The position numbers were made by a program, and so were the translations under genes. Below the pieces are notes generated by a model. The model made no database searches. It was not told where the DNA came from and saw only the letters and a list, made by a program, of their open reading frames with translations. From a virus, in IMG/VR virus record IMGVR_UViG_3300037484_000374, positions 106,952-170,951 of that record: a stretch of DNA of 64,000 nucleotides. One strand, given 5' to 3'. This document shows, one piece after another, positions 1-64,000 of this stretch (positions are counted from its first letter, which is position 1; the number at the start of each line of letters is the position of its first letter).

Positions 1-1
1 T

Positions 2-37
2 AAAGGGGAGAATCTACAAAGGTTTTTCCCTTTTTTT
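2..37 (+). terminator. Rho-independent terminator-like hairpin just upstream of tRNA array 1
   Basis: AAAGGGGAGAATCT-acaa-AGGTTTTTCCCTTT followed by a T run. Confidence 0.7.
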
Positions 38-50
38 GTGGAAAAAATAT

Positions 51-126
51 GGGGTGGTGGTTCAGTAGTAGAGCACAAGGTTGAAGTCCTTGGATAGCGG
101 GGCGCGATTCTCCTCACCCCTGACCA
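51..126 (+). tRNA. tRNA-Phe(GAA), atypical T-loop
   Basis: Acceptor GGGGTGG/TCACCCC; anticodon arm CAAGG-TT GAA GT-CCTTG; T-loop CGCGATT; ends ACCA. Confidence 0.75.
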
Positions 127-140
127 AAAATTGAATATAT

Positions 141-223
141 AGATTGTACCGCCATGGGGCAAACTGCTTTTGAACGGCATGGGTGGGTGAAACCACGGGG
201 TTCGATTCCTCTACTTTCTGCCA
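141..223 (+). tRNA. tRNA-Ser(TGA), divergent
   Basis: TGCT-TT TGA AC-GGCA arm; long variable arm; GGTTCGATTCC; GCCA end; two acceptor-stem mismatches. Confidence 0.65.
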
Positions 224-230
224 AGAATAT

Positions 231-317
231 AGTAGATTGACCGAGCGGCAAGGTATCTGGTTGCTAACCAGCAGTAAGGGTGACACCTCACAGGTTCGAA
301 TCCTGTATCTACTGCCA
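231..317 (+). tRNA. tRNA-Ser(GCT)
   Basis: AGTAGAT/ATCTACT acceptor; CTGG-TT GCT AA-CCAG; long variable arm; GCCA. Confidence 0.9.
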
Positions 318-330
318 GAAATAAATGTAT

Positions 331-404
331 GGGGGTGTAACTTAGTGGCAAAGTAACTGGCTTTTAACCAGTAAACGGGGGTTCGATTCTCCTCACCCCC
401 ACCA
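331..404 (+). tRNA. tRNA-Lys(TTT)
   Basis: GGGGGTG/CACCCCC; ACTGG-CT TTT AA-CCAGT; TTCGATT; ACCA. Confidence 0.92.
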
Positions 405-475
405 AAAATTGAATAGTAACACTAACTATACACGGTAATATTACCAATGTTACAATGCAAGGGGGGGGGGGTACC

Positions 476-694
476 ATGAATAAGTTTTTTAGAAAACAGT
501 TGGAAAAGTTGAAATCAGGTCGAGGTAAAAGTCTGACTTATAATAATAAACATGGAAAGTTTAGAGTAAAATATTGTGATGGTGTAAAATCCAAACCAAT
601 GTTTTATGATATCGCAAAAAGATTCGCTGGCATATTCAATGGGAAAGTATTTTACATTGAAGATGAGGATGAATATCAGCGGTATGCGTTATAA
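476..694 (+). CDS. hypothetical protein
   Basis: ORF between tRNAs; poly-G tract at the RBS position. Confidence 0.6.
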   Translation: MNKFFRKQLEKLKSGRGKSLTYNNKHGKFRVKYCDGVKSKPMFYDIAKRFAGIFNGKVFYIEDEDEYQRYAL

Positions 695-707
695 TTGAGA
701 ATGATAT

Positions 708-784
708 ACTCCTATGGTGTTAATTGGTAAGCATGTGTGGCTGTTAACCACAGGGCCAATGTTCGAGTCCTCGTAGGAGTGCCA
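708..784 (+). tRNA. tRNA-Asn(GTT), weak T-stem
   Basis: ACTCCTA/TAGGAGT; TGTGG-CT GTT AA-CCACA; TTCGAGT; GCCA. Confidence 0.8.
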
Positions 785-792
785 AAATTAAT

Positions 793-866
793 GTATCTCT
801 GGTGAAATGGTATCATGATTGGCTCCAACCCAATCGTTGTGGGTTCAAGTCCTACGAGGTACGCCA
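793..866 (+). tRNA. tRNA-Trp(CCA)
   Basis: GTATCTC/GAGGTAC; ATTGG-CT CCA AC-CCAAT; TTCAAGT; GCCA. Confidence 0.9.
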
Positions 867-878
867 TTAAAAATATAC

Positions 879-952
879 GCTAAGAGTGGTTCTGGGAACC
901 GATTTCTCTTGTAAGGAAGTTTTTGGGGGTTCGACTCCTCCTCTTAGCTCCA
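879..952 (+). tRNA. tRNA-Thr(TGT)
   Basis: GCTAAGA/TCTTAGC; CT TGT AA loop; GGTTCGACTCC; TCCA. Confidence 0.85.
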
Positions 953-1008
953 AGTTTACACACAACAAGTATTGTGGTATAATGATAGTAAATATAATAG
1001 GAGATGTA

Positions 1009-1470
1009 ATGACAAGATTTTTCAAAAGCATTAAAAATTTAATCAGGTGGTTTCCAGTAATATGGAATGACAAAGATTGGGACAACGCTTATATCTATAC
1101 GATATTACATAAGAAAATATCAAATATGGAAGATTTTTTCAGAACCGATGCTATTATCAGTGAAGCAGACAGAGTTGCCGATGAGATCAACACCGTGGTT
1201 TTAGCTCTCCAAAGACTTGTCAAAGATGAGTATGAAGAAATAGCCTTTGAAGACCATGATAAGAAATGGGGTAAAATAGGAATGATAGAAGCACCATGGA
1301 AGATGCACAAGTTTAACTTCACCAGAAAAAATGTCACCACAGAAGAGGATAAGAAAATAGAAAAGCAGGAAATGCTTGCTTGTTTTGATAGAGTAGAAGC
1401 ATATAGACAGTGTGATATTGATCTTGTATGTGATACCATGAAAGAAAAAATTCAGGAATGGTGGGATTGA
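1009..1470 (+). CDS. hypothetical phage protein
   Basis: ORF with AGGAGA RBS and an upstream TTTACA..TGGTATAAT promoter; start trimmed to avoid tRNA-Thr. Confidence 0.75.
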   Translation: MTRFFKSIKNLIRWFPVIWNDKDWDNAYIYTILHKKISNMEDFFRTDAIISEADRVADEINTVVLALQRLVKDEYEEIAFEDHDKKWGKIGMIEAPWKMHKFNFTRKNVTTEEDKKIEKQEMLACFDRVEAYRQCDIDLVCDTMKEKIQEWWD

Positions 1471-1478
1471 AATAATAA

Positions 1479-1554
1479 CTGGGTGTAGCTGAGTTTGGTT
1501 TAGCACGGGCCTTGGGAGTCCGAGACGGAGGTTCAAATCCTCTCATCCAGACCA
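1479..1554 (+). tRNA. tRNA-Pro(TGG)
   Basis: CTGGGTG/CATCCAG; CGGGC-CT TGG GA-GTCCG; TTCAAAT; ACCA. Confidence 0.9.
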
Positions 1555-1566
1555 TAAATTAAAATT

Positions 1567-1776
1567 ATGAAAAAAGATGAATCATTAATACCAGAAGGTG
1601 CTTATTGTTACACAATAATAAAAACACCTTGCAAAGAAACAAATTGGTGCTTGAGAATAAAACCATGTCCTTATTGGAAATTAATTTATGATTTTCCAGA
1701 ACAAATGAATGGATATTGTAAGTTCTTAAAAGAAGGTGATTGGACTCCAAAAGGTCTATCATTGTTATGTGAATAA
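1567..1776 (+). CDS. Cys-rich hypothetical protein, possibly C-terminally truncated
   Basis: ORF track; IPEGAYCY...CPYW...YCKFL pattern. Confidence 0.6.
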   Translation: MKKDESLIPEGAYCYTIIKTPCKETNWCLRIKPCPYWKLIYDFPEQMNGYCKFLKEGDWTPKGLSLLCE

Positions 1777-1794
1777 CCTTTGCGAGGTACGATA

Positions 1795-1968
1795 ATGAAC
1801 TCCCTAAAAAAGTTAAAAATGAAAAAGGTCAAGAATGTCCTTTCCTCAAAAGAGGATGTGAATAAAGTGCGCACCTCGCTGGAGCAAAAAACCTCTCAAG
1901 CCTTTGATGCGTTTGCCAAGTCGAAGCAAAAAGACCAGGAAATGGCACATTTGAAATATCTTGATTAA
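1795..1968 (+). CDS. hypothetical protein
   Basis: GAGG RBS; short basic ORF. Confidence 0.5.
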   Translation: MNSLKKLKMKKVKNVLSSKEDVNKVRTSLEQKTSQAFDAFAKSKQKDQEMAHLKYLD

Positions 1969-2059
1969 AACTAACCTATTCTTGCTTATAAGCCCGGACA
2001 TCTGAAATTAAGATTCTGGCTTTTTTTAATGCCATATTGAATGATTGAGACTCTGGCAA

Positions 2060-2096
2060 GTCACATAAGCGAGTTCGATTCTCGTCAACACCGCCA
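2060..2096 (+). pseudogene. 3' half of a tRNA (Asp-like)
   Basis: GTCAC followed by T-arm GCGAG-TTCGATT-CTCGT and CAACACC-GCCA; no matching 5' acceptor strand. Confidence 0.6.
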
Positions 2097-2398
2097 AGTT
2101 AAAAAAATATATGAATGATCTTATCAGAATAATACAAGAAAATCTTACACATAGTCTACTAAAACCTGAATATAGAAAAATCAACGAAAATAGCCCAACG
2201 TATGGTCATTGTTATGCTGCCTCGGAATTTTTATGTAATTTAGAAGGAAAAGATTAAAGTTTCTTCCCCTATCATGGTAGAGATGAAAATTAGGTTGACA
2301 TACCATAAACACTATGGTATAGTAGGTTATATAAGAATTTTAAATGGTCATAAAGACCAAAAGGGGTCATAAAGACCAAAACTGTAAGGAGAAGATGT

Positions 2399-3253
2399 AT
2401 GAAAAATTTGTTAAGTGTATTGGTAGCATTGGTTGCATTTCTTGCTGTCAGTACAATCCCACAGGTATCTAGGGCATCAGATGACGTTACGATAATGTTT
2501 GAGATCGGGATCGGTATTGGTAAATCTGGAAAGGTTGCCAAGAAAGTTGACGCTGATCCACGACTCTGTAAGAATCGTGACACTGGTCGGTTGATTTATT
2601 TTGGTGTTCGTGCAACATATGATGATGTTGAACTTCACCTTGCGCGTTGGCAGGGTGACGCTGACTGTTTGACATGTGAGCGTGACGCCTGGGCCTTGGG
2701 CCTTGGATATCAAATAACCAGTGATGATCATGGAACAATGGATTATGACGATGTGTATACCACATGGACTCATGGACTTGCCTATACATGGGGTGAGGAA
2801 AAAAGATACGGGGGTGAGGAAAAAGAAAATACTAACTGGCGTTTACATGGTAACTTCCAGATTTTTAACCGCCTTGCTGTTGGGGTTCAGACAGAAGATG
2901 CAATGCTTGAAGTTGCCTTGAATCGTTATGGTTCATTTGATCCTAACCACGGTGAAACATTCTTAACCGCTGGTCTTGGTCTTAACTTTTTGGAAGACAC
3001 AACACATGTACCAATAGCCACACCTGAAAAAGAAATCGTTTACATCGAAGGGTCAGCGGGTAAAGACGGAACCGATGGTGAAGATGGTGAAGATGGTGAA
3101 GATGGTGAAGATGGTGAAGATGGTGAAGATGGTGAAGATGGTGAAGATGGTGAAGATGGTGAAGATGGTAACAAGGGTAATAATGGAAACGGTAACGGCT
3201 CAGAAGGTGCTTCCCCAGGTCAGGGTAATGGGGCCAACGATGATGAAAATTAA
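2399..3253 (+). CDS. exported beta-barrel-like protein (PagL-like C-terminal pattern) with acidic collagen-like (GED)n tail
   Basis: Signal peptide; alternating amphipathic strands; FQIFNRLAVGV..LEV....PNHGETFLTAGLGLNF; G-E-D repeats. Confidence 0.6.
   Translation: MKNLLSVLVALVAFLAVSTIPQVSRASDDVTIMFEIGIGIGKSGKVAKKVDADPRLCKNRDTGRLIYFGVRATYDDVELHLARWQGDADCLTCERDAWALGLGYQITSDDHGTMDYDDVYTTWTHGLAYTWGEEKRYGGEEKENTNWRLHGNFQIFNRLAVGVQTEDAMLEVALNRYGSFDPNHGETFLTAGLGLNFLEDTTHVPIATPEKEIVYIEGSAGKDGTDGEDGEDGEDGEDGEDGEDGEDGEDGEDGEDGNKGNNGNGNGSEGASPGQGNGANDDEN
3074..3169 (+). repeat. 9-bp tandem repeat GATGGTGAA, about 10.7 copies (Asp-Gly-Glu)
   Basis: Read directly from the sequence. Confidence 0.97.
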
Positions 3254-3287
3254 TTTATAAAGTAAAATAGATACATAAGAAATCAAA

Positions 3288-3328
3288 AAAAAGGGGGGGG
3301 GGGCATAGAAATATGTTCCTCTTTTTTT
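3288..3328 (+). terminator. intrinsic terminator
   Basis: poly-G-CAT-agaaat-ATGTTCCTC followed by T7. Confidence 0.6.
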
Positions 3329-3401
3329 GATTTAATCACTTGACTTTTTCTACAGATGTGATATAATACATTATAAGATAAATTCAGTTGAGGGATACAC
3401 C

Positions 3402-3641
3402 ATGTTACATAAGAAAACAATGTTATTAAGAACCAAAGATAATACTACCACTGTTAGAATAGGACTTTTCGGTAATAACTTCAACCCCGATGCTTGGTAT
3501 CTCTTGAATAAAAGAAATGAGCCAGATGTGATTGTTAATACATCACCAGCAGGGGCCAGCAAGATCGTTCTCTCATACAAGACATTGGAAGGAAAGAGAG
3601 TCTATGATATCTATAAAGTTACATCAATAATAGATATTTGA
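3402..3641 (+). CDS. hypothetical protein
   Basis: ORF after a TTGACT..TATAAT promoter and GAGGG RBS. Confidence 0.65.
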   Translation: MLHKKTMLLRTKDNTTTVRIGLFGNNFNPDAWYLLNKRNEPDVIVNTSPAGASKIVLSYKTLEGKRVYDIYKVTSIIDI

Positions 3642-3680
3642 GAAAAAATTAAAATAATTTGAGAAAAAATAGAAAACTTA

Positions 3681-3688
3681 TATAAATA
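3681..3688 (+). promoter_or_regulatory. T4-type late promoter TATAAATA
   Basis: Exact consensus. Other copies at 7702, 8926, 13736, 21607 (+) and 37562, 44615, 45956, 54857, 56909, 61276 (-), each just upstream of an RBS or gene. Confidence 0.75.
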
Positions 3689-3709
3689 GTAATAGGAGAA
3701 TTAAATTCA

Positions 3710-3793
3710 ATGACACTCAGACAGACATATACTCTTTTAGAACAACGCATACTTGTGATAGGTATTGTTGTGTATTGTGGAGAAATACCGTAA
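3710..3793 (+). CDS. 27-aa leader peptide MTLRQTYTLLEQRILVIGIVVYCGEIP (putative attenuator leader)
   Basis: AGGAGA RBS and late promoter upstream; the stop codon lies in the antiterminator strand. Confidence 0.7.
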   Translation: MTLRQTYTLLEQRILVIGIVVYCGEIP

Positions 3794-3857
3794 GACTGGG
3801 GGATAAAATAACGATCACAGAACCCCTTGGTCTTAAAAAAGATTAGGGGGTTTTTTT
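3791..3857 (+). promoter_or_regulatory. mutually exclusive antiterminator (3791-3802/3824-3835) and terminator (3821-3857)
   Basis: TAAGACTGGGGG pairs over 12 nt with CCCTTGGTCTTA; AACCCCTTGGTCT pairs with AGATTAGGGGGTT, then a U run. Confidence 0.75.
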
Positions 3858-3863
3858 ATTTGA

Positions 3864-3891
3864 TTGACACAGCTTAAAAATATGGTATAAT
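3864..3891 (+). promoter_or_regulatory. sigma70-like early promoter
   Basis: TTGACA...TGGTATAAT. Similar promoters near 2296, 3340, 17365, 39173, 39652, 43719 (+) and 47460, 51498, 52463 (-). Confidence 0.75.
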
Positions 3892-4025
3892 AAAATATAG
3901 GTAAAAGATTAAACTTTATTTAACAGGCGAGTAGGATGTCAGTAACAATCATAGTAGTAACAGTTGTTGTAGAAATAGCATTAGTATTGTTGTTTAAAGA
4001 GAAAAACTAGGTCTTTGTTCTATGT

Positions 4026-4083
4026 TGAGGTGTGTGGCTTGTAATCACAATATATTGGGGCAGAGTATCCATCATCTCAACCA
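4026..4083 (+). ncRNA. D-armless tRNA-like element (TGT anticodon)
   Basis: TGAGGTG/CATCTCA-ACCA acceptor directly followed by TGTGG-CT TGT AA-TCACA; degenerate T-arm. Confidence 0.45.
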
Positions 4084-4095
4084 AAGAAATAATGA

Positions 4096-4170
4096 AGGGG
4101 CATAACACAATGGTAGTGTACATGACTTTGAATCGTGATATGGTGGGTTCGATTCCCCCTGCCCCCGCCA
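4096..4170 (+). tRNA. tRNA-Gln(TTG)
   Basis: CATGA-CT TTG AA-TCGTG; GGTTCGATTCC; GCCA. Confidence 0.88.
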
Positions 4171-4208
4171 AAAATAAATGTGTATTTTTATTATAAATAC
4201 TAATAATA

Positions 4209-4286
4209 TGGGAGAGTGGTGGAACTGGTATACATACTTCGCTTAGACCGAAGGTTTTAGGGGTTCGACTCCCCTCTCTCATACCA
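4209..4286 (+). tRNA. tRNA-Leu(TAG) with short variable region
   Basis: Leu-type D arm GTGGAACTGGTATACA; CTTCG-CT TAG AC-CGAAG; GGTTCGACTCC; ACCA. Confidence 0.8.
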
Positions 4287-4310
4287 GATTAATCATCGTG
4301 GAGATTAACC

Positions 4311-4484
4311 ATGTGCATATTTAAATGTAGTTGTGGAAGCAGGAAAGTTAAGATAGAATCTTTTTGTAATTGTCATTATGTAATCTGTATTAATTGTAAA
4401 AATACTACAGAGAATTGTACGAGTCCAGAAATGGCAGTATTGAAATGGAACCAAAAAATTGATAGTATAAGTCATAGTAAATAA
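4311..4484 (+). CDS. Lar-like small zinc-ribbon protein
   Basis: CxCGS...CxxC...A..KWN pattern; GGAG RBS; 57 aa, below the ORF-track cutoff. Confidence 0.6.
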   Translation: MCIFKCSCGSRKVKIESFCNCHYVICINCKNTTENCTSPEMAVLKWNQKIDSISHSK

Positions 4485-4501
4485 CCAAAAGGGAGATAGA
4501 T

Positions 4502-4891
4502 ATGAAGAAATTGTTTTTAGTATTGATAATATGTTTGAGTTTGTTGTTACCGGTAGTTGCATCAGCAAACATGGAGTGTTTGGGTGAACCGCTCACGGAT
4601 GGCGAAACCAATATAGTTAATATGGTTCACGAACTTCTTACAGCATACGGTGCTTATATAATACCACTTGCAAACGCAGTTAAACCGGAAGAGGTTTTGG
4701 CAATGACTCGACCCGATCTTCAAAGATTGGCAACCCAATTAACAGAAGAGGGTCTTTTACAAGTGGTTTCAGGTCAGATTGGTTATTACGAAGAGGGTGA
4801 TGTTTGGATGTTCGTGATTGTCGAACCAACACTGGATAAGGAAGCGGCATGTATTATCAGTGTAATGTTAAGAGAGAAGACAGCAAAATGA
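4502..4891 (+). CDS. secreted hypothetical protein (paralog 1)
   Basis: MKK + hydrophobic + ASA signal peptide. Confidence 0.75.
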   Translation: MKKLFLVLIICLSLLLPVVASANMECLGEPLTDGETNIVNMVHELLTAYGAYIIPLANAVKPEEVLAMTRPDLQRLATQLTEEGLLQVVSGQIGYYEEGDVWMFVIVEPTLDKEAACIISVMLREKTAK

Positions 4892-5283
4892 AAATTTTAT
4901 TCAGAATATTGATTGTATTAATGTTTTTGTCAGTACCAATGAGCGCACAGGCAAAAAAAGAATGTACCAGTTGTGGAACGCTGGGTGTTACCGAGCAGAT
5001 TACGGTAAATGATATTAACAAACAAGTCACTGAGTATTGTAGTGAAAATATGGGCAAGATGAAAACGTGGCCAGTACATAGGGCCATCAAAAAAGCCGAG
5101 AAGGGGATCAATTTGATCGTCACACGGTTTATCGACAAGGGGTACGTTGATGGTATCACTGTCGAGTTTAAAGTCGTTAGCGATGAGCTATGGCCCGATA
5201 GTAAAAAAGTTTATGTAGAATTAACCATTGTTCCAAATAATAAGAAACCGTCAAGGTGTGTTATCACGGGAAGGTTACAATGA
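4888..5283 (+). CDS. secreted hypothetical protein (paralog 2)
   Basis: Signal peptide ending AQA; ATGA overlap with the previous gene. Confidence 0.75.
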   Translation: MKILFRILIVLMFLSVPMSAQAKKECTSCGTLGVTEQITVNDINKQVTEYCSENMGKMKTWPVHRAIKKAEKGINLIVTRFIDKGYVDGITVEFKVVSDELWPDSKKVYVELTIVPNNKKPSRCVITGRLQ

Positions 5284-5654
5284 TGAGAATTGTATATATA
5301 CTCTTAGCACTGATGGTTTTTATGTCACCATCGTTTGAAAAACTTAGCGCATATTCTGGGATGAGTCAACAAACCAAGAACCAAGGAAGCAATACGAATG
5401 TTGTGGAGGTAAAAAAAGAAATTCGAGCATGGTGTGAATATTATTCAGAAAAAATACCATCAAGGTTAACGTTAATATTATTACAAAGTTCACTGGATGG
5501 TTATTGTAACTTTGCAGTTCGTGAGAGGATGGTATATTGGGTTGATAGTGTGGCATTTATTAAGAATAATGAGATTTGGGTAAAGACCATTATCATCCCT
5601 GTAAAGGGTGGAGAAAAAATAGAGTTTACGTTAAGACTCGTAACGAAGTGTTAA
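5280..5654 (+). CDS. secreted hypothetical protein (paralog 3)
   Basis: Signal peptide; ATGA overlap with the previous gene. Confidence 0.75.
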   Translation: MMRIVYILLALMVFMSPSFEKLSAYSGMSQQTKNQGSNTNVVEVKKEIRAWCEYYSEKIPSRLTLILLQSSLDGYCNFAVRERMVYWVDSVAFIKNNEIWVKTIIIPVKGGEKIEFTLRLVTKC

Positions 5655-5664
5655 TATAAAATAT

Positions 5665-5754
5665 GGAGAGTGCAAATAAGGCTGGATTGGTCTGGCGGTT
5701 GGCTGTAAACCAACCCCTGATAGACATGGGGTTCGAATCCTTCACTCCCCACCA
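5665..5754 (+). tRNA. tRNA-Tyr(GTA)
   Basis: GTTGG-CT GTA AA-CCAAC; long variable region; TTCGAAT; ACCA. Confidence 0.82.
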
Positions 5755-5767
5755 AATAGGAACAAGT

Positions 5768-5929
5768 ATGGATATTGAAAAATGTGAATGTGGAAGTAAG
5801 AATGTTATACCAGAACTTTTTTGCGGTAGATCATATATCTATTGTAAGGATTGTGAAAAAACCACCGGCGAACATATATTACTCGATGAGGCCATAGGTG
5901 AATGGAATAAAATGTCCAGAGTGTGGTGA
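5768..5929 (+). CDS. Lar-like small zinc-ribbon protein
   Basis: CECGS...CKDC...AIGEWN; paralog of 4311-4484. Confidence 0.6.
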   Translation: MDIEKCECGSKNVIPELFCGRSYIYCKDCEKTTGEHILLDEAIGEWNKMSRVW

Positions 5930-6086
5930 TGAAGCAGTACAGGCATTAGTCAATGGAAGACCGGCCATGGTTTGTGAGAGTTGTATCAATGGAGTTATGA
6001 CACTTACACAATGCCAATATTGTAATGAATATAGATACAAGAGACAACAAAAAGTTTGTGGCTGTAGGGAAACGATGAACGAATAA
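5898..6086 (+). CDS. zinc-finger hypothetical protein
   Basis: Multiple CxxC motifs. Confidence 0.55.
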   Translation: MNGIKCPECGDEAVQALVNGRPAMVCESCINGVMTLTQCQYCNEYRYKRQQKVCGCRETMNE

Positions 6087-6188
6087 TACATGTACCATCC
6101 AGACAATAGGTTTCTGGCAATGAGCTTACGAAACTCGTTTGATAGTCTCAACTCCTATATGGTACCCCAATTTAAAAAAGGATTCACA

Positions 6189-6470
6189 ATGCCTATAAAT
6201 TTGGAAATTGAAGATTATGAAAGTGTTTTAATTTTAGCAGATGATGAAAATGGGAATTTAGTCTGGGAAGTATTGATGCCCGAAATTGATGAAAATGTAG
6301 ACAGTGAAGGGGTTTCAATACCAACATTAATGTGCGCCGCTGTTGCAACCAGAATGAAAGAAGATAAGGGGTTTGTTGATGATATGATAAACTGGTTTGA
6401 TTGTTTCGTTTGTACTGAACCACCACCAGTTAAAGGTAGAATGAAAACAAGTTTGAGGAGAGTAAAATAA
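6189..6470 (+). CDS. hypothetical protein
   Basis: ORF with AAGGA RBS at the internal Met. Confidence 0.6.
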   Translation: MPINLEIEDYESVLILADDENGNLVWEVLMPEIDENVDSEGVSIPTLMCAAVATRMKEDKGFVDDMINWFDCFVCTEPPPVKGRMKTSLRRVK

Positions 6471-6476
6471 TTTTAT

Positions 6477-6551
6477 GCTCTGATAGTTTAACGGTAGAAC
6501 GGACAACTTATAGTTGTTTAATGGCCGGTTCGACTCCACCTCAGAGCACCA
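6477..6551 (+). tRNA. tRNA-Ile(TAT)
   Basis: GCTCTGA/TCAGAGC; GACAA-CT TAT AG-TTGTT; GGTTCGACTCC; ACCA. Confidence 0.82.
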
Positions 6552-6673
6552 TTAAGGTTTACGGTATGATAAAAATATGTTTGAAATGTGATCAAAAAAA
6601 GGATATATCTGAATTTCATAAAAATTGCCATGCTGAATATCATCATTTGAAAAGATGTAAAAATTGAAAATAA

Positions 6674-6753
6674 GCGGGTATGATAAGCCAAGGGCATTGG
6701 TAAACTGGACACCAGCCAGTAAATAAGGGGTTCGACTCCCCCTTCCCGCTCCA
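6674..6753 (+). tRNA. tRNA-Gly-like with ACC anticodon and non-canonical loop
   Basis: GCGGG/CCCGC-TCCA Gly-type acceptor; ACTGG-AC ACC AG-CCAGT. Confidence 0.65.
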
Positions 6754-6765
6754 AAAGTTTTATAT

Positions 6766-6842
6766 AGTTCCGTAGCTTAATTGGCCAAGCATCTCTTTTA
6801 CACGGAGAAGTCATAAGAGTTCGAGTCTCTTCGGAACCACCA
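6766..6842 (+). tRNA. tRNA-Val(TAC)
   Basis: TCTCT-TT TAC AC-GGAGA; GAGTTCGAGTCTC; ACCA. Confidence 0.88.
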
Positions 6843-6852
6843 ATATTAATAT

Positions 6853-6929
6853 AGCGGTGTAGCTCAGTGGTAGAGCCGTGGTCCTGATAAGGCACAGACT
6901 TAAAGTTCGATTCTTTTTCACCGCTACCA
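6853..6929 (+). tRNA. tRNA-Ile(GAT)
   Basis: AGCGGTG/CACCGCT; CT GAT AA loop; TTCGATT; ACCA. Confidence 0.85.
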
Positions 6930-6948
6930 TTAAATAAAGGATGTTAAT

Positions 6949-7221
6949 ATGGATGAATTTGTTAAAGTATTTTGTAGGGTTGTAAAGATGCATTGGTACA
7001 CTTGGAAAGCAAAATATATTCTGGATTCTATTTTGGATGTATGTCGATGGATAATTTATATTGGTTTCCTTCCAAAGACATTAATTAACTGGACTGTTGG
7101 TTGTCATTTGGCAAACTCCAAAAGATTAAGGAAGGTTATTATAGAATCTGATTTTACAGACATCATAAAATTTGTAGATCGGGCTGATAGAGCCTATAGA
7201 AACCTTTACATCGAAGATTAA
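6949..7221 (+). CDS. hypothetical protein (paralog of 7231-7494)
   Basis: AAGGA RBS; similar N-terminus and length to the next gene. Confidence 0.6.
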   Translation: MDEFVKVFCRVVKMHWYTWKAKYILDSILDVCRWIIYIGFLPKTLINWTVGCHLANSKRLRKVIIESDFTDIIKFVDRADRAYRNLYIED

Positions 7222-7230
7222 AGGAACAAA

Positions 7231-7494
7231 ATGAGTAAGCTAAAAATTGTTTTGAGGATAGTAAGATTGTACAGATGTACTTTTATAGGAAAGTATTACA
7301 TACCGTTTTTAAATAAAATCATGGATTGTTTTGTGTTTCTTGGAATTATCCACTACGGATTTCACAACCATATTGTTGATAAGATAAAGGAAAACACACA
7401 AAGAATAATTGAGATCGCCATAGAAGGTGGTAACCATGACCTTGCTGATATCGCTGATGATCAGAATAAAACAGCAGACGATTTATATATTTAA
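7231..7494 (+). CDS. hypothetical protein
   Basis: AAGGA RBS; ORF track. Confidence 0.6.
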   Translation: MSKLKIVLRIVRLYRCTFIGKYYIPFLNKIMDCFVFLGIIHYGFHNHIVDKIKENTQRIIEIAIEGGNHDLADIADDQNKTADDLYI

Positions 7495-7500
7495 ATGTGA

Positions 7501-7573
7501 CGCAAAGTAGACCGGTGTCTGGTGAAGTCTCATAAGCTCTCACGCTGGGGTTCAATTCCCCACTTTGCATCCA
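7501..7573 (+). tRNA. tRNA-Met(CAT), initiator-like (C1:A72 mismatch)
   Basis: CGCAAAG/CTTTGCA; CT CAT AA loop; GGTTCAATTCC; TCCA. Confidence 0.75.
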
Positions 7574-7584
7574 AATAATTAAAT

Positions 7585-7658
7585 GGGGATATAGTTTAGT
7601 GGCAGAACAGCTGTCTTTCTAACAGCCAGCAGGGGTTCGATTCCCCTTATCCCTACCA
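7585..7658 (+). tRNA. tRNA-Glu(TTC) with U37
   Basis: GCTGT-CT TTC TA-ACAGC; GGTTCGATTCC; ACCA. Confidence 0.8.
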
Positions 7659-7729
7659 AAAAAATTTATTTTGTATTTTAAATATTTTTCCATAAAATCC
7701 ATATAAATACCAATACAAGGAGAAATAAT

Positions 7730-8839
7730 ATGGATGCATATTGGATAAACCCACAAGGAAAAATATTACAATTGACAGGGGGGACACATATAAAGATAGT
7801 TTTTGATAATCCAAATAAGTTTGGATTATCAAAACAATCAATTCAAAAAATATATGATAAATATAACGAAAATTATGGAATAGAAGGAAAGGCGAGAGAT
7901 GAAATTATCACAAAGATCATCCAACGAGGCTATGTTCGTATCAGAGAATACAAGAACAGGTGGAGCGTTCAGGTATGGAAGATCAATAATAAAGTAAATG
8001 ATACATTATGGGTATGGGCAAAGACCGTATTACCCAAAGCAAGTGATAAATTTGCTGATATAGACATCACAGAAATTGGTGGAAGGAAAGGTTTAATGAG
8101 AACATCTTTATCAAAATTGGCAAGTGGTGGAAGTATTTCAGAAGAAGAAAAAGAATTGGCAGAACGGCATGTTCGTTTTGTAGACTCGATTGATGATTTT
8201 GATGATTATGTTCCAGAGACAGAAGAAGAAATATCAGAAAAATATATAGTCAATGAATCATCATTGTCAAGGCTATGGAAACACAATACAGAACACGATT
8301 GTGGGGCTTTAACGGCATGGCGTAGAGCAGAGGGTTGTGGTGAGGGTAGATTATATACACATAAGGAAAACCAACAACGTAATAAATCACTCAGAGCAAA
8401 ATTAATGGCCATGGGCTATTCTGTAACTGTGATATCTGGAAAATACCCAGAGGGTGGTAAAACATCCAAGGAAGATAGTTATTTTGTCGTTGACATGGAT
8501 GACGATGGACAGCTTGAAAAGGATTTACTGAAACTCGGAGAAATCTTTGAGCAGGATTCCATATTGTTTGTTCCAAAGGGTGCTGTTGAAAGAAAACAGA
8601 AAGCACTTTTAATAGGAACAAATCATTGTCCTAATGGATTCCCTGGGTATGGTAAAAAACTTGAATTTGAAAAGGGCAAATTTGGTGTTAATAGCCCTAT
8701 ATATACATCATATGTTAATGGCCGACCATTTATATTTGAAACTCTTGAGATGACAACACTCCACAGGCAAGGTAATGGTATGGGGGTCTGGGCAACATAT
8801 CTCATAGCAAAAAAAGGTTGGCAAGACATAGACGTATAA
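7730..8839 (+). CDS. late-expressed two-domain phage protein (NESSLSRL motif)
   Basis: Late promoter at 7702; AGGAGA RBS; Glu-rich linker; terminator at 8857-8903. Confidence 0.75.
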   Translation: MDAYWINPQGKILQLTGGTHIKIVFDNPNKFGLSKQSIQKIYDKYNENYGIEGKARDEIITKIIQRGYVRIREYKNRWSVQVWKINNKVNDTLWVWAKTVLPKASDKFADIDITEIGGRKGLMRTSLSKLASGGSISEEEKELAERHVRFVDSIDDFDDYVPETEEEISEKYIVNESSLSRLWKHNTEHDCGALTAWRRAEGCGEGRLYTHKENQQRNKSLRAKLMAMGYSVTVISGKYPEGGKTSKEDSYFVVDMDDDGQLEKDLLKLGEIFEQDSILFVPKGAVERKQKALLIGTNHCPNGFPGYGKKLEFEKGKFGVNSPIYTSYVNGRPFIFETLEMTTLHRQGNGMGVWATYLIAKKGWQDIDV

Positions 8840-8953
8840 AAATAAGAACACTTTGAAAACCCCTCTTTTTCTTTGATATCAAGGAATTGGGGTTTTTCTT
8901 TTTTGTCGTTATTTTAAATTTTTTATATAAATACTATTAAGGGAGTAACGAAA

Positions 8954-9235
8954 ATGGAGATTTATGAAAAATATCTTCTTGAAACCTTACCGGATGGCTG
9001 GACAAAAGACAGCGTTCAAAAGTTTGCCAAGACGATAGCGGCAAGCACTGACAAGGAAGGTTTCTTCAAGAAGTGAGTGGAGAGAATGTCACAGCATTTG
9101 GATGATGCTGAAATGGTTAACGGTCTTTGTGCCAGTATGCTTGATAAAGCTAAAGGCAGTACATATTGGAGAGGTTCACATAAGACAGCGGCGCAGGCAA
9201 AGAAGGATGTAGCGGCACACCAAAATGTAAAATGA
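8954..9235 (+). CDS. 93-aa protein with in-frame TGA at codon 41 (candidate selenoprotein or nonsense pseudogene)
   Basis: Late promoter at 8926; GGGAG RBS; GFFKK*VERM...GLCASMLD...YWRG; hairpin at 9092-9110. Confidence 0.6.
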
Positions 9236-9256
9236 TGCAATTAATGCAGAGGAAAT

Positions 9257-9466
9257 ATGATACAGGCAAAAATAATCAAGACAGAGACTGAGTACGACCA
9301 TGCGCTGCTCCGCATTGATGAGTTAATGAATGCGACCCCAGACACGCCGGAAGGTGATGAGCTTGAGTTGCTTATTACCCTGATTGAGCTTTATGAGGCG
9401 AAAGAGTATGCCATTGACCTGCCGGATGCGGTCAGTGCTATAAAATTCCGTATGGAGCAACAGTAA
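9257..9466 (+). CDS. HigA-type antitoxin N-terminal fragment (HTH missing)
   Basis: IIKTETEYDHAL.RIDELM.A.PDTPEGDELELL.TLIE.YE...LPD.V.AIKFRMEQ, then stop. Confidence 0.75.
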   Translation: MIQAKIIKTETEYDHALLRIDELMNATPDTPEGDELELLITLIELYEAKEYAIDLPDAVSAIKFRMEQQ

Positions 9467-9664
9467 AACAAAATTTTTTCATCAAAATATAAGAAAGAAT
9501 TAAGCAAAATAGAACGAATAGTATTATTGAAAAATGGTGTGATGATCATGGTATGAAATATAGCAATACAAAATATCACATCAGAATGGGAAACAATTAT
9601 AGATGATATACTATAAAAAAACAGTAAAATATAAATTGTAAAATATGTATAAAAAGGATGATAA

Positions 9665-10213
9665 ATGGTAAATGGTAAAGCAAAAGGAAGTGGATATGAG
9701 AGACAAATATGTAAACATCTCAGTATTTGGATACAAGGTACCGAAAAACCATATCTTTTTTGGAGACAACCGGCAAGTGGTGGATTGTCAACTATAGACG
9801 GACGTAATAGTGAAAACTTATCAGGAGATATAAGGTCTATTAATACAACTTCGGAATGGTTTTGTGGAATATATAGTGTTGAGATAAAGACCGGTTATCC
9901 TGATGCATCACTTGATAAGTTTTTAAAATATAATAAGTCTGACCCCCTTAGAGCGTTCTGGGTTCAGTGCATAGATGATGCAAATCTTTCCGAGAAAAGA
10001 CCATTGCTCATCTATAAGAAGAAAGGGATGCCTACCCCTTGGGTTGGTATTGATGAAAATGTAAAGAAGATTCTGGCCAAAGAATTAAAAGGTTTGAGGT
10101 TTGTGATGTTACATTGGGCAGAAGATTTACCGGACACATATCTTTATGAGTATAAGGAATTCTTTGATACGATAACACCCGAATTAATGAAGAAAAGGTT
10201 TAATATAAAATGA
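9665..10213 (+). CDS. Holliday junction resolvase-like PD-(D/E)XK nuclease
   Basis: NGKAKGSGYER...SGG...GDI...VEIK...W.Q. Confidence 0.75.
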   Translation: MVNGKAKGSGYERQICKHLSIWIQGTEKPYLFWRQPASGGLSTIDGRNSENLSGDIRSINTTSEWFCGIYSVEIKTGYPDASLDKFLKYNKSDPLRAFWVQCIDDANLSEKRPLLIYKKKGMPTPWVGIDENVKKILAKELKGLRFVMLHWAEDLPDTYLYEYKEFFDTITPELMKKRFNIK

Positions 10214-10455
10214 ATATCCAGATAACACCAACAGAATTTGAAAATCTAATGTTGTTATACATTGAAAATATAACAATGAAAAGATCGGAAGCGGTTGGTG
10301 ACAAGATGGAAACCTTTACAAGTGAAGTAGTAGATAAGGCTATTGATAACCTGTTACTTCAAATGCAAACAAATTTCTCCCCGAAAGAGAAGCTAAACGC
10401 AAAACGTTTAATCTCTGAAATAACATCGGGTAAAAACATAATTATAATAACATAA
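10210..10455 (+). CDS. hypothetical protein
   Basis: ORF in operon; N-terminus resembles the next gene. Confidence 0.65.
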   Translation: MNIQITPTEFENLMLLYIENITMKRSEAVGDKMETFTSEVVDKAIDNLLLQMQTNFSPKEKLNAKRLISEITSGKNIIIIT

Positions 10456-10459
10456 AACT

Positions 10460-10912
10460 ATGAGCAAAATAACAGTAACACCAGATGAGTTTGTTGATTT
10501 CGTAATATCGTTTTTGTTAAATAAAATGATACACAAGAAAGAGATGTTGGGTGATAACGAGAGATTTAACGATATCGTGGAAAGAATGGAGAGAGGTGGT
10601 TTGAAATCACATCTTCTACAAGCATTTCTGAAATTCGATTCTCAACAAAGGATGCAGTTTAAAAGAATAAAAGATGTATTTGAAGGGAAAGATAATGTCA
10701 GAAATACTATTGATATTCTCCCAGACAGAACATCCAAAGAAAAAGCTTTCCGTAACAAGGGTGATAACAGTTTTCTTAATGAAATTATTAAAAGAGTAAT
10801 AAAAGAGGCGAGGAGCTACAGGATCAGAACAGGTTGTCTTATTTCAAACGACAAAATGGAAAGGTTGATTGACAAAGTGTTAACAGAAGAGTATAATAAG
10901 GAGAGTAAATAA
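10460..10912 (+). CDS. hypothetical protein
   Basis: ORF in operon. Confidence 0.7.
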   Translation: MSKITVTPDEFVDFVISFLLNKMIHKKEMLGDNERFNDIVERMERGGLKSHLLQAFLKFDSQQRMQFKRIKDVFEGKDNVRNTIDILPDRTSKEKAFRNKGDNSFLNEIIKRVIKEARSYRIRTGCLISNDKMERLIDKVLTEEYNKESK

Positions 10913-11256
10913 TGGGTGCATTTACAGATGGAACAACACCAGCAGATTCAGCGGCGACTGACAAGGGAGTATCAACAGGTACGGTGGCAACAGGAGAAAC
11001 ACCAGAAGGTTTCGCAACAGATGTTGAGGGGTGTAGAGCAGATGCCGAAGTAAAGGTTGGAACCGAAAATTATCCTGTATTTGATGTTGATGATAAAGAG
11101 TTTTATCAGAATATGAAGTACGGACGAAAAAGATTACGATTCGGTGCTGAGTCAAAAGCTGGAACGTATCTAAGGGGAACCAGATATAAAAGACCATTTT
11201 TTGTTCGTCATACTGATCCAAATGGTAAGGCGTATATAAGAAAAATTGAAAAATAA
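10912..11256 (+). CDS. hypothetical protein
   Basis: AGGAG RBS; ORF in operon. Confidence 0.7.
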   Translation: MGAFTDGTTPADSAATDKGVSTGTVATGETPEGFATDVEGCRADAEVKVGTENYPVFDVDDKEFYQNMKYGRKRLRFGAESKAGTYLRGTRYKRPFFVRHTDPNGKAYIRKIEK

Positions 11257-11482
11257 TCTCAAACGACAGGTGAGCAAAATACCTAAAAGAAAAAAGAAGG
11301 TCTATGGTCATTGTGAACTTTGTAAAAAAAACTTTGATAGTAGTAAAATATATAAAGGTGTTTGTGAAGGTTGTTTAGATGGTATATTAGATACATGGGA
11401 AGATATGTATCACAAAAGTGCCTATGGTGATAAACTGAAACGTGTAGTATAAATTGTGATTTAAAATAAACAGGTATATAAT

Positions 11483-12415
11483 ATGTCTAAGAAAATTGTG
11501 GTTGTTGGTTCAGGTGCAGAGCACTTGGGTATACGCAGTGATATACCTATTGTAAATAATAAGTTTGCAAACGGTGAAATAAATTTTCAATACAAGAAAA
11601 GTGTGCGTGGTAAAATTGTAAATATAATTCAATCATTTCCAGATACCAACAACAATATAATGGAATTGATGTTGATGATCGATGCCGCCAAGAGAGCGGG
11701 AGCATCAGCGGTTAATGTTCTTTTAACCATATTCCCATACTCAAGACAGGACAAGAAACACGATAGTGGTACTCCCATATCAGCCAAAGTTGTATGTGAA
11801 ATGTTATGTTCTGTCAGACCATCTAGAGTAGTTACAATAGACTTACATGCCGCACAAATACAGGGGTTCATGCCTAACAAGGTTGGGTTTGATCATATAA
11901 ATTCTTGTGCGTTCCTCGCATACCATCTCAAAAAACAAATAGACGATATAGAAGATTGGGTGTTTTGTTCACCGGACATTGGGGCAGTTAAAGGAACTCT
12001 AAAACTCGGTGGTTTATGTGGTGCTCAAGATTATGTAATCATCAACAAGACCAGAAAGAAAATAAATGAAGTTGATTCAATGGATGTTATCGGTGAAGTG
12101 GGTGGTAGAAAGGTGTTGATATTTGATGATATCATTGATACGGCTGGAACCCTTGAGTGTGCTATGAAGAATATATTCAAACTTGGGGCTTCTGATGTGG
12201 CCGCTATAGCCACTCATGGGGTGTTTTCTGGACCAGCATTTGATAGATTAAAAGGTCATAAGGTATATGTTACAAATACTTTACCGATCAGTGAAGATCG
12301 ACCATCAACGTTAACGGTTTTTAACATTGATAAATTTGTACTTAATATAATAAACAGGCTTAATAACGATGAGATGTTAAGTCCTTTATTTGAAAAATGG
12401 GAGGAAGTAAAATGA
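11483..12415 (+). CDS. prs: ribose-phosphate pyrophosphokinase
   Basis: FANGE, PYSRQDK, DLHAAQIQGF, SPDIGA, DDIIDTAGT and THGVFS motifs. Confidence 0.93.
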   Translation: MSKKIVVVGSGAEHLGIRSDIPIVNNKFANGEINFQYKKSVRGKIVNIIQSFPDTNNNIMELMLMIDAAKRAGASAVNVLLTIFPYSRQDKKHDSGTPISAKVVCEMLCSVRPSRVVTIDLHAAQIQGFMPNKVGFDHINSCAFLAYHLKKQIDDIEDWVFCSPDIGAVKGTLKLGGLCGAQDYVIINKTRKKINEVDSMDVIGEVGGRKVLIFDDIIDTAGTLECAMKNIFKLGASDVAAIATHGVFSGPAFDRLKGHKVYVTNTLPISEDRPSTLTVFNIDKFVLNIINRLNNDEMLSPLFEKWEEVK

Positions 12416-12654
12416 TTAATTTGTTTTTTAATATGATTATTGTTATGTTTGGGTTGATTATAATGCCTATATTGTCTATTATGGTTTTATATGTACTTGT
12501 CGGTGTAATTATAGTCGCTTATCTTATCATTATAATGGCTATCGATTTGATTGGTCTATTGATTAGATGGGTATATAACATGTATAATTCAATCATTTCC
12601 AGATACCAACATTGGAAATACAATAGACTGTCAATGACAAAGAGAGACAAATAA
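12412..12654 (+). CDS. small membrane protein
   Basis: Long hydrophobic stretch. Confidence 0.55.
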   Translation: MINLFFNMIIVMFGLIIMPILSIMVLYVLVGVIIVAYLIIIMAIDLIGLLIRWVYNMYNSIISRYQHWKYNRLSMTKRDK

Positions 12655-13535
12655 TGGCGAAGGTAATGTTCGATTTTAACAACTTGGCTATACGAACAGT
12701 TTTCAGTGCTGATGTTCTCACAAGAAATGATAAGAAAGAAATCATCGATGTGGATTGGGAAACATGGAGACTTTATACCTTCTCAAGTTTATACGGTGCG
12801 TTGTTTGCTGTAAAGAACGTGAGTGAGATTATAGTTGCTATCGATTCTAAGCCATCGTGGCGGCTTGGGATATGGAATCGATACAAGGAATCTCGGAAAG
12901 CAAAACGAGATGTTTCAACTCTCGATTGGGATTTATTTTTTGTAAATTACAACCAGCTTATAGCCGATCTAAAGACCCATTTCCCATTTAAGTTTATGGA
13001 AGTGCCGAGATGTGAGGCTGATGATATTATAGGGGTTTTGACTCTTAACACAGAAGAGAAGATTCATATCATATCAATGGATAAGGACTTTCTACAATTA
13101 AGCTGTGATCGGGTTAGTATATATGATCCCCTTAAAAAAACAAATGTGTCACATCCAAATCCAGATATTTTCTTGATCGAGCAATGTTTAATTGGCCAGA
13201 AAAAAGATGATATCTATAATATTATCACACCCCTTGATCATCCTCATGGAAAGAGAAAACCAGGGTTTGGTCCAGCGGCACTTGAAAAAGTTATGGTATA
13301 TGGGTGGTATGGGTGGTTACAAGATAATAATCTGGTTGACCGGTTCAAGTTCAACCTTCGCCTAATGGATTTCAGAATGATACCGGAAGATGTCAAAGCG
13401 ACAGTGCTGAAAGAGTATAATGATTATGTTCTTCCACCACCTGATATGATTTATAACTTTTTCAAAGATCATGAGTGGCCTACATATATTGAGAAATTAA
13501 CGGCTGTAGAGAATAACCTATACAGACTATATTAA
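12654..13535 (+). CDS. rnh: T4-type RNase H / 5'-3' exonuclease
   Basis: DFNN, SWR...YK..R, EADDIIG, SMDKDFLQL and D.I.NI motifs. Confidence 0.9.
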   Translation: MAKVMFDFNNLAIRTVFSADVLTRNDKKEIIDVDWETWRLYTFSSLYGALFAVKNVSEIIVAIDSKPSWRLGIWNRYKESRKAKRDVSTLDWDLFFVNYNQLIADLKTHFPFKFMEVPRCEADDIIGVLTLNTEEKIHIISMDKDFLQLSCDRVSIYDPLKKTNVSHPNPDIFLIEQCLIGQKKDDIYNIITPLDHPHGKRKPGFGPAALEKVMVYGWYGWLQDNNLVDRFKFNLRLMDFRMIPEDVKATVLKEYNDYVLPPPDMIYNFFKDHEWPTYIEKLTAVENNLYRLY

Positions 13536-13764
13536 CTCGCAAAATGTGGCGATATAACGAGACTATCTGGGGTTAAGTCGCAACACATGCCGACTCGACT
13601 TAAATCAAAATAGGGTAAGAAAAAGTTTTACCCTATCAAAAATTTAAAAATATTTTATGTAGCAAAATAGGATACTTATATATAACGGTACTGATATTAC
13701 TACTAAAATTTTTTGAGACTATTTAGAACAACTTTTATAAATAAAACTGTAAGAAGGAGAAAAC

Positions 13765-14202
13765 ATGATATTGAATGTTGTTTATTTACCTCATTATTTC
13801 GGTGATCTTCTCAGATATGAAACCGATGGAAGTTCTGGTTTTGACTTGAGGGCAAGTGAGGGTGGTAGATTAAGATCACTGCAAAGGACTATTGTTAAAA
13901 CAGGGTTGAAAATAGGAATCCCATCAGGTTTTGAAATGCAGATAAGACCACGTTCTGGTTGTGCTATAAAAAACGGATTAACCATTATTAATTCTCCTGG
14001 GACAATAGATTCTGATTTCACCGGAGAAATTGGAATTCTATTAATCAACCTATCGGATGGAGATCAGATTTGGGAGGCTGGTGATAGATTGGCACAGGGT
14101 GTTATATGTCCAGTTGTGCATGTTGTTAGATTTTGGCCGGTTGAGGAATTGGATGAAACAGAACGAGGTAATGGTGCTTATAACAGCACCGGAAGGAAAT
14201 AA
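13765..14202 (+). CDS. dut: dUTPase
   Basis: GFDLRA, RPRSG, GTIDSDFTGE, RLAQ and RG.G...STG motifs. Confidence 0.95.
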   Translation: MILNVVYLPHYFGDLLRYETDGSSGFDLRASEGGRLRSLQRTIVKTGLKIGIPSGFEMQIRPRSGCAIKNGLTIINSPGTIDSDFTGEIGILLINLSDGDQIWEAGDRLAQGVICPVVHVVRFWPVEELDETERGNGAYNSTGRK

Positions 14203-14483
14203 AATGTCAGTAGATATTAATAAGATGTTACAGGATTCGATGGTCATCACATAGCAAGACGAACAAGAGAAATATTGGGGTATAAGAAGGGTGATCTAAA
14301 ATGTTGTATGTGTGGAAATATGGAAGCAACAAATAACAGACAACGAACAGCGTATCCAGATTCGGATAATATGTGTGTATTGTGTCCAGTTTGTCAAGAG
14401 GACGCAGATAAACATTGGGATGAAGTGTGGGCTGACTACTACTCATCAAGAATGTAAAAAATTAAACTAATAAAGGGGAGTTA

Positions 14484-17348
14484 ATGTATTTAAAAGTAAC
14501 ATACGCACAACAATTTGATGATTTGATCATGCATCTGAAATCAAAGTATCCGAGAAGATTATTTGACATGGAGGGTATAGGTAAACAAACAGATATGTCC
14601 TTGTTTTCAAAGGATTTTTTCACAACGAAAACAGTAACATCTGATGTATCTGTTGATGACAACAGTAACGTTGATGATATGTCGGTTATAACATATACCA
14701 AGGAACTACCAAAACCTTTCTTCAAGCTGAACAGCTACTATGTTCTATGGAAGAAAATGAAACAACTATATGGTAAAGCAAGAGCAAATGAAATTGTCGA
14801 GAAACAATTGACAGGTGATATTTATATCAATGATTTTACAGGTGTAGGTGCTGGAATACCGTATTGTATGAATTACAGCACGTATGATGTGGCCCTGTTG
14901 GGATTGCCGATGATCAAAAAAATTATCAGTAGTCCACCAAAATATTTATATTCTTTCAAATCACAGCTGGAACAGTTCGTTGTGATTGCGGCGAACAGCA
15001 CACTTGGGGCCACCGGCCTTGCAGATATGTTGATTGTCATGGCTTATTATGTTGATAAGATTTTTAGAACTGGAAAAGATGCAAGTTTTGCATTTGCCTC
15101 AGAAGAGGATGCTTGGTTATATATAAAGGAAACCATTGTGTCTTTTATATATACAGTGAACCAACCAAACCGTGGTAATCAGTGCGTAACAGAGGATACA
15201 GAAGTTTTAACACCTGTTGGATTTAAAACATATGATATGTTATCAGAAGGCGATAGCATCTATACATGGGATAACGGCAAACTCAATATTCAAAAGGTTG
15301 ATAGAGTTAATGTATATGATTATGATGGTGAAATGCACTGCTATACCGGAAGGGATTTTTGCCAGTGCGTAACACCAAACCATAGAATACTACACAAGAA
15401 GAATAATAATAGGGATGAGTATTTATTATCAGAGTCATGTAATCTAATAGATAAAAAAACTCCATTAACAGTGCCAGTGGCAATGATAGAGGATGACAGA
15501 GAAGATTATAATATATCTGATGATATGTTAAAACTTTGTGTTATGATTTTAACAGATGGGAATATCGATACAGAAAAAAATGGTAGGATTAAATTATATA
15601 AGTCACCCAAAAGGTATGGTAACAAATTAATAAAAGAAACTTTGGAATCATTGGGGGTGGATTATAGTCTTATAGAAAGACCATCTGTTTTTGATGGAAC
15701 AGTAAACCATTATGATATAACAACAGATAACTCACAAGAAATTTTAAATATATTAAATAGTACAAAAAAAGAACTACCCGATTGGTTTTTTAATCTTAGC
15801 AAAAGACAAGCAAATATAGCTATTGATTTATGGTCTAAATTTGATGGTTATAACGGTGATAATAGACAAAAGTTACAGTGTGATAATTATAAAATTGCGG
15901 ATCAACTACAACATGTTTGTTTTCTTGCTGGGAGAGGAAGCAGAATAACAAGCAGACTAATTGGCAACAATAAAAAAGAAACAATATATCTCATTCCTTA
16001 TAATAGAATTAATAAGGATGCATGTAAAAAAGAAAAAATTCACTATAAAGGAAAAGTGTGGTGTCCATCAACAAAAGACGGGGTTGTTGTTTTTAGAAAA
16101 AATGGAAAGGTTTTTATATCTGGAAACTCACCATTCACCAATATTTCAATATTTGATGATAATTTCCTTAATGAATTAGCACCAGATTATCGATTCGTTG
16201 AGGGTGATGAAGTCATAACTCCAAAGGTATCGACAATCAAAAAGCTACAAGAAATGTTTCTTCATTCGATGAACCATGAACTAAGACGAACACCTATAAC
16301 ATTCCCAATAACAACGGCGTGTTTTAGTGTTGATGAGGATCATAATATTCAGGATGAGAACTTTTTAGATTTGATCAGCAAAGAAAATATAGAATTCGGA
16401 TTTATTAATATGTATGCTGGAAAAACATCAACGTTATCAAGCTGTTGCAGACTTCGCAGTGATAAATCAAACGAATACTTTAACTCTTTTGGGTCTGGTT
16501 CAACCAAGATAGGAAGCCTTGGAGTGTGTACAATTAACTTACCGAGAATAGCCTTTGAAAATAAAGGAAACTCAGAGGCTTTTATTGATAAGCTGATTGA
16601 ACTTGCTGTTGATTGTCAGCATGTAAATAATGCAAAAAGAAGCATTATTAAAAAGCGTATTGAGTCCGGTAACCTTCCACTGTATGATCATGGGTTTATG
16701 GATATAAACAAACAATATTCCACCATCGGTGTTAATGGCTTCTATGAGGCCGTAACTGAAATGGGATATGATATAATGTCAAATGAAGGACAGGAATTTG
16801 CCATAATGATTTTAGAAACCCTGAACACTGTAAATGATAGACTACAGAAACAATACGAAGCACCTCATAATGTCGAGCAGGTTCCTGGGGAAAGCCTCAG
16901 TGTTAAGTTGGCCTCTAAAGATAAGCTGTTTAGGATTCAGGACAAATATGATTTTTACTCTAACCAATTTATCCCCCTTATATGTAAAGCTGATTTGTTA
17001 GACAGAATAACATTGCAGGGATTATTTGATAGCCATTTCAGCGGCGGGGCCATTGCTCATTTAAATGTAGAGCAGAGAATTGAGGACTATAATATTGTAA
17101 AGAAATTGATTCGTAGTGCTGTGAAGAAAGGTGTTATCTATTTCGCCGTGAATTACACGTTACAGCGATGTGCAAAGAGTCACATGAGTGTCGGTAGGGG
17201 TGATAAGTGCTACTGTGGTGCTGATATAATAGAGACATATCAACGAGTTGTTGGTTTTCTCACAGCGACACGCACATGGAATAAGACCAGAAGAGAGCTT
17301 GACGAGCCAAATAGGGTGTTTTATAAAAACAGTGATATAAAATTTTAA
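14484..17348 (+). CDS. nrdD: anaerobic ribonucleoside-triphosphate reductase (class III) with intein
   Basis: SPFTN, SCCRL, GSLGVCTINLPR, EQVPGE, SGGAI and C-terminal RVVGF glycyl-radical motif. Confidence 0.93.
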   Translation: MYLKVTYAQQFDDLIMHLKSKYPRRLFDMEGIGKQTDMSLFSKDFFTTKTVTSDVSVDDNSNVDDMSVITYTKELPKPFFKLNSYYVLWKKMKQLYGKARANEIVEKQLTGDIYINDFTGVGAGIPYCMNYSTYDVALLGLPMIKKIISSPPKYLYSFKSQLEQFVVIAANSTLGATGLADMLIVMAYYVDKIFRTGKDASFAFASEEDAWLYIKETIVSFIYTVNQPNRGNQCVTEDTEVLTPVGFKTYDMLSEGDSIYTWDNGKLNIQKVDRVNVYDYDGEMHCYTGRDFCQCVTPNHRILHKKNNNRDEYLLSESCNLIDKKTPLTVPVAMIEDDREDYNISDDMLKLCVMILTDGNIDTEKNGRIKLYKSPKRYGNKLIKETLESLGVDYSLIERPSVFDGTVNHYDITTDNSQEILNILNSTKKELPDWFFNLSKRQANIAIDLWSKFDGYNGDNRQKLQCDNYKIADQLQHVCFLAGRGSRITSRLIGNNKKETIYLIPYNRINKDACKKEKIHYKGKVWCPSTKDGVVVFRKNGKVFISGNSPFTNISIFDDNFLNELAPDYRFVEGDEVITPKVSTIKKLQEMFLHSMNHELRRTPITFPITTACFSVDEDHNIQDENFLDLISKENIEFGFINMYAGKTSTLSSCCRLRSDKSNEYFNSFGSGSTKIGSLGVCTINLPRIAFENKGNSEAFIDKLIELAVDCQHVNNAKRSIIKKRIESGNLPLYDHGFMDINKQYSTIGVNGFYEAVTEMGYDIMSNEGQEFAIMILETLNTVNDRLQKQYEAPHNVEQVPGESLSVKLASKDKLFRIQDKYDFYSNQFIPLICKADLLDRITLQGLFDSHFSGGAIAHLNVEQRIEDYNIVKKLIRSAVKKGVIYFAVNYTLQRCAKSHMSVGRGDKCYCGADIIETYQRVVGFLTATRTWNKTRRELDEPNRVFYKNSDIKF
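15183..16127 (+). mobile_element. intein with LAGLIDADG-type endonuclease in NrdD (315 aa)
   Basis: Q/CVTEDTEVLT...VTPNHR...VWCPST...VFISGN/S. Confidence 0.9.
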
Positions 17349-17512
17349 AAATAAACCATTATAGTTGACATCACGGGTATATTTTAGTATAATGTATAAA
17401 AAGAAAAGAAGATCACCGAAATTTTTTATTAATTCTATGAAAAATATAATAAATAAGGGATATATAGCTTTTAAAAACAAAAATTATAGTAAAGTATTTA
17501 TAGGAGAAAATT

Positions 17513-17980
17513 ATGAATATTGCAGGTGTTGATTATACGTTAAAAACACAGTCTATAGATATATATCTATCAGGCTGTCATCCACCACATTGTCAGGGTT
17601 GTCACAATCCAGAGGCATGGGATTTTAATGTGGGTCACCCATATGATGAGGTTACTTGTAAACTTATCTTAGAAAAGATTGCCAATAATTCAGATATCGT
17701 TGATAACATTTTTGTTATGGGTGGGGAACCACTTGACCAACCATTATTTGAATTGATGACCCTTCTTGGTGATCTAAGAGAAGCGGGAAAAGCAATCTGG
17801 TTGTTTACTCGATATGAACTCGATGATATTTCTCCAGAAATAGGTATAATGTGTGATTATATAAAGACAGGCCGATATGTTGAATCACTGACATACGGAA
17901 CCGTTGAAAGATACGGTCTAAAATTAGCCACCCTAAATCAAAGAGTGTGGAAAAGGGGAGTAGATTATTTCAATGAATAA
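17513..17980 (+). CDS. nrdG: class III RNR activating enzyme (radical SAM)
   Basis: SGCHPPHCQGCHNPEAWDF, GGEPLDQ, DYIKTGRY and NQR motifs. Confidence 0.9.
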   Translation: MNIAGVDYTLKTQSIDIYLSGCHPPHCQGCHNPEAWDFNVGHPYDEVTCKLILEKIANNSDIVDNIFVMGGEPLDQPLFELMTLLGDLREAGKAIWLFTRYELDDISPEIGIMCDYIKTGRYVESLTYGTVERYGLKLATLNQRVWKRGVDYFNE

Positions 17981-18236
17981 GCAACAGCAACCACAACAGA
18001 TTAGTTTTGATGTTAGGCAAGCGGAAACAATGGTTTGTCCAAAATGTAACTGTCCTGTATGGGATACTAAAACAGTTCTGAAACGTGTATCAGCTATTAT
18101 AGCTGGAACAGAGCAGATTGCCCAAGTACCAGTTTTGGTTTGTGCAAATTGCGGAACCTGTGCCCCGGGAACAGAAGCCATTATCGGTGAAGTAAAAGCA
18201 CCAGAAGGAGTACCATCAACAATACTTACAAAATAA
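17973..18236 (+). CDS. zinc-ribbon hypothetical protein
   Basis: CPKC...CANCG. Confidence 0.7.
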   Translation: MNKQQQPQQISFDVRQAETMVCPKCNCPVWDTKTVLKRVSAIIAGTEQIAQVPVLVCANCGTCAPGTEAIIGEVKAPEGVPSTILTK

Positions 18237-18245
18237 GAGGATAAT

Positions 18246-18755
18246 ATGTTTGAGTATAATGAAGTATCAGATGCTATAGACAATTTAATTAAGTTGAATA
18301 TGAAGATCAGGAAAAATTTAGACCCTGATATACGTATGAATATATCAGCTGGTTCTTTTGCCGTTGACTTCTGTACAGTAAGATTTAACATAGGCAGAAG
18401 GGTAGGGAAGACCAGATACATAGAAGAACATGCCGATGATCATTCATTAACGATTGTTGCTAATCATCATATTAGAAGAAACCTGAGAAACACAAAAGGT
18501 ATGATCTTCACAGCACATGAAATTGATAGCGGTGGTTTGCATATACAGAACCAAACTCGATATCTTGATGGTGATTCAAAATTCTCGGGAGTGGATCATT
18601 ATAAATCAGATGGTAAAATATTTGAGTTTACCAGAGTATATGTTGATGAACCATCTTTCGTGTTTAAAGACAAAAATCACATGTTGGATATCTATCATAT
18701 AATTTGTAGACTCAATAGAAACACAACACCAACTTTTATTTTATTGGGGTCGTGA
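18246..18755 (+). CDS. small P-loop-like protein
   Basis: GRRVGKT and VYVDE (Walker A/B-like). Confidence 0.55.
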   Translation: MFEYNEVSDAIDNLIKLNMKIRKNLDPDIRMNISAGSFAVDFCTVRFNIGRRVGKTRYIEEHADDHSLTIVANHHIRRNLRNTKGMIFTAHEIDSGGLHIQNQTRYLDGDSKFSGVDHYKSDGKIFEFTRVYVDEPSFVFKDKNHMLDIYHIICRLNRNTTPTFILLGS

Positions 18756-19456
18756 TGATATGAAGCTGAACTTGTGTTCACCAAAAAGCCCGTGCTGTAA
18801 AGCTGATTGGGTAAATATAGAATGTCCTGAGTGTAGTGGATCAGGTGAGGTAGATGAGTTGTTTGATGGTAACTATACACTATGTACATATTGTGATGGC
18901 ATGGGGTATTATGATCATCTTGTCGAGTGTGAAAAATGTGGCCAAGAATTTTCATTTGATAACTGAGGAATAAGAAATGCTGAAACCAAACGAATTAGTA
19001 GAATGCCCAACATGTAGAAATAAGATTGAATATGGCTCTTTTGTATATAGCCAATATATTAACAAAGAGATTTGTTGTATGTGCCAAGACAACATGAGCA
19101 ATTATCTTAACGATGGTGGCAATCAACAGAGTTATGTGAGTAGGGACATGGCAATGGATGCCGGTGATCTAAGTTTAGAAGGATGGGAGATTTAGTGTTT
19201 ATACCAAAACACTTTAAAGAATGGTTTAATAAGTGGGGTGTAAAAGATGGTATTGGTGAACCTTATGATGCCACTTTCTTATAGAGCATATCAGAAAGGT
19301 AAAAAGGATGCTGTAAAAAATGTAATACCAATCAGTGACACTGGTGGAGAGTATAATATTTGGCATCGAAACGCCGTTAGGAAAAAATAACTATTGACTT
19401 TTATTTTAAATGTGGTATTGTGTTTTTAAGATAAAAATTCAATTGAGGTACACAAC

Positions 19457-19741
19457 ATGAGAAACAAACCGATGACATGCTCAGAGATCGCAAGGGGTAC
19501 GGGTACAACAAGGCAGAACGTTTCCCAAACTCTGAAAAAGGCAATGGGGAAAATTTATAACTCAGTTCTCGAAGAGTATAAGTCACCGTGGAAAACTGTA
19601 AATGCTATGATGCATATCTTGGGGGTAAACAACCAAACACCTCATGATATTGAGGAGTTTTTTCAAATGCTCCCGTCAAAAATTCGTGAGGAAGCTAAAG
19701 AAGATGCCAAGAAAATATGGAAATTACACCCCGACATGTAG
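19457..19741 (+). CDS. sigma70 region-4-like HTH protein
   Basis: MTCSEIARGTGTTRQNVSQTLKKAMGK. Confidence 0.7.
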   Translation: MRNKPMTCSEIARGTGTTRQNVSQTLKKAMGKIYNSVLEEYKSPWKTVNAMMHILGVNNQTPHDIEEFFQMLPSKIREEAKEDAKKIWKLHPDM

Positions 19742-20565
19742 CACCTGTATATATTGTGTAGATGACAGAGGGTGGTTCTCATGTGAAAACGATATGTTTT
19801 CCGGTAAGACAATAAACCAACTCGTTTTCCTTACACCAATTATTCTTGAATGTATTGAGTATGAGAGAAGACCAGAGTAAATTAATTTTTTAAAGTGATG
19901 GGGCTATGAGAAATGATACACCAGAACCACCACCAATAGATCAAGGTGGGTATTATGCATGAAATAATATTACAGGAAAGGCGATCATGGATATAGCATA
20001 TATTGAATCATATCATGGAGATTGGGTTTCTTATACAATTTTAAAACCTACTGGTAGATGGAGAATGGAAAGTGGGTCATATGGTAAAGATGACATCTTT
20101 GTCGAGCACCAAACATTTATATGGTTTATAAAATGGTGGATACATGAAGATGATATTCATTTTCTTCCAGAGCCAGAGGTCATTCAATTTAATTGTAAGA
20201 AAAGATAGGGGGGGTAATAGATGAAAATTAAAAAGATGTGTAAGATATGTGGTCTGAGGCCAGCCACCAGACTGGTAGAAATTGAACGCCGCTTATTCTA
20301 TACTTAGCAGACCAGTTAAAAGCTATCCTGTCTTTGAATTATACACTCATAATCCAAGAAACGGAACACGACACCATTTAGAAAGTAAACATGAAATAGA
20401 TAATGGTAATGATAGATATAATGTTTATCTTAATGGGAACAAATGGCGTAATCAATGGAGTAGATATAGATTTACAAAATGGTTGTTTGACAGAATTGAT
20501 TCTGTTTTTGTAGGGTAATATAATATGTTTACAATAAATAAAATATATATTATAATTAATACATA

Positions 20566-21606
20566 ATGATAGACCAAAGTAAAGTACATGAAATATGTTA
20601 CCAGCACCTTGTCAATGTTTCTATAAACGCCAATGGTGGTGTATGGGCAAGGTGTCCTTTCTGTGGTGACTCTAAAAAATCCAAAAAAATCAAAAGGTTC
20701 CATCTCGATTATTATGGAAAATATGACGAGTGGGTATTCAAATGCTACAATGGTGGGTGTAATCCCGGCACTGGAAACATTTTTACGCTATATGCTTTTG
20801 TAAAGGGTATATCCCAAAAAGAAGCGTACCGTGAATTGGTTGATCCAGTATATAATGAAGACACCATTCGGAAACGTCTGAGCACAGTCACAGCCTCACC
20901 AATTATTGAAGAGGATGTTAAAAATAATTTTCTTGATATTGATCTTAAAAATGATTGTATATCTCTCTCAAGTGAGACAACAACAAAAATAGATGAACGG
21001 TATCAGGAAGTTCTTAGAAGGTTTGTTACAAGAAGAAAGGTTCCCATTGAGGCTTATATTGCTGTAAGGGGTCGATACAAAAATAGAATCATATTGCCTT
21101 TGTGGATTCACGGCAAACTTGAATATTTCCAAGCAAGGAAAATATTCGATGAGATGGAGCCTAAATTTTTAAACCCCGTGGTCGATAAGAGATCGATTGT
21201 ATTGAACATCGACAATTTTGACAGAGATAAATTTATCATCATCACCGAGGGTTTACTGGATGCATATATGGTAAACTATGACCAAGGGACTACAGTTCTC
21301 GGTGGGTGTTATAAAGATGAGTTCATCAACCTATTATTACCACACACTGATAGGGGTGTTATCATAGCACCTGATAATATCAAGATCGACAAGACCGGCA
21401 GTGAAGAAATAAAAAAATTCGTAACGAATTCTACCTATCGCCATTCCAAACTGGTTCAATATTTTTTAATGCCATATAATAATGTCAAAGACCTTAATGA
21501 GTTGGTTATGAAAAAGGATATTGATAACGTATATGATTTCATATTAAAAAATACCAACAATTCTTTTAAATTTCTCACAAAAGTCAAATTAAATACCTCT
21601 TATTAA
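20566..21606 (+). CDS. DNA primase (T4 gp61-like)
   Basis: RCPFCGDS zinc finger, RIILP, FQAR, TEGLLDA (TOPRIM), KDLNE. Confidence 0.9.
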   Translation: MIDQSKVHEICYQHLVNVSINANGGVWARCPFCGDSKKSKKIKRFHLDYYGKYDEWVFKCYNGGCNPGTGNIFTLYAFVKGISQKEAYRELVDPVYNEDTIRKRLSTVTASPIIEEDVKNNFLDIDLKNDCISLSSETTTKIDERYQEVLRRFVTRRKVPIEAYIAVRGRYKNRIILPLWIHGKLEYFQARKIFDEMEPKFLNPVVDKRSIVLNIDNFDRDKFIIITEGLLDAYMVNYDQGTTVLGGCYKDEFINLLLPHTDRGVIIAPDNIKIDKTGSEEIKKFVTNSTYRHSKLVQYFLMPYNNVKDLNELVMKKDIDNVYDFILKNTNNSFKFLTKVKLNTSY

Positions 21607-21656
21607 TATAAATAGTAGTGTAGTTGTATTACTATTGTTTATATTGGAGGTCAACA

Positions 21657-22130
21657 ATGAAGATAGCTCATCAGGGGCGTGATGTGATTAGGATCGATGA
21701 CGGTGATTATAATACTATTTCCAAACATGATTTTGGTAGGGTTCATTTAATAAAGATCGATTTCTGTGATCCAACAAATGAAAAAATGAATTGGTTACTT
21801 GATATGTTTCCGAAAACCAACAGATTCATTGTTGATGATAATATCAGGTTCTATAATTCTTTTCTAAGAAACACAAACAAAAAATACTACATAAGTAACA
21901 GGGTGGGTGATAGACTTATTACTTTCTATAAGAAAAACAATAAGGTATTACTTGACACCACCAAACTTACCGAACTCGAAAGACAATTCGTTTTCCTTGT
22001 TGATTTAGAAGATGTTCTTTTGAACACCGAGGTAATGATAGTCACCGGAGAGAAATATGAAGAGAATGTTAATATCTTCAATGGTTGGTTTGGTAATCTT
22101 ATTATTGATGATAAAACATACAAAATATAA
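21657..22130 (+). CDS. hypothetical protein
   Basis: Late promoter at 21607; GGAGG RBS. Confidence 0.7.
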   Translation: MKIAHQGRDVIRIDDGDYNTISKHDFGRVHLIKIDFCDPTNEKMNWLLDMFPKTNRFIVDDNIRFYNSFLRNTNKKYYISNRVGDRLITFYKKNNKVLLDTTKLTELERQFVFLVDLEDVLLNTEVMIVTGEKYEENVNIFNGWFGNLIIDDKTYKI

Positions 22131-22142
22131 GGAAAAATATTA

Positions 22143-23000
22143 ATGTCGGTTTTGTGTTGTGGTCCATATATAGGCGATTTCGAGCAAGAGATAATGTGTT
22201 TCAGGCCAATGATGACCTACGTTCATTTTGTGTTGGGAGAACCAGTAACATTTTTATCATCTCATCGCAATAGAAGATTTATGTATGATTGGATAGATGA
22301 TAAAAATTTTCTACCAACATATGGAATGCTATCAAGAGATGAGAGCAAGCAACACGGGTACATACATGAATACGTGTCAGCCCGTGACTATAATATTTTC
22401 GTGAAATCATTCAAGGATTTTGCCTCGATCAAAACAAATGCTCTTAAACGAGACATAGACCACCACACCGTCCAGTACCTAAAGACAACCCCTCGATATT
22501 CAATATATAATAAAATATTCGATCCTATTGAAATTCCAAAAGTTGACATGAACACCAAGTTCATGAGGGAATTCAAAAAGGGTGACTATACTGTTTTCGT
22601 TCCAGATAACAGTATTTCAGTTAAAGAATCAAAGCACATTTACAAAGAGCTAAAAAAGTTGTATAATGTAATTGTAATAGGTGATATGAAATGTCATCTT
22701 CCAGATGAAAATATTCTTCTCAAAAGAGTTGACTACTTTGAGAATGGATATAAATACATATTTAATTTACTCAACAATGCACAGTTGGTGGTAACACCCT
22801 GTAGCCATTGGACTTTCTTGTGCAACCTACAGGGATGGCCTGTTATAAGTTGGGGTGAGTCACCATCTATATATAAAGAGGATGGAATTTTTGGGTTCGG
22901 TAATAAGAATAGTATAATACCCCATAACAAGGGTGATAGTAATAAAAGAATAGTTGATCATGTAAAATATGTGATGGATGAGATATCGAGGAGATTTTAG
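22143..23000 (+). CDS. glycosyltransferase-like protein (GT-B, GT9-like C-terminus)
   Basis: GPYIGDFEQE N-terminus; A.LVVTPCS...L.NL.G.PVISWG. Confidence 0.55.
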   Translation: MSVLCCGPYIGDFEQEIMCFRPMMTYVHFVLGEPVTFLSSHRNRRFMYDWIDDKNFLPTYGMLSRDESKQHGYIHEYVSARDYNIFVKSFKDFASIKTNALKRDIDHHTVQYLKTTPRYSIYNKIFDPIEIPKVDMNTKFMREFKKGDYTVFVPDNSISVKESKHIYKELKKLYNVIVIGDMKCHLPDENILLKRVDYFENGYKYIFNLLNNAQLVVTPCSHWTFLCNLQGWPVISWGESPSIYKEDGIFGFGNKNSIIPHNKGDSNKRIVDHVKYVMDEISRRF

Positions 23001-23001
23001 G

Positions 23002-23181
23002 ATGCCAATGTATGAATTTAAATGTAGGGTCTGTGGGAAAGTAACGGAGAAGATTGTACCGTTCGGCACAAAAACCCATGACTGTTGGTACTGTGGTACA
23101 GAAGCAAAGAAAATAATGTCAGAAACAAACTGGAGTTTGAAAGGAGCCGGTTGGTACGGCACCACCAATCCTAAAAAATAG
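23002..23181 (+). CDS. FmdB-family zinc-ribbon protein
   Basis: MPMYEFKCRVCG...CWYCG...LKGAGWY.T. Confidence 0.85.
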   Translation: MPMYEFKCRVCGKVTEKIVPFGTKTHDCWYCGTEAKKIMSETNWSLKGAGWYGTTNPKK

Positions 23182-23310
23182 GGAATAACAATGCAAGAAT
23201 ACTGTTGTATTCTCTGTAAGCATGAGTTTACAGACAACAACGGTATTTGTCCACAATGTGGAAGTAAAAAAACTATAAAAAAATATAGGTAAAATGTAAG
23301 GAGAAGACAA

Positions 23311-23565
23311 ATGCCAATCTATGACTACAGATGCCCCAAGTGTGAAGAGGAAAAGATAGACGTTTATGCAAAATATGAGGATGTTCAGTTATGTGATAAG
23401 TGTAGGGAACAAATGGTAAAAAATTGTAACTGTAGTCATTTCAAACTTGTTTATAATAACAAAACTGATATGTGTTCGTGGCAGGGTGAATCCTCACAAT
23501 ACTGGATGGAATATAAGAAACAAAAAGCAGAAGGAAAAAATGTTAAGCCCTATGGAGAAGATTGA
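23311..23565 (+). CDS. FmdB-like zinc-ribbon protein
   Basis: MPIYDYRCPKC...CDKC. Confidence 0.75.
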   Translation: MPIYDYRCPKCEEEKIDVYAKYEDVQLCDKCREQMVKNCNCSHFKLVYNNKTDMCSWQGESSQYWMEYKKQKAEGKNVKPYGED

Positions 23566-23571
23566 TTAAAT

Positions 23572-24441
23572 ATGCCCAAGAAACTATCATATGATTATGT
23601 AAAGGAGCAGATTGAAAAAGAAGGATTTGAATTAGTAAGTAAAGAATATATAAATGCTAATAGTAAATTAAAAACCAATTGCCCGGAAGGTCACGAACAT
23701 AATATAACATTTGGTAATTGGAAAGCAGGTTATCGATGCCCAGAATGTGCTGGTAATAAAAAACTAACATATGAACCTGTAAAAGAACAAATTGAAAATG
23801 AAGGGTATAAATTATTAGGTAAGGAATATAAAAATGCATTTACTAAATTAAAAGTAAAATGTCCTGTAGGACATGAGTATAAAGTAACATGGAATTGTTT
23901 CCAACAAGGCAAGAGATGTCCTGAGTGTGTTGGTGGGGTAAAACTATCATATGATTATGTAAAAGAATATATTGAAAAAGAAGGGTTTGAATTAGTAAGT
24001 GATGAATATAAGAATAAAGAAACATATTTATTAATTAAATGTTCAAAAGGTCATGTTGTGAGTAGAAAGTGGTATGTTTTCCAACAAAATCCAATATGCC
24101 CAGAATGTGTGTTTAATGAGAAAGTTTCAAAACCTGAAAATATATTATTTGATTTTGTTAATAACATATATACAAATAAAATAATACAAAACGATAGATC
24201 ACAGATTATAAACCCACTAACAAGTTGTAATCTTGAATTGGATATATGGTTACCTGAATTAAACAAGGCTATAGAATTTAACGGAAGATATTGGCACACA
24301 CTTCCAGAAGTAGTACAACGAGATTATATTAAATACCAACAATGCAGAGAAAAGGGTATTGATTTGCTGGTAATCAACGAAGAAAATTGGATAAATAATA
24401 GGGAAGGTTGTTTACAAAAAGTAAAAGAATTTATATTGTAA
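23572..24441 (+). CDS. putative homing endonuclease (three C..GH...CPEC repeats + C-terminal ELDI..AIEFNG.YWH nuclease)
   Basis: Repeat architecture and nuclease motif visible in the translation. Confidence 0.8.
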   Translation: MPKKLSYDYVKEQIEKEGFELVSKEYINANSKLKTNCPEGHEHNITFGNWKAGYRCPECAGNKKLTYEPVKEQIENEGYKLLGKEYKNAFTKLKVKCPVGHEYKVTWNCFQQGKRCPECVGGVKLSYDYVKEYIEKEGFELVSDEYKNKETYLLIKCSKGHVVSRKWYVFQQNPICPECVFNEKVSKPENILFDFVNNIYTNKIIQNDRSQIINPLTSCNLELDIWLPELNKAIEFNGRYWHTLPEVVQRDYIKYQQCREKGIDLLVINEENWINNREGCLQKVKEFIL

Positions 24442-24466
24442 GCTGTACATAAAAAAGGAGAAAGGT

Positions 24467-25639
24467 ATGAAAACACTAATTTGTGGCTGGGATGGATATA
24501 TTGGGACAGCACTTGTTCAGAGGTTACTCAGGGAAGGTCATTCAGTTGTCGCTCTTGATAATTATGATAGAAGGACCGCTGTTAATGAAATGAACAGTGT
24601 TTCGTTTACAGATATTCTTGATATAAATGCTAAGAAGAAAGAACTATTAACTCTTGGTAATATCAGATTTTTAGTTGCTGATATTGCAGACCCACAAACA
24701 GAATATCTTCATTTAAAATTTCGAGCATATGGTAAGTTCGATAATATCATAAATCTCGCACATTGTCCATCGGGGCCATTTTCTATGGTCGATCAAGTAC
24801 ATGCAAACTATGTTTTAAATAATAATATCATCGGAACCAATAATCTATTATGGGCAATGAAACAATATTGCCCAGAAGCCCACTACATAACAATCGGCTC
24901 AACGGGCGAATATGACCACCAGAGCCTTGTTGATATCCAAGAGGGGTACTTTAAATTTACCCACAATGGCAGAGAATCAGCAGAGATGATTTTCCCCCGC
25001 CGCCCAGGTTCTATCTACCATACGTCAAAAACAGCGTCCACATATCTGATTGATCTGATTACTCGTTCATGGGATATACGATGTACAGACGTACAACAGG
25101 CTGTTGTATTCGGTATCTATACTGATGACATCAAAGAAACTGGTATCCAGACTCGATTGGATACCGATCAATGCTTTGGAACGGTTCTTAATAGATTCTG
25201 TGTACAGGCTCTTATTGGTGAACCACTAACTATCTATGGTGAAGGTAAGCACCAGAGAGGTTTCCTTTCATTGAATGACAGCGTACAGGCTCTTATGATC
25301 GCTGTGAACAACCCAGCACCAAAGGGTAGAGTTCAGGTCTGGAATCAGTTATCGGAATGGCAATCAATTAATGATATCGCACAGATGGTTGTTGATGTTG
25401 CAGAGGAATATTCTATCAATGTAGAAACAAAACATATTCCAACACCTCGAAAGGAAAGCACATCAGATCATTATTACAATTATGTTTCTGATATATTAAA
25501 AGGGTTTGGTTATGTTCCTTCCAGAACAATCAAGGATGAAATAAGACATATTCTTGAATATGGAATAAATCACACACTGACAAAAGAAAAAAGAAACATA
25601 CTTAAAGCCAATGTAAAACCAACTATTACGTGGAAGTAA
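24467..25639 (+). CDS. sqdB: UDP-sulfoquinovose synthase-like SDR
   Basis: G.DGYIG, PGSIYHTSK, W.IR.TD.QQ.VV.G and D..FGTVLNRFCVQA..G.PLT.YG.G...RGF match the SqdB/SQD1 signature. Confidence 0.8.
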   Translation: MKTLICGWDGYIGTALVQRLLREGHSVVALDNYDRRTAVNEMNSVSFTDILDINAKKKELLTLGNIRFLVADIADPQTEYLHLKFRAYGKFDNIINLAHCPSGPFSMVDQVHANYVLNNNIIGTNNLLWAMKQYCPEAHYITIGSTGEYDHQSLVDIQEGYFKFTHNGRESAEMIFPRRPGSIYHTSKTASTYLIDLITRSWDIRCTDVQQAVVFGIYTDDIKETGIQTRLDTDQCFGTVLNRFCVQALIGEPLTIYGEGKHQRGFLSLNDSVQALMIAVNNPAPKGRVQVWNQLSEWQSINDIAQMVVDVAEEYSINVETKHIPTPRKESTSDHYYNYVSDILKGFGYVPSRTIKDEIRHILEYGINHTLTKEKRNILKANVKPTITWK

Positions 25640-25640
25640 A

Positions 25641-28625
25641 ATGTTTTCAATAATCATACCTGTAAGTGACAACACATACCAATACTTGGATGCCTGTATT
25701 AAAAGCATATACACAACTATGTCACCGGAAGACCAAATTATTATTGGTAATTTTGGGACAGATGAAAATATACGATATCCAAAAAGTCTTGTTGTCAAAC
25801 ACATCTATGGTAATGTAACAGAATGTGAGATGATCAATACATGTGTGAACCAACATGCCTATAACAAGCAGATAATCATAATTGACCCCACATGTTCCCT
25901 TTCAAGAAACTTCTTTAAATACCTAAAGGGTAGACAGAAACCCAACTCTATACTTCTTTGCCGAACAGATGTCATTAAAGGAAATACAGCAACCCCTGAT
26001 GATCGTGTAGGGATAACATCAAACTACTTAACATGTAGAATGAATTGTATGTCTTTCTTTAAAACAACAGGAATGAAGATTGGTCTGTTTAATCACATAT
26101 TCAAAGATTCTAAAGACTATAGCCATGGAACCGCTTTTTGTAAGATCGGTGAAGAAAGGTTGGGTTGTCTCATTGAGTATGTATATAACGCAAGGGTTTA
26201 TAAAGTTGCCGGTACAGAGAGAACCAATAAGGATTATCCTCTTGTTAGTAAAGTGGTTGAAATGTTCGATGTTGGTATAACTCAGACAGACGGTATAACT
26301 ATTATCCTACCATCCACACAATCGAATATACGCCAATTTATCCTAAACAATAAAGATGCCAATGATGAACTTATTTGTTTTAATGCAACCGGTGACACCA
26401 TATACAAATACGCCAATGAACACATAACAAAAGCGGCGAATAGTAGAATTGTATTTGTATCACCAACATCAACAATATATCCAAAGGATATTCTCACACT
26501 TTTCAGGAATAAGTATAATAATAAAAAGTTGATATATAGTGACACCATTCCTGGTTCCAGAATACAGAATATGACAGATAACTTGTGGGTGTGTTTTGAT
26601 AAGAGAGCATATAGGAAAACTACCAGTGCATATCCAACAATCACAGACTTCATAAAATCAGTGATGAAGAGTTTCGATGGTGGTATTGAGTTTATAGATC
26701 ACAAAGAGATTAAAGAGATCACCAAGAAGGGCGTTACCCCAAATTATAATAAAGTTGTTGTTGAGAGAAAGACAAGAAGAAAGAAAAAACCTGTGGTTGT
26801 TGTTGAGCCTGTACCCGTACCTGTACCTGTACCTGTACCTGTACCTGTAATCAGCAATATAAAAACATCGTTCATCATTCCTTTCATGTTTGTTGGTGAT
26901 AGGTTCCCTCTATTCGAGGCCACCATTGAAAGACTGTATTCTCTTGCAAAGAACGATCCAAAAATGGAAATTATCGTTCATGAGACAGGACCAGTGCGAA
27001 CCCTTCAAAGAGACTTCCTGCAAAAGTATCATATAAAATATATGTACTCTCAGTGGGATGAGGTGTTTCATCGAAGCTGGAGTCTAAATGTTCCTATCAG
27101 GTGTATGGATGTTGGTGAGAGGCTTGTGTTTATGGATGCTGATCTTCTTATAACAAAGGAGTGGTTGGAAGAAGTAAAAACATCATTGGGATTATATATC
27201 GGGTGGGGTAAGATGTTTAATCTCAATAAACAAGCAACAAACCACTACCTGAGAACAAAAGAAATTATACCAGCATATGAGAGAGTAAGAACCCCAAGCA
27301 TGATGGGTGCGGCTGGTGGTATTACTATAATACCAAAAAAAGACCTTATTGATATAGGTGGATGGCCAGAGGATTTTAGGGGTACATGGGGTGGTGAAGA
27401 TAATGCAATGTTAATGAAGTTACAGAAACTTGGATACAAAAGAAACATATTCAAATCTGGTGTATATCATTTAACCCATGATCACAAAACTCATAGGGAT
27501 GGGACAAGATATAATACCATTAGTGTTATGAAAGATTTCTCTGAGAAAGATTGGCGTGATCACATGAAATGTAGATGTGATTGGGGTAAGAGGGTATATG
27601 AGTCTCTTGTAGAGGATCATAGCTATAAAGCCCTTACAAACACATACCCTGTGTCAAGACTCGAAGGGAAACCACTGAAAATACTATGGTGTAATATAGA
27701 TAGAAGTCATCGGGTAGCAAAGCATTTTGATAGTCTATTAAAACAGGTTAAGAGGGTAGCTAGTGTCACTGTTTTGACCCATGGGGTAGGCGATGATCAC
27801 CCTATGGTATTTATAGAGAAAGTTATTAATGGTAAGATAAAAGTGGAACATATCATAACAGATCATATAAAGGGTCATAAAGATTATGATTGTATCGTAA
27901 CGGATTCTTTATTTGCTTTTATGCAAGAAGATTGGGATGCTATAAATATTCCAAAATTTATGATATTAGAAGATCAACATGGTGATATTGCCAAGAAAAC
28001 GGTAGAGTTTTCTATAAAGAATAACATAAAAATACTCCACAGATACCAGTTTAATAAATTTTTTACTGATGTTCCAGATCAAATAAAATGTGTTTGGTTC
28101 CCCCATTCTGTTGATGTTGATGTGTTTAAAGATTATGGATTAAAGAAAGAGTTCTCTGTTCTACAAGTCGGTGCTTTATATAAGATGTACACTATCAGAA
28201 ATGAGGTTGTGAAGTCTTTGAAAAACACACAATTATTAAAACAGATAACAAGACCTGTGGAGACTTCAAAAACACCATGGCCTGTCGGTGTAGACTATGC
28301 CAAGTTGATTAATCAGGCTTGCCTAACAGTTACCTGTGGTGCGGATGTACAATATCCTGTCATGAAATTTTTCGAGATAGGAGCATGTAACAGTGTTATA
28401 TATAGTTCATATTTTCCAGAGTTGAAAGACCTTGGTTTTATTCCTAACATAAACATGCTTGAAGTTGATCGGGATAATATTCATAGTCAGGTCAAAACAA
28501 TTCTTGGTCATAAGAATAGATTAAACGAGTTATCAATGAACGGTTTGAGACTTATACAAGAGCGACATACAACAGTTATCAGGGCAAGAGAACTGATAGA
28601 AATACTAAAAAATAATAAGAAATGA
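25641..28625 (+). CDS. multi-domain glycosyltransferase (GT2-like, GT2/GT7C, C-terminal GT-B/CgeB-like)
   Basis: SIIIP; FMDAD; GGWPEDFRGTWGGED; KFFEIGACNS; (PV)7 linker. Confidence 0.8.
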   Translation: MFSIIIPVSDNTYQYLDACIKSIYTTMSPEDQIIIGNFGTDENIRYPKSLVVKHIYGNVTECEMINTCVNQHAYNKQIIIIDPTCSLSRNFFKYLKGRQKPNSILLCRTDVIKGNTATPDDRVGITSNYLTCRMNCMSFFKTTGMKIGLFNHIFKDSKDYSHGTAFCKIGEERLGCLIEYVYNARVYKVAGTERTNKDYPLVSKVVEMFDVGITQTDGITIILPSTQSNIRQFILNNKDANDELICFNATGDTIYKYANEHITKAANSRIVFVSPTSTIYPKDILTLFRNKYNNKKLIYSDTIPGSRIQNMTDNLWVCFDKRAYRKTTSAYPTITDFIKSVMKSFDGGIEFIDHKEIKEITKKGVTPNYNKVVVERKTRRKKKPVVVVEPVPVPVPVPVPVPVISNIKTSFIIPFMFVGDRFPLFEATIERLYSLAKNDPKMEIIVHETGPVRTLQRDFLQKYHIKYMYSQWDEVFHRSWSLNVPIRCMDVGERLVFMDADLLITKEWLEEVKTSLGLYIGWGKMFNLNKQATNHYLRTKEIIPAYERVRTPSMMGAAGGITIIPKKDLIDIGGWPEDFRGTWGGEDNAMLMKLQKLGYKRNIFKSGVYHLTHDHKTHRDGTRYNTISVMKDFSEKDWRDHMKCRCDWGKRVYESLVEDHSYKALTNTYPVSRLEGKPLKILWCNIDRSHRVAKHFDSLLKQVKRVASVTVLTHGVGDDHPMVFIEKVINGKIKVEHIITDHIKGHKDYDCIVTDSLFAFMQEDWDAINIPKFMILEDQHGDIAKKTVEFSIKNNIKILHRYQFNKFFTDVPDQIKCVWFPHSVDVDVFKDYGLKKEFSVLQVGALYKMYTIRNEVVKSLKNTQLLKQITRPVETSKTPWPVGVDYAKLINQACLTVTCGADVQYPVMKFFEIGACNSVIYSSYFPELKDLGFIPNINMLEVDRDNIHSQVKTILGHKNRLNELSMNGLRLIQERHTTVIRARELIEILKNNKK
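26808..26849 (+). repeat. CCTGTA x7 (Pro-Val linker)
   Basis: Read directly from the sequence. Confidence 0.95.
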
Positions 28626-29135
28626 AGAAATTAACATACGAACATATTAAAGAACAAATTGAAAAAAAGGGGGGGGTATACTTTTTAAGCGATAGTTATG
28701 AAAATGCTCATGTGAAACTTGAAGTAAAGTGTCCAAATGGACATAAATATATAGTAACATGGAATAGATTTCAACAAGGACATAAATGCCCTGAGTGCTA
28801 TGCTGAATCAACATCTTCCAAAGTAGAAATTGAAATTTTTGAATTTATCAAAAACATTTATGATGGTGAAACAATCTCTAACGATAGAACACAAATAGTC
28901 AATCCAGAAACAGGTTGTAATTTGGAATTAGACGTATATCTTCCAGAATTAAATAAAGCAATAGAATTCAACGGTGTTTATTGGCACTGTTTAAAAAATG
29001 TAAAGAGACGTGGCACTGTTTAAAAAATGTAAAGAGAAAGGTATTGGTTTAATGATAATTGATGAAGAAATTTATAATTTTAACAAAGAAAAATGTTTAG
29101 ACAAAATTAGAGAATTTGTAAAAGAGAAATTCTAA
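28622..29135 (+). pseudogene. homing endonuclease paralog disrupted by a 27-bp duplication
   Basis: Paralog of 23572; TGGCACTGTTTAAAAAATGTAAAGAGA at 28982 and 29011; the CKEKGI tail continues out of frame. Confidence 0.75.
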
Positions 29136-29147
29136 AAGGAGATAGAT

Positions 29148-29561
29148 ATGATATACACACCACTAAAAACAAAAACTATCATGGTTGATGTTTTTGATAT
29201 ATACGTATCGGTACTACTTTCACAGAAACAATTTGAAGCGTTCATAGAAATGAACGATATCTATGATACAAGAATGGGGAATCTGCAATGGGAAGCAATC
29301 AACGGTTGTTATGCATATCTACTAGATGGAAACGCTCAAGCATATTATATACTTGTTTTACGAACACATGATATTTACACAATTATCCACGAATGTGTGC
29401 ATCTCGTTCACAGCATTGTTGATCATCTTGGTATTCCATTGACAATTCAGAATACTGAAACCATCGCTTATATGACAACAAGTTTATGCAAGAAAGCCAT
29501 GGTGGTGGTAGAGGAATATACCAAGGAGCATGTAAAGAAAAAGAAAAAAGTAAAAGTATAA
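29148..29561 (+). CDS. HExxH-containing hypothetical protein
   Basis: TIIHECVH...ETIAY. Confidence 0.65.
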   Translation: MIYTPLKTKTIMVDVFDIYVSVLLSQKQFEAFIEMNDIYDTRMGNLQWEAINGCYAYLLDGNAQAYYILVLRTHDIYTIIHECVHLVHSIVDHLGIPLTIQNTETIAYMTTSLCKKAMVVVEEYTKEHVKKKKKVKV

Positions 29562-29580
29562 GAAGGAGGAGGAGATAGAT

Positions 29581-30402
29581 ATGAAACAAATATTAAAAGA
29601 TGTGTGTGAAAGATATGATTTTCTGAATTATGAAAAACTGTTAGAATACCCTATGCCTCTAAATGCTCCTATAATCACCGTAGCGATGCTTTCATTTATG
29701 AGGTATGACAGGCTCATCTCAACCCTTAAAAACCTCTTATCGCTCCATATACCCCTTAATTTATGTATCAGGGTACAGGGTACTGAGTTATTAACATATT
29801 TCCAAAAAAGAGACATATTAAAATTTGTTGATGCGTTCAGCGGTCACGATATCCAATTTACAAGAGGGAACCACGGAACCGGTACACCACGGGGAGATGT
29901 TATAGAAAGAGCATATAAGCATTTCGATACTCCTTATATATTAACCACCGATGACGATATGTTATGGAAAACAGAATCATTAATAATACAACGATACATG
30001 CTTGAAACAAATAAAGAATTGGGTGCATGTAGCGTGACCTGTACGCCTCATTATAATGCTTGGAATATAATAGGTGACAAGTTGGTGGGAAGAACACCTA
30101 TACCACCATTTGATATCAATGTAGATGCATCTGGGTCTGGGACAATGCTATTCAAACGCCAAATACTTGACAATTCAGAAGTGGTCTATGATAAAAACTT
30201 TTATATAGGCTGGGCCGATTTCGATTTCTGTATGCAGATGAGAAAGAAATGGAAAATTGGCATCATAGATATCCCAGAGCTAAAAATCAAAAACAATTAT
30301 GATCCAAAAGCCAAAGACTACTTGGCTGTAAGGGGTTGTAAACAACACAACATCAATTCAAAGAAATACTTCCAAAAGAAATGGGGTTTATTAATTTCAT
30401 AG
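29581..30402 (+). CDS. glycosyltransferase family 2
   Basis: YILTTDDD; GWADFDFC. Confidence 0.8.
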   Translation: MKQILKDVCERYDFLNYEKLLEYPMPLNAPIITVAMLSFMRYDRLISTLKNLLSLHIPLNLCIRVQGTELLTYFQKRDILKFVDAFSGHDIQFTRGNHGTGTPRGDVIERAYKHFDTPYILTTDDDMLWKTESLIIQRYMLETNKELGACSVTCTPHYNAWNIIGDKLVGRTPIPPFDINVDASGSGTMLFKRQILDNSEVVYDKNFYIGWADFDFCMQMRKKWKIGIIDIPELKIKNNYDPKAKDYLAVRGCKQHNINSKKYFQKKWGLLIS

Positions 30403-30533
30403 TCTGGTTTACATCTCATTAAAAATACGTTATAATATATTTAATGAGATGTATCATTAAACAAGCCCTAAATGGTTTGGTGTGATCAATTGCAAAATAA
30501 TGACCAACCTCTTCCAATTGAGAAATTGAGAAT

Positions 30534-31553
30534 ATGCGTCTATTAATTACAGGTGGTACGGGTTATATAGGGTCACATACATGTGTTGTGTTGATGCAAG
30601 CTGGTCACGAAGTGGTGATCTTAGACAACCTTTGCAACAGTCGGCGCGATGTGGTTAATCGTATTGGCCGGATTGTCGGTTGGGAGCCTGCGTTCGTTGA
30701 GGGTGACGTGCGTGATCGCTCTTTGGTTCGCCGATTGCTTAATGACGAAGGTATTGATGGTGTGATGCACTTCGCTGGCTTGAAGGCGGTGGGAGAGTCG
30801 GTGGCCCAACCTCTTGCCTATTACGATTGCAATGTTTGCAGCACCATTGCATTGTTCGAGTCAATGGTGGAGGCGGGGGTGAAGGTACTGGTTTTCAGCT
30901 CGTCCGCAACAGTTTACGGATATCCAAAGACAGTGCCAATTAGTGAGGATTTTCCATGTTCAGCAACTAATCCTTACGGACGTAGTAAACTTATAATTGA
31001 GGATATCTTATCCGACCTTCTCAGGGCAGACCCGGCATGGTGTATTGCATGTTTGCGCTATTTCAACCCAGTTGGGGCGCATGAGAGTGGTATGATAGGC
31101 GAGGCGCCACTTGGTGTACCTAATAACCTCGTGCCTTATATAACTGACGTGGCGGCAGGGCGGCGGGAACGGCTCGAGGTTTTCGGTGACGATTATTCTA
31201 CCCGGGATGGTACAGGAGTGCGTGATTACATTCATGTTATGGATATGGCCGAAGGACACGTAGCCGCACTTAACGCGCTTGTAGCCAAAAGCGGAATGTT
31301 TACTGTCAACCTAGGTACAGGGTGCGGCTACACAGTGTTGGAAATGGTTCGTGCGTTTGCTGCTGCGAGTGGGAAAGAAGTTCCCTATGTTTTATCCCCT
31401 CGTCGTCCTGGTGATGTGGCTGAGTGTTATGCAGATGCGACACTCGCATCGACATTGTTGAATTGGCAGGCAAAGCGGGATATCCATGCCATGTGCCGTG
31501 ACACTTGGAGATGGGAACAATGGCGTTTACATTCCATTAAAAATATGTTATAA
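30534..31553 (+). CDS. galE: UDP-glucose 4-epimerase
   Basis: GGTGYIGSH, HFAGLKAVGES, FSSSATVYG, YGRSK, LRYFNP.GAH and RDYIHV motifs; GC higher than the flanks. Confidence 0.95.
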   Translation: MRLLITGGTGYIGSHTCVVLMQAGHEVVILDNLCNSRRDVVNRIGRIVGWEPAFVEGDVRDRSLVRRLLNDEGIDGVMHFAGLKAVGESVAQPLAYYDCNVCSTIALFESMVEAGVKVLVFSSSATVYGYPKTVPISEDFPCSATNPYGRSKLIIEDILSDLLRADPAWCIACLRYFNPVGAHESGMIGEAPLGVPNNLVPYITDVAAGRRERLEVFGDDYSTRDGTGVRDYIHVMDMAEGHVAALNALVAKSGMFTVNLGTGCGYTVLEMVRAFAAASGKEVPYVLSPRRPGDVAECYADATLASTLLNWQAKRDIHAMCRDTWRWEQWRLHSIKNML

Positions 31554-32345
31554 TATATTATAAGATAAATTAAAAGGAGTAATTATAAATTTCAAAGATG
31601 ATCTTCATGATCTAAAGAAACTGTTTAAAAATAAAGGGGAAGAAATGGCGCACGAGATGGGAGTCGAAGAATTTTTTCGGGGGGTAAAAGACCTCCGAGA
31701 AATGAGAAAAAACGACCCGGAAGGCTATCAAAAGTGGTGTAACGACAGGGGACTGACAGAAGATTCAGAGCCATTGGTGTTTACTGCGGACCCGGATGAA
31801 TAGCGGTTTGGTGTTATGGAACCATAATTTATATCAAGTGGTGATCAAGTAGCAATAATTGACTATAATATAAGTTATACTTACCTGAGAGCAAAGAGCA
31901 TTTAGTATAATAATAACAGTTATATACAAAAATGTGTTAATTTGTAAAAAAGTAGTCTAAAATTGTCCATATAATGTAATAATCTGTTAAAAATTGAATA
32001 GGAATATAATATGAAGATAGGTGATAAGGGTTGTTGGTCTCTGGAACACAAACTATTGAGGTGCAGCGATGACGAGTAATTCAGGAGATTATGGATATGA
32101 ATCAAGATGAAGCGGATATGAATCAAGATGAAATTGAAAGACAAGCAGATGAATTTTTTGCAACAAAGCTAATGAAAACTGTTAAGGTTAGCAATAATGA
32201 TTGTTTCGGTTGCCGGGCGAAACGTAAAAAACGTAAAAAACGTGGATTGCCTTGTTAAGGTTAGAAGTAAGCGGCAGGCCACAGGGCGACCACTTATTAA
32301 TTTTTTTTGCCGGATGCGTTATCCCATGCGGTTGAGGAATTGGTT

Positions 32346-32564
32346 ATGTCGATAAAAGTAAATAAAATTCGTGTAGTTATATATCCCGCCGACTTTCCGA
32401 AAAATATAAAAATGACCCCTGAAAATTGGAGCGACTGGCTAACCGGCAAGTTGGTTGACCACGGGATACCAGCAGATACCCCACAAACTGTTAATAGTGG
32501 GGTTATAAGTCGATTTGATGACCCCGGAAATGAGGGGCAGATTATTTACGAGTGGAAAGCATAA
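32346..32564 (+). CDS. cassette gene, hypothetical
   Basis: ATG within GTTATGT; TAA within GCATAAC. Confidence 0.65.
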   Translation: MSIKVNKIRVVIYPADFPKNIKMTPENWSDWLTGKLVDHGIPADTPQTVNSGVISRFDDPGNEGQIIYEWKA

Positions 32565-32652
32565 CGCTTCGGTTAACCAGTGGCGAGCCACCGAAGCAAT
32601 TTATTAAACTCAACAGCAGACCCCGCCATCTGCGTTGAACCGATTGTTATAT
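32559..32652 (+). repeat. attC-like site 1
   Basis: GCATAAC..TCGGTTAAC...GTTGAACCGATT-GTTATAT. Confidence 0.75.
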
Positions 32653-32667
32653 TTCAGGAGGCGCAGG

Positions 32668-32883
32668 ATGGAAAAGATAGTTGGTGATTGGCATATTGAA
32701 GTAACGATGTCAGCGGATGAAGCAAAAGAGGTCTGCAAGATGGGTAGTGGTGCTGGCGGTTTTGAGTGCATCAGGATGTCATACCCAGCGAACGGGAGCA
32801 TTTTCTCTCGTTTGAAGGACGGGACTATGAAGGCAAAGGGCGAAGGTGGATGGGCCGGTTGTGCTTGGCACGGGGAAATATAA
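32668..32883 (+). CDS. cassette gene, hypothetical
   Basis: AGGAGG RBS right after attC1; TAA within ATATAAC. Confidence 0.65.
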   Translation: MEKIVGDWHIEVTMSADEAKEVCKMGSGAGGFECIRMSYPANGSIFSRLKDGTMKAKGEGGWAGCAWHGEI

Positions 32884-32994
32884 CGACAAGTTGAGACGCG
32901 TCACGCGGAACTTAGCAAAGATAAATTAAACAATGGAGGACAATCCGCCAAGAAAGTGCCAGTGTGGGCGTCGGGCTTGAGCGGATTGTTATGC
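32878..32994 (+). repeat. attC-like site 2
   Basis: ATATAAC...GCTTGAGCGGATT-GTTATGC. Confidence 0.7.
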
Positions 32995-33003
32995 GAGGTT
33001 TTT

Positions 33004-33273
33004 ATGATTGATTTTAAAAAAGTAAAACCACCTAGCCTACTTGATATGTTCGGTAAATCTGTTGATGAATGGACGGTTAATGAAAAGCTACATATTGCGA
33101 CAGAGTATAAAAAACTGCAATGCAACAATATAGAGTGCCACTGTGGAAGAGATGTGCTGAAAAGCATTTGGGAAGCAATACACCAGACTCCAGCATGTGG
33201 ATTAAATGCGATACTTTGTGCGGCAGCGCAAGAAATTGACGCTTTGCGAAACATGGTTAATGCCGACACATAA
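33004..33273 (+). CDS. cassette gene, hypothetical
   Basis: GAGG RBS after attC2; TAA within ACATAAC. Confidence 0.65.
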   Translation: MIDFKKVKPPSLLDMFGKSVDEWTVNEKLHIATEYKKLQCNNIECHCGRDVLKSIWEAIHQTPACGLNAILCAAAQEIDALRNMVNADT

Positions 33274-33404
33274 CGCTCCGGCTACAAAACCAGGGCAACA
33301 AAAAATAATTAATATCATTTTTTCTATTGACTCTCTCTGATATTATGGTATTATTAAATCAAAGGGAAGGCAATAAAGCACTCTCGCAAAACAGGGAGCA
33401 AGAC

Positions 33405-33596
33405 ATGAAAACTTACAAAGAAATGTACGAAGAAGCCGCTGCTAAAACAAACGGAGAATACAAGGGGTATACAAAAGGCAACGCCCTTTCTCTGTACGTT
33501 GACGAAAAATACGGGGTGAATGCGGCGGCGAACAATGCCGCTCATGACGCTCTTTGTGAAGTTGCATCAACAATGAGTTTGGACGATGAAGAGTAA
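33405..33596 (+). CDS. hypothetical protein with its own promoter
   Basis: TTGACT..TATTAT promoter; GGGAG RBS. Confidence 0.65.
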   Translation: MKTYKEMYEEAAAKTNGEYKGYTKGNALSLYVDEKYGVNAAANNAAHDALCEVASTMSLDDEE

Positions 33597-33853
33597 AAAG
33601 GCGGCAATAGACCGGCCCTTGCACCTGAAGAAAAGCCGGTTGATATCTCCCTGCGCCCCCGCGCGATCTGGTTGAGAAACTGGACGCTATGGAAGGCAGT
33701 CGGGCGAAACTGATAATTGCAGCCTGTCCGGCCTCGATAATAAAAAATAAATAAAATAGAAATAAATTGCGATTATCGCTTGACGCAATAGAAATATAAT
33801 GCTATACTGTATTTAACAAAGGGCGATAAAGCCAAAGTTAAAAGGAGATAGCA

Positions 33854-34108
33854 ATGAAACTTAAATCAGACGACAAAAAAACTAATCAGTACCTTTTTCA
33901 TTCCGAAGAGATTTCCGTTGTTGAGTCTACCGACGCTTACAAACTGGTGGAATTTAAACGCGGCTTGGATTTCGGGCTTGCTCTTGTAATTGACGGAAAA
34001 GTAAAAGAGCTTCAGTGTCGTGGCAGATACGAATGGGACAAGATGAAAAAAGCAAACCCGGACACTTGGATTTCTGATATGAAAGAATATTTCATCTTCT
34101 TCATGTAA
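33854..34108 (+). CDS. hypothetical protein with its own promoter
   Basis: TTGACG..TATACT promoter; AGGAG RBS. Confidence 0.7.
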   Translation: MKLKSDDKKTNQYLFHSEEISVVESTDAYKLVEFKRGLDFGLALVIDGKVKELQCRGRYEWDKMKKANPDTWISDMKEYFIFFM

Positions 34109-34124
34109 TCAAAGGAGGCACAAA

Positions 34125-34367
34125 ATGAAATTTGAAAAATATGTTTTCGGGACGATGTTAAACGGATGGAGTATCACAAAATACACGGACGGCGAAATGA
34201 TTCGGATTGTTGCAGAACATTCCGAGCACGACGATGCCGGTGAAAGGAATTTTGAAAGCGAAAATGATTATGAAATATGGATTGACAGCATAGTTGATGA
34301 TGAGACAGCGATCTATAGCCCGGCCGAAGCGGTTAACCGTGTGTTGAAGGCACTAAGAAATGACTGA
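34125..34367 (+). CDS. hypothetical protein
   Basis: AGGAGG RBS. Confidence 0.7.
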   Translation: MKFEKYVFGTMLNGWSITKYTDGEMIRIVAEHSEHDDAGERNFESENDYEIWIDSIVDDETAIYSPAEAVNRVLKALRND

Positions 34368-34528
34368 TTACGTCAAACAACTTCGAGAAAAAGGCTGGAC
34401 GGCTCAAGAACTGGCGAAGCGGTGGGGGGGTTACTCCCCGCCGCATTTCGCAAATCGGCAATGGCCCGAGTCAAAAAGATTGGGACGCTTTGGCCGGGCT
34501 GCCGCCCAAAGTTGCCCCGGCAGACTAA
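34360..34528 (+). pseudogene. small HTH protein frameshifted in a G7 tract
   Basis: With G6 it reads ELAKRWGVTPRRISQI...PAD* and ends in the R'' box GACTAAC. Confidence 0.7.
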
Positions 34529-34588
34529 CGACCAGCATAAGCGGTTGCCGGGCAGTTTCGGCAATCCGACTTAATGCGCTGGTTATGC
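34523..34588 (+). repeat. attC-like site 3
   Basis: GACTAAC-GACCAGCATAAGCGG-TTGCCG..CGGCAA-TCCGACTTAATGCGCTG-GTTATGC. Confidence 0.85.
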
Positions 34589-34756
34589 GATTTTAAATTT
34601 ATGGGGGTGGCGGTACCTAATCTTGGTTGCTCTTGATTACTGCGAAAAGACGCAGGCCCCCCCGCCTTTTTACATTATGGCCGAAAGCATATGAGAACAC
34701 ATCCGCCGTGGACCGGGGCCATGTGTGAGTAGGCCATTTGGGGAAGAGGAGAGAAA

Positions 34757-34948
34757 ATGAAATTAAGGCTATCAAAAGAAAAAGACATGATGTGCGGGTG
34801 GTGTTTTGAACCGGATGATGTCCTGGCGATCCGCGACGAATATGAGAAGAGAAACGGAAACGAGGTTGCCAGCGATCTTGAATTTATGGATGATATTTTG
34901 GCAATCCTCTGGGAACACAAACTATTGAGGTGCAGCGATGACGAGTAA
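34757..34948 (+). CDS. cassette gene, hypothetical
   Basis: GAGGAG RBS. Confidence 0.6.
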   Translation: MKLRLSKEKDMMCGWCFEPDDVLAIRDEYEKRNGNEVASDLEFMDDILAILWEHKLLRCSDDE

Positions 34949-35132
34949 AGAAATGATGCAGACAAAGCTAAAAAAAGGGGGAATTTTTGAAAACCAGAGC
35001 AAGCTTGGCAGTAAGCCAAACTGGAAGATCATTCCTGCGAATATCGACAAGTATCCGTCTTTTGCTGCTTTCTGCGATGAATGTGGCTGCCCGTTCCATG
35101 ACGGAAAACCGGGATGCTATTGTTCAGCATAA
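34938..35132 (+). CDS. cassette gene, Cys-rich hypothetical
   Basis: TAA within GCATAAC. Confidence 0.55.
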   Translation: MTSKEMMQTKLKKGGIFENQSKLGSKPNWKIIPANIDKYPSFAAFCDECGCPFHDGKPGCYCSA

Positions 35133-35219
35133 CGCCCCGCATAACCAGCGTGGCCTAAAGGTTAATTCCCGATAGGGCCGCAGGCGTTTACCACGTCTGC
35201 GTTTATGCGATTGTTGGGC
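35127..35219 (+). repeat. attC-like site 4
   Basis: GCATAAC..CGCATAAC..GTTTATGCGATT-GTTGGGC. Confidence 0.8.
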
Positions 35220-35233
35220 CGCTCTTGACCTTA

Positions 35234-35494
35234 TTATTTTTTAAAATCAATTGGTAAATAAATGGTGAATCCATGAGAAACACGTTTATTGGAATATTTA
35301 TATTCACAGTAACCCCTTGGCTTTCTTTCTCCTCTACATGACTGTTCATTTTCTATCATGTGTTCAGAGCATAAAAAGCCACACGTTTCGTCTTGTTCTA
35401 CAAATATTTCTTTAATGTCTTGATAACAGTCATAAAGATAAACTTTATAATCAGCGCTATTGGTACAATTTTTTACACAACATTTTTGTTTCAT
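35234..35494 (-). CDS. Cys-rich hypothetical protein (antisense within its cassette)
   Basis: MKQKCCVKNC...CGFLCSEH. Confidence 0.55.
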   Translation of the reverse strand: MKQKCCVKNCTNSADYKVYLYDCYQDIKEIFVEQDETCGFLCSEHMIENEQSCRGERKPRGYCEYKYSNKRVSHGFTIYLPIDFKK

Positions 35495-35522
35495 GTTTAA
35501 CCTCAAATTTATGGTGAATAAA

Positions 35523-35792
35523 ATGAAAGAAATTGAAATTAAAATTACAGGCGAAAACAAGACTGGTAAAAGTAAAATTGCATGTTTGATAAGTAATGTC
35601 TTAAAAAATAGTGGAGCAACAATAACTTGTGAAGATGATTTCTTTAATTATGTAGGTAAAAACATTAATTTAGAAGAATGTAATATTGTTGTTAAAGTTC
35701 AATCTGTTAAATATCGGGCTCCCAACGGTATGACTATAATGTATGGCGATCCAAAAGAAGGCAAAAGTTGTCATGAGAACCATGTTTTATAA
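35523..35792 (+). CDS. hypothetical protein with P-loop-like G..KTGKS
   Basis: ITGENKTGKS. Confidence 0.5.
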   Translation: MKEIEIKITGENKTGKSKIACLISNVLKNSGATITCEDDFFNYVGKNINLEECNIVVKVQSVKYRAPNGMTIMYGDPKEGKSCHENHVL

Positions 35793-35832
35793 AACCTTTT
35801 GTTTATAACCTGGGCGGAAGTCGCAAGCCTCC

Positions 35833-35922
35833 GCCCAACGACCAAGGTAACGCGACCGGGCCACGATGCCTGGTTGCGAAGCCGCCGACGTTACCCCGGT
35901 CGCGTTGACCGTTTTGTTAAGT
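35833..35922 (+). repeat. attC-like site 5
   Basis: GCCCAAC..GGTAACGCGACCGGG...CCCGGTCGCGTTGACC..GTTAAGT. Confidence 0.85.
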
Positions 35923-36039
35923 TTTGAGCCACCGAAATTATTTTAAAAAACTTTGTTTTAGGTGTTGACTTATACACGCAATGCGTATATATTAAGACCA
36001 AGAGTTAAGCATAACTAACCAAAACAAAGGAGACAAACC

Positions 36040-36303
36040 ATGAGAAACTTAATCACGAGAGAAGAAGCTGTAAAAATGGTAGGCGAAGAACTGGTAAACA
36101 CCGCAGAGCAGACAAATTGTGATAACGCCTGTTTTGTTACCGATGGGACTGCATGGGCCGGGTACGACGCATACACCGCAACGGCTGATAATGACGACTA
36201 TCGGGTAACTGTTTATTATTTGCAGGATGCGGAAGAAACAAAAGATATCCCCCTTGACGATATGTCGTGGGAGATCGAAGGCTACGAGGTTGAGGAAGTT
36301 TAA
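36040..36303 (+). CDS. acidic hypothetical protein with its own promoter
   Basis: TTGACT..TATATT promoter; AGGAGA RBS. Confidence 0.7.
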   Translation: MRNLITREEAVKMVGEELVNTAEQTNCDNACFVTDGTAWAGYDAYTATADNDDYRVTVYYLQDAEETKDIPLDDMSWEIEGYEVEEV

Positions 36304-36506
36304 TGACAGGCCAAGAACTTAGAGAGGCCCGGCTTCGGCTGGGCCTCAACATGCGCCAAATGGCGGAAGCACTCGAAACACCATACCGGACATACCAGGA
36401 TTGGGAACTCGGAAACCGGCGCATTCTCGGCGTGTGCAATGTGGTTGTTTTTTTGCTGTTGAAATACAAGGGCGCAGTTAACGCATTACTGGCTCGAGAA
36501 ACTTAA
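36303..36506 (+). CDS. XRE-family HTH regulator
   Basis: LREARLRLGLNMRQMAEALETPYRTYQDWELG; TAA within ACTTAAC. Confidence 0.85.
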   Translation: MTGQELREARLRLGLNMRQMAEALETPYRTYQDWELGNRRILGVCNVVVFLLLKYKGAVNALLARET

Positions 36507-36557
36507 CCAATGATTGGCAGGCATTTTTGCCCCGCTATTTAATATTATAGGGGTATT

Positions 36558-36743
36558 ATGATTAATGTAAAAGAATATGATCAGGTTGAGATATGGGATG
36601 ATTTTGGTGGTGCGGACACGATTGCCGCATGCTACCTTGAAAACTCTTTGAACCAAGGGAAAACTGTTTCAATCCCAAGTTTGGGGATCACCATAAAAGA
36701 ACCTAGCGGAAACGCAATTACATGTAAAAACACCAGAAAATAA
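36558..36743 (+). CDS. hypothetical protein followed by a truncated attC left half
   Basis: GCCCAACCAGGCGCTGCAC at 36748. Confidence 0.5.
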   Translation: MINVKEYDQVEIWDDFGGADTIAACYLENSLNQGKTVSIPSLGITIKEPSGNAITCKNTRK

Positions 36744-37016
36744 TGCAGCCCAACCAGGCGCTGCACATTGGAGGTAAAAATATGGTTAAGATCACAGTAA
36801 AGTGCGTGGAATGGGGGTCAATATGCGAGACTGGCACCCAGCACTTTTGCCCCACTAAATAATTATTTTAGCGGTGCCAGATAAACCAACATCCAAATCA
36901 TTACTGGACATAGCAGATATTGCGTCGTGGTGGATTTGATCATACCATTTTTCACAATCTTTATGGTCTTCTTTAAGACTTGCTTTACCCTGCCTCTACT
37001 TGTTTACTTCCCTGTG

Positions 37017-37086
37017 AAAATCTTGTCATTACATCTCCTATTATATTTACTATCATTATACCACAATACTTGTTGTGTGTAAACTT
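37017..37086 (-). repeat. 70-bp exact inverted copy of 952-1021 (promoter + RBS + start codons)
   Basis: Direct comparison by eye. Confidence 0.9.
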
Positions 37087-38208
37087 ACAAGGAATATTAT
37101 TTCAGGAAAAGTATTGATATCCCTGAAAAATCATATAATAGAACTGAAAAAAAAGTGTATAGTTTTATGTTCCAATTGTCATAGAAAACTACATATTGGT
37201 TTGATTCATCTATAGAAATGTTGAAATTCCTTATTAATTTATCTTATAATTTATACTACAATGTGGTATATTTCTGCTATTTAATCATTTCATTAGATTG
37301 TTGTTAAATGGGGGTAAAATGAGGTTTCACTCTCGGTCAGAGACTAGACACAATCAAAACCAAGAACAAATGAATATCCTTGGTTTTGATTGTTGTTATT
37401 TCTTCTTCAATTCACTGTAATTATATGATACACGCTCTTTATCCTTAAACTCAACAGCGTAATCACCCTTTGTCTAACCCTTACCTACTGTAACCAATAC
37501 CCTCACCCACTAAATACTTGTCTTCTATATTCAATTCTCCTTATATTAATTGTCTCTTTACTATTTATACAGGAAATATTGTAATTTGTAAAGAATTTTA
37601 TTATTTTATTTAAAAAATACCCATTTTTATAAGTTACTAATGTTGTGATACAAAATGCCATTTACTCTCAGGGTTTCATAACATTTTTATTTCCCTTTCT
37701 CCCATGAAAAATTATTTAAAATATTTTTATCGGGTATATGGGTGTATAAAATGTGGTAATCGGGGGTAGAATTACAAAAAGTCCAGCGAGTAACGGATTA
37801 ATATTATACTAATGGAAGATTACAAAGATGCACAGGGTATGGGATACAGAGAGATGGTGGTTGAGGAAGGAATATATATACCCACCGAGATGATGGCGGG
37901 TTGATTTAAGTCCGTGGCTCGGTAAAGTATTTTCTCCATTATTTTTAATGTATTTTATATACTTTATTAAAATATTCTCTTAATTTACCCTCTCTTAACT
38001 ATATAATATCATTACCATAATAATCTGTTCAATTATACCTGAAATCATAGCAATGTAAACCCCTTCCCAGCCCATGTCTTAGAGCCTCTATTTTAATTCC
38101 ATTATTTTTTTTTCATTTTAGAAAACGTATCGTTTTCTACCACACACCCACACACACCCACACACACCCACCTCATACCCACCTCATACCCTCAGATATA
38201 TCAGATAG

Positions 38209-39121
38209 TTATCTCACACAACCGATACAAAAGATCACCCTGACTTCAACCCTATGTTTCAAAATCCCTACCCCCCCCTTGTGGATAGGGATTGTAGCTG
38301 AAAACTTCTCGCTACTATTGGCTTCTTGAAATAGCCTGTTCCTCTTAGAGAGGACATAGTTATAACGGATGTTCTTGGCGGCATTTAAGTCGATGTGATC
38401 GATATGACCGCAAGAAGAACAAATGTAGTTGCTTTTCTTACGGCTGTTCTTCTCAGTAACTCCACACACATTACACTTTTGACTCGTGTATCCGGGGTCA
38501 ACATAGACAACTTCAATACCGTTAAATTCACATTTATATTCAAGAAATGATTGAAATTGAAAATAAGACCAGTTAGAAAGCCAAGAATTTAGTTTATGAT
38601 CTTTTCTCTGGTTTCTGAGTCCTTTCAAATTTTCGAGAACATAAGTGCTAACATCGTGACTTGATAGCTGCTTTGTAACAACATGATTGAAATCTCGCAT
38701 GAACCGCATTTCTCGACCAGACAGCTTCTTTAGTTTCCGTTTCGCTGATCGAGTGCCTTTTTGCTGTAATTTCTTTCTATTATACTGGTACTTTCTTTTA
38801 ACAGCTACCGTTTTTTTAGATGATATGATTTTACCATCCGATAATGCACAGAGATTATACAAACCTCTATCAATTCCTATTATTTTCAGTTTTTACTTTT
38901 TCTTTGACTTTATAAACAAGGCATAACCAAAATTGACCGTTTTTGAATGTTAATTGCCCTGCCTGAACATCGTTTGTATTTACACTGTACTTTGTTACAA
39001 ACCATTCAGGAATATCATGGAGGGCTCGTACTCTTTTATTATTACTGCTTATAGTGGTAAGTTGCCCTCTACGGGACAGAGATAGTTTATTCAAGTGGAG
39101 TGTAACCGAGAGGGACAGCAT
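38209..39121 (-). pseudogene. tnpB: IS200/IS605-family TnpB, split and 5'-truncated
   Basis: VLENL, W.Y.Q....LEYK, V.P.YTSQ.C..CG, C..CG...D.NAAKNI; the GID motif sits at the frameshift. Confidence 0.85.
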
Positions 39122-40676
39122 AAAATTGTATAAAATTGTATAAAATTGTATAAAGATTAATTATATTACACATTGACACTCCCCTTATATCTTGGTATAA
39201 TATAATAATAGTTTAATATAAGGAGAATTGTATGAACACATTAGAAAGTTTATTGAGAATGACTGTGAAGGGGGAAAACGGGGTGCTTAAAGAGCAAGGC
39301 TTGTCTTGTGAAGTTGATGTGACCCCAGAATTTAGAGTGGCAGTACAAAGCATTACCGAGGATGGGGTGCATATTATAATCCATGCCAATGGCCATAATA
39401 GCGACACATTAGACTTTATTGTAAGTGGAGATGAATTACAGCTCTTGAACACTTAAAGATTAGAGGAGATTATGGATGACAATACTTATATGTGAGAATG
39501 GAAGACCGGGATGTGAGGGATGTGAGCATTGTGAACCACACACTAAAGAAGATTTACTGTGCTGTGATGATTGCAGGTTGGATGGTGAGTGTGTTTTTTG
39601 GGGTATACAAGTTAGGTGCATAGAGGTTGAAGAATGAGTGTTATATAATACTTGACATCCTATCTCAGTGTGGTATAATGGAGTATAAGACAAAGAAAAA
39701 ATATGGGGGCAAGAAATGAATGCAATCGAAGAGTTCTATGTAAAAAAAGCAAAAATGACAGAAGAAGAAATACAGAAAATGTATGACGATCTTGGAGATG
39801 ACGACAGCATCATGGTTGTGGTGCCGAACGGTGAAGAAGATGATTAAACAGCAAGAGACTTCATTGTTTGATTATATCGATGTCACCCCCATCAGAGACA
39901 GTAGCCACCTTTCCAGTAATAACTTGGAGTTCTCGTGATTATATTGAGAGTGTACTGAACATTGACAAGGAGTAATTGATTATGATATTCTATGGGTACA
40001 ATTATATGAAGAGTGAATGGATCAAGATAACTTTCTTTCATATGTTATGGTTGATGTTTATTGGTTGAACTCTTGTAAGGATTGAGGTAGAGCGATGATG
40101 GTAATAGAATTTATGGATGGTCATATTCATATTGATCTCAAAGACTTTCCAAAAGTTATAGAGAGATGTCTTTCATGTATCTTATCATGGGTCATCTATA
40201 TATGAAACATGTCCAACCTGTAAAGGTGATAAGGAAAAGGTATTCTAGCGGTCAATGAATAGTGAAGAAAGGTTCAGATATTTATTAACATTAATATCAA
40301 ATGAGGATGGAGATTGAAATGGTAATATATTGTGCAGGGTGCCGTATTAAGGTGGCCGTGATGGTGAAGGGTAGTTCAATCAAGACCGGTGCTGTTATGT
40401 TATGTGCCGCATGTGAGACAAAAAGAATGGCGGGGGATATGGCTAAGAAGATGTTTGAGAAAGCACCCATGTATGATGATAATTGGTTTAGTGATATATT
40501 CAAAGGAAATAAGATAAAGAAAAGGGGAGCAAAATGAAAACAATCAAAACATATTTTAAAAAGATGGTGGATGATCCAAGTGAGTTTCAGGCATGGGTTA
40601 TATTGTTATTCTTAATTAGTTGTTGGATGACAACAGCTATCTGTATAATTGGATGGTTCGCAAATAGGTAAGGAAA

Positions 40677-40940
40677 ATGAAATACAAGAAGTTGGTAAGA
40701 CAGGCAAGTGAAGTTCAGAAAGATGATGGTATTCAGGCATATATTTGTTATAGTGGTGCTGTACAGGAAAAACTACGCAATAAGCTAGGATTATCACAAG
40801 AGGATTTTGCTCAAAAATCTGGTGTGAAATATACAACGCTGACAAAAATTGAAAGCAGTGTAATAAAAAAACCGTCTGTTATGGTTATGGATCAAATTGC
40901 CAAAGCTCTTGGTGTTTCCATTGAGGATTTAATAAAATAG
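40677..40940 (+). CDS. XRE HTH controller (C) protein of an RM system, probably with a chimeric N-terminus
   Basis: KLRNKLGLSQEDFA...YTTLTKIES...IAKALGVSIEDL; directly upstream of the MTase. Confidence 0.75.
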   Translation: MKYKKLVRQASEVQKDDGIQAYICYSGAVQEKLRNKLGLSQEDFAQKSGVKYTTLTKIESSVIKKPSVMVMDQIAKALGVSIEDLIK

Positions 40941-40944
40941 TATT

Positions 40945-41988
40945 ATGGCAAAAACTAAAAACGACAATTTAAAGTTTATTGATTTATTTGCTGGAATTGG
41001 TGGCTTCCATTTAGCTTTGCATGATTTAGGTGCTAAATGTGTTTTTGCTTCAGAGTGGGATGACTTAGCCAGACAAACATACGAAAAAAATTTTCAAAAA
41101 ATTCAACCCTCTCTTTTTGAAAAGGGATTATTTGCAAAAGAAGGACAAGAATTATTTGCAGGTGATATTACAAAGGTTAATCCTAAAAAGATTCCAGATT
41201 TTGATATTTTATGTGGAGGGTTTCCTTGCCAGCCATTTAGTATATCGGGAAAACAGAAAGGTTTTCAGGATACACGAGGAACATTATTTTTTAATGTTTT
41301 AGAAATTATAAAAGCAAAAAAACCAAAAGTTGTTTTTTTGGAAAATGTTAAGAATTTGAAATATCACGATAATAAAAAGACTTTATCTGTCATAATAGAG
41401 AATTTGGAAAATATAGGATATAAAACAGAGTGGAAAATCTTGAATGCTAAAGACTTTGGGCTAGCTCAAAACAGAGAAAGAATAATCATCATCGGACACA
41501 AAGATAAAAGGTTTGATTTTGGCAAAATCAAAAAAGATAATTCAAAAACAATTAAAGATATCATGGAGAAAGATGTTGAGTTTGAATATTTAAAAAAAGA
41601 AGAATACACAATTTTGCCAAAAGATAAATGGAAAAAACAAGATTCAGGTTTAATTTTTTGTGGATACAGAAATAAGTCAATTAGAACAAACGGCACAAGA
41701 CCAAATACCGAACACCTTTCGCGTGTTCACAAGCAGCCAAATAGGATATATTTTATTGGGGGTACTCATCCTACGATACCATCACAAGAATCATCTGGAC
41801 GATTTTGGATATATGACGGGAAAAAAGTCCGAAAATTAACCATTAATGAATGTTTTCGATTACAAGGGTTTCCTGATAACTTTAAAAAAATCAGTACGAA
41901 TGGAGCTTTGTATAATCAAATTGGCAATGCAGTTGCTGTACCAATGATAAAAGAAGTAACTAAGGAAATAATAAATCAATTACTATGA
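40945..41988 (+). CDS. C5-cytosine DNA methyltransferase
   Basis: FAGIGG, GFPCQPFS, ENV, QNRER, RLQGFP and QIGNAV motifs. Confidence 0.95.
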   Translation: MAKTKNDNLKFIDLFAGIGGFHLALHDLGAKCVFASEWDDLARQTYEKNFQKIQPSLFEKGLFAKEGQELFAGDITKVNPKKIPDFDILCGGFPCQPFSISGKQKGFQDTRGTLFFNVLEIIKAKKPKVVFLENVKNLKYHDNKKTLSVIIENLENIGYKTEWKILNAKDFGLAQNRERIIIIGHKDKRFDFGKIKKDNSKTIKDIMEKDVEFEYLKKEEYTILPKDKWKKQDSGLIFCGYRNKSIRTNGTRPNTEHLSRVHKQPNRIYFIGGTHPTIPSQESSGRFWIYDGKKVRKLTINECFRLQGFPDNFKKISTNGALYNQIGNAVAVPMIKEVTKEIINQLL

Positions 41989-42910
41989 CAAACATAAATC
42001 ATAAAGAAAAATTATTGGAAATATACAAAAAATCATTTGATATATCAGATATCGAAAATATTTCCAAAGAAGATAAACAATATTTAGAAAACATAATTTT
42101 AAATATTGATAAAAATAAAGGAGTATACACAGTACTGATTACTTTGTTAGTACATAAGTTGGTAGATTCAAAACAAGATATAAGATTTTTTCAAAATAAA
42201 ATGAAAAAAGGATTTTCAGCAAGAACTATTGATACAAAATATATCACTCCGACATTAAAAGAGTTAGGTCTTCCGTCAATGGCAGAAAGTGGCTGGCTAA
42301 CGAGAAGTCTTGATCAACCATATCCCTACACACTAAAATACGAGGGTGAAATATCTGGGAAAGATATGAAAAAATCGTTTTTGAAAATTGTTGACTCATT
42401 TCAAAATAAATCTTCATTAACTGAAAATTTTCTTAGGTTTATTCTTAATGGGGCAATTTCATTTAAGGATAAAAATCATATCGCAATAAAAAAGATTTCA
42501 AATGGCGATGAATTATCAATTTCTACTATTGTTTCGTTATTAGAGGAGCATTTTACCGAAAATTACAAAACACACGGCGGATCAAAACTTCACGTTTTGG
42601 CATTTTATGCGATGTATAAAATTTTGATTACTGAATTAGGAAGATACAAAGGTTGCGAATTACTACCACTAGGCAGTCATACCGCCTCTGATAGAACCTC
42701 AAAAGCTCTGGCGATATTGAAATTGTAAAAAACGGCAAAATTTTTGAATCTGTAGAAGTAAAACTAGATAAACGAGTAGATATAACTATGGCAAGAATAG
42801 CGTATGAAAAAATTGCAAGATTTAATCCAATACGATATTACATCTTGTCATATATTGGAATATCAAAAGATGACGAGAAAAAACATATAAAATATAAGGA
42901 AAAATATTAA
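41985..42910 (+). pseudogene. type II restriction endonuclease, frameshifted near 42705 and truncated
   Basis: Coupled to the MTase by ATGA; the PD-(D/E)XK-like GDIE...ESVEVK lies in the shifted frame. Confidence 0.7.
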
Positions 42911-44683
42911 TGTTATGAACATAAGTCAAAATGTTGTAACACAGAAAATACACACTGACATGGTAGGCAAAATACATGTCCATCTTGTCAATGTCGATGG
43001 GAAAATCGCTCAAAAGACCGTAAAAGTTTTAAGCAAGTATGGGCTTCAACGCTTTGCTGATATTGGGATTGATGTTTCATGTTTCCCATATATTGTTGAG
43101 TTTGACAACTACTCAGAGTATTATAGTGTGTCGTTCAATAATGGTAGAGGTTGTGACTTCACAGTGAATAGAATTCTCTATGATAAGGGTGAAAAAGAAC
43201 CCTATGGTGACCAAGGTGTAACAATTGAAGAGGTATAATATATGAGAAGAACGTGGTCTTAGAAAGTACCAACTAAAACAGGTAATTATTGGTTCTATGG
43301 TGACCCTTATATGGGTCAAATGGAGCAGGTTTATTTCGATGATCCACCACCTATAAAACCAAAAATGTATTACGTTAAGATATTTGATATATCTAACGGT
43401 ATTATGGCGGTAACAGAGGGTCAGCATATTCCTCTTAGAAAGTTTAATAAAAAGAACCACATAGATGGATATGTTGGATATTGGATAGAAGAAAACCCGG
43501 TAATACCACCTGATGATGATCAAAACCTGTTTGGGGAAGACGATGGGTGATATCAAAGTAAAAGCAGAAGTATTAAAAGTTGTTAGAACCAACATGGATA
43601 AGCCAAAATCTGTTGTATTTAAAATTATAAAGGCTCATCTTCCAGCCGAACCCATGGAAAGAATAGCCAAGGCTTTGAAGGAGCTATTGGGTAGATATAA
43701 ATAATTATAACAAAACTCTTGATATCTCCCTTGGATGTGGTACAATACATTATAAGATAAAAATATATAAGGAGAGCAAAATGAAAGGAACATTTAAGTT
43801 GGAAACTAAAATTAGTGAAGGATCGGCATTTGAAGATGATCCACGGGGTGAGTTGGTTCGTATGTTGAAAGAGGTCGTGGAAAAGGTTGAAAGTGGTCGT
43901 GATTTCGGTATCATTCATGATATCAACGGAAACATATCTGGTACATTTGAAGATTTTGACGAGTGAGTTACAAATATAAAATCACAGAAAGAAATTACCC
44001 ATACAAAATGCCGGTGTGTGTATGTTCTAAATCTATTTTGATACCAACTATCGATAACCCCCACCCATTCCTTGATTATAGGTGTTTAATTATAACACCA
44101 AGACATTGTCATGATGCCTACCAAGACCGTATAGGTATCATGACGTTATACGATATATGGTTTACGTAGTTGATATCATCCCACCTGTTGGACATCAGGA
44201 GCAGGGTTTCTACCTCGATGACGGTACGTTCCCTAGTAGAGAGGAAGCAAGAACTCTTGCTCTTTTAACCGGTAAGTGTAAATCTCCTGATCATCAGACA
44301 GAATTATTTAGCGAGGATTTATGGTAATGACCAAGAATACACCTCATTATATTGACAATGATCTTTTTATAAAGCAATGTCAGAATGGAAAAATCGTTAT
44401 GATAAGGCGTTTATGTTGAATATCCTTTTAATGCTCTCGATGTATTCTTTGATCTTGACTTTCACAGTTAAATCCATAATATCGCTCTTAACATTAGCCC
44501 AAATATGCCAACCTGTTAAAGCATCTATAGCATGTATCTGGGCTGTCAATATATGAAGTGTATTGTTGTCAATATTTAAGTATTCTTTTAATCTCATATT
44601 ATTTCCTCTATTATTATTTATATAAATAATCCTAAATACCCACACTTAAAGACGGTCTTTATACCACTCCATGTATATCCATG

Positions 44684-45331
44684 TCACCTATCGGTCTGAT
44701 TTTTGGTTTTAAAGACATTTAATTTCAGTGACGATTTTCTGGTGCTCTTAACCTCTTGTATCGGAAGAAACCCGTAAGTGAGAGATTTACAATATTCCTT
44801 GAAGTTCCTCGGCACATAGTGTCCGTTCTCGCTTCTCTGTTCTTTCGATTGCACGTCATCGTATGAGATAACAACAAACTTGACATTCCTATGGAACACC
44901 CATTTCAGGAAATTCTCGTACAGTTCGTCTTCAATGATATGAAAAAGAAAATCATATGCGATAATCATATCAACGTCACGATTCATTGTTGTTTTTATTA
45001 ATTCAGATGGTGATATATTAAGGATTTCTTTGTCAGGGTATTCCTTGGTAATCTTATCATATATTGATTTTGCTGGTTCGATGCCGGTATATTTCACTGT
45101 GTTGTTTTTCAGTTCAGGAATTTCCATCATGAACTTCATGTCACCACAGCAGATATCCAGAACAGTTTTCACGTCTGGATTCTCTCTTATAACTTTTTGA
45201 ACGGCCTCTTTCTTGGCTCGATACCACTGATCCTTTGGATGCGATCCCCAACCAACACAATCATCTTTCTTAAACCGTTTATTCCAATACTCGATGGCCT
45301 CTTTCTCGTTTTTTAAATTCTCATCAGCCAC
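44684..45331 (-). CDS. class I SAM-dependent methyltransferase
   Basis: VLDICCG, YTGIE and DFLFHI motifs. Confidence 0.8.
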   Translation of the reverse strand: MADENLKNEKEAIEYWNKRFKKDDCVGWGSHPKDQWYRAKKEAVQKVIRENPDVKTVLDICCGDMKFMMEIPELKNNTVKYTGIEPAKSIYDKITKEYPDKEILNISPSELIKTTMNRDVDMIIAYDFLFHIIEDELYENFLKWVFHRNVKFVVISYDDVQSKEQRSENGHYVPRNFKEYCKSLTYGFLPIQEVKSTRKSSLKLNVFKTKNQTDR

Positions 45332-45645
45332 TATTTTATTGCCTTTCTGATACCATCCTCATCCACTTTTGTATGGTCACCAATATTCATTTTAATGTAA
45401 TTCTGGATTTTGCTTGTGGTGACACTATATTTATCAGTGTTGAAAAGAATCTTTCCACTGTCACTTCTGAATACAATAGGTGTTGTGTAATTCATAAGAC
45501 TCCAACCATTTTTTTCTTTTGATATTTTAAGATTTGGTGTTCCCCAAGTAGGTTTTTTATCTTTAGGAAATGTATCACCTATAAACATATCAATTACCTC
45601 GGTGTTAGTTGCTTCTGTCAGTAAATACTTGTCTTCTACATTCAT
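45331..45645 (-). CDS. hypothetical protein with CTS-like N-terminus
   Basis: MNVEDKYLLTE; YSVTTSKIQ. Confidence 0.7.
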   Translation of the reverse strand: MNVEDKYLLTEATNTEVIDMFIGDTFPKDKKPTWGTPNLKISKEKNGWSLMNYTTPIVFRSDSGKILFNTDKYSVTTSKIQNYIKMNIGDHTKVDEDGIRKAIK

Positions 45646-46092
45646 TTCAATTCTCCTTTATCCTATTATGGTATAGGTTAAACCATCTTTTATACTAAAT
45701 GTTATACCCTTTTTGTTGTTTGATGTGACATTCCCTATATTTATAGGTTCAGCATATGGCATACTGATGAACCCGTTATTATTCTTGACAATAAAATCGG
45801 ACATAACACCCTTATGGATGGGTTTGCCTGTGATCTCGGCAACAATAAGTTGATTAATGGATACTGTAACAGTAACCTTACCCCCCCCCTCATCTCATTT
45901 AAAAAATCTGTTATTTTTCCCATTATATTATCCTCTTTAGCCCATTTTATATAAGTATTTATATTATTTTTATAAATTCTTTTACTTTTTATGTTCTTAT
46001 AATCAACAAGTTTGTAGTTATATCTATCACCATGAACACAATATGCTCTTTTTATAAAATCCTCTGTTGATAATATCATTATATGTTCTATG

Positions 46093-46824
46093 TTAATAAT
46101 TATCGTTGATCCAATTATTTAACCATACAAACAATGAACCCTGTAACTCTGGTTTATCAAGCCATGTATGATCACAACCCTCGATTGACACTTTATTAGA
46201 CCAGTAATGGTAGGAGTGTATAATAGTATTTTTAAAAAACTTCTCTTTTATTTCATTATAATTATCAAATAGTTTTCCACGACACCCCATAACCTTAGAT
46301 GAGTTGTTACCACAGTGAACAGGGTAAAACGCTTCGATGGGTACATTATAATCTAGCCCGTGATCTCTAACGCATTTGGTGAATAACCACACATTACCCC
46401 ATGATTTCTTGTGTGTTTTGATGCAACAGTCCAGAACAGGATGATTTTTAGGTAATCGCATCACCCCGACATTTATAACTTGTGGGTCATATGTTGCTAA
46501 GAGGATTTCTTGATCTGGCCACGGTAGGAGAGCAAAAGCATCGGTGTCGCTATAGTATTCACCTGTCTGCTTCATCATGTGGTATGACCATAGATCAGAT
46601 GTTGTGCGAACGTCAACACCCTCTTTAAGATACCCCACACTCTCCCATATATCATCAGCATTACGGATTTCAACCTCTGGAAGACCACCGATCCAATATG
46701 GTGATTCAGGAGTATTCCCCTGTAACCAGATAACTGGTTTATGACCGACTATGATATGGGATTTTATTACGAGATTATTAAGAAATTGGAAATCGTTCCC
46801 AGACCAGTAAAAATTTATGTTCAT
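46093..46824 (-). CDS. DxD glycosyltransferase (GT32-like)
   Basis: FYW.G...SH...G...SDLW...GEYYSDTD. Confidence 0.7.
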   Translation of the reverse strand: MNINFYWSGNDFQFLNNLVIKSHIIVGHKPVIWLQGNTPESPYWIGGLPEVEIRNADDIWESVGYLKEGVDVRTTSDLWSYHMMKQTGEYYSDTDAFALLPWPDQEILLATYDPQVINVGVMRLPKNHPVLDCCIKTHKKSWGNVWLFTKCVRDHGLDYNVPIEAFYPVHCGNNSSKVMGCRGKLFDNYNEIKEKFFKNTIIHSYHYWSNKVSIEGCDHTWLDKPELQGSLFVWLNNWINDNY

Positions 46825-46860
46825 GTTTACTCAATACCCTCATTTGATATCTTTTCCCTA

Positions 46861-47391
46861 TTATTTCACCACCACTTTAATGATTTCTGGAATAATTATA
46901 TCGGCTATTTGTTTATTTATCATATCAGCCATCTCTTTGTTGATCTCAGCTGGGTTCCTACCATCTGATGTACAATGCCCACCATATTGGAATACTTGGG
47001 CGGCATCCTTTAATGTGTAGAATTGTTTATACAAATCCTTAATACGCCACCAGTTTTTGGAGATACGTGCTGGAACCTCATCGAGAAATGTTTCGAGTTT
47101 TTCCCATACAGAGCATCCATTGCTGATAACAACAGCACCCCTTTTCTTTTCTGACCAAGGGGTTATAAAATTACCAAGGCTATGGCCTCTGATATCTGGC
47201 GTTTCAAGAAACGCACCATCGAAATGAGCATGGAAATGCTTGTTGCCAATATAACCACCACCCCAATACCATTCACAGGTCCACTTGAAACCCTCAAGAA
47301 ACACTGGCTCTCTTGAACCATACAGTTCTTTCTTGGTATATCCAAGTCTCACCTTAAATGAATAATCTTTCTTTTTGAAATCATCGCTCAT
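46861..47391 (-). CDS. hypothetical protein
   Basis: Own sigma70 promoter near 47460; GAGG RBS. Confidence 0.7.
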   Translation of the reverse strand: MSDDFKKKDYSFKVRLGYTKKELYGSREPVFLEGFKWTCEWYWGGGYIGNKHFHAHFDGAFLETPDIRGHSLGNFITPWSEKKRGAVVISNGCSVWEKLETFLDEVPARISKNWWRIKDLYKQFYTLKDAAQVFQYGGHCTSDGRNPAEINKEMADMINKQIADIIIPEIIKVVVK

Positions 47392-47927
47392 GGTTTATAC
47401 CTCATTGTTAAGTAAAGATTTAATCTTATACTGTATTATAACACATAGAGATCAGATGTCAATGCTTACTTTGTAAATTTTGCTTTAATTGTTTCTTCCA
47501 GTTTGGCGGCACACTCTGGACAATAACCATGTGATATTGTAATATCCTTAGAAATCTCCTTGGTTTTGTGCCATTCATCACCTATTCTTATATACTTACA
47601 AACACAGCAAATTGTGATGAGATTTTTGGCCGGTGTTGGAACAAATTCTTCCCAGTATCCACATACCCCATTTGATTCAATGGTTGATCTATTCCATACA
47701 TATTCCGGTAATGGGTTATGGGAACACCATATTTCATCGTGGAAAGTGTCAAAATTACGGAAAATACATTCACTACAGGATTTCTCTTGATTGTTGGTTT
47801 CGTATTCTATCATAAATTACCTTGGGTATATTGGCTCAAATCTTCTATCAGATCATCTATATCCCAAGCCATCCAATACATATCTGTACCGAATTCATGT
47901 TCATTTTCATTATTTCTCATTCTCATA

Positions 47928-48734
47928 TTAATAACCATCCTTTATCATTTTTTTAACACCATCTTCGATGCTGACTTGTGGTTGCCAATCGGTGAGTTCT
48001 ATCATTGTGCTTATATCAGCCACATTACCCTGAACACCAATACCTCTGTCATTATTGTATGTAACGGTTGAGTTTTCTCTGTTTTCTGCAAACATATTGG
48101 CAAGTTGGTTTATACTTGTTCCAACACCAGTGCCTATATCAACAGTTACTCCGTTTAGTTTTTCAAAGTTCTCCATACAGGAAACGATACCACTAATCAC
48201 ATCTTCTATGTATATAAAGTCTCGTACCTGTGTTCCATCACCATCAACTGTCAGGGCATGGCAATTATATAACTGTTTTGTGAAAACGCTCATGATCGAG
48301 CCTTTCTTTTCAAGGTATCCCCCGCCACCATATATATTTGAGAAGTTCATCACCACACAATCATTCCTTGTCAGGACAATACCTTCACATATATGCTTAT
48401 GCATGGCATAGGTAGATTCCTTTGGTGTCTTGGAAGCCTGTGAGGATGCGAACAATATCGGTATATCATTTTCCCGTGCGAAGTTGGATATGTTTACCGT
48501 GGCAAGAACATTATCCCTAAATGCCCTGTTTTTATGATCTTCACATGCCTGAATCCCAGGAAGGGCCGCTAAGTGTATGATAAAACCACAGTCTGTGTTA
48601 TCATACGCATTCATGTGGTTGATATCTTTGTTAATTCGTCTATCAATCTGGACAACATCCCCGCCATCAGCCACAAGATACTGACATAAAATACTTCCAA
48701 TATACCCCATACTTCCTGTTACCATTATTTTCAT
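47928..48734 (-). CDS. NAD-dependent epimerase/dehydratase
   Basis: TGSMGYIG, HLAA, YAMHK and GDGTQVRDFIY motifs. Confidence 0.88.
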   Translation of the reverse strand: MKIMVTGSMGYIGSILCQYLVADGGDVVQIDRRINKDINHMNAYDNTDCGFIIHLAALPGIQACEDHKNRAFRDNVLATVNISNFARENDIPILFASSQASKTPKESTYAMHKHICEGIVLTRNDCVVMNFSNIYGGGGYLEKKGSIMSVFTKQLYNCHALTVDGDGTQVRDFIYIEDVISGIVSCMENFEKLNGVTVDIGTGVGTSINQLANMFAENRENSTVTYNNDRGIGVQGNVADISTMIELTDWQPQVSIEDGVKKMIKDGY

Positions 48735-49118
48735 ATCAATATCCTCTTTTTAATTATTGTGTATTATTGTATTTTTTATTGGTCTTCTGACTTATACGTT
48801 ATCTACACCTTATATAACACTTATCTTTAAATAAAGTGCAAATTTTTTATACTTTTTATTAATTTTTTATAAGTTTAGCGTAACTGCACGAAACCCCCAT
48901 AAAAATCATCTTCAATATTCTTATAGATATCCATCATTTTTTCTTCTTTTGACCTCTCTTTTTTGGGTTTAAAGTATCACAGTGATATCCAAAGATAACC
49001 TCAGCCATCTCTGAAAGATCACAGTCACCCAATTTAAGAAACTCTTCAACAGTGATTTCCTTGCAGTCAAGTTTCTTGATCTTTCTTATCATTTCGTTTA
49101 CATCAATTTTAGTTTTCA

Positions 49119-49367
49119 TTACACATCCCCATTTTCTGCTATCTTTTCTTCCTCATATGGGACCAACATCCTTCGTTCAATCTCAACGACACACTGTCGT
49201 AATTCTCCGAGGAAGTTTTTATAATTATTATAGCTTGGTGGAACAGCAAATTTACAAAATGCAAACAAAATATAATTCAGATCACCATCAGCCTTTACAT
49301 TTAAATCCATCATTAGATCAATTATTGGTGATACTTCAATTCTTCGTTCTTGTTTAATATATGGCAT
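49119..49367 (-). CDS. conserved phage protein (MPYIK...YE..KI.ENGDV)
   Basis: Recognisable small phage-family pattern. Confidence 0.7.
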   Translation of the reverse strand: MPYIKQERRIEVSPIIDLMMDLNVKADGDLNYILFAFCKFAVPPSYNNYKNFLGELRQCVVEIERRMLVPYEEEKIAENGDV

Positions 49368-49371
49368 GATC

Positions 49372-50052
49372 CTACTCCTTCAAACATTTCAAAAAGAACG
49401 CATATCTATCATATGTATTCTCATTTGTGTGCACCACCACATCAACACATTTATGACAATAGAGCGGTATCACTTTTGAAACAAACTGGTGTTTTCTTTT
49501 TGTAAACGGCTCGCCACAAAGGCTACACAGATATTTATTACCTGAGTGTCTGTTCCCGTAGATATCACGCTTTAATATCCCATATGGAAGTGTGTCAAGA
49601 TACACATATAATTCTTTAAAACTGGTGAACAGTTTTGTGCTAAGAGCATACAGCCATCCTGGAATTTCATTGCGCCAATCCTTATAGGAGCTCACTATGA
49701 AATTAGGGATATCGTGTAGGTAGGCAAATTGACATTCACTGATCGTACCGGCGCCCATCCTTGCGCTTCTATCGTAGTATGTTATAAGAGCATCTGTTTG
49801 GGTGCGAATTAACTCAAGATCGGAATAAACAAAATGCTTTCTAATATCCGATTTCCTCTGTATATCATCTTTGGTATCACAGACAGAATAAAGTTCACCA
49901 TGCTCTTTTGAGTATGAGAGATCGAGTGCTGTAATATCCAGCGGCAAGAAATCCATCTTCCTGAGTCTGGTTGAACACTTCGTGCGCCATCCACCACCCA
50001 AGTTTTTTGCGTATTGCATACCACCACTTAAATAAATTTTACCATTGCTCAT
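49372..50052 (-). CDS. nucleoside 2-deoxyribosyltransferase-like protein with C-terminal zinc finger
   Basis: IYLSGGM..W R...D...D.L...GAGT.SE. Confidence 0.7.
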   Translation of the reverse strand: MSNGKIYLSGGMQYAKNLGGGWRTKCSTRLRKMDFLPLDITALDLSYSKEHGELYSVCDTKDDIQRKSDIRKHFVYSDLELIRTQTDALITYYDRSARMGAGTISECQFAYLHDIPNFIVSSYKDWRNEIPGWLYALSTKLFTSFKELYVYLDTLPYGILKRDIYGNRHSGNKYLCSLCGEPFTKRKHQFVSKVIPLYCHKCVDVVVHTNENTYDRYAFFLKCLKE

Positions 50053-50623
50053 CTGATATTTCCCTCATTTTCTCTACCATTTTCGCCATTAAATGCTCAT
50101 CATCTGCTATTTTCCTATAGCTAACGGCTTGTCCTTCGATTTTAAAGGGCACTACATGGAAGAAATATATTTTAATGTAATGGTGACGCTGAAAATTGTA
50201 TCTATACGTCAACATTGTAAGTTCTTTCAGGTTGAAATACAAATCCATCGATATCTCAAATGAATTTTTGAGAGAATTCCACTCATCGAATGTCTTAGAA
50301 AAGAATATCTTATTATAATCGTATTTTAGTTCAGGATCGTTATTGAAGCTGGTGTTCTCAGAATACCACCTTACAAAAATGTCCCAAAGGTTATATAGGC
50401 TTTCCATTTATTATCCTCTTTTTACCTAATTATACCATATTATCACTGGTATGTAAACCAGCACTATCCCCTTATCCTTAAAAGGTGAATTAATAGGCCG
50501 GTGTATTTGATTATATTCTTGGTGTTTCCTATAGCTCTTTTAATCTTTGGGGTCAAATCACCACCTCTGAATACCTTCAAATCATCCACAGCCTGTTGCT
50601 GTATATTGTATAACATCTCTATT

Positions 50624-51178
50624 TTATTCATACTCCACTTCTCCTATAAATGCTTCCTCATCGAGCAATCCATTACATTTAACACAGTAATATGTCCCAC
50701 CTCTGTTTATTCTTTTGTGTCTTATAAGTCCAACCCGATGAATTCTACACCCACAATCATATTTGAATTTTCTGGTTGTTAATGATACTTTCACCGAACT
50801 TGTATCGTACCGATGACATCTTTGAGGGTTTGAGAAACCCAACATATACATAACTGTTCGCCATTCTTCACCATGAGAACGACGTACCTTGCCGTGGTCA
50901 TAAACAACTGACAAATGTGCCATTTCATGGGGAATTGTTTCTTTTAAGTATGTTTCTCTATTGGCTCTCAATATGTCTACATTTATCCTAATAATCCAAT
51001 GGGGTTCAAGGTAACTCGTTATGGCTTGACCGGCACATTTTCCTGTCAATGAATAGTCAATGGTCGGATATGGTACAAAAAAGCCTTTAGAAACCATTGT
51101 AAGAATACAATCTTCAACTTTATCTTTTACTTCTTTCATCAACTCTTTATCTGGGATAATTTCTATGATTTTTCTCAC
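50624..51178 (-). CDS. SprT-like zinc metalloprotease
   Basis: TIPHEMAH, HGEEW and Y.C.C...C..C motifs. Confidence 0.85.
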   Translation of the reverse strand: MRKIIEIIPDKELMKEVKDKVEDCILTMVSKGFFVPYPTIDYSLTGKCAGQAITSYLEPHWIIRINVDILRANRETYLKETIPHEMAHLSVVYDHGKVRRSHGEEWRTVMYMLGFSNPQRCHRYDTSSVKVSLTTRKFKYDCGCRIHRVGLIRHKRINRGGTYYCVKCNGLLDEEAFIGEVEYE

Positions 51179-51493
51179 GATAAACCTCTTTGAAAAATGT
51201 TATTAAGAATCTTCATCTTCATCATCACCCCAATAGTAACCGTTATCGAGATGTTCTTGTTTTTCTTTTTTATCGTAATTGTCGTTCCATCTTTCTTCGA
51301 GACACCATAAAGGGAACAGCAATGTCTGGTAGAGGAAGTCAACCAAGTTTGTCGGAGCCGGTGTCTTTACCGTATGGTGAATGGCAAAAACAAACAAAAA
51401 GTATCCAATTATTATGACTAATAATGCTTCCATGATCAACTTCCTCTTAATTGATTTATCTTATAATGTATTATACCATATTTTCAGGGGTGG

Positions 51494-52429
51494 TCAAGGG
51501 ATTATTTTATTTTTGTTGCAGGCCATATCAACTGGTCTACAGCCTATATCTTTATGTGCTTTTTCTATATGACATTTCTTGCAAAGTGTAACACACATAT
51601 CGGGGTCGGCACTTTCTATTGGGTTTATTTCAATACCATCGTAGTGGTGACATCTAAGGTTTTTTGTGCTACCACATATCTGACATTTGTAATCATCTCT
51701 TTCAAGAACTATAGCTCTTAATGCTGATTGATCTGGTCTTGATGTATATGGTTTTTCGCCCTTTCGGTATTTTATTTGGTTAAATACGGGACAATCTCTT
51801 TTGCATTGATCCGAACAATAAAATCTTCTCTCACCACTGATTTTATTATAACCTTTTATAACCTGTATTCTTGTATCAACATTAACTTTTGTTGGGATAT
51901 ACCATTTATCACAATATGTACATTTTACTTCCAAAATATTCTTGTCATCTGGTGATCTTCTACACTCAACACCGTATGGTGATAGTTGTAGTATATATGT
52001 ATAATACATTGGAATATTGTTTTTAGCATATCCACCTTTCCATGCTGGGTTTTTTGAACCAACAGAATTCTTAGTGATTTTATGGTGTCTTGATAATTTT
52101 TTCTTTTTATCATCAGACCATTTTCCACCATAATTTGGGTTGTTTTTACCAGATACATCATAATGGTTCTTAGACATTTTTTTTCTTGTTTCTTCACTAT
52201 GTTTTTTTCCATGATTAGGATTATTTTCACCAGATGATGCGCATGATTTTGAACAAAATATATTCATTCCTTTTTTAAATTTCTTTTTATTAGCAAGATA
52301 TAATCTACCACACCCGTAGCAATAGTTTAAAATATATTTTTTTCTATTATTATCTGTATCACCAATAGTCCAATGATTATATTTTGGATCAAATCTTAAA
52401 TTTTTACAATTCTCATAACTTATCTTCAT
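51494..52429 (-). CDS. HNH homing endonuclease with NUMOD3 motifs
   Basis: GKKHSEETRKKMS; RDDYKCQICG...HH...TLCKKCH. Confidence 0.85.
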   Translation of the reverse strand: MKISYENCKNLRFDPKYNHWTIGDTDNNRKKYILNYCYGCGRLYLANKKKFKKGMNIFCSKSCASSGENNPNHGKKHSEETRKKMSKNHYDVSGKNNPNYGGKWSDDKKKKLSRHHKITKNSVGSKNPAWKGGYAKNNIPMYYTYILQLSPYGVECRRSPDDKNILEVKCTYCDKWYIPTKVNVDTRIQVIKGYNKISGERRFYCSDQCKRDCPVFNQIKYRKGEKPYTSRPDQSALRAIVLERDDYKCQICGSTKNLRCHHYDGIEINPIESADPDMCVTLCKKCHIEKAHKDIGCRPVDMACNKNKIIP

Positions 52430-52540
52430 ATTGGCATTATACCATACTGAGATAAAATGTCAAGTAAAAAGTGAGTAAATATGTGATTTTATTTAAGGGT
52501 TGTGTATTTTTAGGAAGGAACTTGGTGGTTTTTACTCAAT

Positions 52541-52574
52541 AAAAAACCCCCACCAGAATTAACCAGTGGGGGGA
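52541..52574 (-). terminator. terminator after the major capsid gene
   Basis: CCCCCACTGG-ttaa-TTCTGGTGGGGG-TTTTTT on the minus strand. Confidence 0.75.
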
Positions 52575-52612
52575 TTGTGTACTTTTACTTATCAGTCTTT
52601 TACTTTAAAAAC

Positions 52613-53815
52613 TTATACAAAATTTGAAAGTATCAGACGAATATAATAGTTAGATGAACCGAAGATATTGTCATGTATAGCATATCTGCTCATCAAACCA
52701 ATTGTACTATTGAATGAATCTTCAAAAACCGCTTTACTTGCCATCAACTGAATATATGGCAAATATACGACCCCTGTATCATACTCGCTTGGACCTTTAT
52801 AACCAATTACAAGGTCATCAGAAGTAGCGAATGTGTCACGATATACACTCATACGACCTTCAAGAGAACCAACTTTTGCAACACCAACAACTGCTGTATT
52901 TACGTCAGCATTTACAGGTGCAGTGGTGAAAGCGGCGGTTGCTTCAAGAGCAGCGCATGGTTGAGGAGCAGTAACAACGAAGTTACCAGCACCCCTACGA
53001 GTGTCGATAGCAATCTGATTTGCTTTTTTGATGATATGGTTGTAAAGGTTACGATACTTCTCTGATTCCCAACGACCATCGAAATCGGTAGAAGATGCCC
53101 AGTTCAGAGTTGTAGATGCGCTATTACCAGCGGCAACTGTTCTGATTTTGGCCATCAACTCACGGTCAATTTCCGCTGTGATTTCGTATGCCAAAACGTC
53201 AGCCATTTCTTCTTCTAAATTCAGGCCGTGCATAGCTTTTAAGTCCTGAGCAACTTCAACTGACCATCTGCTTCTCAACTTACGAGTTTTTGCTTCAACT
53301 TGCGCTTTCTCAACAGTCATGCTGAGTTCTTTGATCTGTACATCGGAACCGATACCAAGACCACGTTTGGTTGTTGTATCAGAACCAAGTTCCTCACCAG
53401 CTGTGGTATTCATAGAACCAGTGTATGTTGAATCAATGCTGTTATGTCCAACTTCCGTTCCAGCCACACTATTATAAGTCTGATCTGCTGTGAAACGAAG
53501 GGCAAACGCTAATCCAACAGGACCGGTCATTGGCTGTACACCAACGATTTCATGAGCGATCAATTCAGGGAATGTTCTACGAACCATAGGGATAGCGATT
53601 TTATGGAACTCGCCATTTCCTGCGTATCCAGCGGCATTAGGGTCAACTGAACCCGAACCATATGCTGTGGTTTCATTCATTTCACGTCCACCTGTAAGAT
53701 AAACATGCTCATTGTGTAACATAACTGCTGTAGCGGTTCTTACTTTCTCTGATTTAAAAGTTCCACCTGCATCGAGAACTTCTTTCCAGTTTTCGGTAAT
53801 TTGTTTAATATCCAT
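52613..53815 (-). CDS. major capsid protein (T4 gp23-like)
   Basis: VGVQPMTGPVGLAFALR, AKTRKL..RWS.E.AQDLKAMHG, EI.AEIDRE and Y.PY motifs. Confidence 0.97.
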   Translation of the reverse strand: MDIKQITENWKEVLDAGGTFKSEKVRTATAVMLHNEHVYLTGGREMNETTAYGSGSVDPNAAGYAGNGEFHKIAIPMVRRTFPELIAHEIVGVQPMTGPVGLAFALRFTADQTYNSVAGTEVGHNSIDSTYTGSMNTTAGEELGSDTTTKRGLGIGSDVQIKELSMTVEKAQVEAKTRKLRSRWSVEVAQDLKAMHGLNLEEEMADVLAYEITAEIDRELMAKIRTVAAGNSASTTLNWASSTDFDGRWESEKYRNLYNHIIKKANQIAIDTRRGAGNFVVTAPQPCAALEATAAFTTAPVNADVNTAVVGVAKVGSLEGRMSVYRDTFATSDDLVIGYKGPSEYDTGVVYLPYIQLMASKAVFEDSFNSTIGLMSRYAIHDNIFGSSNYYIRLILSNFV

Positions 53816-53870
53816 TTTTACTCTCCTTGTTATTTCTTATGTGTTTATTGTACTAATAATTGTTTATGGA

Positions 53871-54809
53871 TTATAACTTACTAATCCATTCCTTTTGCAT
53901 CTTCTGCCAAGGGGTTAACTCATCTGTCTTATTTTCTGCCAAGATGTTTTTGGCATCCTCTTTTAAAGCTTCATCAAGTTCGCCTTTTCCCTTGCCATCT
54001 TTCTTCTTATCTTCTTCTTTTTCTTCCACTTTCTTCATGGCTGCACCACATTCAGCACATTTTGAATCATCGCCCTCTTTAATACTGGCTTTTGCACCAC
54101 ACTCAGGACACTCATATGCCATCGTGACAACGTCTTTTTTCTTTTCTGTTTTTTTCTCTTCCTCTGGCTCTTCCTCTGGCTCTTCCTCTTCTTTAAGATT
54201 AAGAGTTTCAACGATGATAGCATATTTCTTGTCAATTTCTTCTTTAACTAAAACACCATCAAGCAATTTAACTACCTGATTTCTCTGTGATTCTGTAAGA
54301 CCATCACATTTCTTTCCAAGATAAAGTTTAGCGGCCATCTCTTGAGCATCTTTCTCAATTTCGAGTTTATCGCCCATGAGAGAGTTAACGCTACCTTTAA
54401 GAGATACGATTTCATCTTTCGCTTCTCTAAGGAGTTCTTGGGTTTCCCTGTTTACAAGTCCTTCATCAATACCGAGTCTGGTTTTGAACTGCTCAATAAG
54501 GTCTTCATACAACTCACCCTGTTTTGCAAACTTCAATACTTTCTCAGGAATGACCATTTCGGCTTCGAGAATTTTGTCAACGAAGTTTGAGAATTTTGAT
54601 GTTACATCATCTTTATATTCTTCAAATTTTGCTTCCATCTGTTCTGCCAACGCCGCTTTTGCTTCTGTAATCTTCTCTTCTACAATCTTTGCTGATTTTT
54701 CGTCAGATTTTGCATCGATAAGCGTTTGAAGACCAACTTTCAATTCTTCTTGTTGTTCCTCATTCAGCGAATCAACACCTAACAGTGTTAAAACTTTTTT
54801 TAAATCCAT
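53871..54809 (-). CDS. prohead core scaffold (gp22-like) with zinc-ribbon insert
   Basis: Acidic coiled coil between gp21 and gp23; CPECG...CAECG. Confidence 0.8.
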   Translation of the reverse strand: MDLKKVLTLLGVDSLNEEQQEELKVGLQTLIDAKSDEKSAKIVEEKITEAKAALAEQMEAKFEEYKDDVTSKFSNFVDKILEAEMVIPEKVLKFAKQGELYEDLIEQFKTRLGIDEGLVNRETQELLREAKDEIVSLKGSVNSLMGDKLEIEKDAQEMAAKLYLGKKCDGLTESQRNQVVKLLDGVLVKEEIDKKYAIIVETLNLKEEEEPEEEPEEEKKTEKKKDVVTMAYECPECGAKASIKEGDDSKCAECGAAMKKVEEKEEDKKKDGKGKGELDEALKEDAKNILAENKTDELTPWQKMQKEWISKL

Positions 54810-54931
54810 ACTATAATCCTCCTATTGTGATTTAATAAACCATTGATTTCTATATATATTTATACATAGAAAAAGGAAATCCACCATTTGTAGATTTCCC
54901 CTATACTATATGTGAAAATTGAAAGACGTTA

Positions 54932-56614
54932 TTAAATGTTCTTTAGAAGTTTCTTAATGAGTTCCATTTGGTGTTTTGCAAATATTTCCTGTGCTTCTTC
55001 AACAGACAACTCAGGCTGTGCTACAATAGAGTCCCATTCCTTACCCTCATAAATACCCCTCACCCAGCTTGGTGAATTTGAAGGCTCGGTTACTAAGTCC
55101 CATGTCAGCAAATTGAAATCATCATTAACACGACCATCACTTCCAACTGTTCCGAGGCCACGACTACTGATACCAATACCACCCTCTTTTACGAGAGTCT
55201 TGGCGATGTTTCCCATTGGTGTGTCAAGTACCTTGGCTTTACCTATGATGTCGTTACCCTTCCAATCAAGTGATTCAACCCTGATAGCGATCTTATCAGG
55301 GTTGATTTCAGGACAATTACCTGTCCAGAACGAAACACTATCTTTATTTCTAACATAGAAATTTTGATTTTTTACCCTAACGCAATAAACATTACCATTG
55401 TAAGATTCTTTACTAACATTGGTATGATCATCAAACATCCATATACCTTTTGAAGTATATAACTTTAGAAAATATAGAGGTTGTTTATTACACGCTTTGA
55501 TAACTCTACCTCCAAAAACATAATCGGTATCACATATTTCCACTGTCTTCATTGCAGAAATATCACACTTCAATGCAATTTCATGAAAATCATCAATCAT
55601 TCTTTTAGATGTTGAAAATATGCCCCTTCTTTCGTATCCATTATCATCAACACTATGCCTATCATCACCGACACCAAACCAATAAAGTAACTGTTCTAAG
55701 TATTGAGGTGATAACTGTTTGAATTCATCTGGTATATATTTACTATAACAATTACCCAATCCCTCAAGAAATTTTGATAATCTTCTATCCGTCAATATAA
55801 ATTCTCTATCTTTTCTTCCCCATTTCATACCCTCAGGGAACATATCTAATAATTTTTCAATCATTAAAGAACTTTCTTCCTTAATATGAGAAATATGAAC
55901 ACATGTATATGTACCATCCCCACCTTTTGATAAATTACCTTTTGCAAGATAGATACCGAGAAATGATATAAATACATTCATATCTATTTCAACATTTTCA
56001 GTATAGTCTTTTTTAAATTTTCTATTTTTACATTCGTCAACTGAAAATCCTTTCAAGGTAAAGACATCTATATCATTACCTATCCATGTGCCTGTCTTGG
56101 GGATATAACATTTTTTAAATCTTCTTGTAGTTGATTGATCAACCTCTTCTGAGGTCGCAAACAAATGTTTGTTATATCTATCTATCAGAAAATGTCTATG
56201 GGTGGGTGTGAAAGACATATCAACTTGTCTATTTTTATATCTAAACATATCACCTACAAAAGGTGCTTCTATACGTTCGTCTATTTGATGATATTCAATT
56301 TCTCTGGAGTCTGGATTAAGTGTTGCAACAACCTCATCATTTGCGATATTCTGAATCTCTTTCCATCCATCTTTTGTTAATATTTCATTATCACCAAAAA
56401 TACAAGGTGGATGGCCTAACTCACCCCACAGGCTTCTATCAATCTTTTCATTTATTTTCTTGATTTCTCTTTCAAGTAAATTACGACCATAAACTCTACC
56501 ATTGCCGTTCTTGAGTTCTGCTGATGAGAAAACACCATAGATGTAAAGGTCTTGACCTTTCTCTTCTACAAGAATATCAGCGAACATTTCTTCTGTTATT
56601 AGTTTTCTACCCAT
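54932..56614 (-). CDS. prohead protease (gp21-like) with intein
   Basis: NGRVY, GELGHP, GKAKVLDTPMG, GISSRGLG and D.V..PS motifs. Confidence 0.93.
   Translation of the reverse strand: MGRKLITEEMFADILVEEKGQDLYIYGVFSSAELKNGNGRVYGRNLLEREIKKINEKIDRSLWGELGHPPCIFGDNEILTKDGWKEIQNIANDEVVATLNPDSREIEYHQIDERIEAPFVGDMFRYKNRQVDMSFTPTHRHFLIDRYNKHLFATSEEVDQSTTRRFKKCYIPKTGTWIGNDIDVFTLKGFSVDECKNRKFKKDYTENVEIDMNVFISFLGIYLAKGNLSKGGDGTYTCVHISHIKEESSLMIEKLLDMFPEGMKWGRKDREFILTDRRLSKFLEGLGNCYSKYIPDEFKQLSPQYLEQLLYWFGVGDDRHSVDDNGYERRGIFSTSKRMIDDFHEIALKCDISAMKTVEICDTDYVFGGRVIKACNKQPLYFLKLYTSKGIWMFDDHTNVSKESYNGNVYCVRVKNQNFYVRNKDSVSFWTGNCPEINPDKIAIRVESLDWKGNDIIGKAKVLDTPMGNIAKTLVKEGGIGISSRGLGTVGSDGRVNDDFNLLTWDLVTEPSNSPSWVRGIYEGKEWDSIVAQPELSVEEAQEIFAKHQMELIKKLLKNI
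55316..56404 (-). mobile_element. intein with LAGLIDADG-like domain in the prohead protease (363 aa)
   Basis: P/CIFGDNEILT...FTPTHR...VYCVRV...FWTGN/C. Confidence 0.9.
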
Positions 56615-56632
56615 TGGGTTTCTCCTTAGTCT

Positions 56633-56866
56633 CTATAGACGATTACTTTTCGTCTTTTTCTTTTGGGGCAGTTTAACTTCACCATCTTCGGGTTCCGGTT
56701 CCTTATCTGGTTCTGGTTTGGGATCGATTCCCTTTTCTAAACCAGCCTTTGTTTCAATATAAGTATTTACAGCTGTGTGAACCTCTGCTTTAATCTTTTC
56801 CCCTGCCGCAATAAAATCATCATTCTCGAAATCTGTAAACGCATCTTTAATCTTCTCAGTGTCCAT
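56633..56866 (-). CDS. small prohead core protein (gp67/68 position)
   Basis: Acidic; lies between portal and protease; late promoter at 56909. Confidence 0.6.
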   Translation of the reverse strand: MDTEKIKDAFTDFENDDFIAAGEKIKAEVHTAVNTYIETKAGLEKGIDPKPEPDKEPEPEDGEVKLPQKKKTKSNRL

Positions 56867-56936
56867 TTTTATCTCCTTACAGTTTAGTTAAACACTACAT
56901 CTATTAAGTATTTATATTATTTATTTAAAATATTAA

Positions 56937-58496
56937 TTAAAATCCACCATCTTCTTCATCAAAACCCAATTCCTTGTCCTTTTTAAACCCATCTGAATTA
57001 GCTTTGATCATAGCATCATCCCAATGAAGGTACTCTTTCATGAGGAAATACTTTGAGAATTCAGCGTTATTGGACAGTGTTGAGTAATTACTGGTCTGTG
57101 TTTCCAGTAATTGCTGTTGCATCTGTTGCTTGTATTGGTTAGGTGGAGTCATCTTGATACGTATTTTACTTCTATCAATACCATACTCTTTCTTCAAACC
57201 AGTGAAGTTCAGATGAATCAAGAACAATTCCATGAAAACATTAGTAAATTTACCTTGTTGTCTTTCTAGGAACTTGGCCCATTTAATCTCATCTCTTGTT
57301 ATCTCACCAGTGCTTGTTCCACCAAATACGTTATCACTCTCACGCTTTTCTTGCTGTGCTGTGACTCTTGACATGGGGTATTTCATTGCTCTGTAAAGTT
57401 TACGAGCGAAATAGTAAATATCGTCCAACTCTGCGAACCCTGATGGGTTTCCGCCGATTGATGTAATATCAGAACCATGACCATCAGATGACTGAGGAAG
57501 GAAGAAATTTTCAAGCATGGAGAATATTTCAGGGCTGTTGGTTAACTGTCCTGTCTGTCCATCATAACCAATTTTCTTCGTGAATTTATTTTTAATCTTC
57601 TCTACAAAGGCCATTGACTTATCTTTAGGCATAGAACCTGTGTCGATCTTGAAAACAAGTCTTTCCGGTGCTCTAACTATACGATAAATTATTACTGATG
57701 TTTCCAGTAGCTTCAACGAGTTAAATGGTTGTTTTGTTTTTTCTAAGTAACCTAAAACTTCTGATTTTGTCTTACCATAAATACCATAATCAAGGTATCC
57801 GATCTGATTTGGATCAAATACAATAATCTTTGTGTCTTGTCGGGCCTCTTCGATAGTGGCTGGGCGTTTTGGATTTTGGGTAAGGTATTGATAATATGCT
57901 AACGTTTTACCGGTCTTCGGGTCATATAACCTGTCCATCGTTTCGGTGGGTAATTTCTTTATGGAAACAACACCGTTTCCCGCTCTACCTTCGTGAATTA
58001 TCTGCTCAAAGAAAACTTTTCCATCGATAAAAAATGTTCTCATCAAATCCCATATAATATCATTGATATTCAGGTTTCTGAAAAACAGGTCATTGAAAGC
58101 ATCTGTAATATTCATGACAATGTTTTCGTTCTTTTCCATTTCAGGGTCAGTAATTTCAAGAGAGAGGACGTTACCTTTCTCATCGCTCTGGGTTGATTCT
58201 ATAATGGCATCTTCAACAACGTCAGCAATTTCAGGCATCTCTGACATGCTTCTATAATACAACACGCGCTGAACTTCGCTTTCAAATGAGATATTGATCG
58301 AGTTCTTGTAGAATGTGTTGAAAGATGATATGGACTCCCTGCCATAACCAGTTATAACACTGATATCATCAACACCTTCACCTGCTCTTTTATCAAGGGC
58401 TTTATCAGTAAAACTGTTATCACCCTTGTTACGGAAAGCTTTAATCTCTTCCGTTATTGATTTTGTACCCCATATATCTGGATTCCACCATTTCAT
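56937..58496 (-). CDS. portal protein (T4 gp20-like)
   Basis: IYRIVRAPER.VF.IDTG.MP, YF..KLY.A...P.SR and ITRDE.K motifs. Confidence 0.95.
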   Translation of the reverse strand: MKWWNPDIWGTKSITEEIKAFRNKGDNSFTDKALDKRAGEGVDDISVITGYGRESISSFNTFYKNSINISFESEVQRVLYYRSMSEMPEIADVVEDAIIESTQSDEKGNVLSLEITDPEMEKNENIVMNITDAFNDLFFRNLNINDIIWDLMRTFFIDGKVFFEQIIHEGRAGNGVVSIKKLPTETMDRLYDPKTGKTLAYYQYLTQNPKRPATIEEARQDTKIIVFDPNQIGYLDYGIYGKTKSEVLGYLEKTKQPFNSLKLLETSVIIYRIVRAPERLVFKIDTGSMPKDKSMAFVEKIKNKFTKKIGYDGQTGQLTNSPEIFSMLENFFLPQSSDGHGSDITSIGGNPSGFAELDDIYYFARKLYRAMKYPMSRVTAQQEKRESDNVFGGTSTGEITRDEIKWAKFLERQQGKFTNVFMELFLIHLNFTGLKKEYGIDRSKIRIKMTPPNQYKQQMQQQLLETQTSNYSTLSNNAEFSKYFLMKEYLHWDDAMIKANSDGFKKDKELGFDEEDGGF

Positions 58497-58512
58497 ATTT
58501 TCATCCCTTGTT

Positions 58513-58752
58513 TTATATCACAATTTCTTGTATTTGAAGGTTTCCCTTATAAACATACAATCTATAAAGTTTATTATCATCGGTATCTGTCAATACAAGG
58601 CTGGACTCCCATTGGGAATCACTACCATAATAAAGACCCTTAGATGTGAGGTCATATAATACTCTACCCTCATCCGCTGATGTCCATGTTGGTAATGTTG
58701 ATACCCGTTGAACGAGTATCTTACCTATTGCATCAATTCCGTGAAATTTCAA
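58513..58752 (-). CDS. small virion-associated protein
   Basis: LPTWTSADEGRVLY motif; lies in the structural operon. Confidence 0.55.
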   Translation of the reverse strand: MKFHGIDAIGKILVQRVSTLPTWTSADEGRVLYDLTSKGLYYGSDSQWESSLVLTDTDDNKLYRLYVYKGNLQIQEIVI

Positions 58753-58772
58753 TTTAATTCTCCTTTATAAAC

Positions 58773-59930
58773 TTAGTATATCTCTGAATCTGCGATGTAA
58801 TGAAAACGAACCCAATCATCGTTACCAGCGGCAATGACACCGTTCCACATGATATGGAAGAGATTTTCATTTGCATTGGCTGTCAATGTTGGTAATACCG
58901 CTGTTCCGTTATAAACTGTATCAACTGTACCATCTTCTGTGTTATGAACATATACGGTGGGTGTTTTTACTTTCTTTTGTCTGAAACTCACGGTTTGATA
59001 CCATTCGCCATTGCTGTTGGCCTGTAACAACATACTTCCTGTATTGATCGGGAAGGTGTCTGTTAACAATGAAGTGAGAGAAAGTGATTTCTCGTAATAT
59101 TTTTCACATTCTTCCAACTCAACATCAGCCGAAACCTTTTCATAATCTGTAGCAACAGCACCATCTTCAAGCTGAACCTGTGCTATGTCTATTGTTTGTG
59201 TAGCGTTATTTTTATATCCAAGAAGTAATTGGATATGATCGTCACCATTTGTTCCGAGAGTTTTTCCCAAAACAGATGGAACTGTTACTGTTTTTTCAAC
59301 TTTTGTCCATACTGTTGAAACAGGGATAGCAACATCAAATGCCGTGAAAACATCTACCGATGGGCTTCCACCTGTACCAAAATGCTGACCGAACTGTAAA
59401 AACTCTAATGTTGTATTCACAGCGGCCTTTACCCAAAATGATAATGTTAATGTCATTCCAGCGTATCGACTAACATTTTTAATTCGCTGTCTGATATCTG
59501 TATGTGTAGCAACTGAACCGGCTACACTCTGAACAAATCTTAAATAATACTTTGGATTGTTAGGAACATCACTCTGTCCGAGCAAGAAGTCCTGTCTTGT
59601 GATGTCAAATACACCACCAACACCATCATAATTAAACTGCCATCTATCAGCCGTGTAATCTGCATCACTAACCCCTACGAAAGATGGACCTCTTTGCCAA
59701 ATGTCAAAGTTACTGTCAGTAAGAATATTTTTTCTATGTACGCCGTCAAGGCTAGAGCCATCACCAACAAAATTACCAGCACTAATTGTGCCTGTAGTTG
59801 TTATATCACCTGTGGTGAAAAAACTTGTTGTAACGTGCAAGATTTTTGTGTAAATCTCTGCCCATGCTTTTGCCGCTGTTCCTAATGATCCTTCACCGTC
59901 TGCTCTTGGGACTATGTTCCTTGTTGCCAT
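58773..59930 (-). CDS. tail fibre / carbohydrate-binding virion protein
   Basis: MATRNIVPRADGEG; N...NFDIWQRG...ADRW...QVQLE.G..AT.YE. Confidence 0.75.
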   Translation of the reverse strand: MATRNIVPRADGEGSLGTAAKAWAEIYTKILHVTTSFFTTGDITTTGTISAGNFVGDGSSLDGVHRKNILTDSNFDIWQRGPSFVGVSDADYTADRWQFNYDGVGGVFDITRQDFLLGQSDVPNNPKYYLRFVQSVAGSVATHTDIRQRIKNVSRYAGMTLTLSFWVKAAVNTTLEFLQFGQHFGTGGSPSVDVFTAFDVAIPVSTVWTKVEKTVTVPSVLGKTLGTNGDDHIQLLLGYKNNATQTIDIAQVQLEDGAVATDYEKVSADVELEECEKYYEKSLSLTSLLTDTFPINTGSMLLQANSNGEWYQTVSFRQKKVKTPTVYVHNTEDGTVDTVYNGTAVLPTLTANANENLFHIMWNGVIAAGNDDWVRFHYIADSEIY

Positions 59931-59995
59931 TTAATTCTCCTTTGTGTGCTCCTATCATGTATTTATCATTTCATTCAGAGCTAAATGAAACATTA

Positions 59996-60466
59996 TTAAA
60001 TTTTTATAGTTATTTCCCCTGCATCGCTTTCAAATAAATTATTATCGACAACCACACCCGTTTCTTGGAGATCACCGTTTATATCTTCTTCAAATAAAGC
60101 ATCCGCACCAGCTATTGTTGGTTGAATGTTATCGTTTTGTGTTAGTGAAAATGCATTGTCAGTGTTATGAGTCTGCCATAATTCCCATGTATTTGTTGAT
60201 CTAAATACTTTTAAAACACCGGTTGATGGTTTTACCCATATATCACCGTAATCAACAGCATCAGAAGTTGGGTCTGGCTCTACCTCTTGCATAAACGTTA
60301 TTATTGATCTGGAAACCTTTCTCTTGTATTCAGAACCATACGCAACAATAACGACATCGTTTTCGAAGTCAACGAAGGTGTCATATGGGTTAATGATACT
60401 TGCAGAGGTTGTTTCTGTATTTGTATACGGTACGCCCTTTGCTTTATCAGGGAAATTTATAGACAT
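59996..60466 (-). CDS. hypothetical structural protein
   Basis: GDIWVKP motif; operon position. Confidence 0.6.
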   Translation of the reverse strand: MSINFPDKAKGVPYTNTETTSASIINPYDTFVDFENDVVIVAYGSEYKRKVSRSIITFMQEVEPDPTSDAVDYGDIWVKPSTGVLKVFRSTNTWELWQTHNTDNAFSLTQNDNIQPTIAGADALFEEDINGDLQETGVVVDNNLFESDAGEITIKI

Positions 60467-60701
60467 TAATTCTCTCCTATTATCTTACATTTGTGCATCA
60501 AGGCCAGCACTGTATGTAACTAGCGTTAATTCGTCTTCTGTTATCCATATATCCTCTGCTTCATCCCAAAATTTCAGGATATCATCTGATAAGTCAAACC
60601 ATGCCTTGCCGTGATATAATATTGAAGGTTTGAAATATGATGATATATCAACCTGTCTTTTTCTTGTACCTACTGTTATTCCCATTGCTCAATCCTTTAA
60701 T

Positions 60702-61259
60702 TTATAATTGTCTTCCGATTATTCGTAACAATTTAAAATGACCGTTGTATGTATCGGTGGTTATATTCCTTGTCAACTTCACAGCGATCAAAGAGTCTGT
60801 TGATGGTATGGTATTTTTAGGTATTGTCATACCAAGAGCATTATGTTTCGCTAATTTATTTACATTGGTCGGGCCACTGAATACAAGATCGTTTCCTGTT
60901 ATGGTTGGTCTGTGTTCATCAGAACAAACACCCAAATTCATAATCCATAAACTGGAATTTAGTATCACCTGTTTACCGTAGTCATAGCCATCGAGCACAT
61001 AATAGAGATCAAATATAATATCTCGATCCATCAACCATTTGTAAGGATATTTGAAGTTGAACCATATTGAACCAGTTTCTTCAAACTCGAAATCAAAACA
61101 ATCGAATACATTATTGACATTACCACCAGCAACACCCAACTCGTTATCATCAACTGACATATCAGATGGAAGAATCTCGATATAGTTTATGTCACCAGAC
61201 CAATCAACTTTTGATGCTATCTTCTCTAATAAATTTATTTGTGTTCTTTGTATAATCAT
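60702..61259 (-). CDS. hypothetical structural protein
   Basis: Late promoter at 61276. Confidence 0.65.
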   Translation of the reverse strand: MIIQRTQINLLEKIASKVDWSGDINYIEILPSDMSVDDNELGVAGGNVNNVFDCFDFEFEETGSIWFNFKYPYKWLMDRDIIFDLYYVLDGYDYGKQVILNSSLWIMNLGVCSDEHRPTITGNDLVFSGPTNVNKLAKHNALGMTIPKNTIPSTDSLIAVKLTRNITTDTYNGHFKLLRIIGRQL

Positions 61260-61578
61260 TTTATTACCCTATTTGTATTTATATAAATTATTCGGCTTCT
61301 GGTATAATAATACCAATTGGAACGTAATCGTCTGTAAATTCTTTAACCGGACATGGTCCTGTTCTTAAAGGATATATAGGTGCATTGTATTCTGAAACTG
61401 TATCCCATTCCACACCTATATCCAAACTTATCATATCATCGGTATCTTCTATAAATTCATCCCACTCAGATTTCGCTAAGTCATATTTGTTCATGGGGGT
61501 TGCGGTAACTATTAAGTTATCAATAATACCGTTCTTTATCATATAATATCTATACTCTTTGCTCATATATCCACTCCT

Positions 61579-62250
61579 TTAAATAAGTCCATCTAATTTT
61601 GCTTTATCGGTGGCACTCATGAAACCAGCTATAGATTGTGTTGCCACTGCATGTAATGACCCACCACCACGACTACCATGGGAAGTATCATCAACTATAC
61701 CATCTGGTAAAGTACCGGCGTTTAAATTTGAAGCGTTTCTATAATATGAATCTTCATGGCCATCTAATAAATCTAAATCCAATCCAGAACCAACCCCATC
61801 AACAGTAATCAACAGGTCATGTATTTCACTGGCTGTCTGATCTGCTGTTGCACTTGGTTCTACTGTGTCAAGTTTTGTTTTATCACCTGATGTTAAAAAC
61901 CCATGTGCCCCTGCTGTTGCGTCTGCATGTAAAGCACCACCGGCACGGTCACCATGAGAAGAATTTATAAATATCGATGATAAAACAGTACCAGCATTTA
62001 GATTACCCACATCTGTGTAAAATGAACCATCCTGTCCATCAAGCAAGTCAAGATCAACACCGGTTCCAACCCCATCAACAGTAATCAACAGGTCATGTAT
62101 TTCACTGGCTGTCTGATCTGCTGTTGCACCCGCTTCAATAGCATCTAGTTTGGTCTTATCGGCAACGGACATGAGACCATTGGATAAATGTGTTACAGTG
62201 TCTATGCTTGGAATATCAAGAACACTGGCTTTTGCTTTTGTTATTGCCAT
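61579..62250 (-). CDS. tail-fibre-like repeat protein
   Basis: GLMS..DK.KLD.I..GA and D.DLLDG repeats. Confidence 0.8.
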   Translation of the reverse strand: MAITKAKASVLDIPSIDTVTHLSNGLMSVADKTKLDAIEAGATADQTASEIHDLLITVDGVGTGVDLDLLDGQDGSFYTDVGNLNAGTVLSSIFINSSHGDRAGGALHADATAGAHGFLTSGDKTKLDTVEPSATADQTASEIHDLLITVDGVGSGLDLDLLDGHEDSYYRNASNLNAGTLPDGIVDDTSHGSRGGGSLHAVATQSIAGFMSATDKAKLDGLI

Positions 62251-62259
62251 TTTTTATCC

Positions 62260-63540
62260 TTAATAGTATATTTTACAACCACCAGAACCACCATTACCAC
62301 CTATACACCACCAAACACATGCACCACCACCAGCACCAGAGTTGGCAGGGGCATTATATGCAGGGCTACTACAACAACCACTTCTTGCACCATTACCATT
62401 ATAACCAGCCGCTGAGTCATAATTATCGTGTGCTCCTAGGTAATTATCACCACGGGAAAATTGTCTAAAATTAAAACCACCAGGAATACCACCTGTTGCC
62501 TTTGCGTAGGCATTTACTTGTGTATCTATTATACCACCACCACCACCGGCAACGCTCACAGTATCTCCAAATATTGATGTTTTTGCTGGGCTTCCAAACG
62601 CTGATGTACCACCAGAACCACCATTAACATTATAACCACCTCCAGCACCACCACCACCAATAACAACATATATATTTTCTTCTGGTGTTACGTTTATGGG
62701 AGTAAAGTCAAAATACCACCCACCACCACCACCAGAGGAACCATAATAACCATCGGCACCGGCACCACCACCACCACCACCCCAAATTCTTAAATACACC
62801 CTTTCAACACCGATAGGTACTTGCCACCATTGTGTTGAGGTTAAGTACACTTCTGTAAAAGAGCCAGTGGCACTTAAATTATCTAATTTTGCTTTATCGG
62901 TGGCACTCATGAAACCAGCTATAGATTGTGTTGCCACTGCATGTAATGACCCACCACCACGACTACCATGGGAAGTATTGTTAAATCTGGCCGCTGGTAA
63001 CGTGCCTGTGGTTATATTTGTCGCATTTTGGTAAAATGATCCTTGCTGTCCATCAAGTAGATCACCATCGAGAGCACTTCCAGCACCGTCAACTGTTTTG
63101 ATTGCTGTTAAGATTTCACTTGGTGTTTGATCTGCTGTTGCACCAGCTTCAATAGCATCTAGTTTTGATTTATCAGAAGATAATAGGAACCCATCAACAG
63201 ATTGTGTTGCCACTGCATGTAATGAACCACCCGCTCTATTTCCATGAGATGTGTCATTGAACCTTGCCGCTGGTATAGTACCAGAGTCTAAATTATCAGC
63301 ATTTTGATAAAATGATCCCTGTTGTCCATCAAGTAGATCACCATCAACACCGGTTCCAACCCCATCAACAGTAATCAACAGGTCATGTATTTCACTGGCT
63401 GTCTGATCTGCTGTTGCACCCGCTTCAATAGCATCTAGTTTGGTCTTATCGGCAACGGACATGAGACCATTTTCTAATTGGGTAGCTGTCTGAACATTGC
63501 TTAGATCAATTACACTTCCTTTAACTTTTGTTAATGACAT
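62260..63540 (-). CDS. tail-fibre-like protein with glycine-rich C-terminal domain
   Basis: Same repeats plus WGGGGGG...GGSG. Confidence 0.8.
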   Translation of the reverse strand: MSLTKVKGSVIDLSNVQTATQLENGLMSVADKTKLDAIEAGATADQTASEIHDLLITVDGVGTGVDGDLLDGQQGSFYQNADNLDSGTIPAARFNDTSHGNRAGGSLHAVATQSVDGFLLSSDKSKLDAIEAGATADQTPSEILTAIKTVDGAGSALDGDLLDGQQGSFYQNATNITTGTLPAARFNNTSHGSRGGGSLHAVATQSIAGFMSATDKAKLDNLSATGSFTEVYLTSTQWWQVPIGVERVYLRIWGGGGGGAGADGYYGSSGGGGGWYFDFTPINVTPEENIYVVIGGGGAGGGYNVNGGSGGTSAFGSPAKTSIFGDTVSVAGGGGGIIDTQVNAYAKATGGIPGGFNFRQFSRGDNYLGAHDNYDSAAGYNGNGARSGCCSSPAYNAPANSGAGGGACVWWCIGGNGGSGGCKIYY

Positions 63541-64000
63541 TGTTTATTTTCCTTATTCAAATCTGTATATATTGATCATATTTGATGATCCTTGGAATGT
63601 ATTACTGGTTGTAAGGTAACTTACAATCCAGACATTGCTATTAGATGAACCCCAGTTTTGTGGTGTATTTTTACCAATAGGATATATGAATAACCATCTG
63701 TGTCATGTACATGAAATATGTTACCAGCACCCCCATGAGCTTGTAATATTATTTCCGCTTCCCGTGTATCTACCATTATGCAAAATTAACATAATACCCC
63801 CCCCCCTTTTTTTTATTGATAAATAATCCCGTTATTTGTTAATGTGTTAACATCTTGTCCATAGTTTACTGTGCCTAGCGTATTTACAGGATTCGCCGCA
63901 CCCATCATGCTACCAGAAGACACATTATATGAAAAGATAGCGCTGCCAGTGTGCGATGCATTGGCAGACAGGGCGTTGATAGTTGATGCTTGATAAGCAT

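Follow-up and report, generated by a model that had tools for sequence, protein, structure and literature searches.

A candidate leader-peptide attenuator before the tRNA arrays of a T4-like phage

Attenuators that read a leader peptide

In the enterobacterial leader attenuators (ilvL of ilvGMEDA, thrL, trpL, hisL, leuL and pheL), a short ORF follows the promoter and a terminator precedes the regulated genes, with an antiterminator that shares one arm of the terminator and is masked when a terminating ribosome sits at the stop codon. The phage locus described here resembles these systems in design and, like the multivalent leaders of the ilvL and thrL type, samples several amino acids per leader. 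Unlike them, it precedes tRNA genes, whereas the enterobacterial leaders regulate biosynthetic enzymes; it is viral, is served by a gp55-type late promoter, and carries a bypass promoter past the terminator. Each amino acid is represented by one or few codons instead of runs, and the leaders of related phages hold 19-20 amino-acid kinds. The locus comprises three segments, with no superattenuation helix seen; zero translation should also give read-through.

The pheST attenuator of E. coli (pheM leader) controls phenylalanyl-tRNA synthetase by decoding of cognate codons. The logic is the same, a leader-peptide attenuator acting on a component of the decoding machinery; unlike the phage locus, pheST is bacterial, responds to Phe alone by way of a run of its codons, and regulates a synthetase protein, not tRNA genes. 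T-box riboswitches share the terminator/antiterminator logic in a leader RNA that relays tRNA status to tRNA-related genes, but they bind uncharged tRNA directly via a specifier codon and the T-box sequence, without translation. A T-box or other known riboswitch was considered here and set aside: Rfam gave no cis-regulatory match in positions 1-12000 at E values up to 1, bar chance-level hits elsewhere.

In the Caulobacter phage phiCbK, the 45-residue ORF gp083 (S10, T8, A8, L5, P4, K3) is followed by an annotated terminator (49745-49769) and then by tRNA genes for Pro, Pro, Lys, Lys, Leu (three) and Ser (two). The present locus likewise has a mini-ORF in which the amino acids of the following tRNAs abound, together with a terminator. 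The likeness is one of gene layout between unrelated lineages (Dolichocephalovirinae and T4-like, respectively), and the present locus is set apart by a stop codon inside the antiterminator arm, a T4-type late promoter and relatives' leaders with nearly all 20 amino acids. A full-text literature search, incomplete in coverage and not proof of absence, found no published description of leader-peptide attenuation of tRNA genes. To our knowledge, the regulation of phage tRNA genes is largely unknown.

Anatomy of the unit before the second tRNA array

The window analysed here is a 64,000-nucleotide stretch of viral DNA (positions 106,952 to 170,951 of IMG/VR record IMGVR_UViG_3300037484_000374) from a T4-like phage, a distant relative of phage T4. 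It carries two tRNA arrays, and the unit before the second (unit 2) comprises the following features.

3645-3688, + strand: promoter block with the T4-type late promoter motif TATAAATA (3681-3688) at its 3' end; a second copy lies before unit 1
3694-3699, + strand: Shine-Dalgarno element AGGAGA, 10 nt 5' of the leader 2 ATG, read from the sequence
3710-3793, + strand: predicted leader ORF 2, 27 codons plus TAA; product MTLRQTYTLLEQRILVIGIVVYCGEIP
3742-3771, + strand: hairpin within the leader 2 coding region, from minimum-free-energy and centroid folds
3791-3802, + strand: arm A, the antiterminator 5' arm, starting on the leader TAA
3819-3835, + strand: arm B, the shared arm; it is the terminator 5' arm, and 3824-3835 doubles as the antiterminator 3' arm
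3839-3859, + strand: arm C, the terminator 3' arm and U run
3864-3891, + strand: sigma70-type promoter TTGACA-16-(TG)TATAAT, downstream of the terminator

The genome encodes a homologue of gp55, the T4 late sigma factor (36% identity, E 5e-15), which supports reading TATAAATA as a late promoter. An extended motif, consisting of a T-run and TATAAATA, is repeated 8-76 nt upstream of ORF starts. The promoter block is 88% identical over 56 nt to G000:106787-106841, upstream of leader 1 in the same record, and a 17-mer of the promoter used as a search pattern returned more than 100 unrelated contigs. A T4-like late start, about 6 nt past TATAAATA (about 3694-3696), would put the leader 2 Shine-Dalgarno element at the extreme 5' end of the RNA. 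The hairpin at 3742-3771 may act as a pause structure for RNA polymerase.

Arms A and B form 12 contiguous pairs, three of them G-U, with a dG of -14.5, and for as long as the terminator 3' arm is still to be transcribed, this pairing is the nascent RNA's minimum-free-energy fold. The terminator (3819-3854 plus U run) has a dG of -20.9 and a z-score of -4.7, and none of 200 shuffled sequences folded as well. We compared about 210 upstream 14-nt windows as partners of the terminator 5' arm, and the strongest pairing is that of the window which overlaps the stop codon (-15.7 against -9.2 kcal/mol for the next best); since this window outpairs all the others, the A:B pairing is above chance. When the RNA was masked up to 14 nt past the stop codon, mimicking a ribosome, the terminator was the sole remaining fold.

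This anatomy had been proposed in a sequence-only reading of the same DNA, and all of its structural elements were recovered at the positions given. The late promoter placed at 3681 is the TATAAATA copy read at 3681-3688; the AGGAGA ribosome-binding site and the 27-codon ORF at 3710-3793 were both read, as were its three ATA codons, which match tRNA-Ile(UAU). The residues said to be absent from the leader (F, S, K, N, W and D) are all missing, together with A and H. The proposed antiterminator of 12 contiguous pairs taking in the TAA (3791-3802 with 3824-3835) reappeared pair for pair in the nascent-RNA fold, and the terminator stem and U run given as 3821-3857 folded here with slightly wider limits. 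Folding with a mask, as had been suggested, gave the terminator alone, and folding of the nascent RNA short of the terminator 3' arm gave the antiterminator. The sigma70-like promoter at 3864-3891, thought able to bypass the terminator, matches the consensus at 12 of 12 positions. The likeness drawn to attenuators of the ilv, thr and his type also fits: the antiterminator arm would be hidden by a ribosome that has reached the stop codon.

Five marks of a leader-peptide attenuator are present: a leader ORF with a ribosome-binding site after a promoter, a terminator before the tRNA genes, a mutually exclusive helix, the appropriate ribosome-position geometry (as distinct from behaviour), and leader codons that bear on what the regulated genes produce, the codon-exact match being imperfect. 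We consider it probable that unit 2 is a ribosome-mediated (leader-peptide) transcription attenuator gating late-promoter transcription into array 2, and one of two such units.

Two leaders, two arrays and the leaders of related phages

The tRNA genes were called with ARAGORN and Rfam. Array 2 is interspersed with ORFs, and array 1 is preceded by a unit of its own (unit 1), whose leader lies just upstream of the window.

G000:C1:106848-106925: predicted leader 1, product MKNTKTTSTSSKPSNPNHSDWPVYV
2-40, + strand: unit 1 terminator, before array 1
51-1554, + strand: array 1
51-121, + strand: tRNA-Phe(GAA), array 1, Rfam only
132-223, + strand: tRNA-Ser(UGA), array 1, found by ARAGORN only at a relaxed setting
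231-317, + strand: tRNA-Ser(GCU), array 1
331-404, + strand: tRNA-Lys(UUU), array 1
708-784, + strand: tRNA-Asn(GUU), array 1
793-866, + strand: tRNA-Trp(CCA), array 1
879-952, + strand: tRNA-Thr(UGU), array 1
1479-1554, + strand: tRNA-Pro(UGG), array 1
4096-7658, + strand: array 2
4096-4170, + strand: tRNA-Gln(UUG), array 2
4210-4286, + strand: tRNA-Leu(UAG), array 2
6477-6551, + strand: tRNA-Ile(UAU), array 2
6766-6842, + strand: tRNA-Val(UAC), array 2
6853-6929, + strand: tRNA-Ile(GAU), array 2
7501-7573, + strand: tRNA-Met(CAU), array 2
7585-7658, + strand: tRNA-Glu(UUC), array 2

Of the tRNAs that the sequence-only reading had listed behind leader 2, those for Gln, Leu, Ile(UAU), Val, Ile(GAU), Met and Glu held up. 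The candidate labelled T* (4026-4094) was rejected: the laxest ARAGORN setting returned nothing, Rfam gave no match, and its fold has a z-score of -1.5. Tyr (5664-5750) and Gly (6677-6752) were called by ARAGORN only at very relaxed settings and with non-canonical structures. Behind array 1, an Asp candidate at about 2026-2096 shows a T-loop motif only. Because three of the tRNA calls behind it are without tool support, the earlier count of 23 of 27 leader residues matching array 2 falls to 16 of 27 with supported tRNAs, or 18 of 27 if Tyr is accepted.

Amino acids are shared out between the two leaders according to array. In leader 2, Q, L, I, V and E, the amino acids of supported array 2 tRNAs, make up 15 of the 26 non-start residues; three Thr and one Pro are retained, though tRNA-Thr and tRNA-Pro are in array 1. 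Leader 1 takes up amino acids that had been noted as missing from leader 2, and K, N, T, S, P and W, served by the array 1 tRNAs behind it, account for 19 of its 24 residues. It has no Phe, although tRNA-Phe heads array 1. Its TAG stop codon lies inside the antiterminator arm, and its A:B pairing (-7.9, second-best window) is weaker than that of the other units. Each leader holds 11-12 amino-acid kinds, split along the array boundary. The leader/array match scores 28. No division of the amino acids scores higher, and 2 of the 1716 possible ones attain this value (p=0.0012). Pairs of windows drawn at random from proteins do so with p=1e-5, and a Fisher test gives 1.4e-5. Across the 171-kb record we found 42 terminators and four candidate units, with TATAAATA upstream only in the two tRNA units. 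The split pair amounts to a natural experiment, in which leader content tracks array content.

A unit of the same kind stands before the tRNA array in eight related uncultured phages (G002, G003, L190, L205, L206, G028, L297 and L298). Its architecture is conserved and its sequence is not: the arm sequences differ, while the stop codon invariably lies within or adjoins the antiterminator arm, and the three arms co-vary. All nine other units (unit 1 and the eight relatives) have an ATG-started leader, with TATAAATA or CATAAATA upstream where the sequence extends far enough; in L206, the late motif is ahead of a 46-aa ORF that precedes the leader. A purine-rich Shine-Dalgarno-like element precedes the leader in all eight units inspected, and the terminators of the other units have dG values of -14 to -23.5. 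A TTGACA promoter occupies the equivalent place in relatives, and the block around it shows no change among the four aligned lineages of the L190 group and G028. One relative has an Rnl2-type RNA ligase, besides tRNAs, among the regulated genes.

Several routes to further relatives were followed. The CxxC protein that neighbours the unit in relatives is absent from the window's own record; its metagenome scan was seeded with a three-sequence alignment, an eight-sequence alignment being too diverged, and among cultured phages it has a single, distant match in Rhodobacter phage RcZahn. A blastn search of 3300-4300 against a collection of cultured phages gave no match, and the gene at 7730-8839, used as an anchor, found no relatives in viral contigs. 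Distant portal relatives (L192-L201), with only 1-4 tRNAs and several arrays cut by contig ends, show no visible unit. The NrdD relatives (L290-L293) have zero tRNAs and so give no second example of a split array.

These comparisons bear on whether the terminator is simply constitutive, shielding the tRNA arrays from late transcription, with the short ORF an unrelated micro-protein gene or a chance frame and A:B without regulatory role. The sigma70-type promoter behind the terminator could then supply all the tRNA transcription needed, and the K-P and R(H) positions conserved among the leaders could stem from a job done by the peptide itself; more generally, those positions leave room for a separate role of either the peptide or the local RNA sequence. 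Such a terminator would not account for the stop codon, which overlaps or abuts the best-pairing arm: the stop-codon window is the best partner of the terminator 5' arm in six of seven units (about 215 windows each). Nor would it account for the distances: in the seven units measured, the first base of the stop codon lies 0 to 9 nt past the start of the nascent hairpin 5' arm, and 65-76 nt separate the stop codon from the end of the U run. The three arms change together: between G028 and the L190 group, both sides have changed in three of eight A:B pairs and four of ten B:C pairs. The leaders, moreover, are only 11-58% identical to one another, yet keep 19-20 amino-acid kinds, and the unit is missing where distant homologues of the CxxC gene lie away from tRNAs. 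We give a constitutive terminator very little weight. The sequence-only reading had held that an absence of conservation or covariation in related phages would speak against attenuation; the opposite was found, with the architecture kept in eight phages and all three arms co-varying.

The leaders of the eight single-array relatives contain 19, 20, 20, 19, 19, 20, 19 and 20 amino-acid kinds in 36-43 residues. Under the null model, a sequence of 36-39 residues has at least 19 kinds with a probability of 1.6-5% and all 20 with a probability of 0.1-0.5%. Treating the leaders as independent draws was abandoned when an alignment showed them to be homologous, and for this reason we used a neutral-drift simulation that allows common ancestry, which gave 1e-5 or less for seven lineages all having at least 19 kinds. 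Distinct codons number 29-31 out of 35-36 (p 0.001-0.009). In L206 the leader covers 22 of the 23 tRNA species of the phage, in L190 16 of 17, and none of 20,000 random gene windows did as well. The enriched property is diversity, with nearly all 20 amino acids sampled regardless of phage-encoded tRNA; G002 has no Leu in its leader despite two tRNA-Leu genes. The proposal that leader content mirrors array content thus stood for the present phage, whose amino acids are split by array, and did not extend to the single-array relatives as codon-exact mirrors.

A general sensor of translation capacity would need no codon match: any global slowing or loss of translation would free arm A, be it from host defences that damage ribosomes or elongation factors, from a scarcity of free ribosomes in late infection or from lost transcription-translation coupling, and leader composition would be irrelevant or merely 'average'. 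A three-segment design reads through whenever no ribosome reaches the stop codon, as such a sensor would, and most amino acids are sampled by single codons. Enrichment for codons read by phage tRNAs was looked for and not supported, as their share in the leaders of single-array relatives is not above the background of ordinary genes; the near-complete leaders also contain amino acids with no detected phage tRNA (Ala, Gly and Trp in G003; Cys, Trp, Tyr and Val in G002). A capacity sensor leaves unexplained both the 19-20 kinds in eight diverged leaders and the division of this phage's leaders, with their 11-12 kinds, along the array line, and we think it unlikely.

A proposed switch and its meaning for phage tRNA supply

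Returning to the codon-reading attenuator, we infer that the leader is translated, and in which direction and on what physiological trigger the switch would work. RNA polymerase would start at the gp55-type late promoter and transcribe the leader. With fast translation of the 27 codons, the ribosome at the TAA would cover arm A (3791-3802), B would pair with C, and transcription would end on the U run without reaching the tRNA genes. If a scarce tRNA stalled the ribosome in roughly the first 22-23 codons, or if no ribosome loaded, A would pair with B, no terminator would form, and polymerase would read into the tRNA genes. The new tRNAs would then speed leader decoding and switch the unit off, a negative feedback. 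Early in infection, the sigma70-type promoter past the terminator would express the array unconditionally. The phage thus probably makes more tRNA only when ribosomes decode slowly. Unlike hisL and pheL, with their runs, the leaders sample each amino acid by one to five codons only, and the switch may therefore be rather insensitive to a mild shortage.

The same anatomy cannot separate uncharged from missing tRNA, and the known trp, his, thr and ilv attenuators work by amino-acid starvation. A unit of this kind would read tRNA charging, not abundance, and would couple tRNA synthesis to the host's amino-acid supply. The regulated genes, tRNAs and in one relative the RNA ligase, are a better fit to tRNA supply or repair; the feedback loop would presumably be futile under starvation, since extra tRNA is no remedy for a lack of amino acids. 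We hold this reading very improbable.

In the attenuator reading that we prefer, leader 1 would test K, N, T, S, P and W for array 1 and leader 2 would test Q, L, I, V and E for array 2, while relatives with a single large array would use one leader sampling 19-20 amino-acid kinds. We speculate that the units form a decoding homeostat, a proposal on which we are evenly divided: the ancestral leader would be a roll-call of nearly all 20 amino acids, such that loss of any tRNA family stalls the ribosome and opens late transcription of replacement tRNAs, and in the present phage, where the array is split, the sensor would have subfunctionalised into two array-specific leaders. Shutdown of the host genome might cause such a loss, as might defences that cleave tRNA, of the PrrC, PARIS or retron type.

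The purpose of phage tRNAs is debated between codon compensation and the replacement of tRNAs destroyed by host defences (eLife 2023, PMC10264068; Nature 2024, PMC11464382; Nat Commun 2024, PMC11555353). If an attenuator gates the arrays, the phage would gauge how fast decoding runs and provide tRNA as needed, and a textbook bacterial mechanism would reach both viruses and a kind of regulated gene new to it. The codon-matched reading predicts that the two units open under different tRNA depletions, and a unit could serve as a compact, programmable reporter of tRNA supply. A leader of 19-20 amino-acid kinds would follow a new principle of design, in that it senses a shortage in any family of amino acids and not in one alone.

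Anatomy of the unit ahead of the second tRNA array

Sequence evidence of several kinds places the source phage among the distant T4-like myoviruses. The portal protein shares ~30% identity with its RB49-type counterparts, a homologue of the T4 late sigma factor gp55 is encoded at G000:C1:74919-75242 of the whole record (36% identity over 109 residues, E 5e-15), and PHROG family matches of the phage's own proteins comprise portal, prohead protease, tail fibre and NrdD. The record is 170,951 bp long, with an estimated completeness of 71% and a G+C content of 35%, and the window is its final 64 kb. Two arrays, at window positions 51-1554 and 4096-7658, hold every tRNA gene detected in the record. 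Between them lies a 284-residue ORF (2399-3253) that starts like a signal peptide and ends in a long collagen-like (GED)n tail; its PHROG tail-fibre matches come from this repeat only.

A sequence-only reading had described an attenuator ahead of array 2 whose leader mirrors the tRNAs downstream. All of its structural elements are present in this unit (unit 2), including the antiterminator discussed below:

3681-3688, promoter motif TATAAATA, read in the sequence
3694-3699, AGGAGA, read in the sequence
3710-3793, leader 2 ORF, product MTLRQTYTLLEQRILVIGIVVYCGEIP
3819-3854, terminator and U run (dG -20.9, z -4.7)
3864-3891, perfect sigma70-type promoter, TTGACA-16-TG-TATAAT

In the nascent RNA, before the terminator 3' arm exists, the minimum-free-energy fold pairs 3791-3802 with 3824-3835 (12 pairs), a helix that begins on the leader 2 TAA. 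Masking of the stop codon plus 14 nt beyond it, to imitate a terminating ribosome, left the terminator as the sole fold. The terminator 5' arm was also paired with ~210 upstream 14-nt windows, of which the one overlapping the stop codon fits it best by a wide margin (-15.7 versus -9.2 kcal/mol for the runner-up). The anatomy is that of a classical three-segment leader-peptide attenuator, and the sequence-level features expected of one were found, with a hairpin at 3742-3771 inside the leader as a candidate polymerase pause structure; a T-box identity was rejected, Rfam showing no T-box or other cis-regulatory family at this site at E up to 1. A 24-codon hydrophobic ORF (3936-4010; MSVTIIVVTVVVEIALVLLFKEKN), with many I, V, L, T and E residues, separates the sigma70-type promoter from tRNA-Gln, and no terminator follows it; it could encode a small membrane peptide or provide a second test frame for early transcripts.

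Among the tRNAs that had been listed downstream, Gln, Leu, Ile(UAU), Val, Ile(GAU), Met and Glu are supported, 'T*' was rejected, having no tool support, and Tyr and Gly are non-canonical candidates that appear at very relaxed settings only. Because these three calls are unsupported or non-canonical, the leader 2 residues matching array 2 tRNAs, previously counted as 23 of 27, fall to 16 of 27 with supported tRNAs. The three calls apart, the original observation is real. The less canonical elements of the region are:

51-121, Phe(GAA), Rfam call only
132-223, Ser(UGA), ARAGORN at relaxed setting only
2026-2096, tRNA-like element, T-loop motif only
5664-5750, Tyr(GUA)-like element, canonical T-loop and CCA end, assigned no identity by ARAGORN
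6677-6752, Gly(ACC)-like element, without U33

Equivalent units in related phages

Relatives were found by three anchors: portal homologues (50-59% identical), a small CxxC protein and a ClpB-like gene. They yielded eight further units, in the uncultured phages G002, G003, L190 (duplicated as L202), L205, L206, G028, L297 and L298. Conservation and covariation in related phages, named as a check in the sequence-only reading, were both found. All eight units keep the same order of parts, namely promoter motif, 36-43-codon leader, stop codon, terminator with U run, and tRNA array. The motif is TATAAATA or CATAAATA where the sequence extends far enough; the L298 contig begins partway through it, and in L206 a 46-aa ORF intervenes between motif and leader. 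The leader stop codon (TAG, TAA or TGA) falls within or immediately beside the segment complementary to the terminator 5' arm, and in all seven units measured it lies 30-39 nt from that arm and 65-76 nt from the U-run end. A TTGACA promoter follows the terminator in the six units read downstream.

The arm sequences themselves vary among lineages (GTAGGTGGTTT, ATGTAAATGG, TAGTGGTCT, GAATGTGACC), and the antiterminator 5' arm (A), the shared terminator 5' arm (B) and the terminator 3' arm (C) co-vary. Between G028 and the L190 group, A/B/C change jointly from GTGGTC/GACCAC/GTGGTC to GTGACC/GGTCAC/GTGACC, with double-sided changes at 3 of 8 pairs in helix A:B and 4 of 10 in helix B:C. As a negative control, no unit was found next to distant CxxC-protein homologues that do not adjoin tRNA genes, and none was seen in portal relatives with only 1-4 tRNAs, several of whose arrays are truncated at contig ends.

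Several features neighbour these units. The conserved CxxC protein (~104 residues with CxxC...CxxC motifs; retrieved loci L186 2763-3077, L187 1664-1978, L190 9998-10294 and L289 1618-1926) is invariably encoded, in the relatives, behind the attenuator and tRNA-Arg(ACG); it has no Pfam or PHROG family, and the window's own record lacks it. A gene for a ClpB-like AAA+ chaperone precedes the attenuator in the relatives checked (L206 7185-9377; L190, ending near 9527; L212; L214): it is the immediate upstream neighbour in L190, is separated from the unit by a single 46-aa ORF in L206 and lies ~2.4 kb ahead of it in G002. In G003 (L187 1954-2937), a T4 Rnl2-type RNA ligase (Pfam RNA_ligase and T4_Rnl2_C) is encoded just behind the attenuator, within the tRNA array region, consistent with a tRNA repair or supply theme. 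The block TCTTTGAAAATTRAATATTGACAAAATGAAA behind the terminator is almost invariant in four lineages with strongly diverged leaders (alignment A3, columns ~243-297; L190 9840-9875 and equivalents) and resembles an early promoter, together with an upstream element, under strong constraint.

Amino-acid content of the leaders

The eight single-array leaders, of 36-43 residues each, contain 19, 20, 20, 19, 19, 20, 19 and 20 kinds of amino acid. For 36-39-residue windows of this phage's proteins, at least 19 kinds are expected with a probability of 1.6-3.1%, and the full set of 20 with one of 0.08-0.23%; among 210 small ORFs of similar length, two had 19 kinds and none had 20. Because the relatives' leaders are homologous (pairwise identity 11-58%, with K-P and R(H) positions nearly invariant), they are not independent draws. 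A neutral-drift simulation that started from a 20-kind ancestor and retained 50-60% of positions gave a probability of at least 19 kinds of 0.13-0.20 per lineage, and hence 1e-5 or less for all seven lineages. The invariant positions could reflect a ribosome-pausing peptide motif or an RNA-level constraint.

These leaders use 29-31 distinct codons out of 35-36 (p 0.001-0.009), with each Leu, Arg, Ser and Ile box recurrently represented by one codon. Of the phage tRNA species, the leader covers 22 of 23 in L206 and 16 of 17 in L190, unmatched among 20,000 random gene windows; coverage is 21 of 25 (p=0.02) for G003 and 16 of 21, short of significance, for G002. No enrichment for codons read by the phage tRNAs was found in the relatives, and their leaders include amino acids without any detected phage tRNA. 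Given this and their high diversity, the relatives' leaders are best regarded as sampling almost every amino acid rather than mirroring the arrays exactly.

In the window's phage the content is divided between two leaders. As a whole-genome search with the unit 2 region showed, the promoter block recurs just ahead of the window (88% identity over 56 nt), where it is followed by the counterpart serving array 1 (unit 1):

G000:106848-106925 (whole record), leader 1 ORF, 25 codons, product MKNTKTTSTSSKPSNPNHSDWPVYV, downstream of the promoter-block copy
Window 2-33, terminator, ending ~14 nt ahead of tRNA-Phe, the first gene of array 1

The leader 1 TAG falls within a segment complementary to the terminator 5' arm. 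K, N, T, S, P and W, the amino acids of six array 1 tRNA species, account for 19 of its 24 non-start residues, and both Ser codon boxes occur in it, in line with the two Ser tRNAs of array 1. We scored the partition over 13 amino acids as residues matching a leader's own array minus those matching the other. The observed score, 28, is the maximum among 1716 possible splits (reached by 2, p=0.0012) and was reached by 1 in 100,000 random protein-window pairs from the same phage. Both strands of the 171-kb record hold 42 terminator-like sites but only four candidate units, and only the two tRNA units have TATAAATA upstream.

Leaders 1 and 2 contain 11 and 12 amino-acid kinds, divided by array with almost none in common. 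Leader 2 also shares the position of the relatives' unit (attenuator, then sigma70 promoter, then tRNA-Gln), and its N-terminus, MTLRQTY, resembles their M-x-R-Q-L-T-T, a likeness that is suggestive only. Together, this division and these shared features fit subfunctionalisation of the leaders after the array split.

Predicted switching and comparison with known systems

A ribosome reaching the stop codon in time would cover arm A, so that B pairs with C and transcription terminates. Were it stalled in about the first 22-23 codons, or never loaded, A would capture B and the polymerase would enter the tRNA genes. The two helices are of comparable stability (A:B -12 to -23, B:C -14 to -21 kcal/mol), and therefore kinetics would decide which forms. 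The sigma70-type promoter past the terminator would give unconditional early expression; later, at peak structural-protein demand and when host tRNAs are no longer replaced, conditional expression from the gp55-type late promoter would come on top. We infer leader translation, the direction of the switch and its trigger. In published work, tRNAs of phage origin are able to stand in for host tRNAs that defence nucleases have cleaved (PMC10264068, PMC11464382, PMC11555353); with the Rnl2-type ligase behind the G003 attenuator, this makes tRNA loss a plausible trigger, with no particular nuclease implicated.

We likened the unit to the multivalent ilv and thr leaders. Unlike these, its regulated genes are tRNAs, its setting is viral and late, it samples codons singly rather than in runs, and its relatives bear leaders with nearly all 20 amino acids. 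No account of tRNA genes under leader-peptide control turned up in the full-text literature searched. The predicted function of the units before the tRNA arrays, leader-peptide attenuation, is supported by their conservation, covariation and composition statistics.

The cultured Caulobacter phage phiCbK offers a parallel: behind a 45-residue ORF, gp083 (S10, T8, A8, L5, P4, K3), come first an annotated terminator and next the tRNAs for Pro, Pro, Lys, Lys, Leu (three) and Ser (two). gp083 is rich in S, L, P and K, the amino acids of the tRNAs behind it, and the region (JX100813 46500-53000) has three annotated rho-independent terminators, each directly ahead of a tRNA block. phiCbK may thus be an experimental system for such units.

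Follow-up and report, generated by a model that had tools for sequence, protein, structure and literature searches.

The gene at positions 8954-9235 of the window (the whole 64,000-nucleotide stretch of phage DNA analysed here, spanning bases 106952-170951 of an IMG/VR virus record of 170,951 bp whose completeness is put at 71%) is interrupted by an in-frame TGA, and the question that it raises is whether this codon ends translation or is decoded as selenocysteine (Sec). The initial annotation of this DNA had described a late promoter, a ribosome binding site and an ORF with one in-frame TGA at 9074-9076, and their coordinates were borne out in the sequence; the frame does stay open for 52 further codons past this TGA. 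The elements of the gene, together with the capsid genes of the same genome that bear on its function, are listed in Table 1.

Table 1 Features of the interrupted two-Cys gene and related capsid genes of the window. The Shine-Dalgarno sequence was identified by direct inspection of the DNA.
Feature	Position	Strand	Description
Candidate gene ORF	8954-9235	+	ATG at 8954, 40 codons, TGA, 52 open codons, stop
T4-type late-promoter box TATAAATA	8926-8933	+	20 nt 5' of the start codon
Shine-Dalgarno sequence GGGAG	8941-8945	+	8 nt ahead of the ATG
Putative capsid-targeting-like leader MEIYEKYLLE	8954-8983	+	ends in L-x-E
Coding part 1, 40 codons	8954-9073	+	leader and first helices of the two-Cys domain (GWTKDSVQKF ... 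GFFKK)
In-frame UGA, proposed Sec codon	9074-9076	+	first Cys column of the domain; context GFFKK*VERM
Coding part 2, 52 codons	9077-9232	+	second invariant Cys (TGT 9128-9130), D, W-R-G
SECIS-like hairpin	9092-9110	+	7-bp stem CAGCAUU/GAUGCUG, apical loop UGGAU
True stop codon	9233-9235	+	also TGA
gp21-type prohead protease gene (Peptidase_S77)	54932-56614	-	PF03420 at 53.2 and 27.9 bits, one open frame
gp20-type portal gene	56937-58496	-	about 30% identical to portals of cultured T4-like phages

The genome to which the window belongs is that of a distant T4-like phage, which also encodes NrdD, a PRPP synthetase and many tRNA genes. The late-promoter box TATAAATA is present in 24 copies in the window compared to 9.8 expected (24 copies were reached in 0 of 100 shuffles), and several of these copies lie just 5' of ORF starts. 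One region of the window (31553-40945) has a raised G+C content (0.42) and almost no ORF longer than 100 aa. The phage is not confined to one record: a 16-kb IMG/VR record with another sample number (IMGVR_UViG_3300037483_000227) encodes a portal 100% identical to that of the window, indicating that the window phage recurs.

The product obtained by reading through the TGA belongs to a large unannotated phage family, characterised by a helical two-Cys domain of about 63 residues. Twenty-two close homologues were reached via one IMG/VR relative (L004), and a profile made from them retrieved 487 cluster representatives at E <= 0.001 among 1.84 billion. The motifs of the domain are (P)KGW(T)xxS(V)xKF, GFFxxC(V)xKM, (G/A)FCA(S)xKD and TxWRGK. 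Of the 174 domain copies drawn from representatives at no more than 50% identity, 172 have the first Cys and 173 the second. The window ORF matches the family profile with E = 1e-27 and, tested at the invariant positions (W, S, C, C, D, W-R), reads as a member of the family. Its genome contains a single copy of the domain. The family has no name in Pfam, PHROG or ESM-Atlas. An AlphaFold model (pLDDT 80.7) predicts five helices, of which two successive ones carry one Cys each; no solved structure with a matching fold was found (Foldseek against the PDB, E >= 2.5; VIA-align wide, best Z 3.4), and the fold search against BFVD gave weak matches only, to capsid morphogenesis and maturation proteins.

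The domain is found in several architectures: it stands alone after a short leader, or is fused to Peptidase_S77 prohead proteases (P0080, P0082, P0137). Further fusions are to cupin/DUF5661 modules. In one short member the domain is joined to the N-terminal (rubredoxin-like) domain of Desulfoferrodoxin, an arrangement which hints at redox or metal chemistry and at anaerobic hosts (the members fused to cupin, DUF5661 and Desulfoferrodoxin N-terminal domains are in alignment A3, and include P0075 and P0052). A single member (P0151, on a 3.3-kb JGI contig) has neither Cys, with Ile and Thr in their places; this joint loss suggests that the two Cys residues act as a pair. Among 29 related records collected on the basis of the portal, the domain is absent from 25, one of them 98% complete, and is present in the other 4, all of them with Cys. 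Megablast and tblastn searches of cultured phages gave no match to the gene or to its neighbours, IMG/VR queried with the 369-aa and PDDEXK neighbour genes gave none, and neither did a peptide-pattern search of metagenome contigs.

The in-frame TGA aligns to the first Cys of this domain (GFFKK*VERM, compared to GFFDACVxKM in relatives). The initial annotation had held that Trp or another residue at this column in homologues would speak against Sec; the column is occupied by Cys in 22 of the 22 close homologues, as it is in nearly all of the diverse copies, and the downstream Cys that it had proposed as a partner is the near-invariant second Cys of the family. The closest full-length relative (L011, on a 244-kb contig) reads GFFKKCVKKM, with TGC as its Cys codon. 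Seven contigs (JGI, Logan and ENA) encode the exact 40-aa product ending at the UGA, and the downstream 49-aa ORF occurs as two haplotypes (3 contigs, and 4 contigs with a D-to-N variant); consequently, the UGA is not an assembly error. A full-length Cys or Trp allele was absent from the sequence collection on exact look-up, and no near-identical full-length protein was found in a word-based search.

The same codon is interrupted in a second phage. Metagenome contigs were scanned for the pattern W-T ... G-F-F-x-x-TGA ... C-A-x-x-x-D, and among 85 matching stretches there was one true family member (L211, Ga0114925_10005388; profile E = 3.6e-28), in which the TGA stands at the same column as in the window gene (KKGFFNK*MEKIKGHLDDPEAFCASLKD). 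L211 is a fragment of a T4-like phage carrying a gp32 gene, and shares its gene order with the window: the two-Cys gene, a PDDEXK_15 endonuclease gene, the MSK..DEF gene and the FYQNM gene. The three neighbour genes are 40.5%, 30.3% and 51.0% identical between the two phages, and the two-Cys gene itself is 54% identical before the TGA and 49% after it. The initial annotation had considered that the TGA might be private to this genome; its presence on several contigs in two haplotypes, and at the same column of this syntenic orthologue, indicates otherwise. Past the TGA, 52 codons are open in the window gene and 48 in L211, and every family-invariant residue is kept in both; this part has stayed open and conserved across such divergence, as an untranslated region would not, and so has remained under protein-level selection. 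Halves of the L211 type are found on at least 5 contigs, in several haplotypes, the N-halves ending in GFFNK and the C-halves beginning right past the stop.

Two more members end or differ at this position. A third member, again divergent, is P0182 (43 aa, on a 22.9-kb ENA contig), which ends at GFFDL, exactly before the Cys column. P0073 (Logan, 1.9-kb contig) has Trp at the first Cys column (GFFDAWVSKM), and this Trp may be a TGA translated under table 4. The pattern GFFDA-TGA had one match in IMG/VR (L005), which proved to be a chance match; the wider TGA pattern that had led to L211 gave no true member in IMG/VR, and 0 true members among 59 stretches in GTDB genomes. A tree of 37 family members was too poorly resolved to count origins (one as opposed to several).

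The hairpin noticed at the outset downstream of the TGA is real. Its arms (9092-9098 and 9104-9110) enclose a loop that begins 22 nt past the UGA, and the stem-loop has a folding energy of -8.4 kcal/mol. Its geometry was judged by limits that are reportedly those of the bSECISearch model, a loop of 3-14 nt that starts 16-37 nt after the UGA and has a G in its first two positions; the window stem-loop, with its small G-containing apical loop, falls within them. A contiguous stem-loop of the same geometry at <= -7.3 kcal/mol is found at 1.2% of random positions, and after 0.9% of the 7429 UGA trinucleotides of the phage genome; if bulges are allowed, the frequency of a chance hairpin is 3.4% in the window genome and 4.3% in the L211 contig. 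The 60-nt fold after the UGA is overall not unusual (z = -0.9).

Conservation of this hairpin in homologues, which the initial annotation had named as support for Sec, is seen in L211, where the top-ranking hairpin of this geometry lies at the same position, with the same loop (UGGAU, 22 nt past the UGA) and a different stem (GGG(C)AUC/GAUCCC, -6.5 kcal/mol). RNAalifold, run on the two DNA sequences (window and L211), keeps 5 pairs, including one that changes from A-U to G-C on both sides and one that changes from U·G to C-G via a synonymous Leu change. Two more of the four covariation events were deduced from protein variants, each by its only single-base path, instead of being seen in DNA: the D-to-N variant of the window type (G9104 to A) would make the closing U·G pair U-A, and an H-to-D variant of the L211 type (CAU to GAU) would put a G-C pair in place of the C·C mismatch and so complete a perfect 6-bp stem (-10.5 kcal/mol). 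In a set of 35 distinct Cys forms, such a hairpin at <= -6.5 kcal/mol is present in 4, in none of them at the same position. The hairpin evidence alone is modest (p about 0.03-0.04 per phage with bulges allowed), and the conservation of the loop follows partly from the conserved Leu-Asp-Asp codons.

Elsewhere in both phages TGA serves as a normal stop codon, closing 32 of the 160 long ORFs (20%) in the window genome and 3 of 12 in L211. A global reassignment of TGA or TAG was considered and rejected: the ORF sets were no better under table 4 or with TAG read as Q, and TGA is a common stop. Neither a suppressor tRNA nor a UCA anticodon was detected in the phage record by ARAGORN (default and 85% thresholds), and searches for tRNA-Sec, SelA and SelB (ARAGORN, the Rfam tRNA-Sec model, SelA/SelB profiles) gave no result in this 71%-complete record. 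The phage does encode a tRNA-Trp(CCA).

Several tRNA or tRNA-like genes are missed by ARAGORN at its default settings. Two identical 76-nt tRNA-like elements (6674-6749 in the window, and G000:C1:81266-81341 outside it) have acceptor- and T-arm-like ends and score 18 bits on the tRNA-Sec model. More such genes are located at 51-121, 133-218, 5666-5749 and 7502-7568; they comprise Phe (GAA) by Rfam, Ser (TGA) and Met (CAT) with the ARAGORN threshold at 85%, and an 84-nt Tyr-like tRNA whose anticodon (GUA) was read by eye. UCA is the anticodon of none of these four.

These observations can be set against the criteria by which selenoproteins are recognised in metagenomes: TGA/Cys pairs with at least two homologues and with more than half of them, a conserved frame past the TGA and, close behind it, a stem-loop whose small apical loop contains G (PMC1088965). 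In the window gene, TGA/Cys pairs are formed with more than half of the homologues; the frame past the TGA is conserved and the stem-loop is present, and to these is added conservation across divergent orthologues. The UGA lies at an invariant Cys, and a distant phage has the same UGA and the same hairpin, so the codon most likely encodes Sec. From the sequence comparisons, we estimate a probability of roughly 0.75 that the UGA at 9074-9076 is decoded as selenocysteine by the SelB/SECIS-dependent machinery of the host; the proposal of Sec at a Cys position thus gains support from the Cys column, from the L211 orthologue and from the conserved hairpin.

The main competitor of the Sec reading, which we consider unlikely, is that the gene is split: the UGA would be a true stop, and the downstream part would be translated separately by termination-reinitiation, from GTG 9077 or ATG 9086 in the window and from the ATG directly past the TGA in L211. 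The two products, between them lacking the first Cys, may associate. This would account for the conserved downstream frame without Sec. A start codon adjoins the UGA in both phages (GTG in the window, ATG in L211), which leaves room for reinitiation and counts against Sec, as does the C-x17-C spacing of the domain, unlike the classical redox motif CxxC/UxxC; in addition, GGAG is found 3 nt before ATG 9086, and gene callers list the two halves as separate ORFs. However, the GTG and the ATG encode the commonest family residues at that column, Val (114/174) and Met (24/174), the C-terminal piece would be devoid of a leader, and splitting leaves unexplained both a break that falls exactly at a Cys invariant in 172/174 copies, in two or three lineages, and a hairpin of SECIS geometry kept by compensatory changes. 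The Cys pair suggested by P0151, in which a first column that is neither Cys nor Trp goes with the loss of both Cys, also argues against two halves working without the first Cys.

Read-through without selenium, programmed or leaky, would put a near-cognate tRNA at the UGA (Trp, possibly the tRNA-Trp(CCA) of the phage, or Cys), perhaps stimulated by the hairpin. UGA is the leakiest stop codon, and the A1 protein of Q-beta is made by Trp read-through; the phage has its own tRNA-Trp(CCA), and P0073 has a W at the Cys column. This W may nevertheless be a TGA translated under table 4, Trp is unlikely to be tolerated at a column that is Cys in 172/174 copies, Cys insertion by near-cognate decoding is rare, and leakiness does not lead one to expect the site to coincide with an invariant Cys; we regard this explanation as very unlikely. 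Least probable, and by our estimate highly unlikely, is a pseudogene: a nonsense change from TGY to TGA would have inactivated the gene, and the frame past it would be open as a relic. The step from TGC, the codon of the closest full-length relative, to TGA is a single transversion, and the domain is dispensable, as is seen from its absence in most of the related records, including the 98%-complete one. The initial annotation had cautioned that the genome has many pseudogenes, a caveat that did not hold: a search of the genome for further coding genes interrupted by TGA gave none that was convincing. Decay also fails to explain the same stop at the same codon of a syntenic orthologue whose neighbours are only 30-51% identical, or the 50-52 downstream codons that are open in both phages, 49% identical and with the family-invariant residues kept. 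Stop-creating single-base changes number 44 in the window gene and 50 in L211, in each case with 1 at the UGA codon, and two independent nonsense changes would hit this codon by chance with a probability of about 1/2200, before the chance that both genes are pseudogenes is counted; moreover, the allele is fixed on all the sampled contigs of both lineages and the hairpin is conserved.

The other end of the protein bears on where the selenoprotein would act. In T4, the capsid targeting sequence MKTYQEFIAE is carried by the internal proteins IPI, IPII and IPIII and by Alt, and the gp21 protease cuts after (L/I)-x-E. The leader of the window gene fits, in the T4 register, M-x-x-aromatic-x-x-aromatic-aliphatic-x-E, and the motif M-x-(x)-[FLY]-x-x-[YF]-[LIM]-x-E opens no fewer than 11 further ORFs of the genome (compared to about 0.5 expected, a rough estimate), the one-residue-shorter form included (MKFGKYLLEE, MSRLHNYMTE, MRLLNYISES). 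In other phages, many family members begin with M(K/R)Fxx(Y)(I/L)xE, which leads straight into the domain. The resemblance to a capsid targeting leader, which had been pointed out from the N-terminus of this gene, is supported by this recurrence in the genome, by the same leader on the domain elsewhere and by the fusions to gp21-type proteases. The S77 fusions and the (L/I)-x-E rule of gp21 fit a protein that would be targeted to the prohead and trimmed there, and the gp21-type protease of the window is the probable enzyme cutting its (I/L)-x-E leaders.

Two further observations concern proteases and leaders of this kind. The protease ORF of the window encodes 560 aa and matches Peptidase_S77 twice, once at profile positions 30-98 and once at 44-190; the two matches are separated by about 1 kb, which suggests either an insertion or a duplicated, fused protease-scaffold gene. 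In a Cys-form family member on another IMG/VR record (IMGVR_UViG_3300000557_000063; L047:1457-1500), a well-positioned ribosome binding site and an ATG are followed by MTRFKE, a TGA, LMEKEKG and the rest of the domain; this TGA is on an aromatic position of the leader, and the other ORFs on the 3-kb piece are without an in-frame TGA. Either the leader is broken and translation restarts from the ATG that comes next, or this TGA is a further recoding site.

On the Sec reading, the expression of the gene can be pictured as follows. The mRNA would be made from the TATAAATA promoter in late infection, and the hairpin 15 nt past the UGA (9092-9110, loop UGGAU) would recruit the host SelB with Sec-tRNA(Sec), so that Sec would be inserted at the UGA (9074-9076) and translation would run on to the real stop at 9233. 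The product would be a late protein of about 93 residues, composed of the 10-residue capsid-targeting-like leader and the small helical two-Cys domain, with selenocysteine replacing the first Cys. The leader would probably take it into the prohead, where the gp21-type protease would remove the leader after L-L-E, and the Sec/Cys pair would probably form a redox couple, with a selenenylsulfide in place of a disulfide. That Sec is inserted, that this depends on the host, that the protein is packaged and cleaved, and that the pair has a redox role are all deduced from sequence features. At the level of the lineage, it is likely that in this uncultured T4-like clade a two-Cys cargo protein of the capsid interior became a selenoprotein, by a Cys-to-Sec change that occurred once or several times, and that its decoding hijacks the SelB and tRNA-Sec of the host by means of a SECIS hairpin carried by the phage.

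The candidate resembles the known bacterial genes that depend on SECIS and SelB (the families of the Sargasso Sea metagenome, PMC1088965, and fdhF of E. coli) in several respects: the UGA is on a conserved Cys, rare and scattered Sec forms are found among widespread Cys forms, UGA is an ordinary stop elsewhere in the genome, and a stem-loop with a small G-containing apical loop lies within the coding sequence directly downstream. Unlike these genes, it is carried by a virulent-type T4-like phage, and the Sec machinery would be borrowed from the host; it is also a small putative virion-cargo domain of non-enzymatic appearance with C-x17-C spacing, rather than a thiol oxidoreductase with UxxC. 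With IPI, IPII, IPIII and Alt of T4 it has in common the late promoter, a gp21-type protease in the genome and a leader common to many unrelated small genes, which in both cases is 10 residues long, begins with M, has aromatic residues at positions 4 and 7 and an aliphatic one at position 8, and closes with Glu. It differs from the T4 internal proteins in that its mature part has no sequence homology to any of them. We know of no T4 internal protein that contains Sec.

Selenoproteins have been described in eukaryotic viruses, namely the GPx homologues of molluscum contagiosum virus and fowlpox virus (PMC8310308, PMC6769590). These are likewise virus-encoded genes that rely on the Sec-insertion machinery of the host, but they are captured host genes with a SECIS in the 3'-UTR, whereas the candidate is a phage-specific domain with an in-frame hairpin of the bacterial type. 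Our literature search found no description of a phage selenoprotein gene. The nearest report concerns huge wastewater phages with predicted tRNA-Sec genes, for which phage-encoded selenoproteins were suggested (PMC10747093); as far as the consulted part of that report goes, these phages are predicted to have tRNA-Sec and no selenoprotein gene is reported, whereas the phage described here presents the reverse, in a 71%-complete record. Mechanistically this would be the established bacterial system; the novelty lies in a phage making use of it, in an unannotated family of putative capsid-cargo domains.

If the Sec reading is true, the gene would be, as far as our searches show, the first in a bacteriophage to encode a selenoprotein; it would also define a new selenoprotein family, and the virions would carry selenium. 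To gene callers, such a gene looks like two small ORFs, as was seen on every contig analysed here, and phage selenoproteins would therefore be missed systematically; the scan for TGA at conserved Cys columns is open to generalisation. Confirmation would mean that a lytic phage can use the low-capacity Sec pathway of its host in late gene expression, that phage genes can evolve and maintain SECIS elements of their own, and that the Cys pair of a widespread, unannotated capsid-cargo domain is redox-sensitive and matters enough to be upgraded to Sec.

Follow-up and report, generated by a model that had tools for sequence, protein, structure and literature searches.

A probable integron attC cluster with reversed gene polarity in the early region of a distant T4-like phage

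Results

An array of attC sites and small genes

The array lies in an uncultured phage record of 171 kb, 71% complete (IMG/VR IMGVR_UViG_3300037484_000374), of which a 64,000-nucleotide stretch (positions 106,952 to 170,951, hereafter the window) was analysed. From the presence of gp23, the gp20 portal and the gp21 protease in the window, it is clear that the phage is T4-like, and the best identity of its gp23 to that of any cultured phage, only ~35%, makes it a distant one. Between 32.3 and 36.8 kb of the window, five complete attC sites of 66–117 nt and four half sites (thus 4/9 truncated) are interspersed with small genes (Table 1). The GC content of this region is 43%, as compared with 35% for the whole record. 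The GC-rich galE gene adjoins the array and is flanked by a 35-nt early-promoter repeat.

No tyrosine, serine or HUH recombinase is encoded in the 171-kb record (71% complete), and the record gave no match to PF00589 or TIGR02249 either, so that the array classes as a CALIN, an attC cluster without an integrase; the intI, attI and Pc that would have to adjoin it in a complete integron are not there. Five related phage records, including one that is 100% complete, lack an integrase as well. Across all six records (G000–G005) there was not a single PF00589 match of any kind, and no tyrosine recombinase linked to the arrays of the related phages was found with this profile. The recombining enzyme is therefore unobserved. 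An earlier note, made from the letters of the window alone, had placed the five complete sites and the partial ones where Table 1 lists them, in a T4-like phage, with small phage-like genes as cargo and no integrase in the window; all of this was borne out, and the absence of an integrase now extends to the rest of the record.

Table 1. Features of the array (window coordinates; R1 is the covariance model described in the text).
Feature	Position	Strand	Description
Half attC site P0	32310-32349	-	R''-L'' half kept, R'-L' half lost; array left end
Gene c1	32346-32564	+	72 aa, no family; ATG within GTTATGT, TAA within GCATAAC
attC site A	32559-32652	-	94 nt; R1 107.7 bits
Complete cassette	32565-32884	+	attC A body + gene c2; both boundaries AA|C
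Gene c2	32668-32883	+	71 aa
attC site B	32878-32994	-	117 nt; long, atypical; R1 gives no score
Gene c3	33004-33273	+	89 aa
Half attC site C	33268-33300	-	R'-L' half ACATAAC-GCTCCG-GCTACA...; truncated, then AT-rich promoter
Promoter-bearing segment	33301-34522	+	no intact attCs; sigma-70-like promoters 33327, 33780; four genes p1-p4
Gene p1	33405-33596	+	
Gene p2	33854-34108	+	
Gene p3	34125-34367	+	weakly AcrF1-like
Gene p4	34360-34528	+	HTH; frameshift at G7 run 34424-34430
attC site D	34523-34588	-	66 nt; R1 33.7 bits, E = 3e-8, outside model training
Two-gene cassette	34589-35132	+	c5a + c5b; ends GTTATGC / GCATAAC
Gene c5a	34757-34948	+	
Gene c5b	34938-35132	+	
attC site E	35127-35219	-	93 nt; R1 77 bits
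Low-GC cassette	35220-35832	+	27-30% GC; divergent genes 35234-35500 (-), 35523-35792 (+); ends GTTGGGC / GCCCAAC
attC site F	35833-35922	-	90 nt; R1 25.9 bits, E = 7e-6, outside model training
Cassette c7a + c7b	35923-36506	+	own promoter 35965; ends GTTAAGTTT / AAACTTAAC
Gene c7a	36040-36303	+	
Gene c7b	36303-36506	+	HTH
Half attC site G	36500-36535	-	R'-L' half
Gene c8	36558-36743	+	61 aa; retained in relatives L015, L016
Half attC site H	36748-36775	-	GCCCAAC-CAGGCG-CTGCAC...; array right end

The higher GC content could mean that a piece of a bacterial integron had been joined to a phage contig during assembly. However, the junctions between backbone and cassettes recur in L015, L016 and L025, three independent contigs that stem from other samples, which argues that the array is not a chimera. 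Moreover, a near-twin of site E is found at a different locus of the T4-like relative L002 (8245–8339), and the gene polarity is opposite to that of bacterial arrays, leaving an assembly artefact with next to no credibility.

The sites have the architecture of attC

Inverse core sites, RYYYAAC and GTTRRRY, are present in 5/5 complete sites, and the AAC and GTT at the site ends are invariant in alignments. Sites A, D, E and F, read along the minus strand, consist of a 7-nt R box, a 5-nt spacer and a 3+bulge+3 L box on one side, and of a 6-nt box, a 6-nt spacer and the GTT box on the other; for site A, whose canonical top strand is the window minus strand, this gives ATATAAC-AATCG-GTT[C]AAC...GTTAAC-CGAAGC-GTTATGC. 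The attC_aadA1 site of R100, in gene direction GTCTAAC-AATTC-GTT[C]AAGCC...GGCTTAAC-TCAAGC-GTTAGAT, has the identical layout, 7-5-(3+1+3)...6-6-7. Bottom strands without attC-like extrahelical bases would, according to the earlier note, have counted against its reading; such bases are present on the + strand at 16/20/24, with the bulges confined to its 3' arm, facing the 5'-AAC of the recombinogenic strand. The same one-arm arrangement has been described for the bottom strands of VCR2 and attCoxa2 (PMC5027507). At four positions of the stem, A-type and E-type sites differ by compensatory pairs, and site D folds into a single hairpin with its three bulges all on one arm.

The remaining sites are less regular. 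Site B had to be read by hand: its L box, GTTGAG / CTT[G]AGC, needs two G.T wobbles to pair on the + strand, and in the window this pairing faces competition from an internal hairpin, while its 121-nt homologue in contig L017 (1314–1434) has the L box GCTAAG / CTT[G]AGC. The half site P0 (+ strand ...GCGGTT[G]AGG-AATTG-GTTATGT) retains the L''-5 nt-GTT geometry of sites A, E and F, with no AAC partner upstream. Under free folding the pairing probability of the R boxes was only modest. No purine or G excess was seen on the + strand of the sites (GC skew −0.16 to +0.06), in contrast to the purine skew of mobile-integron attC bottom strands.

A covariance model (R1) was built from phage sites only, with D and F left out of the building. 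It found nothing beyond A, D, E and F in the 171-kb record, and its sole match in 50 kb of R100 was attC_aadA1 (32.7 bits, E = 2e-6). R1 also recognises two attCs of a Sedimenticola MAG that adjoin a bona fide IntI, and three attCs of phage TJE1; IntI1 recombines TJE1_attC1 and attC2 (PMC9892861). Site structure and cross-recognition with real attCs are thus both directly observed, and the genuine attC nature of the sites is supported by every structural test run. Their recombination by an IntI is inferred, there being no recombination data.

That the sites follow directly upon stop codons, and that their RNA would fold, might suggest mere transcription terminators or RNA-stabilising hairpins after genes. 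Only one site overlaps a terminator-like match, however, and the region contains six such matches against 7.4 in shuffles. Chance palindromes would not account for AAC/GTT cores, spacers and bulge positions that are all conserved, and since the same sites are common to genomes with different genes, both ideas can practically be set aside.

A further question is which enzyme reads the sites. With IntI missing from all six phage records, and with a reversed polarity and a c3 junction (both below) that are not classical IntI behaviour, they might be attC look-alikes worked by a small Xer-like phage enzyme or by host XerCD. Yet the absence of PF00589 matches, even from the complete genome, speaks against a phage recombinase of that kind; the geometry and the extrahelical bases are those that IntI reads, the phage-built model recognises attCs recombined by IntI1, and the same sequence pattern is found in IntI-encoding bacteria. 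Another recombinase is therefore unlikely.

Genes are antisense to the attC top strand

TAA stops lie inside the ...TAAC boxes of sites A, B, C, E and G, and in that of site D only after correction of the frameshift at the G7 run. When the right box of each site was compared with the reverse complement of the left box of the next, 22/24 variable core positions matched, with perfect complementary runs of 6, 10, 6, 7, 7 and 9 nt at the cassette ends; non-adjacent combinations of boxes gave a mean of 2.0/4 matches (permutation p = 0.002). The complementarity of cassette ends reported in the earlier note is therefore real, but its reading of the boxes has to be revised. The gene stops do fall within boxes as it had stated, though on the recombinogenic strand these boxes are R' and not R'', which puts its cassette register off by one site, and the crossover falls at AA|C, immediately behind the stop codons, rather than at G|TT in the right-hand box, the polarity being inverted.

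The + (coding) strand is thus the canonical bottom strand, the recombinogenic one, and each attC is associated with the gene downstream of it. All genes of the array are antisense to the attC top strand, so the usual arrangement, a gene in sense with the top strand and expressed from Pc, does not hold here. This layout recurs across ~10 phage contigs: in the phage family, ORFs are antisense-only at 11 sites and sense-only at 3, as against 1 and 37 sites among 52 attCs from bacteria that share the sequence pattern (Fisher p = 7e-8 versus phage). In G005, a complete 60-kb phage, attC polarity even switches along with gene direction. The reversal is a matter of observation, in this array and in the other phage contigs. 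Clusters of attC sites in phages have already been published (Qi et al. 2023); for the reversed layout, no literature report was found.

One cassette is shared at exact crossover boundaries

The cassette formed by the body of site A and c2 is 92% identical in contigs L019 and L026, where the flanks have only 28–40% identity. Homology begins after TAA|C and stops at GAAATATAA|C, and the AA|C boundaries are exact in all three contexts. This shows a cassette that has moved between genomes with exact crossover boundaries. Near-identical copies of site A are found in eight other contigs, and relatives vary in cassette content (c1, for example, is missing from the close relatives L015 and L016), in line with the cassette-based variability locus of the earlier note. 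The c3 module, bounded by GTT...AAC, is an exception to the AA|C rule: it is 86% identical in L017, with a different attC body on either side there, and homology stops at the other box, at its GTT, an end point not expected from strict bottom-strand recombination by IntI.

Two indels (window 32067–32530 and 33678–36578), whose 9–13-nt microhomology junctions lie outside attCs, set the closest relatives apart. These are not IntI-type excisions, so ordinary illegitimate recombination is inferred to remodel the locus too. The 3' end of c5a (34912) is moreover duplicated at 32043–32079 as a perfect 37-nt repeat.

Such microhomology indels and this duplication, together with the promoter repeat around galE and the four truncated sites, would also fit hairpins that are mainly portable homology, or cruciform hot spots, for phage recombination and have no current site-specific role. 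PeSL elements are the precedent, and two papers document their shuffling in T4-type phages (PMC2839356, PMC4122927). The likeness extends to small novel ORFs, a hyperplastic T4-like region, repeated flanking motifs and the early promoters that flank galE. However, PeSL are promoter-terminator composites for homologous recombination, with an early promoter and a stem-loop terminator around shuffled ORFs, whereas here repeated early promoters surround galE only, and the attC sites have neither promoter hexamers nor T-run terminators. The exact cuts at the conserved AA|C, seen in three contexts, and an end complementarity that varies by cassette point to site-specific boundaries, and conserved one-sided bulges are left unexplained by homologous recombination. 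A role as hot spots alone is accordingly improbable.

Discussion

We consider it likely, with a probability of about 0.8, that the locus is a genuine integron attC cluster without an integrase, holding mirror-image cassettes, in a distant T4-like phage, within its hyperplastic early region. On the + strand the order within a cassette is C, attC body, GTTRRRY, ribosome-binding site and gene, with RYYYAA at the end. Excision and insertion of such cassettes are inferred to depend on an integron integrase that the host or a co-resident element provides in trans and that would act on the folded + strand, that is, the non-template strand of the early genes. Further remodelling inside the phage by ordinary microhomology or illegitimate recombination is also inferred, and would account for the half sites and for the differences between the closest relatives. 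The cargo would be small early accessory genes, possibly with anti-defence functions.

Integrons are regarded as bacterial devices, and bacterial integrons bank defence genes. The present array shares with bacterial cassettes (attC_aadA1, sediment chromosomal integrons) the R and L boxes, the 5- and 6-nt spacers, the extrahelical bases, a variable terminal structure, the length of 66–117 nt, cassette ends that are complementary and the conserved AAC as crossover point. Unlike bacterial integrons it lacks intI, attI and Pc, it takes its stop codons from the TTA of G|TTA, and several cassettes have their own promoters. Phage genes on the bottom-strand side would face Pc in a bacterial integron. 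The consistent reversal indicates that these cassettes are not simply borrowed bacterial ones, and phages seem to have a specific cassette pool, their own bank of swappable accessory genes; it also predicts that the coding strand is the recombinogenic strand.

A broader proposal, put forward only tentatively and at slightly less than even odds, is that phages keep a separate mirror-image cassette pool and that virulent, recombinase-less phages, from T4-like to 60-kb ones, would swap cassettes during infection via the host integrase, the cargo being largely for anti-defence or host takeover. With the genes on the bottom-strand side, the recombinogenic hairpin would lie on the strand that is non-template (and probably lagging-template) for highly transcribed early genes, and cassettes would, if this proposal is true, be silent in any bacterial integron that captured them. 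Should phages make use of host integrases like this, integrons would serve both sides of the phage-bacterium arms race as a platform for exchange, with counter-defence genes perhaps banked in phage arrays.

Phage-borne attC clusters were first reported in 2023, as rare and short (Qi et al. 2023). The published arrays resemble the present one in occurring without an integrase in phages that include virulent ones, in carrying small genes (and methyltransferases), and in that R1 matches the IntI1-recombined sites of TJE1. They comprise 2–4 sites in 34–49-kb phages, whereas here five complete and four half sites, a nine-site array, are found in a large virulent-type, T4-like phage of at least 171 kb. 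TJE1 and PH101 were described with the typical bacterial gene direction, and sense ORFs were confirmed here for TJE1, as opposed to an array in which every gene is antisense. One cassette in unrelated contigs, cut at the crossover triplet, constitutes direct comparative evidence of natural movement between phage genomes.

Bacteria with attCs of this sequence pattern encode IntI, as does the Desulfobulbaceae genome UBA5121. An inovirus-like prophage in a Desulfobulbaceae MAG carries, adjacent to Zot, a homologue of c3 (74%), and together these observations make such bacteria a possible source of the enzyme.

attC sites in a T4-like phage

The source record is linear, 170,951 bp long and 71% complete according to CheckV, and the window (its bases 106952-170951) encodes the T4-type proteins gp23, gp20 portal, gp21 protease and NrdD. 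The closest gp23 from a cultured phage is only about 35% identical to that of the window, and a megablast search with the array region returned no match among cultured phages. The GC content is 35.3% for the genome and 43.3% for the array stretch. We considered whether the array had been joined to the phage by assembly; however, three contigs from other samples (L015, L016 and L025), which are 94-99% identical to the phage, have the same junctions between array and phage backbone. Since these are independent close relatives, a chimera could be rejected, and they prove that the array is part of the phage. The upstream flanking gene (29581-30402), when used as a query, found no relatives.

All the attC-like sites listed in an earlier note on this DNA are present in the window sequence. 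On the minus strand, sites A, D, E and F have exactly the layout of attC_aadA1 of plasmid R100. The unpaired bases are confined to one arm (+ strand positions 16, 20 and 24, counted from the 3' end), and compensatory changes at four stem positions separate the A-type from the E-type sites. Site B was recognized by hand as a long attC, its L box pairing on the + strand via two G.T wobbles; this pairing faces a competing internal hairpin in the window, and a 121-nt homologue of the site was found in contig L017. The boxes of adjacent sites are also matched to each other, in that the right GTTNNNN box of one site and the left NNNNAAC box of the following site are reverse complements at 22 of 24 variable positions, with perfect complementary runs of 6, 10, 6, 7, 7 and 9 nt, whereas non-adjacent combinations average 2.0 matches out of 4 (adjacency effect p = 0.002, permutation). 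A reading of the hairpins as terminators was rejected, since the sites are not terminator-like. A genome-wide search for AAC...GTT hairpins on folding energy alone was too noisy to use and was dropped.

Coordinates and box sequences of the attC sites in the window, with attC_aadA1 for comparison
Site	Position	Top strand	Extent	Sequence (minus strand; attC_aadA1 in aadA1 direction)
A	32559-32652	minus	full	ATATAAC-AATCG-GTT[C]AAC...GTTAAC-CGAAGC-GTTATGC
B	32878-32994		full, defined by hand	
D	34523-34588	minus	full	GCATAAC-CAGCG-CAT[T]AAG...CTTATG-CTGGTC-GTTAGTC
E	35127-35219	minus	full	GCCCAAC-AATCG-CAT[A]AAC...GTTATG-CGGGGC-GTTATGC
F	35833-35922	minus	full	ACTTAAC-AAAAC-GGT[C]AAC...GTTACC-TTGGTC-GTTGGGC
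Half site	near 32310-32349		half	
Half site	near 33268-33300		half	
Half site	near 36500-36535		half	
Half site	near 36748-36775		half	
attC_aadA1				GTCTAAC-AATTC-GTT[C]AAGCC...GGCTTAAC-TCAAGC-GTTAGAT

A covariance model (R1) was trained on sites A and E together with four homologous sites from other viral contigs. It recovered sites D and F at 33.7 and 25.9 bits, respectively, although neither was in its training set, gave no score for site B, and had no hits in the rest of the 171-kb record. Its sole match within 50 kb of R100 was attC_aadA1 (32.7 bits, E = 2e-6), which it placed in sense with aadA1. R1 also picked out three attCs in Tetrasphaera phage TJE1, where orf1-3 end; two attCs of this phage have been recombined experimentally by IntI1 (PMC9892861). 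In a Sedimenticola MAG, the model matched two attCs that lie behind sense cassettes adjoining a bona fide IntI. The absence of a hit on MW202573, the 'Myoviridae' CALIN record of Qi et al., shows nothing either way.

Reversed polarity of the cassettes

The attC top strand and the gene have the same sense in aadA1, TJE1 and the Sedimenticola integron. In contrast, the attC top strand of the array is the minus strand and the cassette genes lie on the + strand, the sole exception being a divergent ORF (35234-35500) that belongs to the low-GC cassette; the genes are therefore encoded on the canonical bottom strand of the attCs. The AA|C crossover point directly follows the TAA stop codons, and each attC is expected to form a unit with its downstream gene. 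Comparison with other contigs independently confirms this arrangement. Metagenome contigs L019 and L026 both contain the segment 32565-32884, made up of attC A and gene c2, at 92% identity, and beyond TAA|C on the left and GAAATATAA|C on the right the sequences are unrelated (28-40% identity). Since the homology is bounded in this way, site A moves together with c2 rather than with c1, which lies upstream, and the cassette register of the earlier note was off by one site. A circular-cassette junction would join the end of c2 (...GGGGAAATATAA) to the CGCTTCGGTTAACC of site A.

Clusters of attCs in phages, including virulent ones, have already been published (PMC9892861); our literature search found no paper on the antisense layout or on attC arrays in T4-like phages.

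The reversed layout in other genomes

A pattern derived from sites A and E retrieved five viral contigs (L002, L003, L005, L006 and L007) and nine metagenome contigs, and further attCs are present in both groups. L005 and L006 are tailed-phage contigs with terminase, RecT and helicases, the L019 cassettes include DNA methyltransferases, and L002 is a syntenic T4-like relative (40-55% protein identity) that carries an E-type attC, but at a different locus. In this 204-kb relative, the E-type attC abuts a near-perfect palindrome (GAGGCTGTTATAAA-GTTA-TTTATAACAGCCTC; L002 8210-8260), which resembles an inverted duplication of the R'-side half site.

Within the phage family, 11 sites are antisense-only, with an ORF of 60 aa or more that terminates in the R' box, and three are sense-only, as compared with 1 and 37, respectively, among 52 bacterial attCs of the same sequence pattern (Fisher p = 7e-8). 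The antisense ORF usually stops with TAA, which is complementary to the TTA of G|TTA. Phage G005 (contig L080), a 60-kb, 100% complete genome without any tyrosine recombinase, carries nine attCs (1773-18685) that form two oppositely oriented blocks. Both blocks are antisense to their genes, so that the attCs change polarity where the genes change direction.

Enzyme and host

Searches of the 71% complete record found neither IntI nor any tyrosine, serine or Y1-HUH recombinase. The five viral records retrieved with the pattern from sites A and E, including a 100% complete 60-kb genome, likewise contain no tyrosine recombinase. A reading in which the array is linked to an Xer-like recombinase does not fit here, because a tyrosine recombinase is lacking from all six records. 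Because the bulge pattern is IntI-specific and bacteria sharing the attC pattern have IntI genes (above the TIGR02249 cut-off in 3 of 5 tested genomes), the most economical inference is that a trans-acting integron integrase, as yet unobserved, acts on the array. The strict two-part A/E-type pattern had no match in 185,579 bacterial genomes, and its relaxed form gave 52 loci with at most 76% identity to the phage sites; thus no donor or host can be named. The best named relatives of galE are from Rhodocyclaceae (67-69% identity), which points weakly, and not decisively, to a host in this family.

A c3 homologue (74%) is present in an inovirus-like prophage of a Desulfobulbaceae MAG (L014 6123-7381), where the 127-aa protein is encoded directly upstream of a Zot-family gene; the c3 family is therefore common to filamentous and tailed phages. 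This prophage locus has no attC, and its integrase is Xer-like rather than IntI. No phage-borne relative of a Desulfobulbaceae IntI was found in viral contigs by a method that reaches close relatives only.

Cassette cargo

Pfam and PHROGs searches assigned essentially no families to ten cassette proteins. For p3 (34125-34367), the best Pfam (E = 0.0019) and PDB (5XLO, E = 0.05) matches were all AcrF1, below threshold. It is followed by an HTH gene (34360-34528) whose frame is interrupted at a G7 run (34424-34430), through either a genuine frameshift or a sequencing error. Shifted by 1 nt, the frame continues as GVTPRRISQIGNG... and stops with the TAA inside the site D box. Genes c7a/c7b (36040-36506) form a second small-gene-plus-HTH pair, and both pairs, lying behind strong sigma-70-like promoters, share the layout of acr-aca operons.

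Remodelling of the array and its surroundings

Contigs L015, L016 and L025 lack window positions 32067-32530 and 33678-36578, and both deletion junctions lie at microhomologies of 9-13 nt outside the attCs. A perfect 37-nt direct repeat (32043-32079 and 34912-34948) copies the last 12 codons of c5a 2.9 kb upstream, where it ends a tiny ORF (32012-32079), and is the scar of an earlier rearrangement. Adjoining the array, galE (30534-31553, 50% GC) is bracketed by 35-nt direct repeats (30407-30441 and 31525-31559, 91% identical) that represent a T4-type early promoter, GTTTACA-N17-TATAAT, which looks like PeSL-style gene acquisition. The 37-nt duplication and the repeats around galE show the same kind of remodelling as the microhomology deletions.

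The c3 module recurs in L017 with 86% identity, bounded exactly by GTT...AAC and with different attC bodies on both sides. Some exchanges thus take place at the second box or through homologous recombination inside the boxes, which remains unexplained.

Further downstream, a 217-aa TnpB-like ORF (38209-38862, minus strand; Cas12f1-like TNB, faint OrfB_IS605) was identified from precomputed Pfam hits for the identical gene in L015; the record contains no TnpA. It is adjoined by an AT-rich, ORF-poor 1.3-kb stretch (36860-38200) with several minus-strand T4-type promoters, which could contain the guide RNA of the TnpB-like gene. Imperfect ACACACCC / CCTCATACCC repeats form a short run at 38140-38195, just upstream of the 3' end of this gene.
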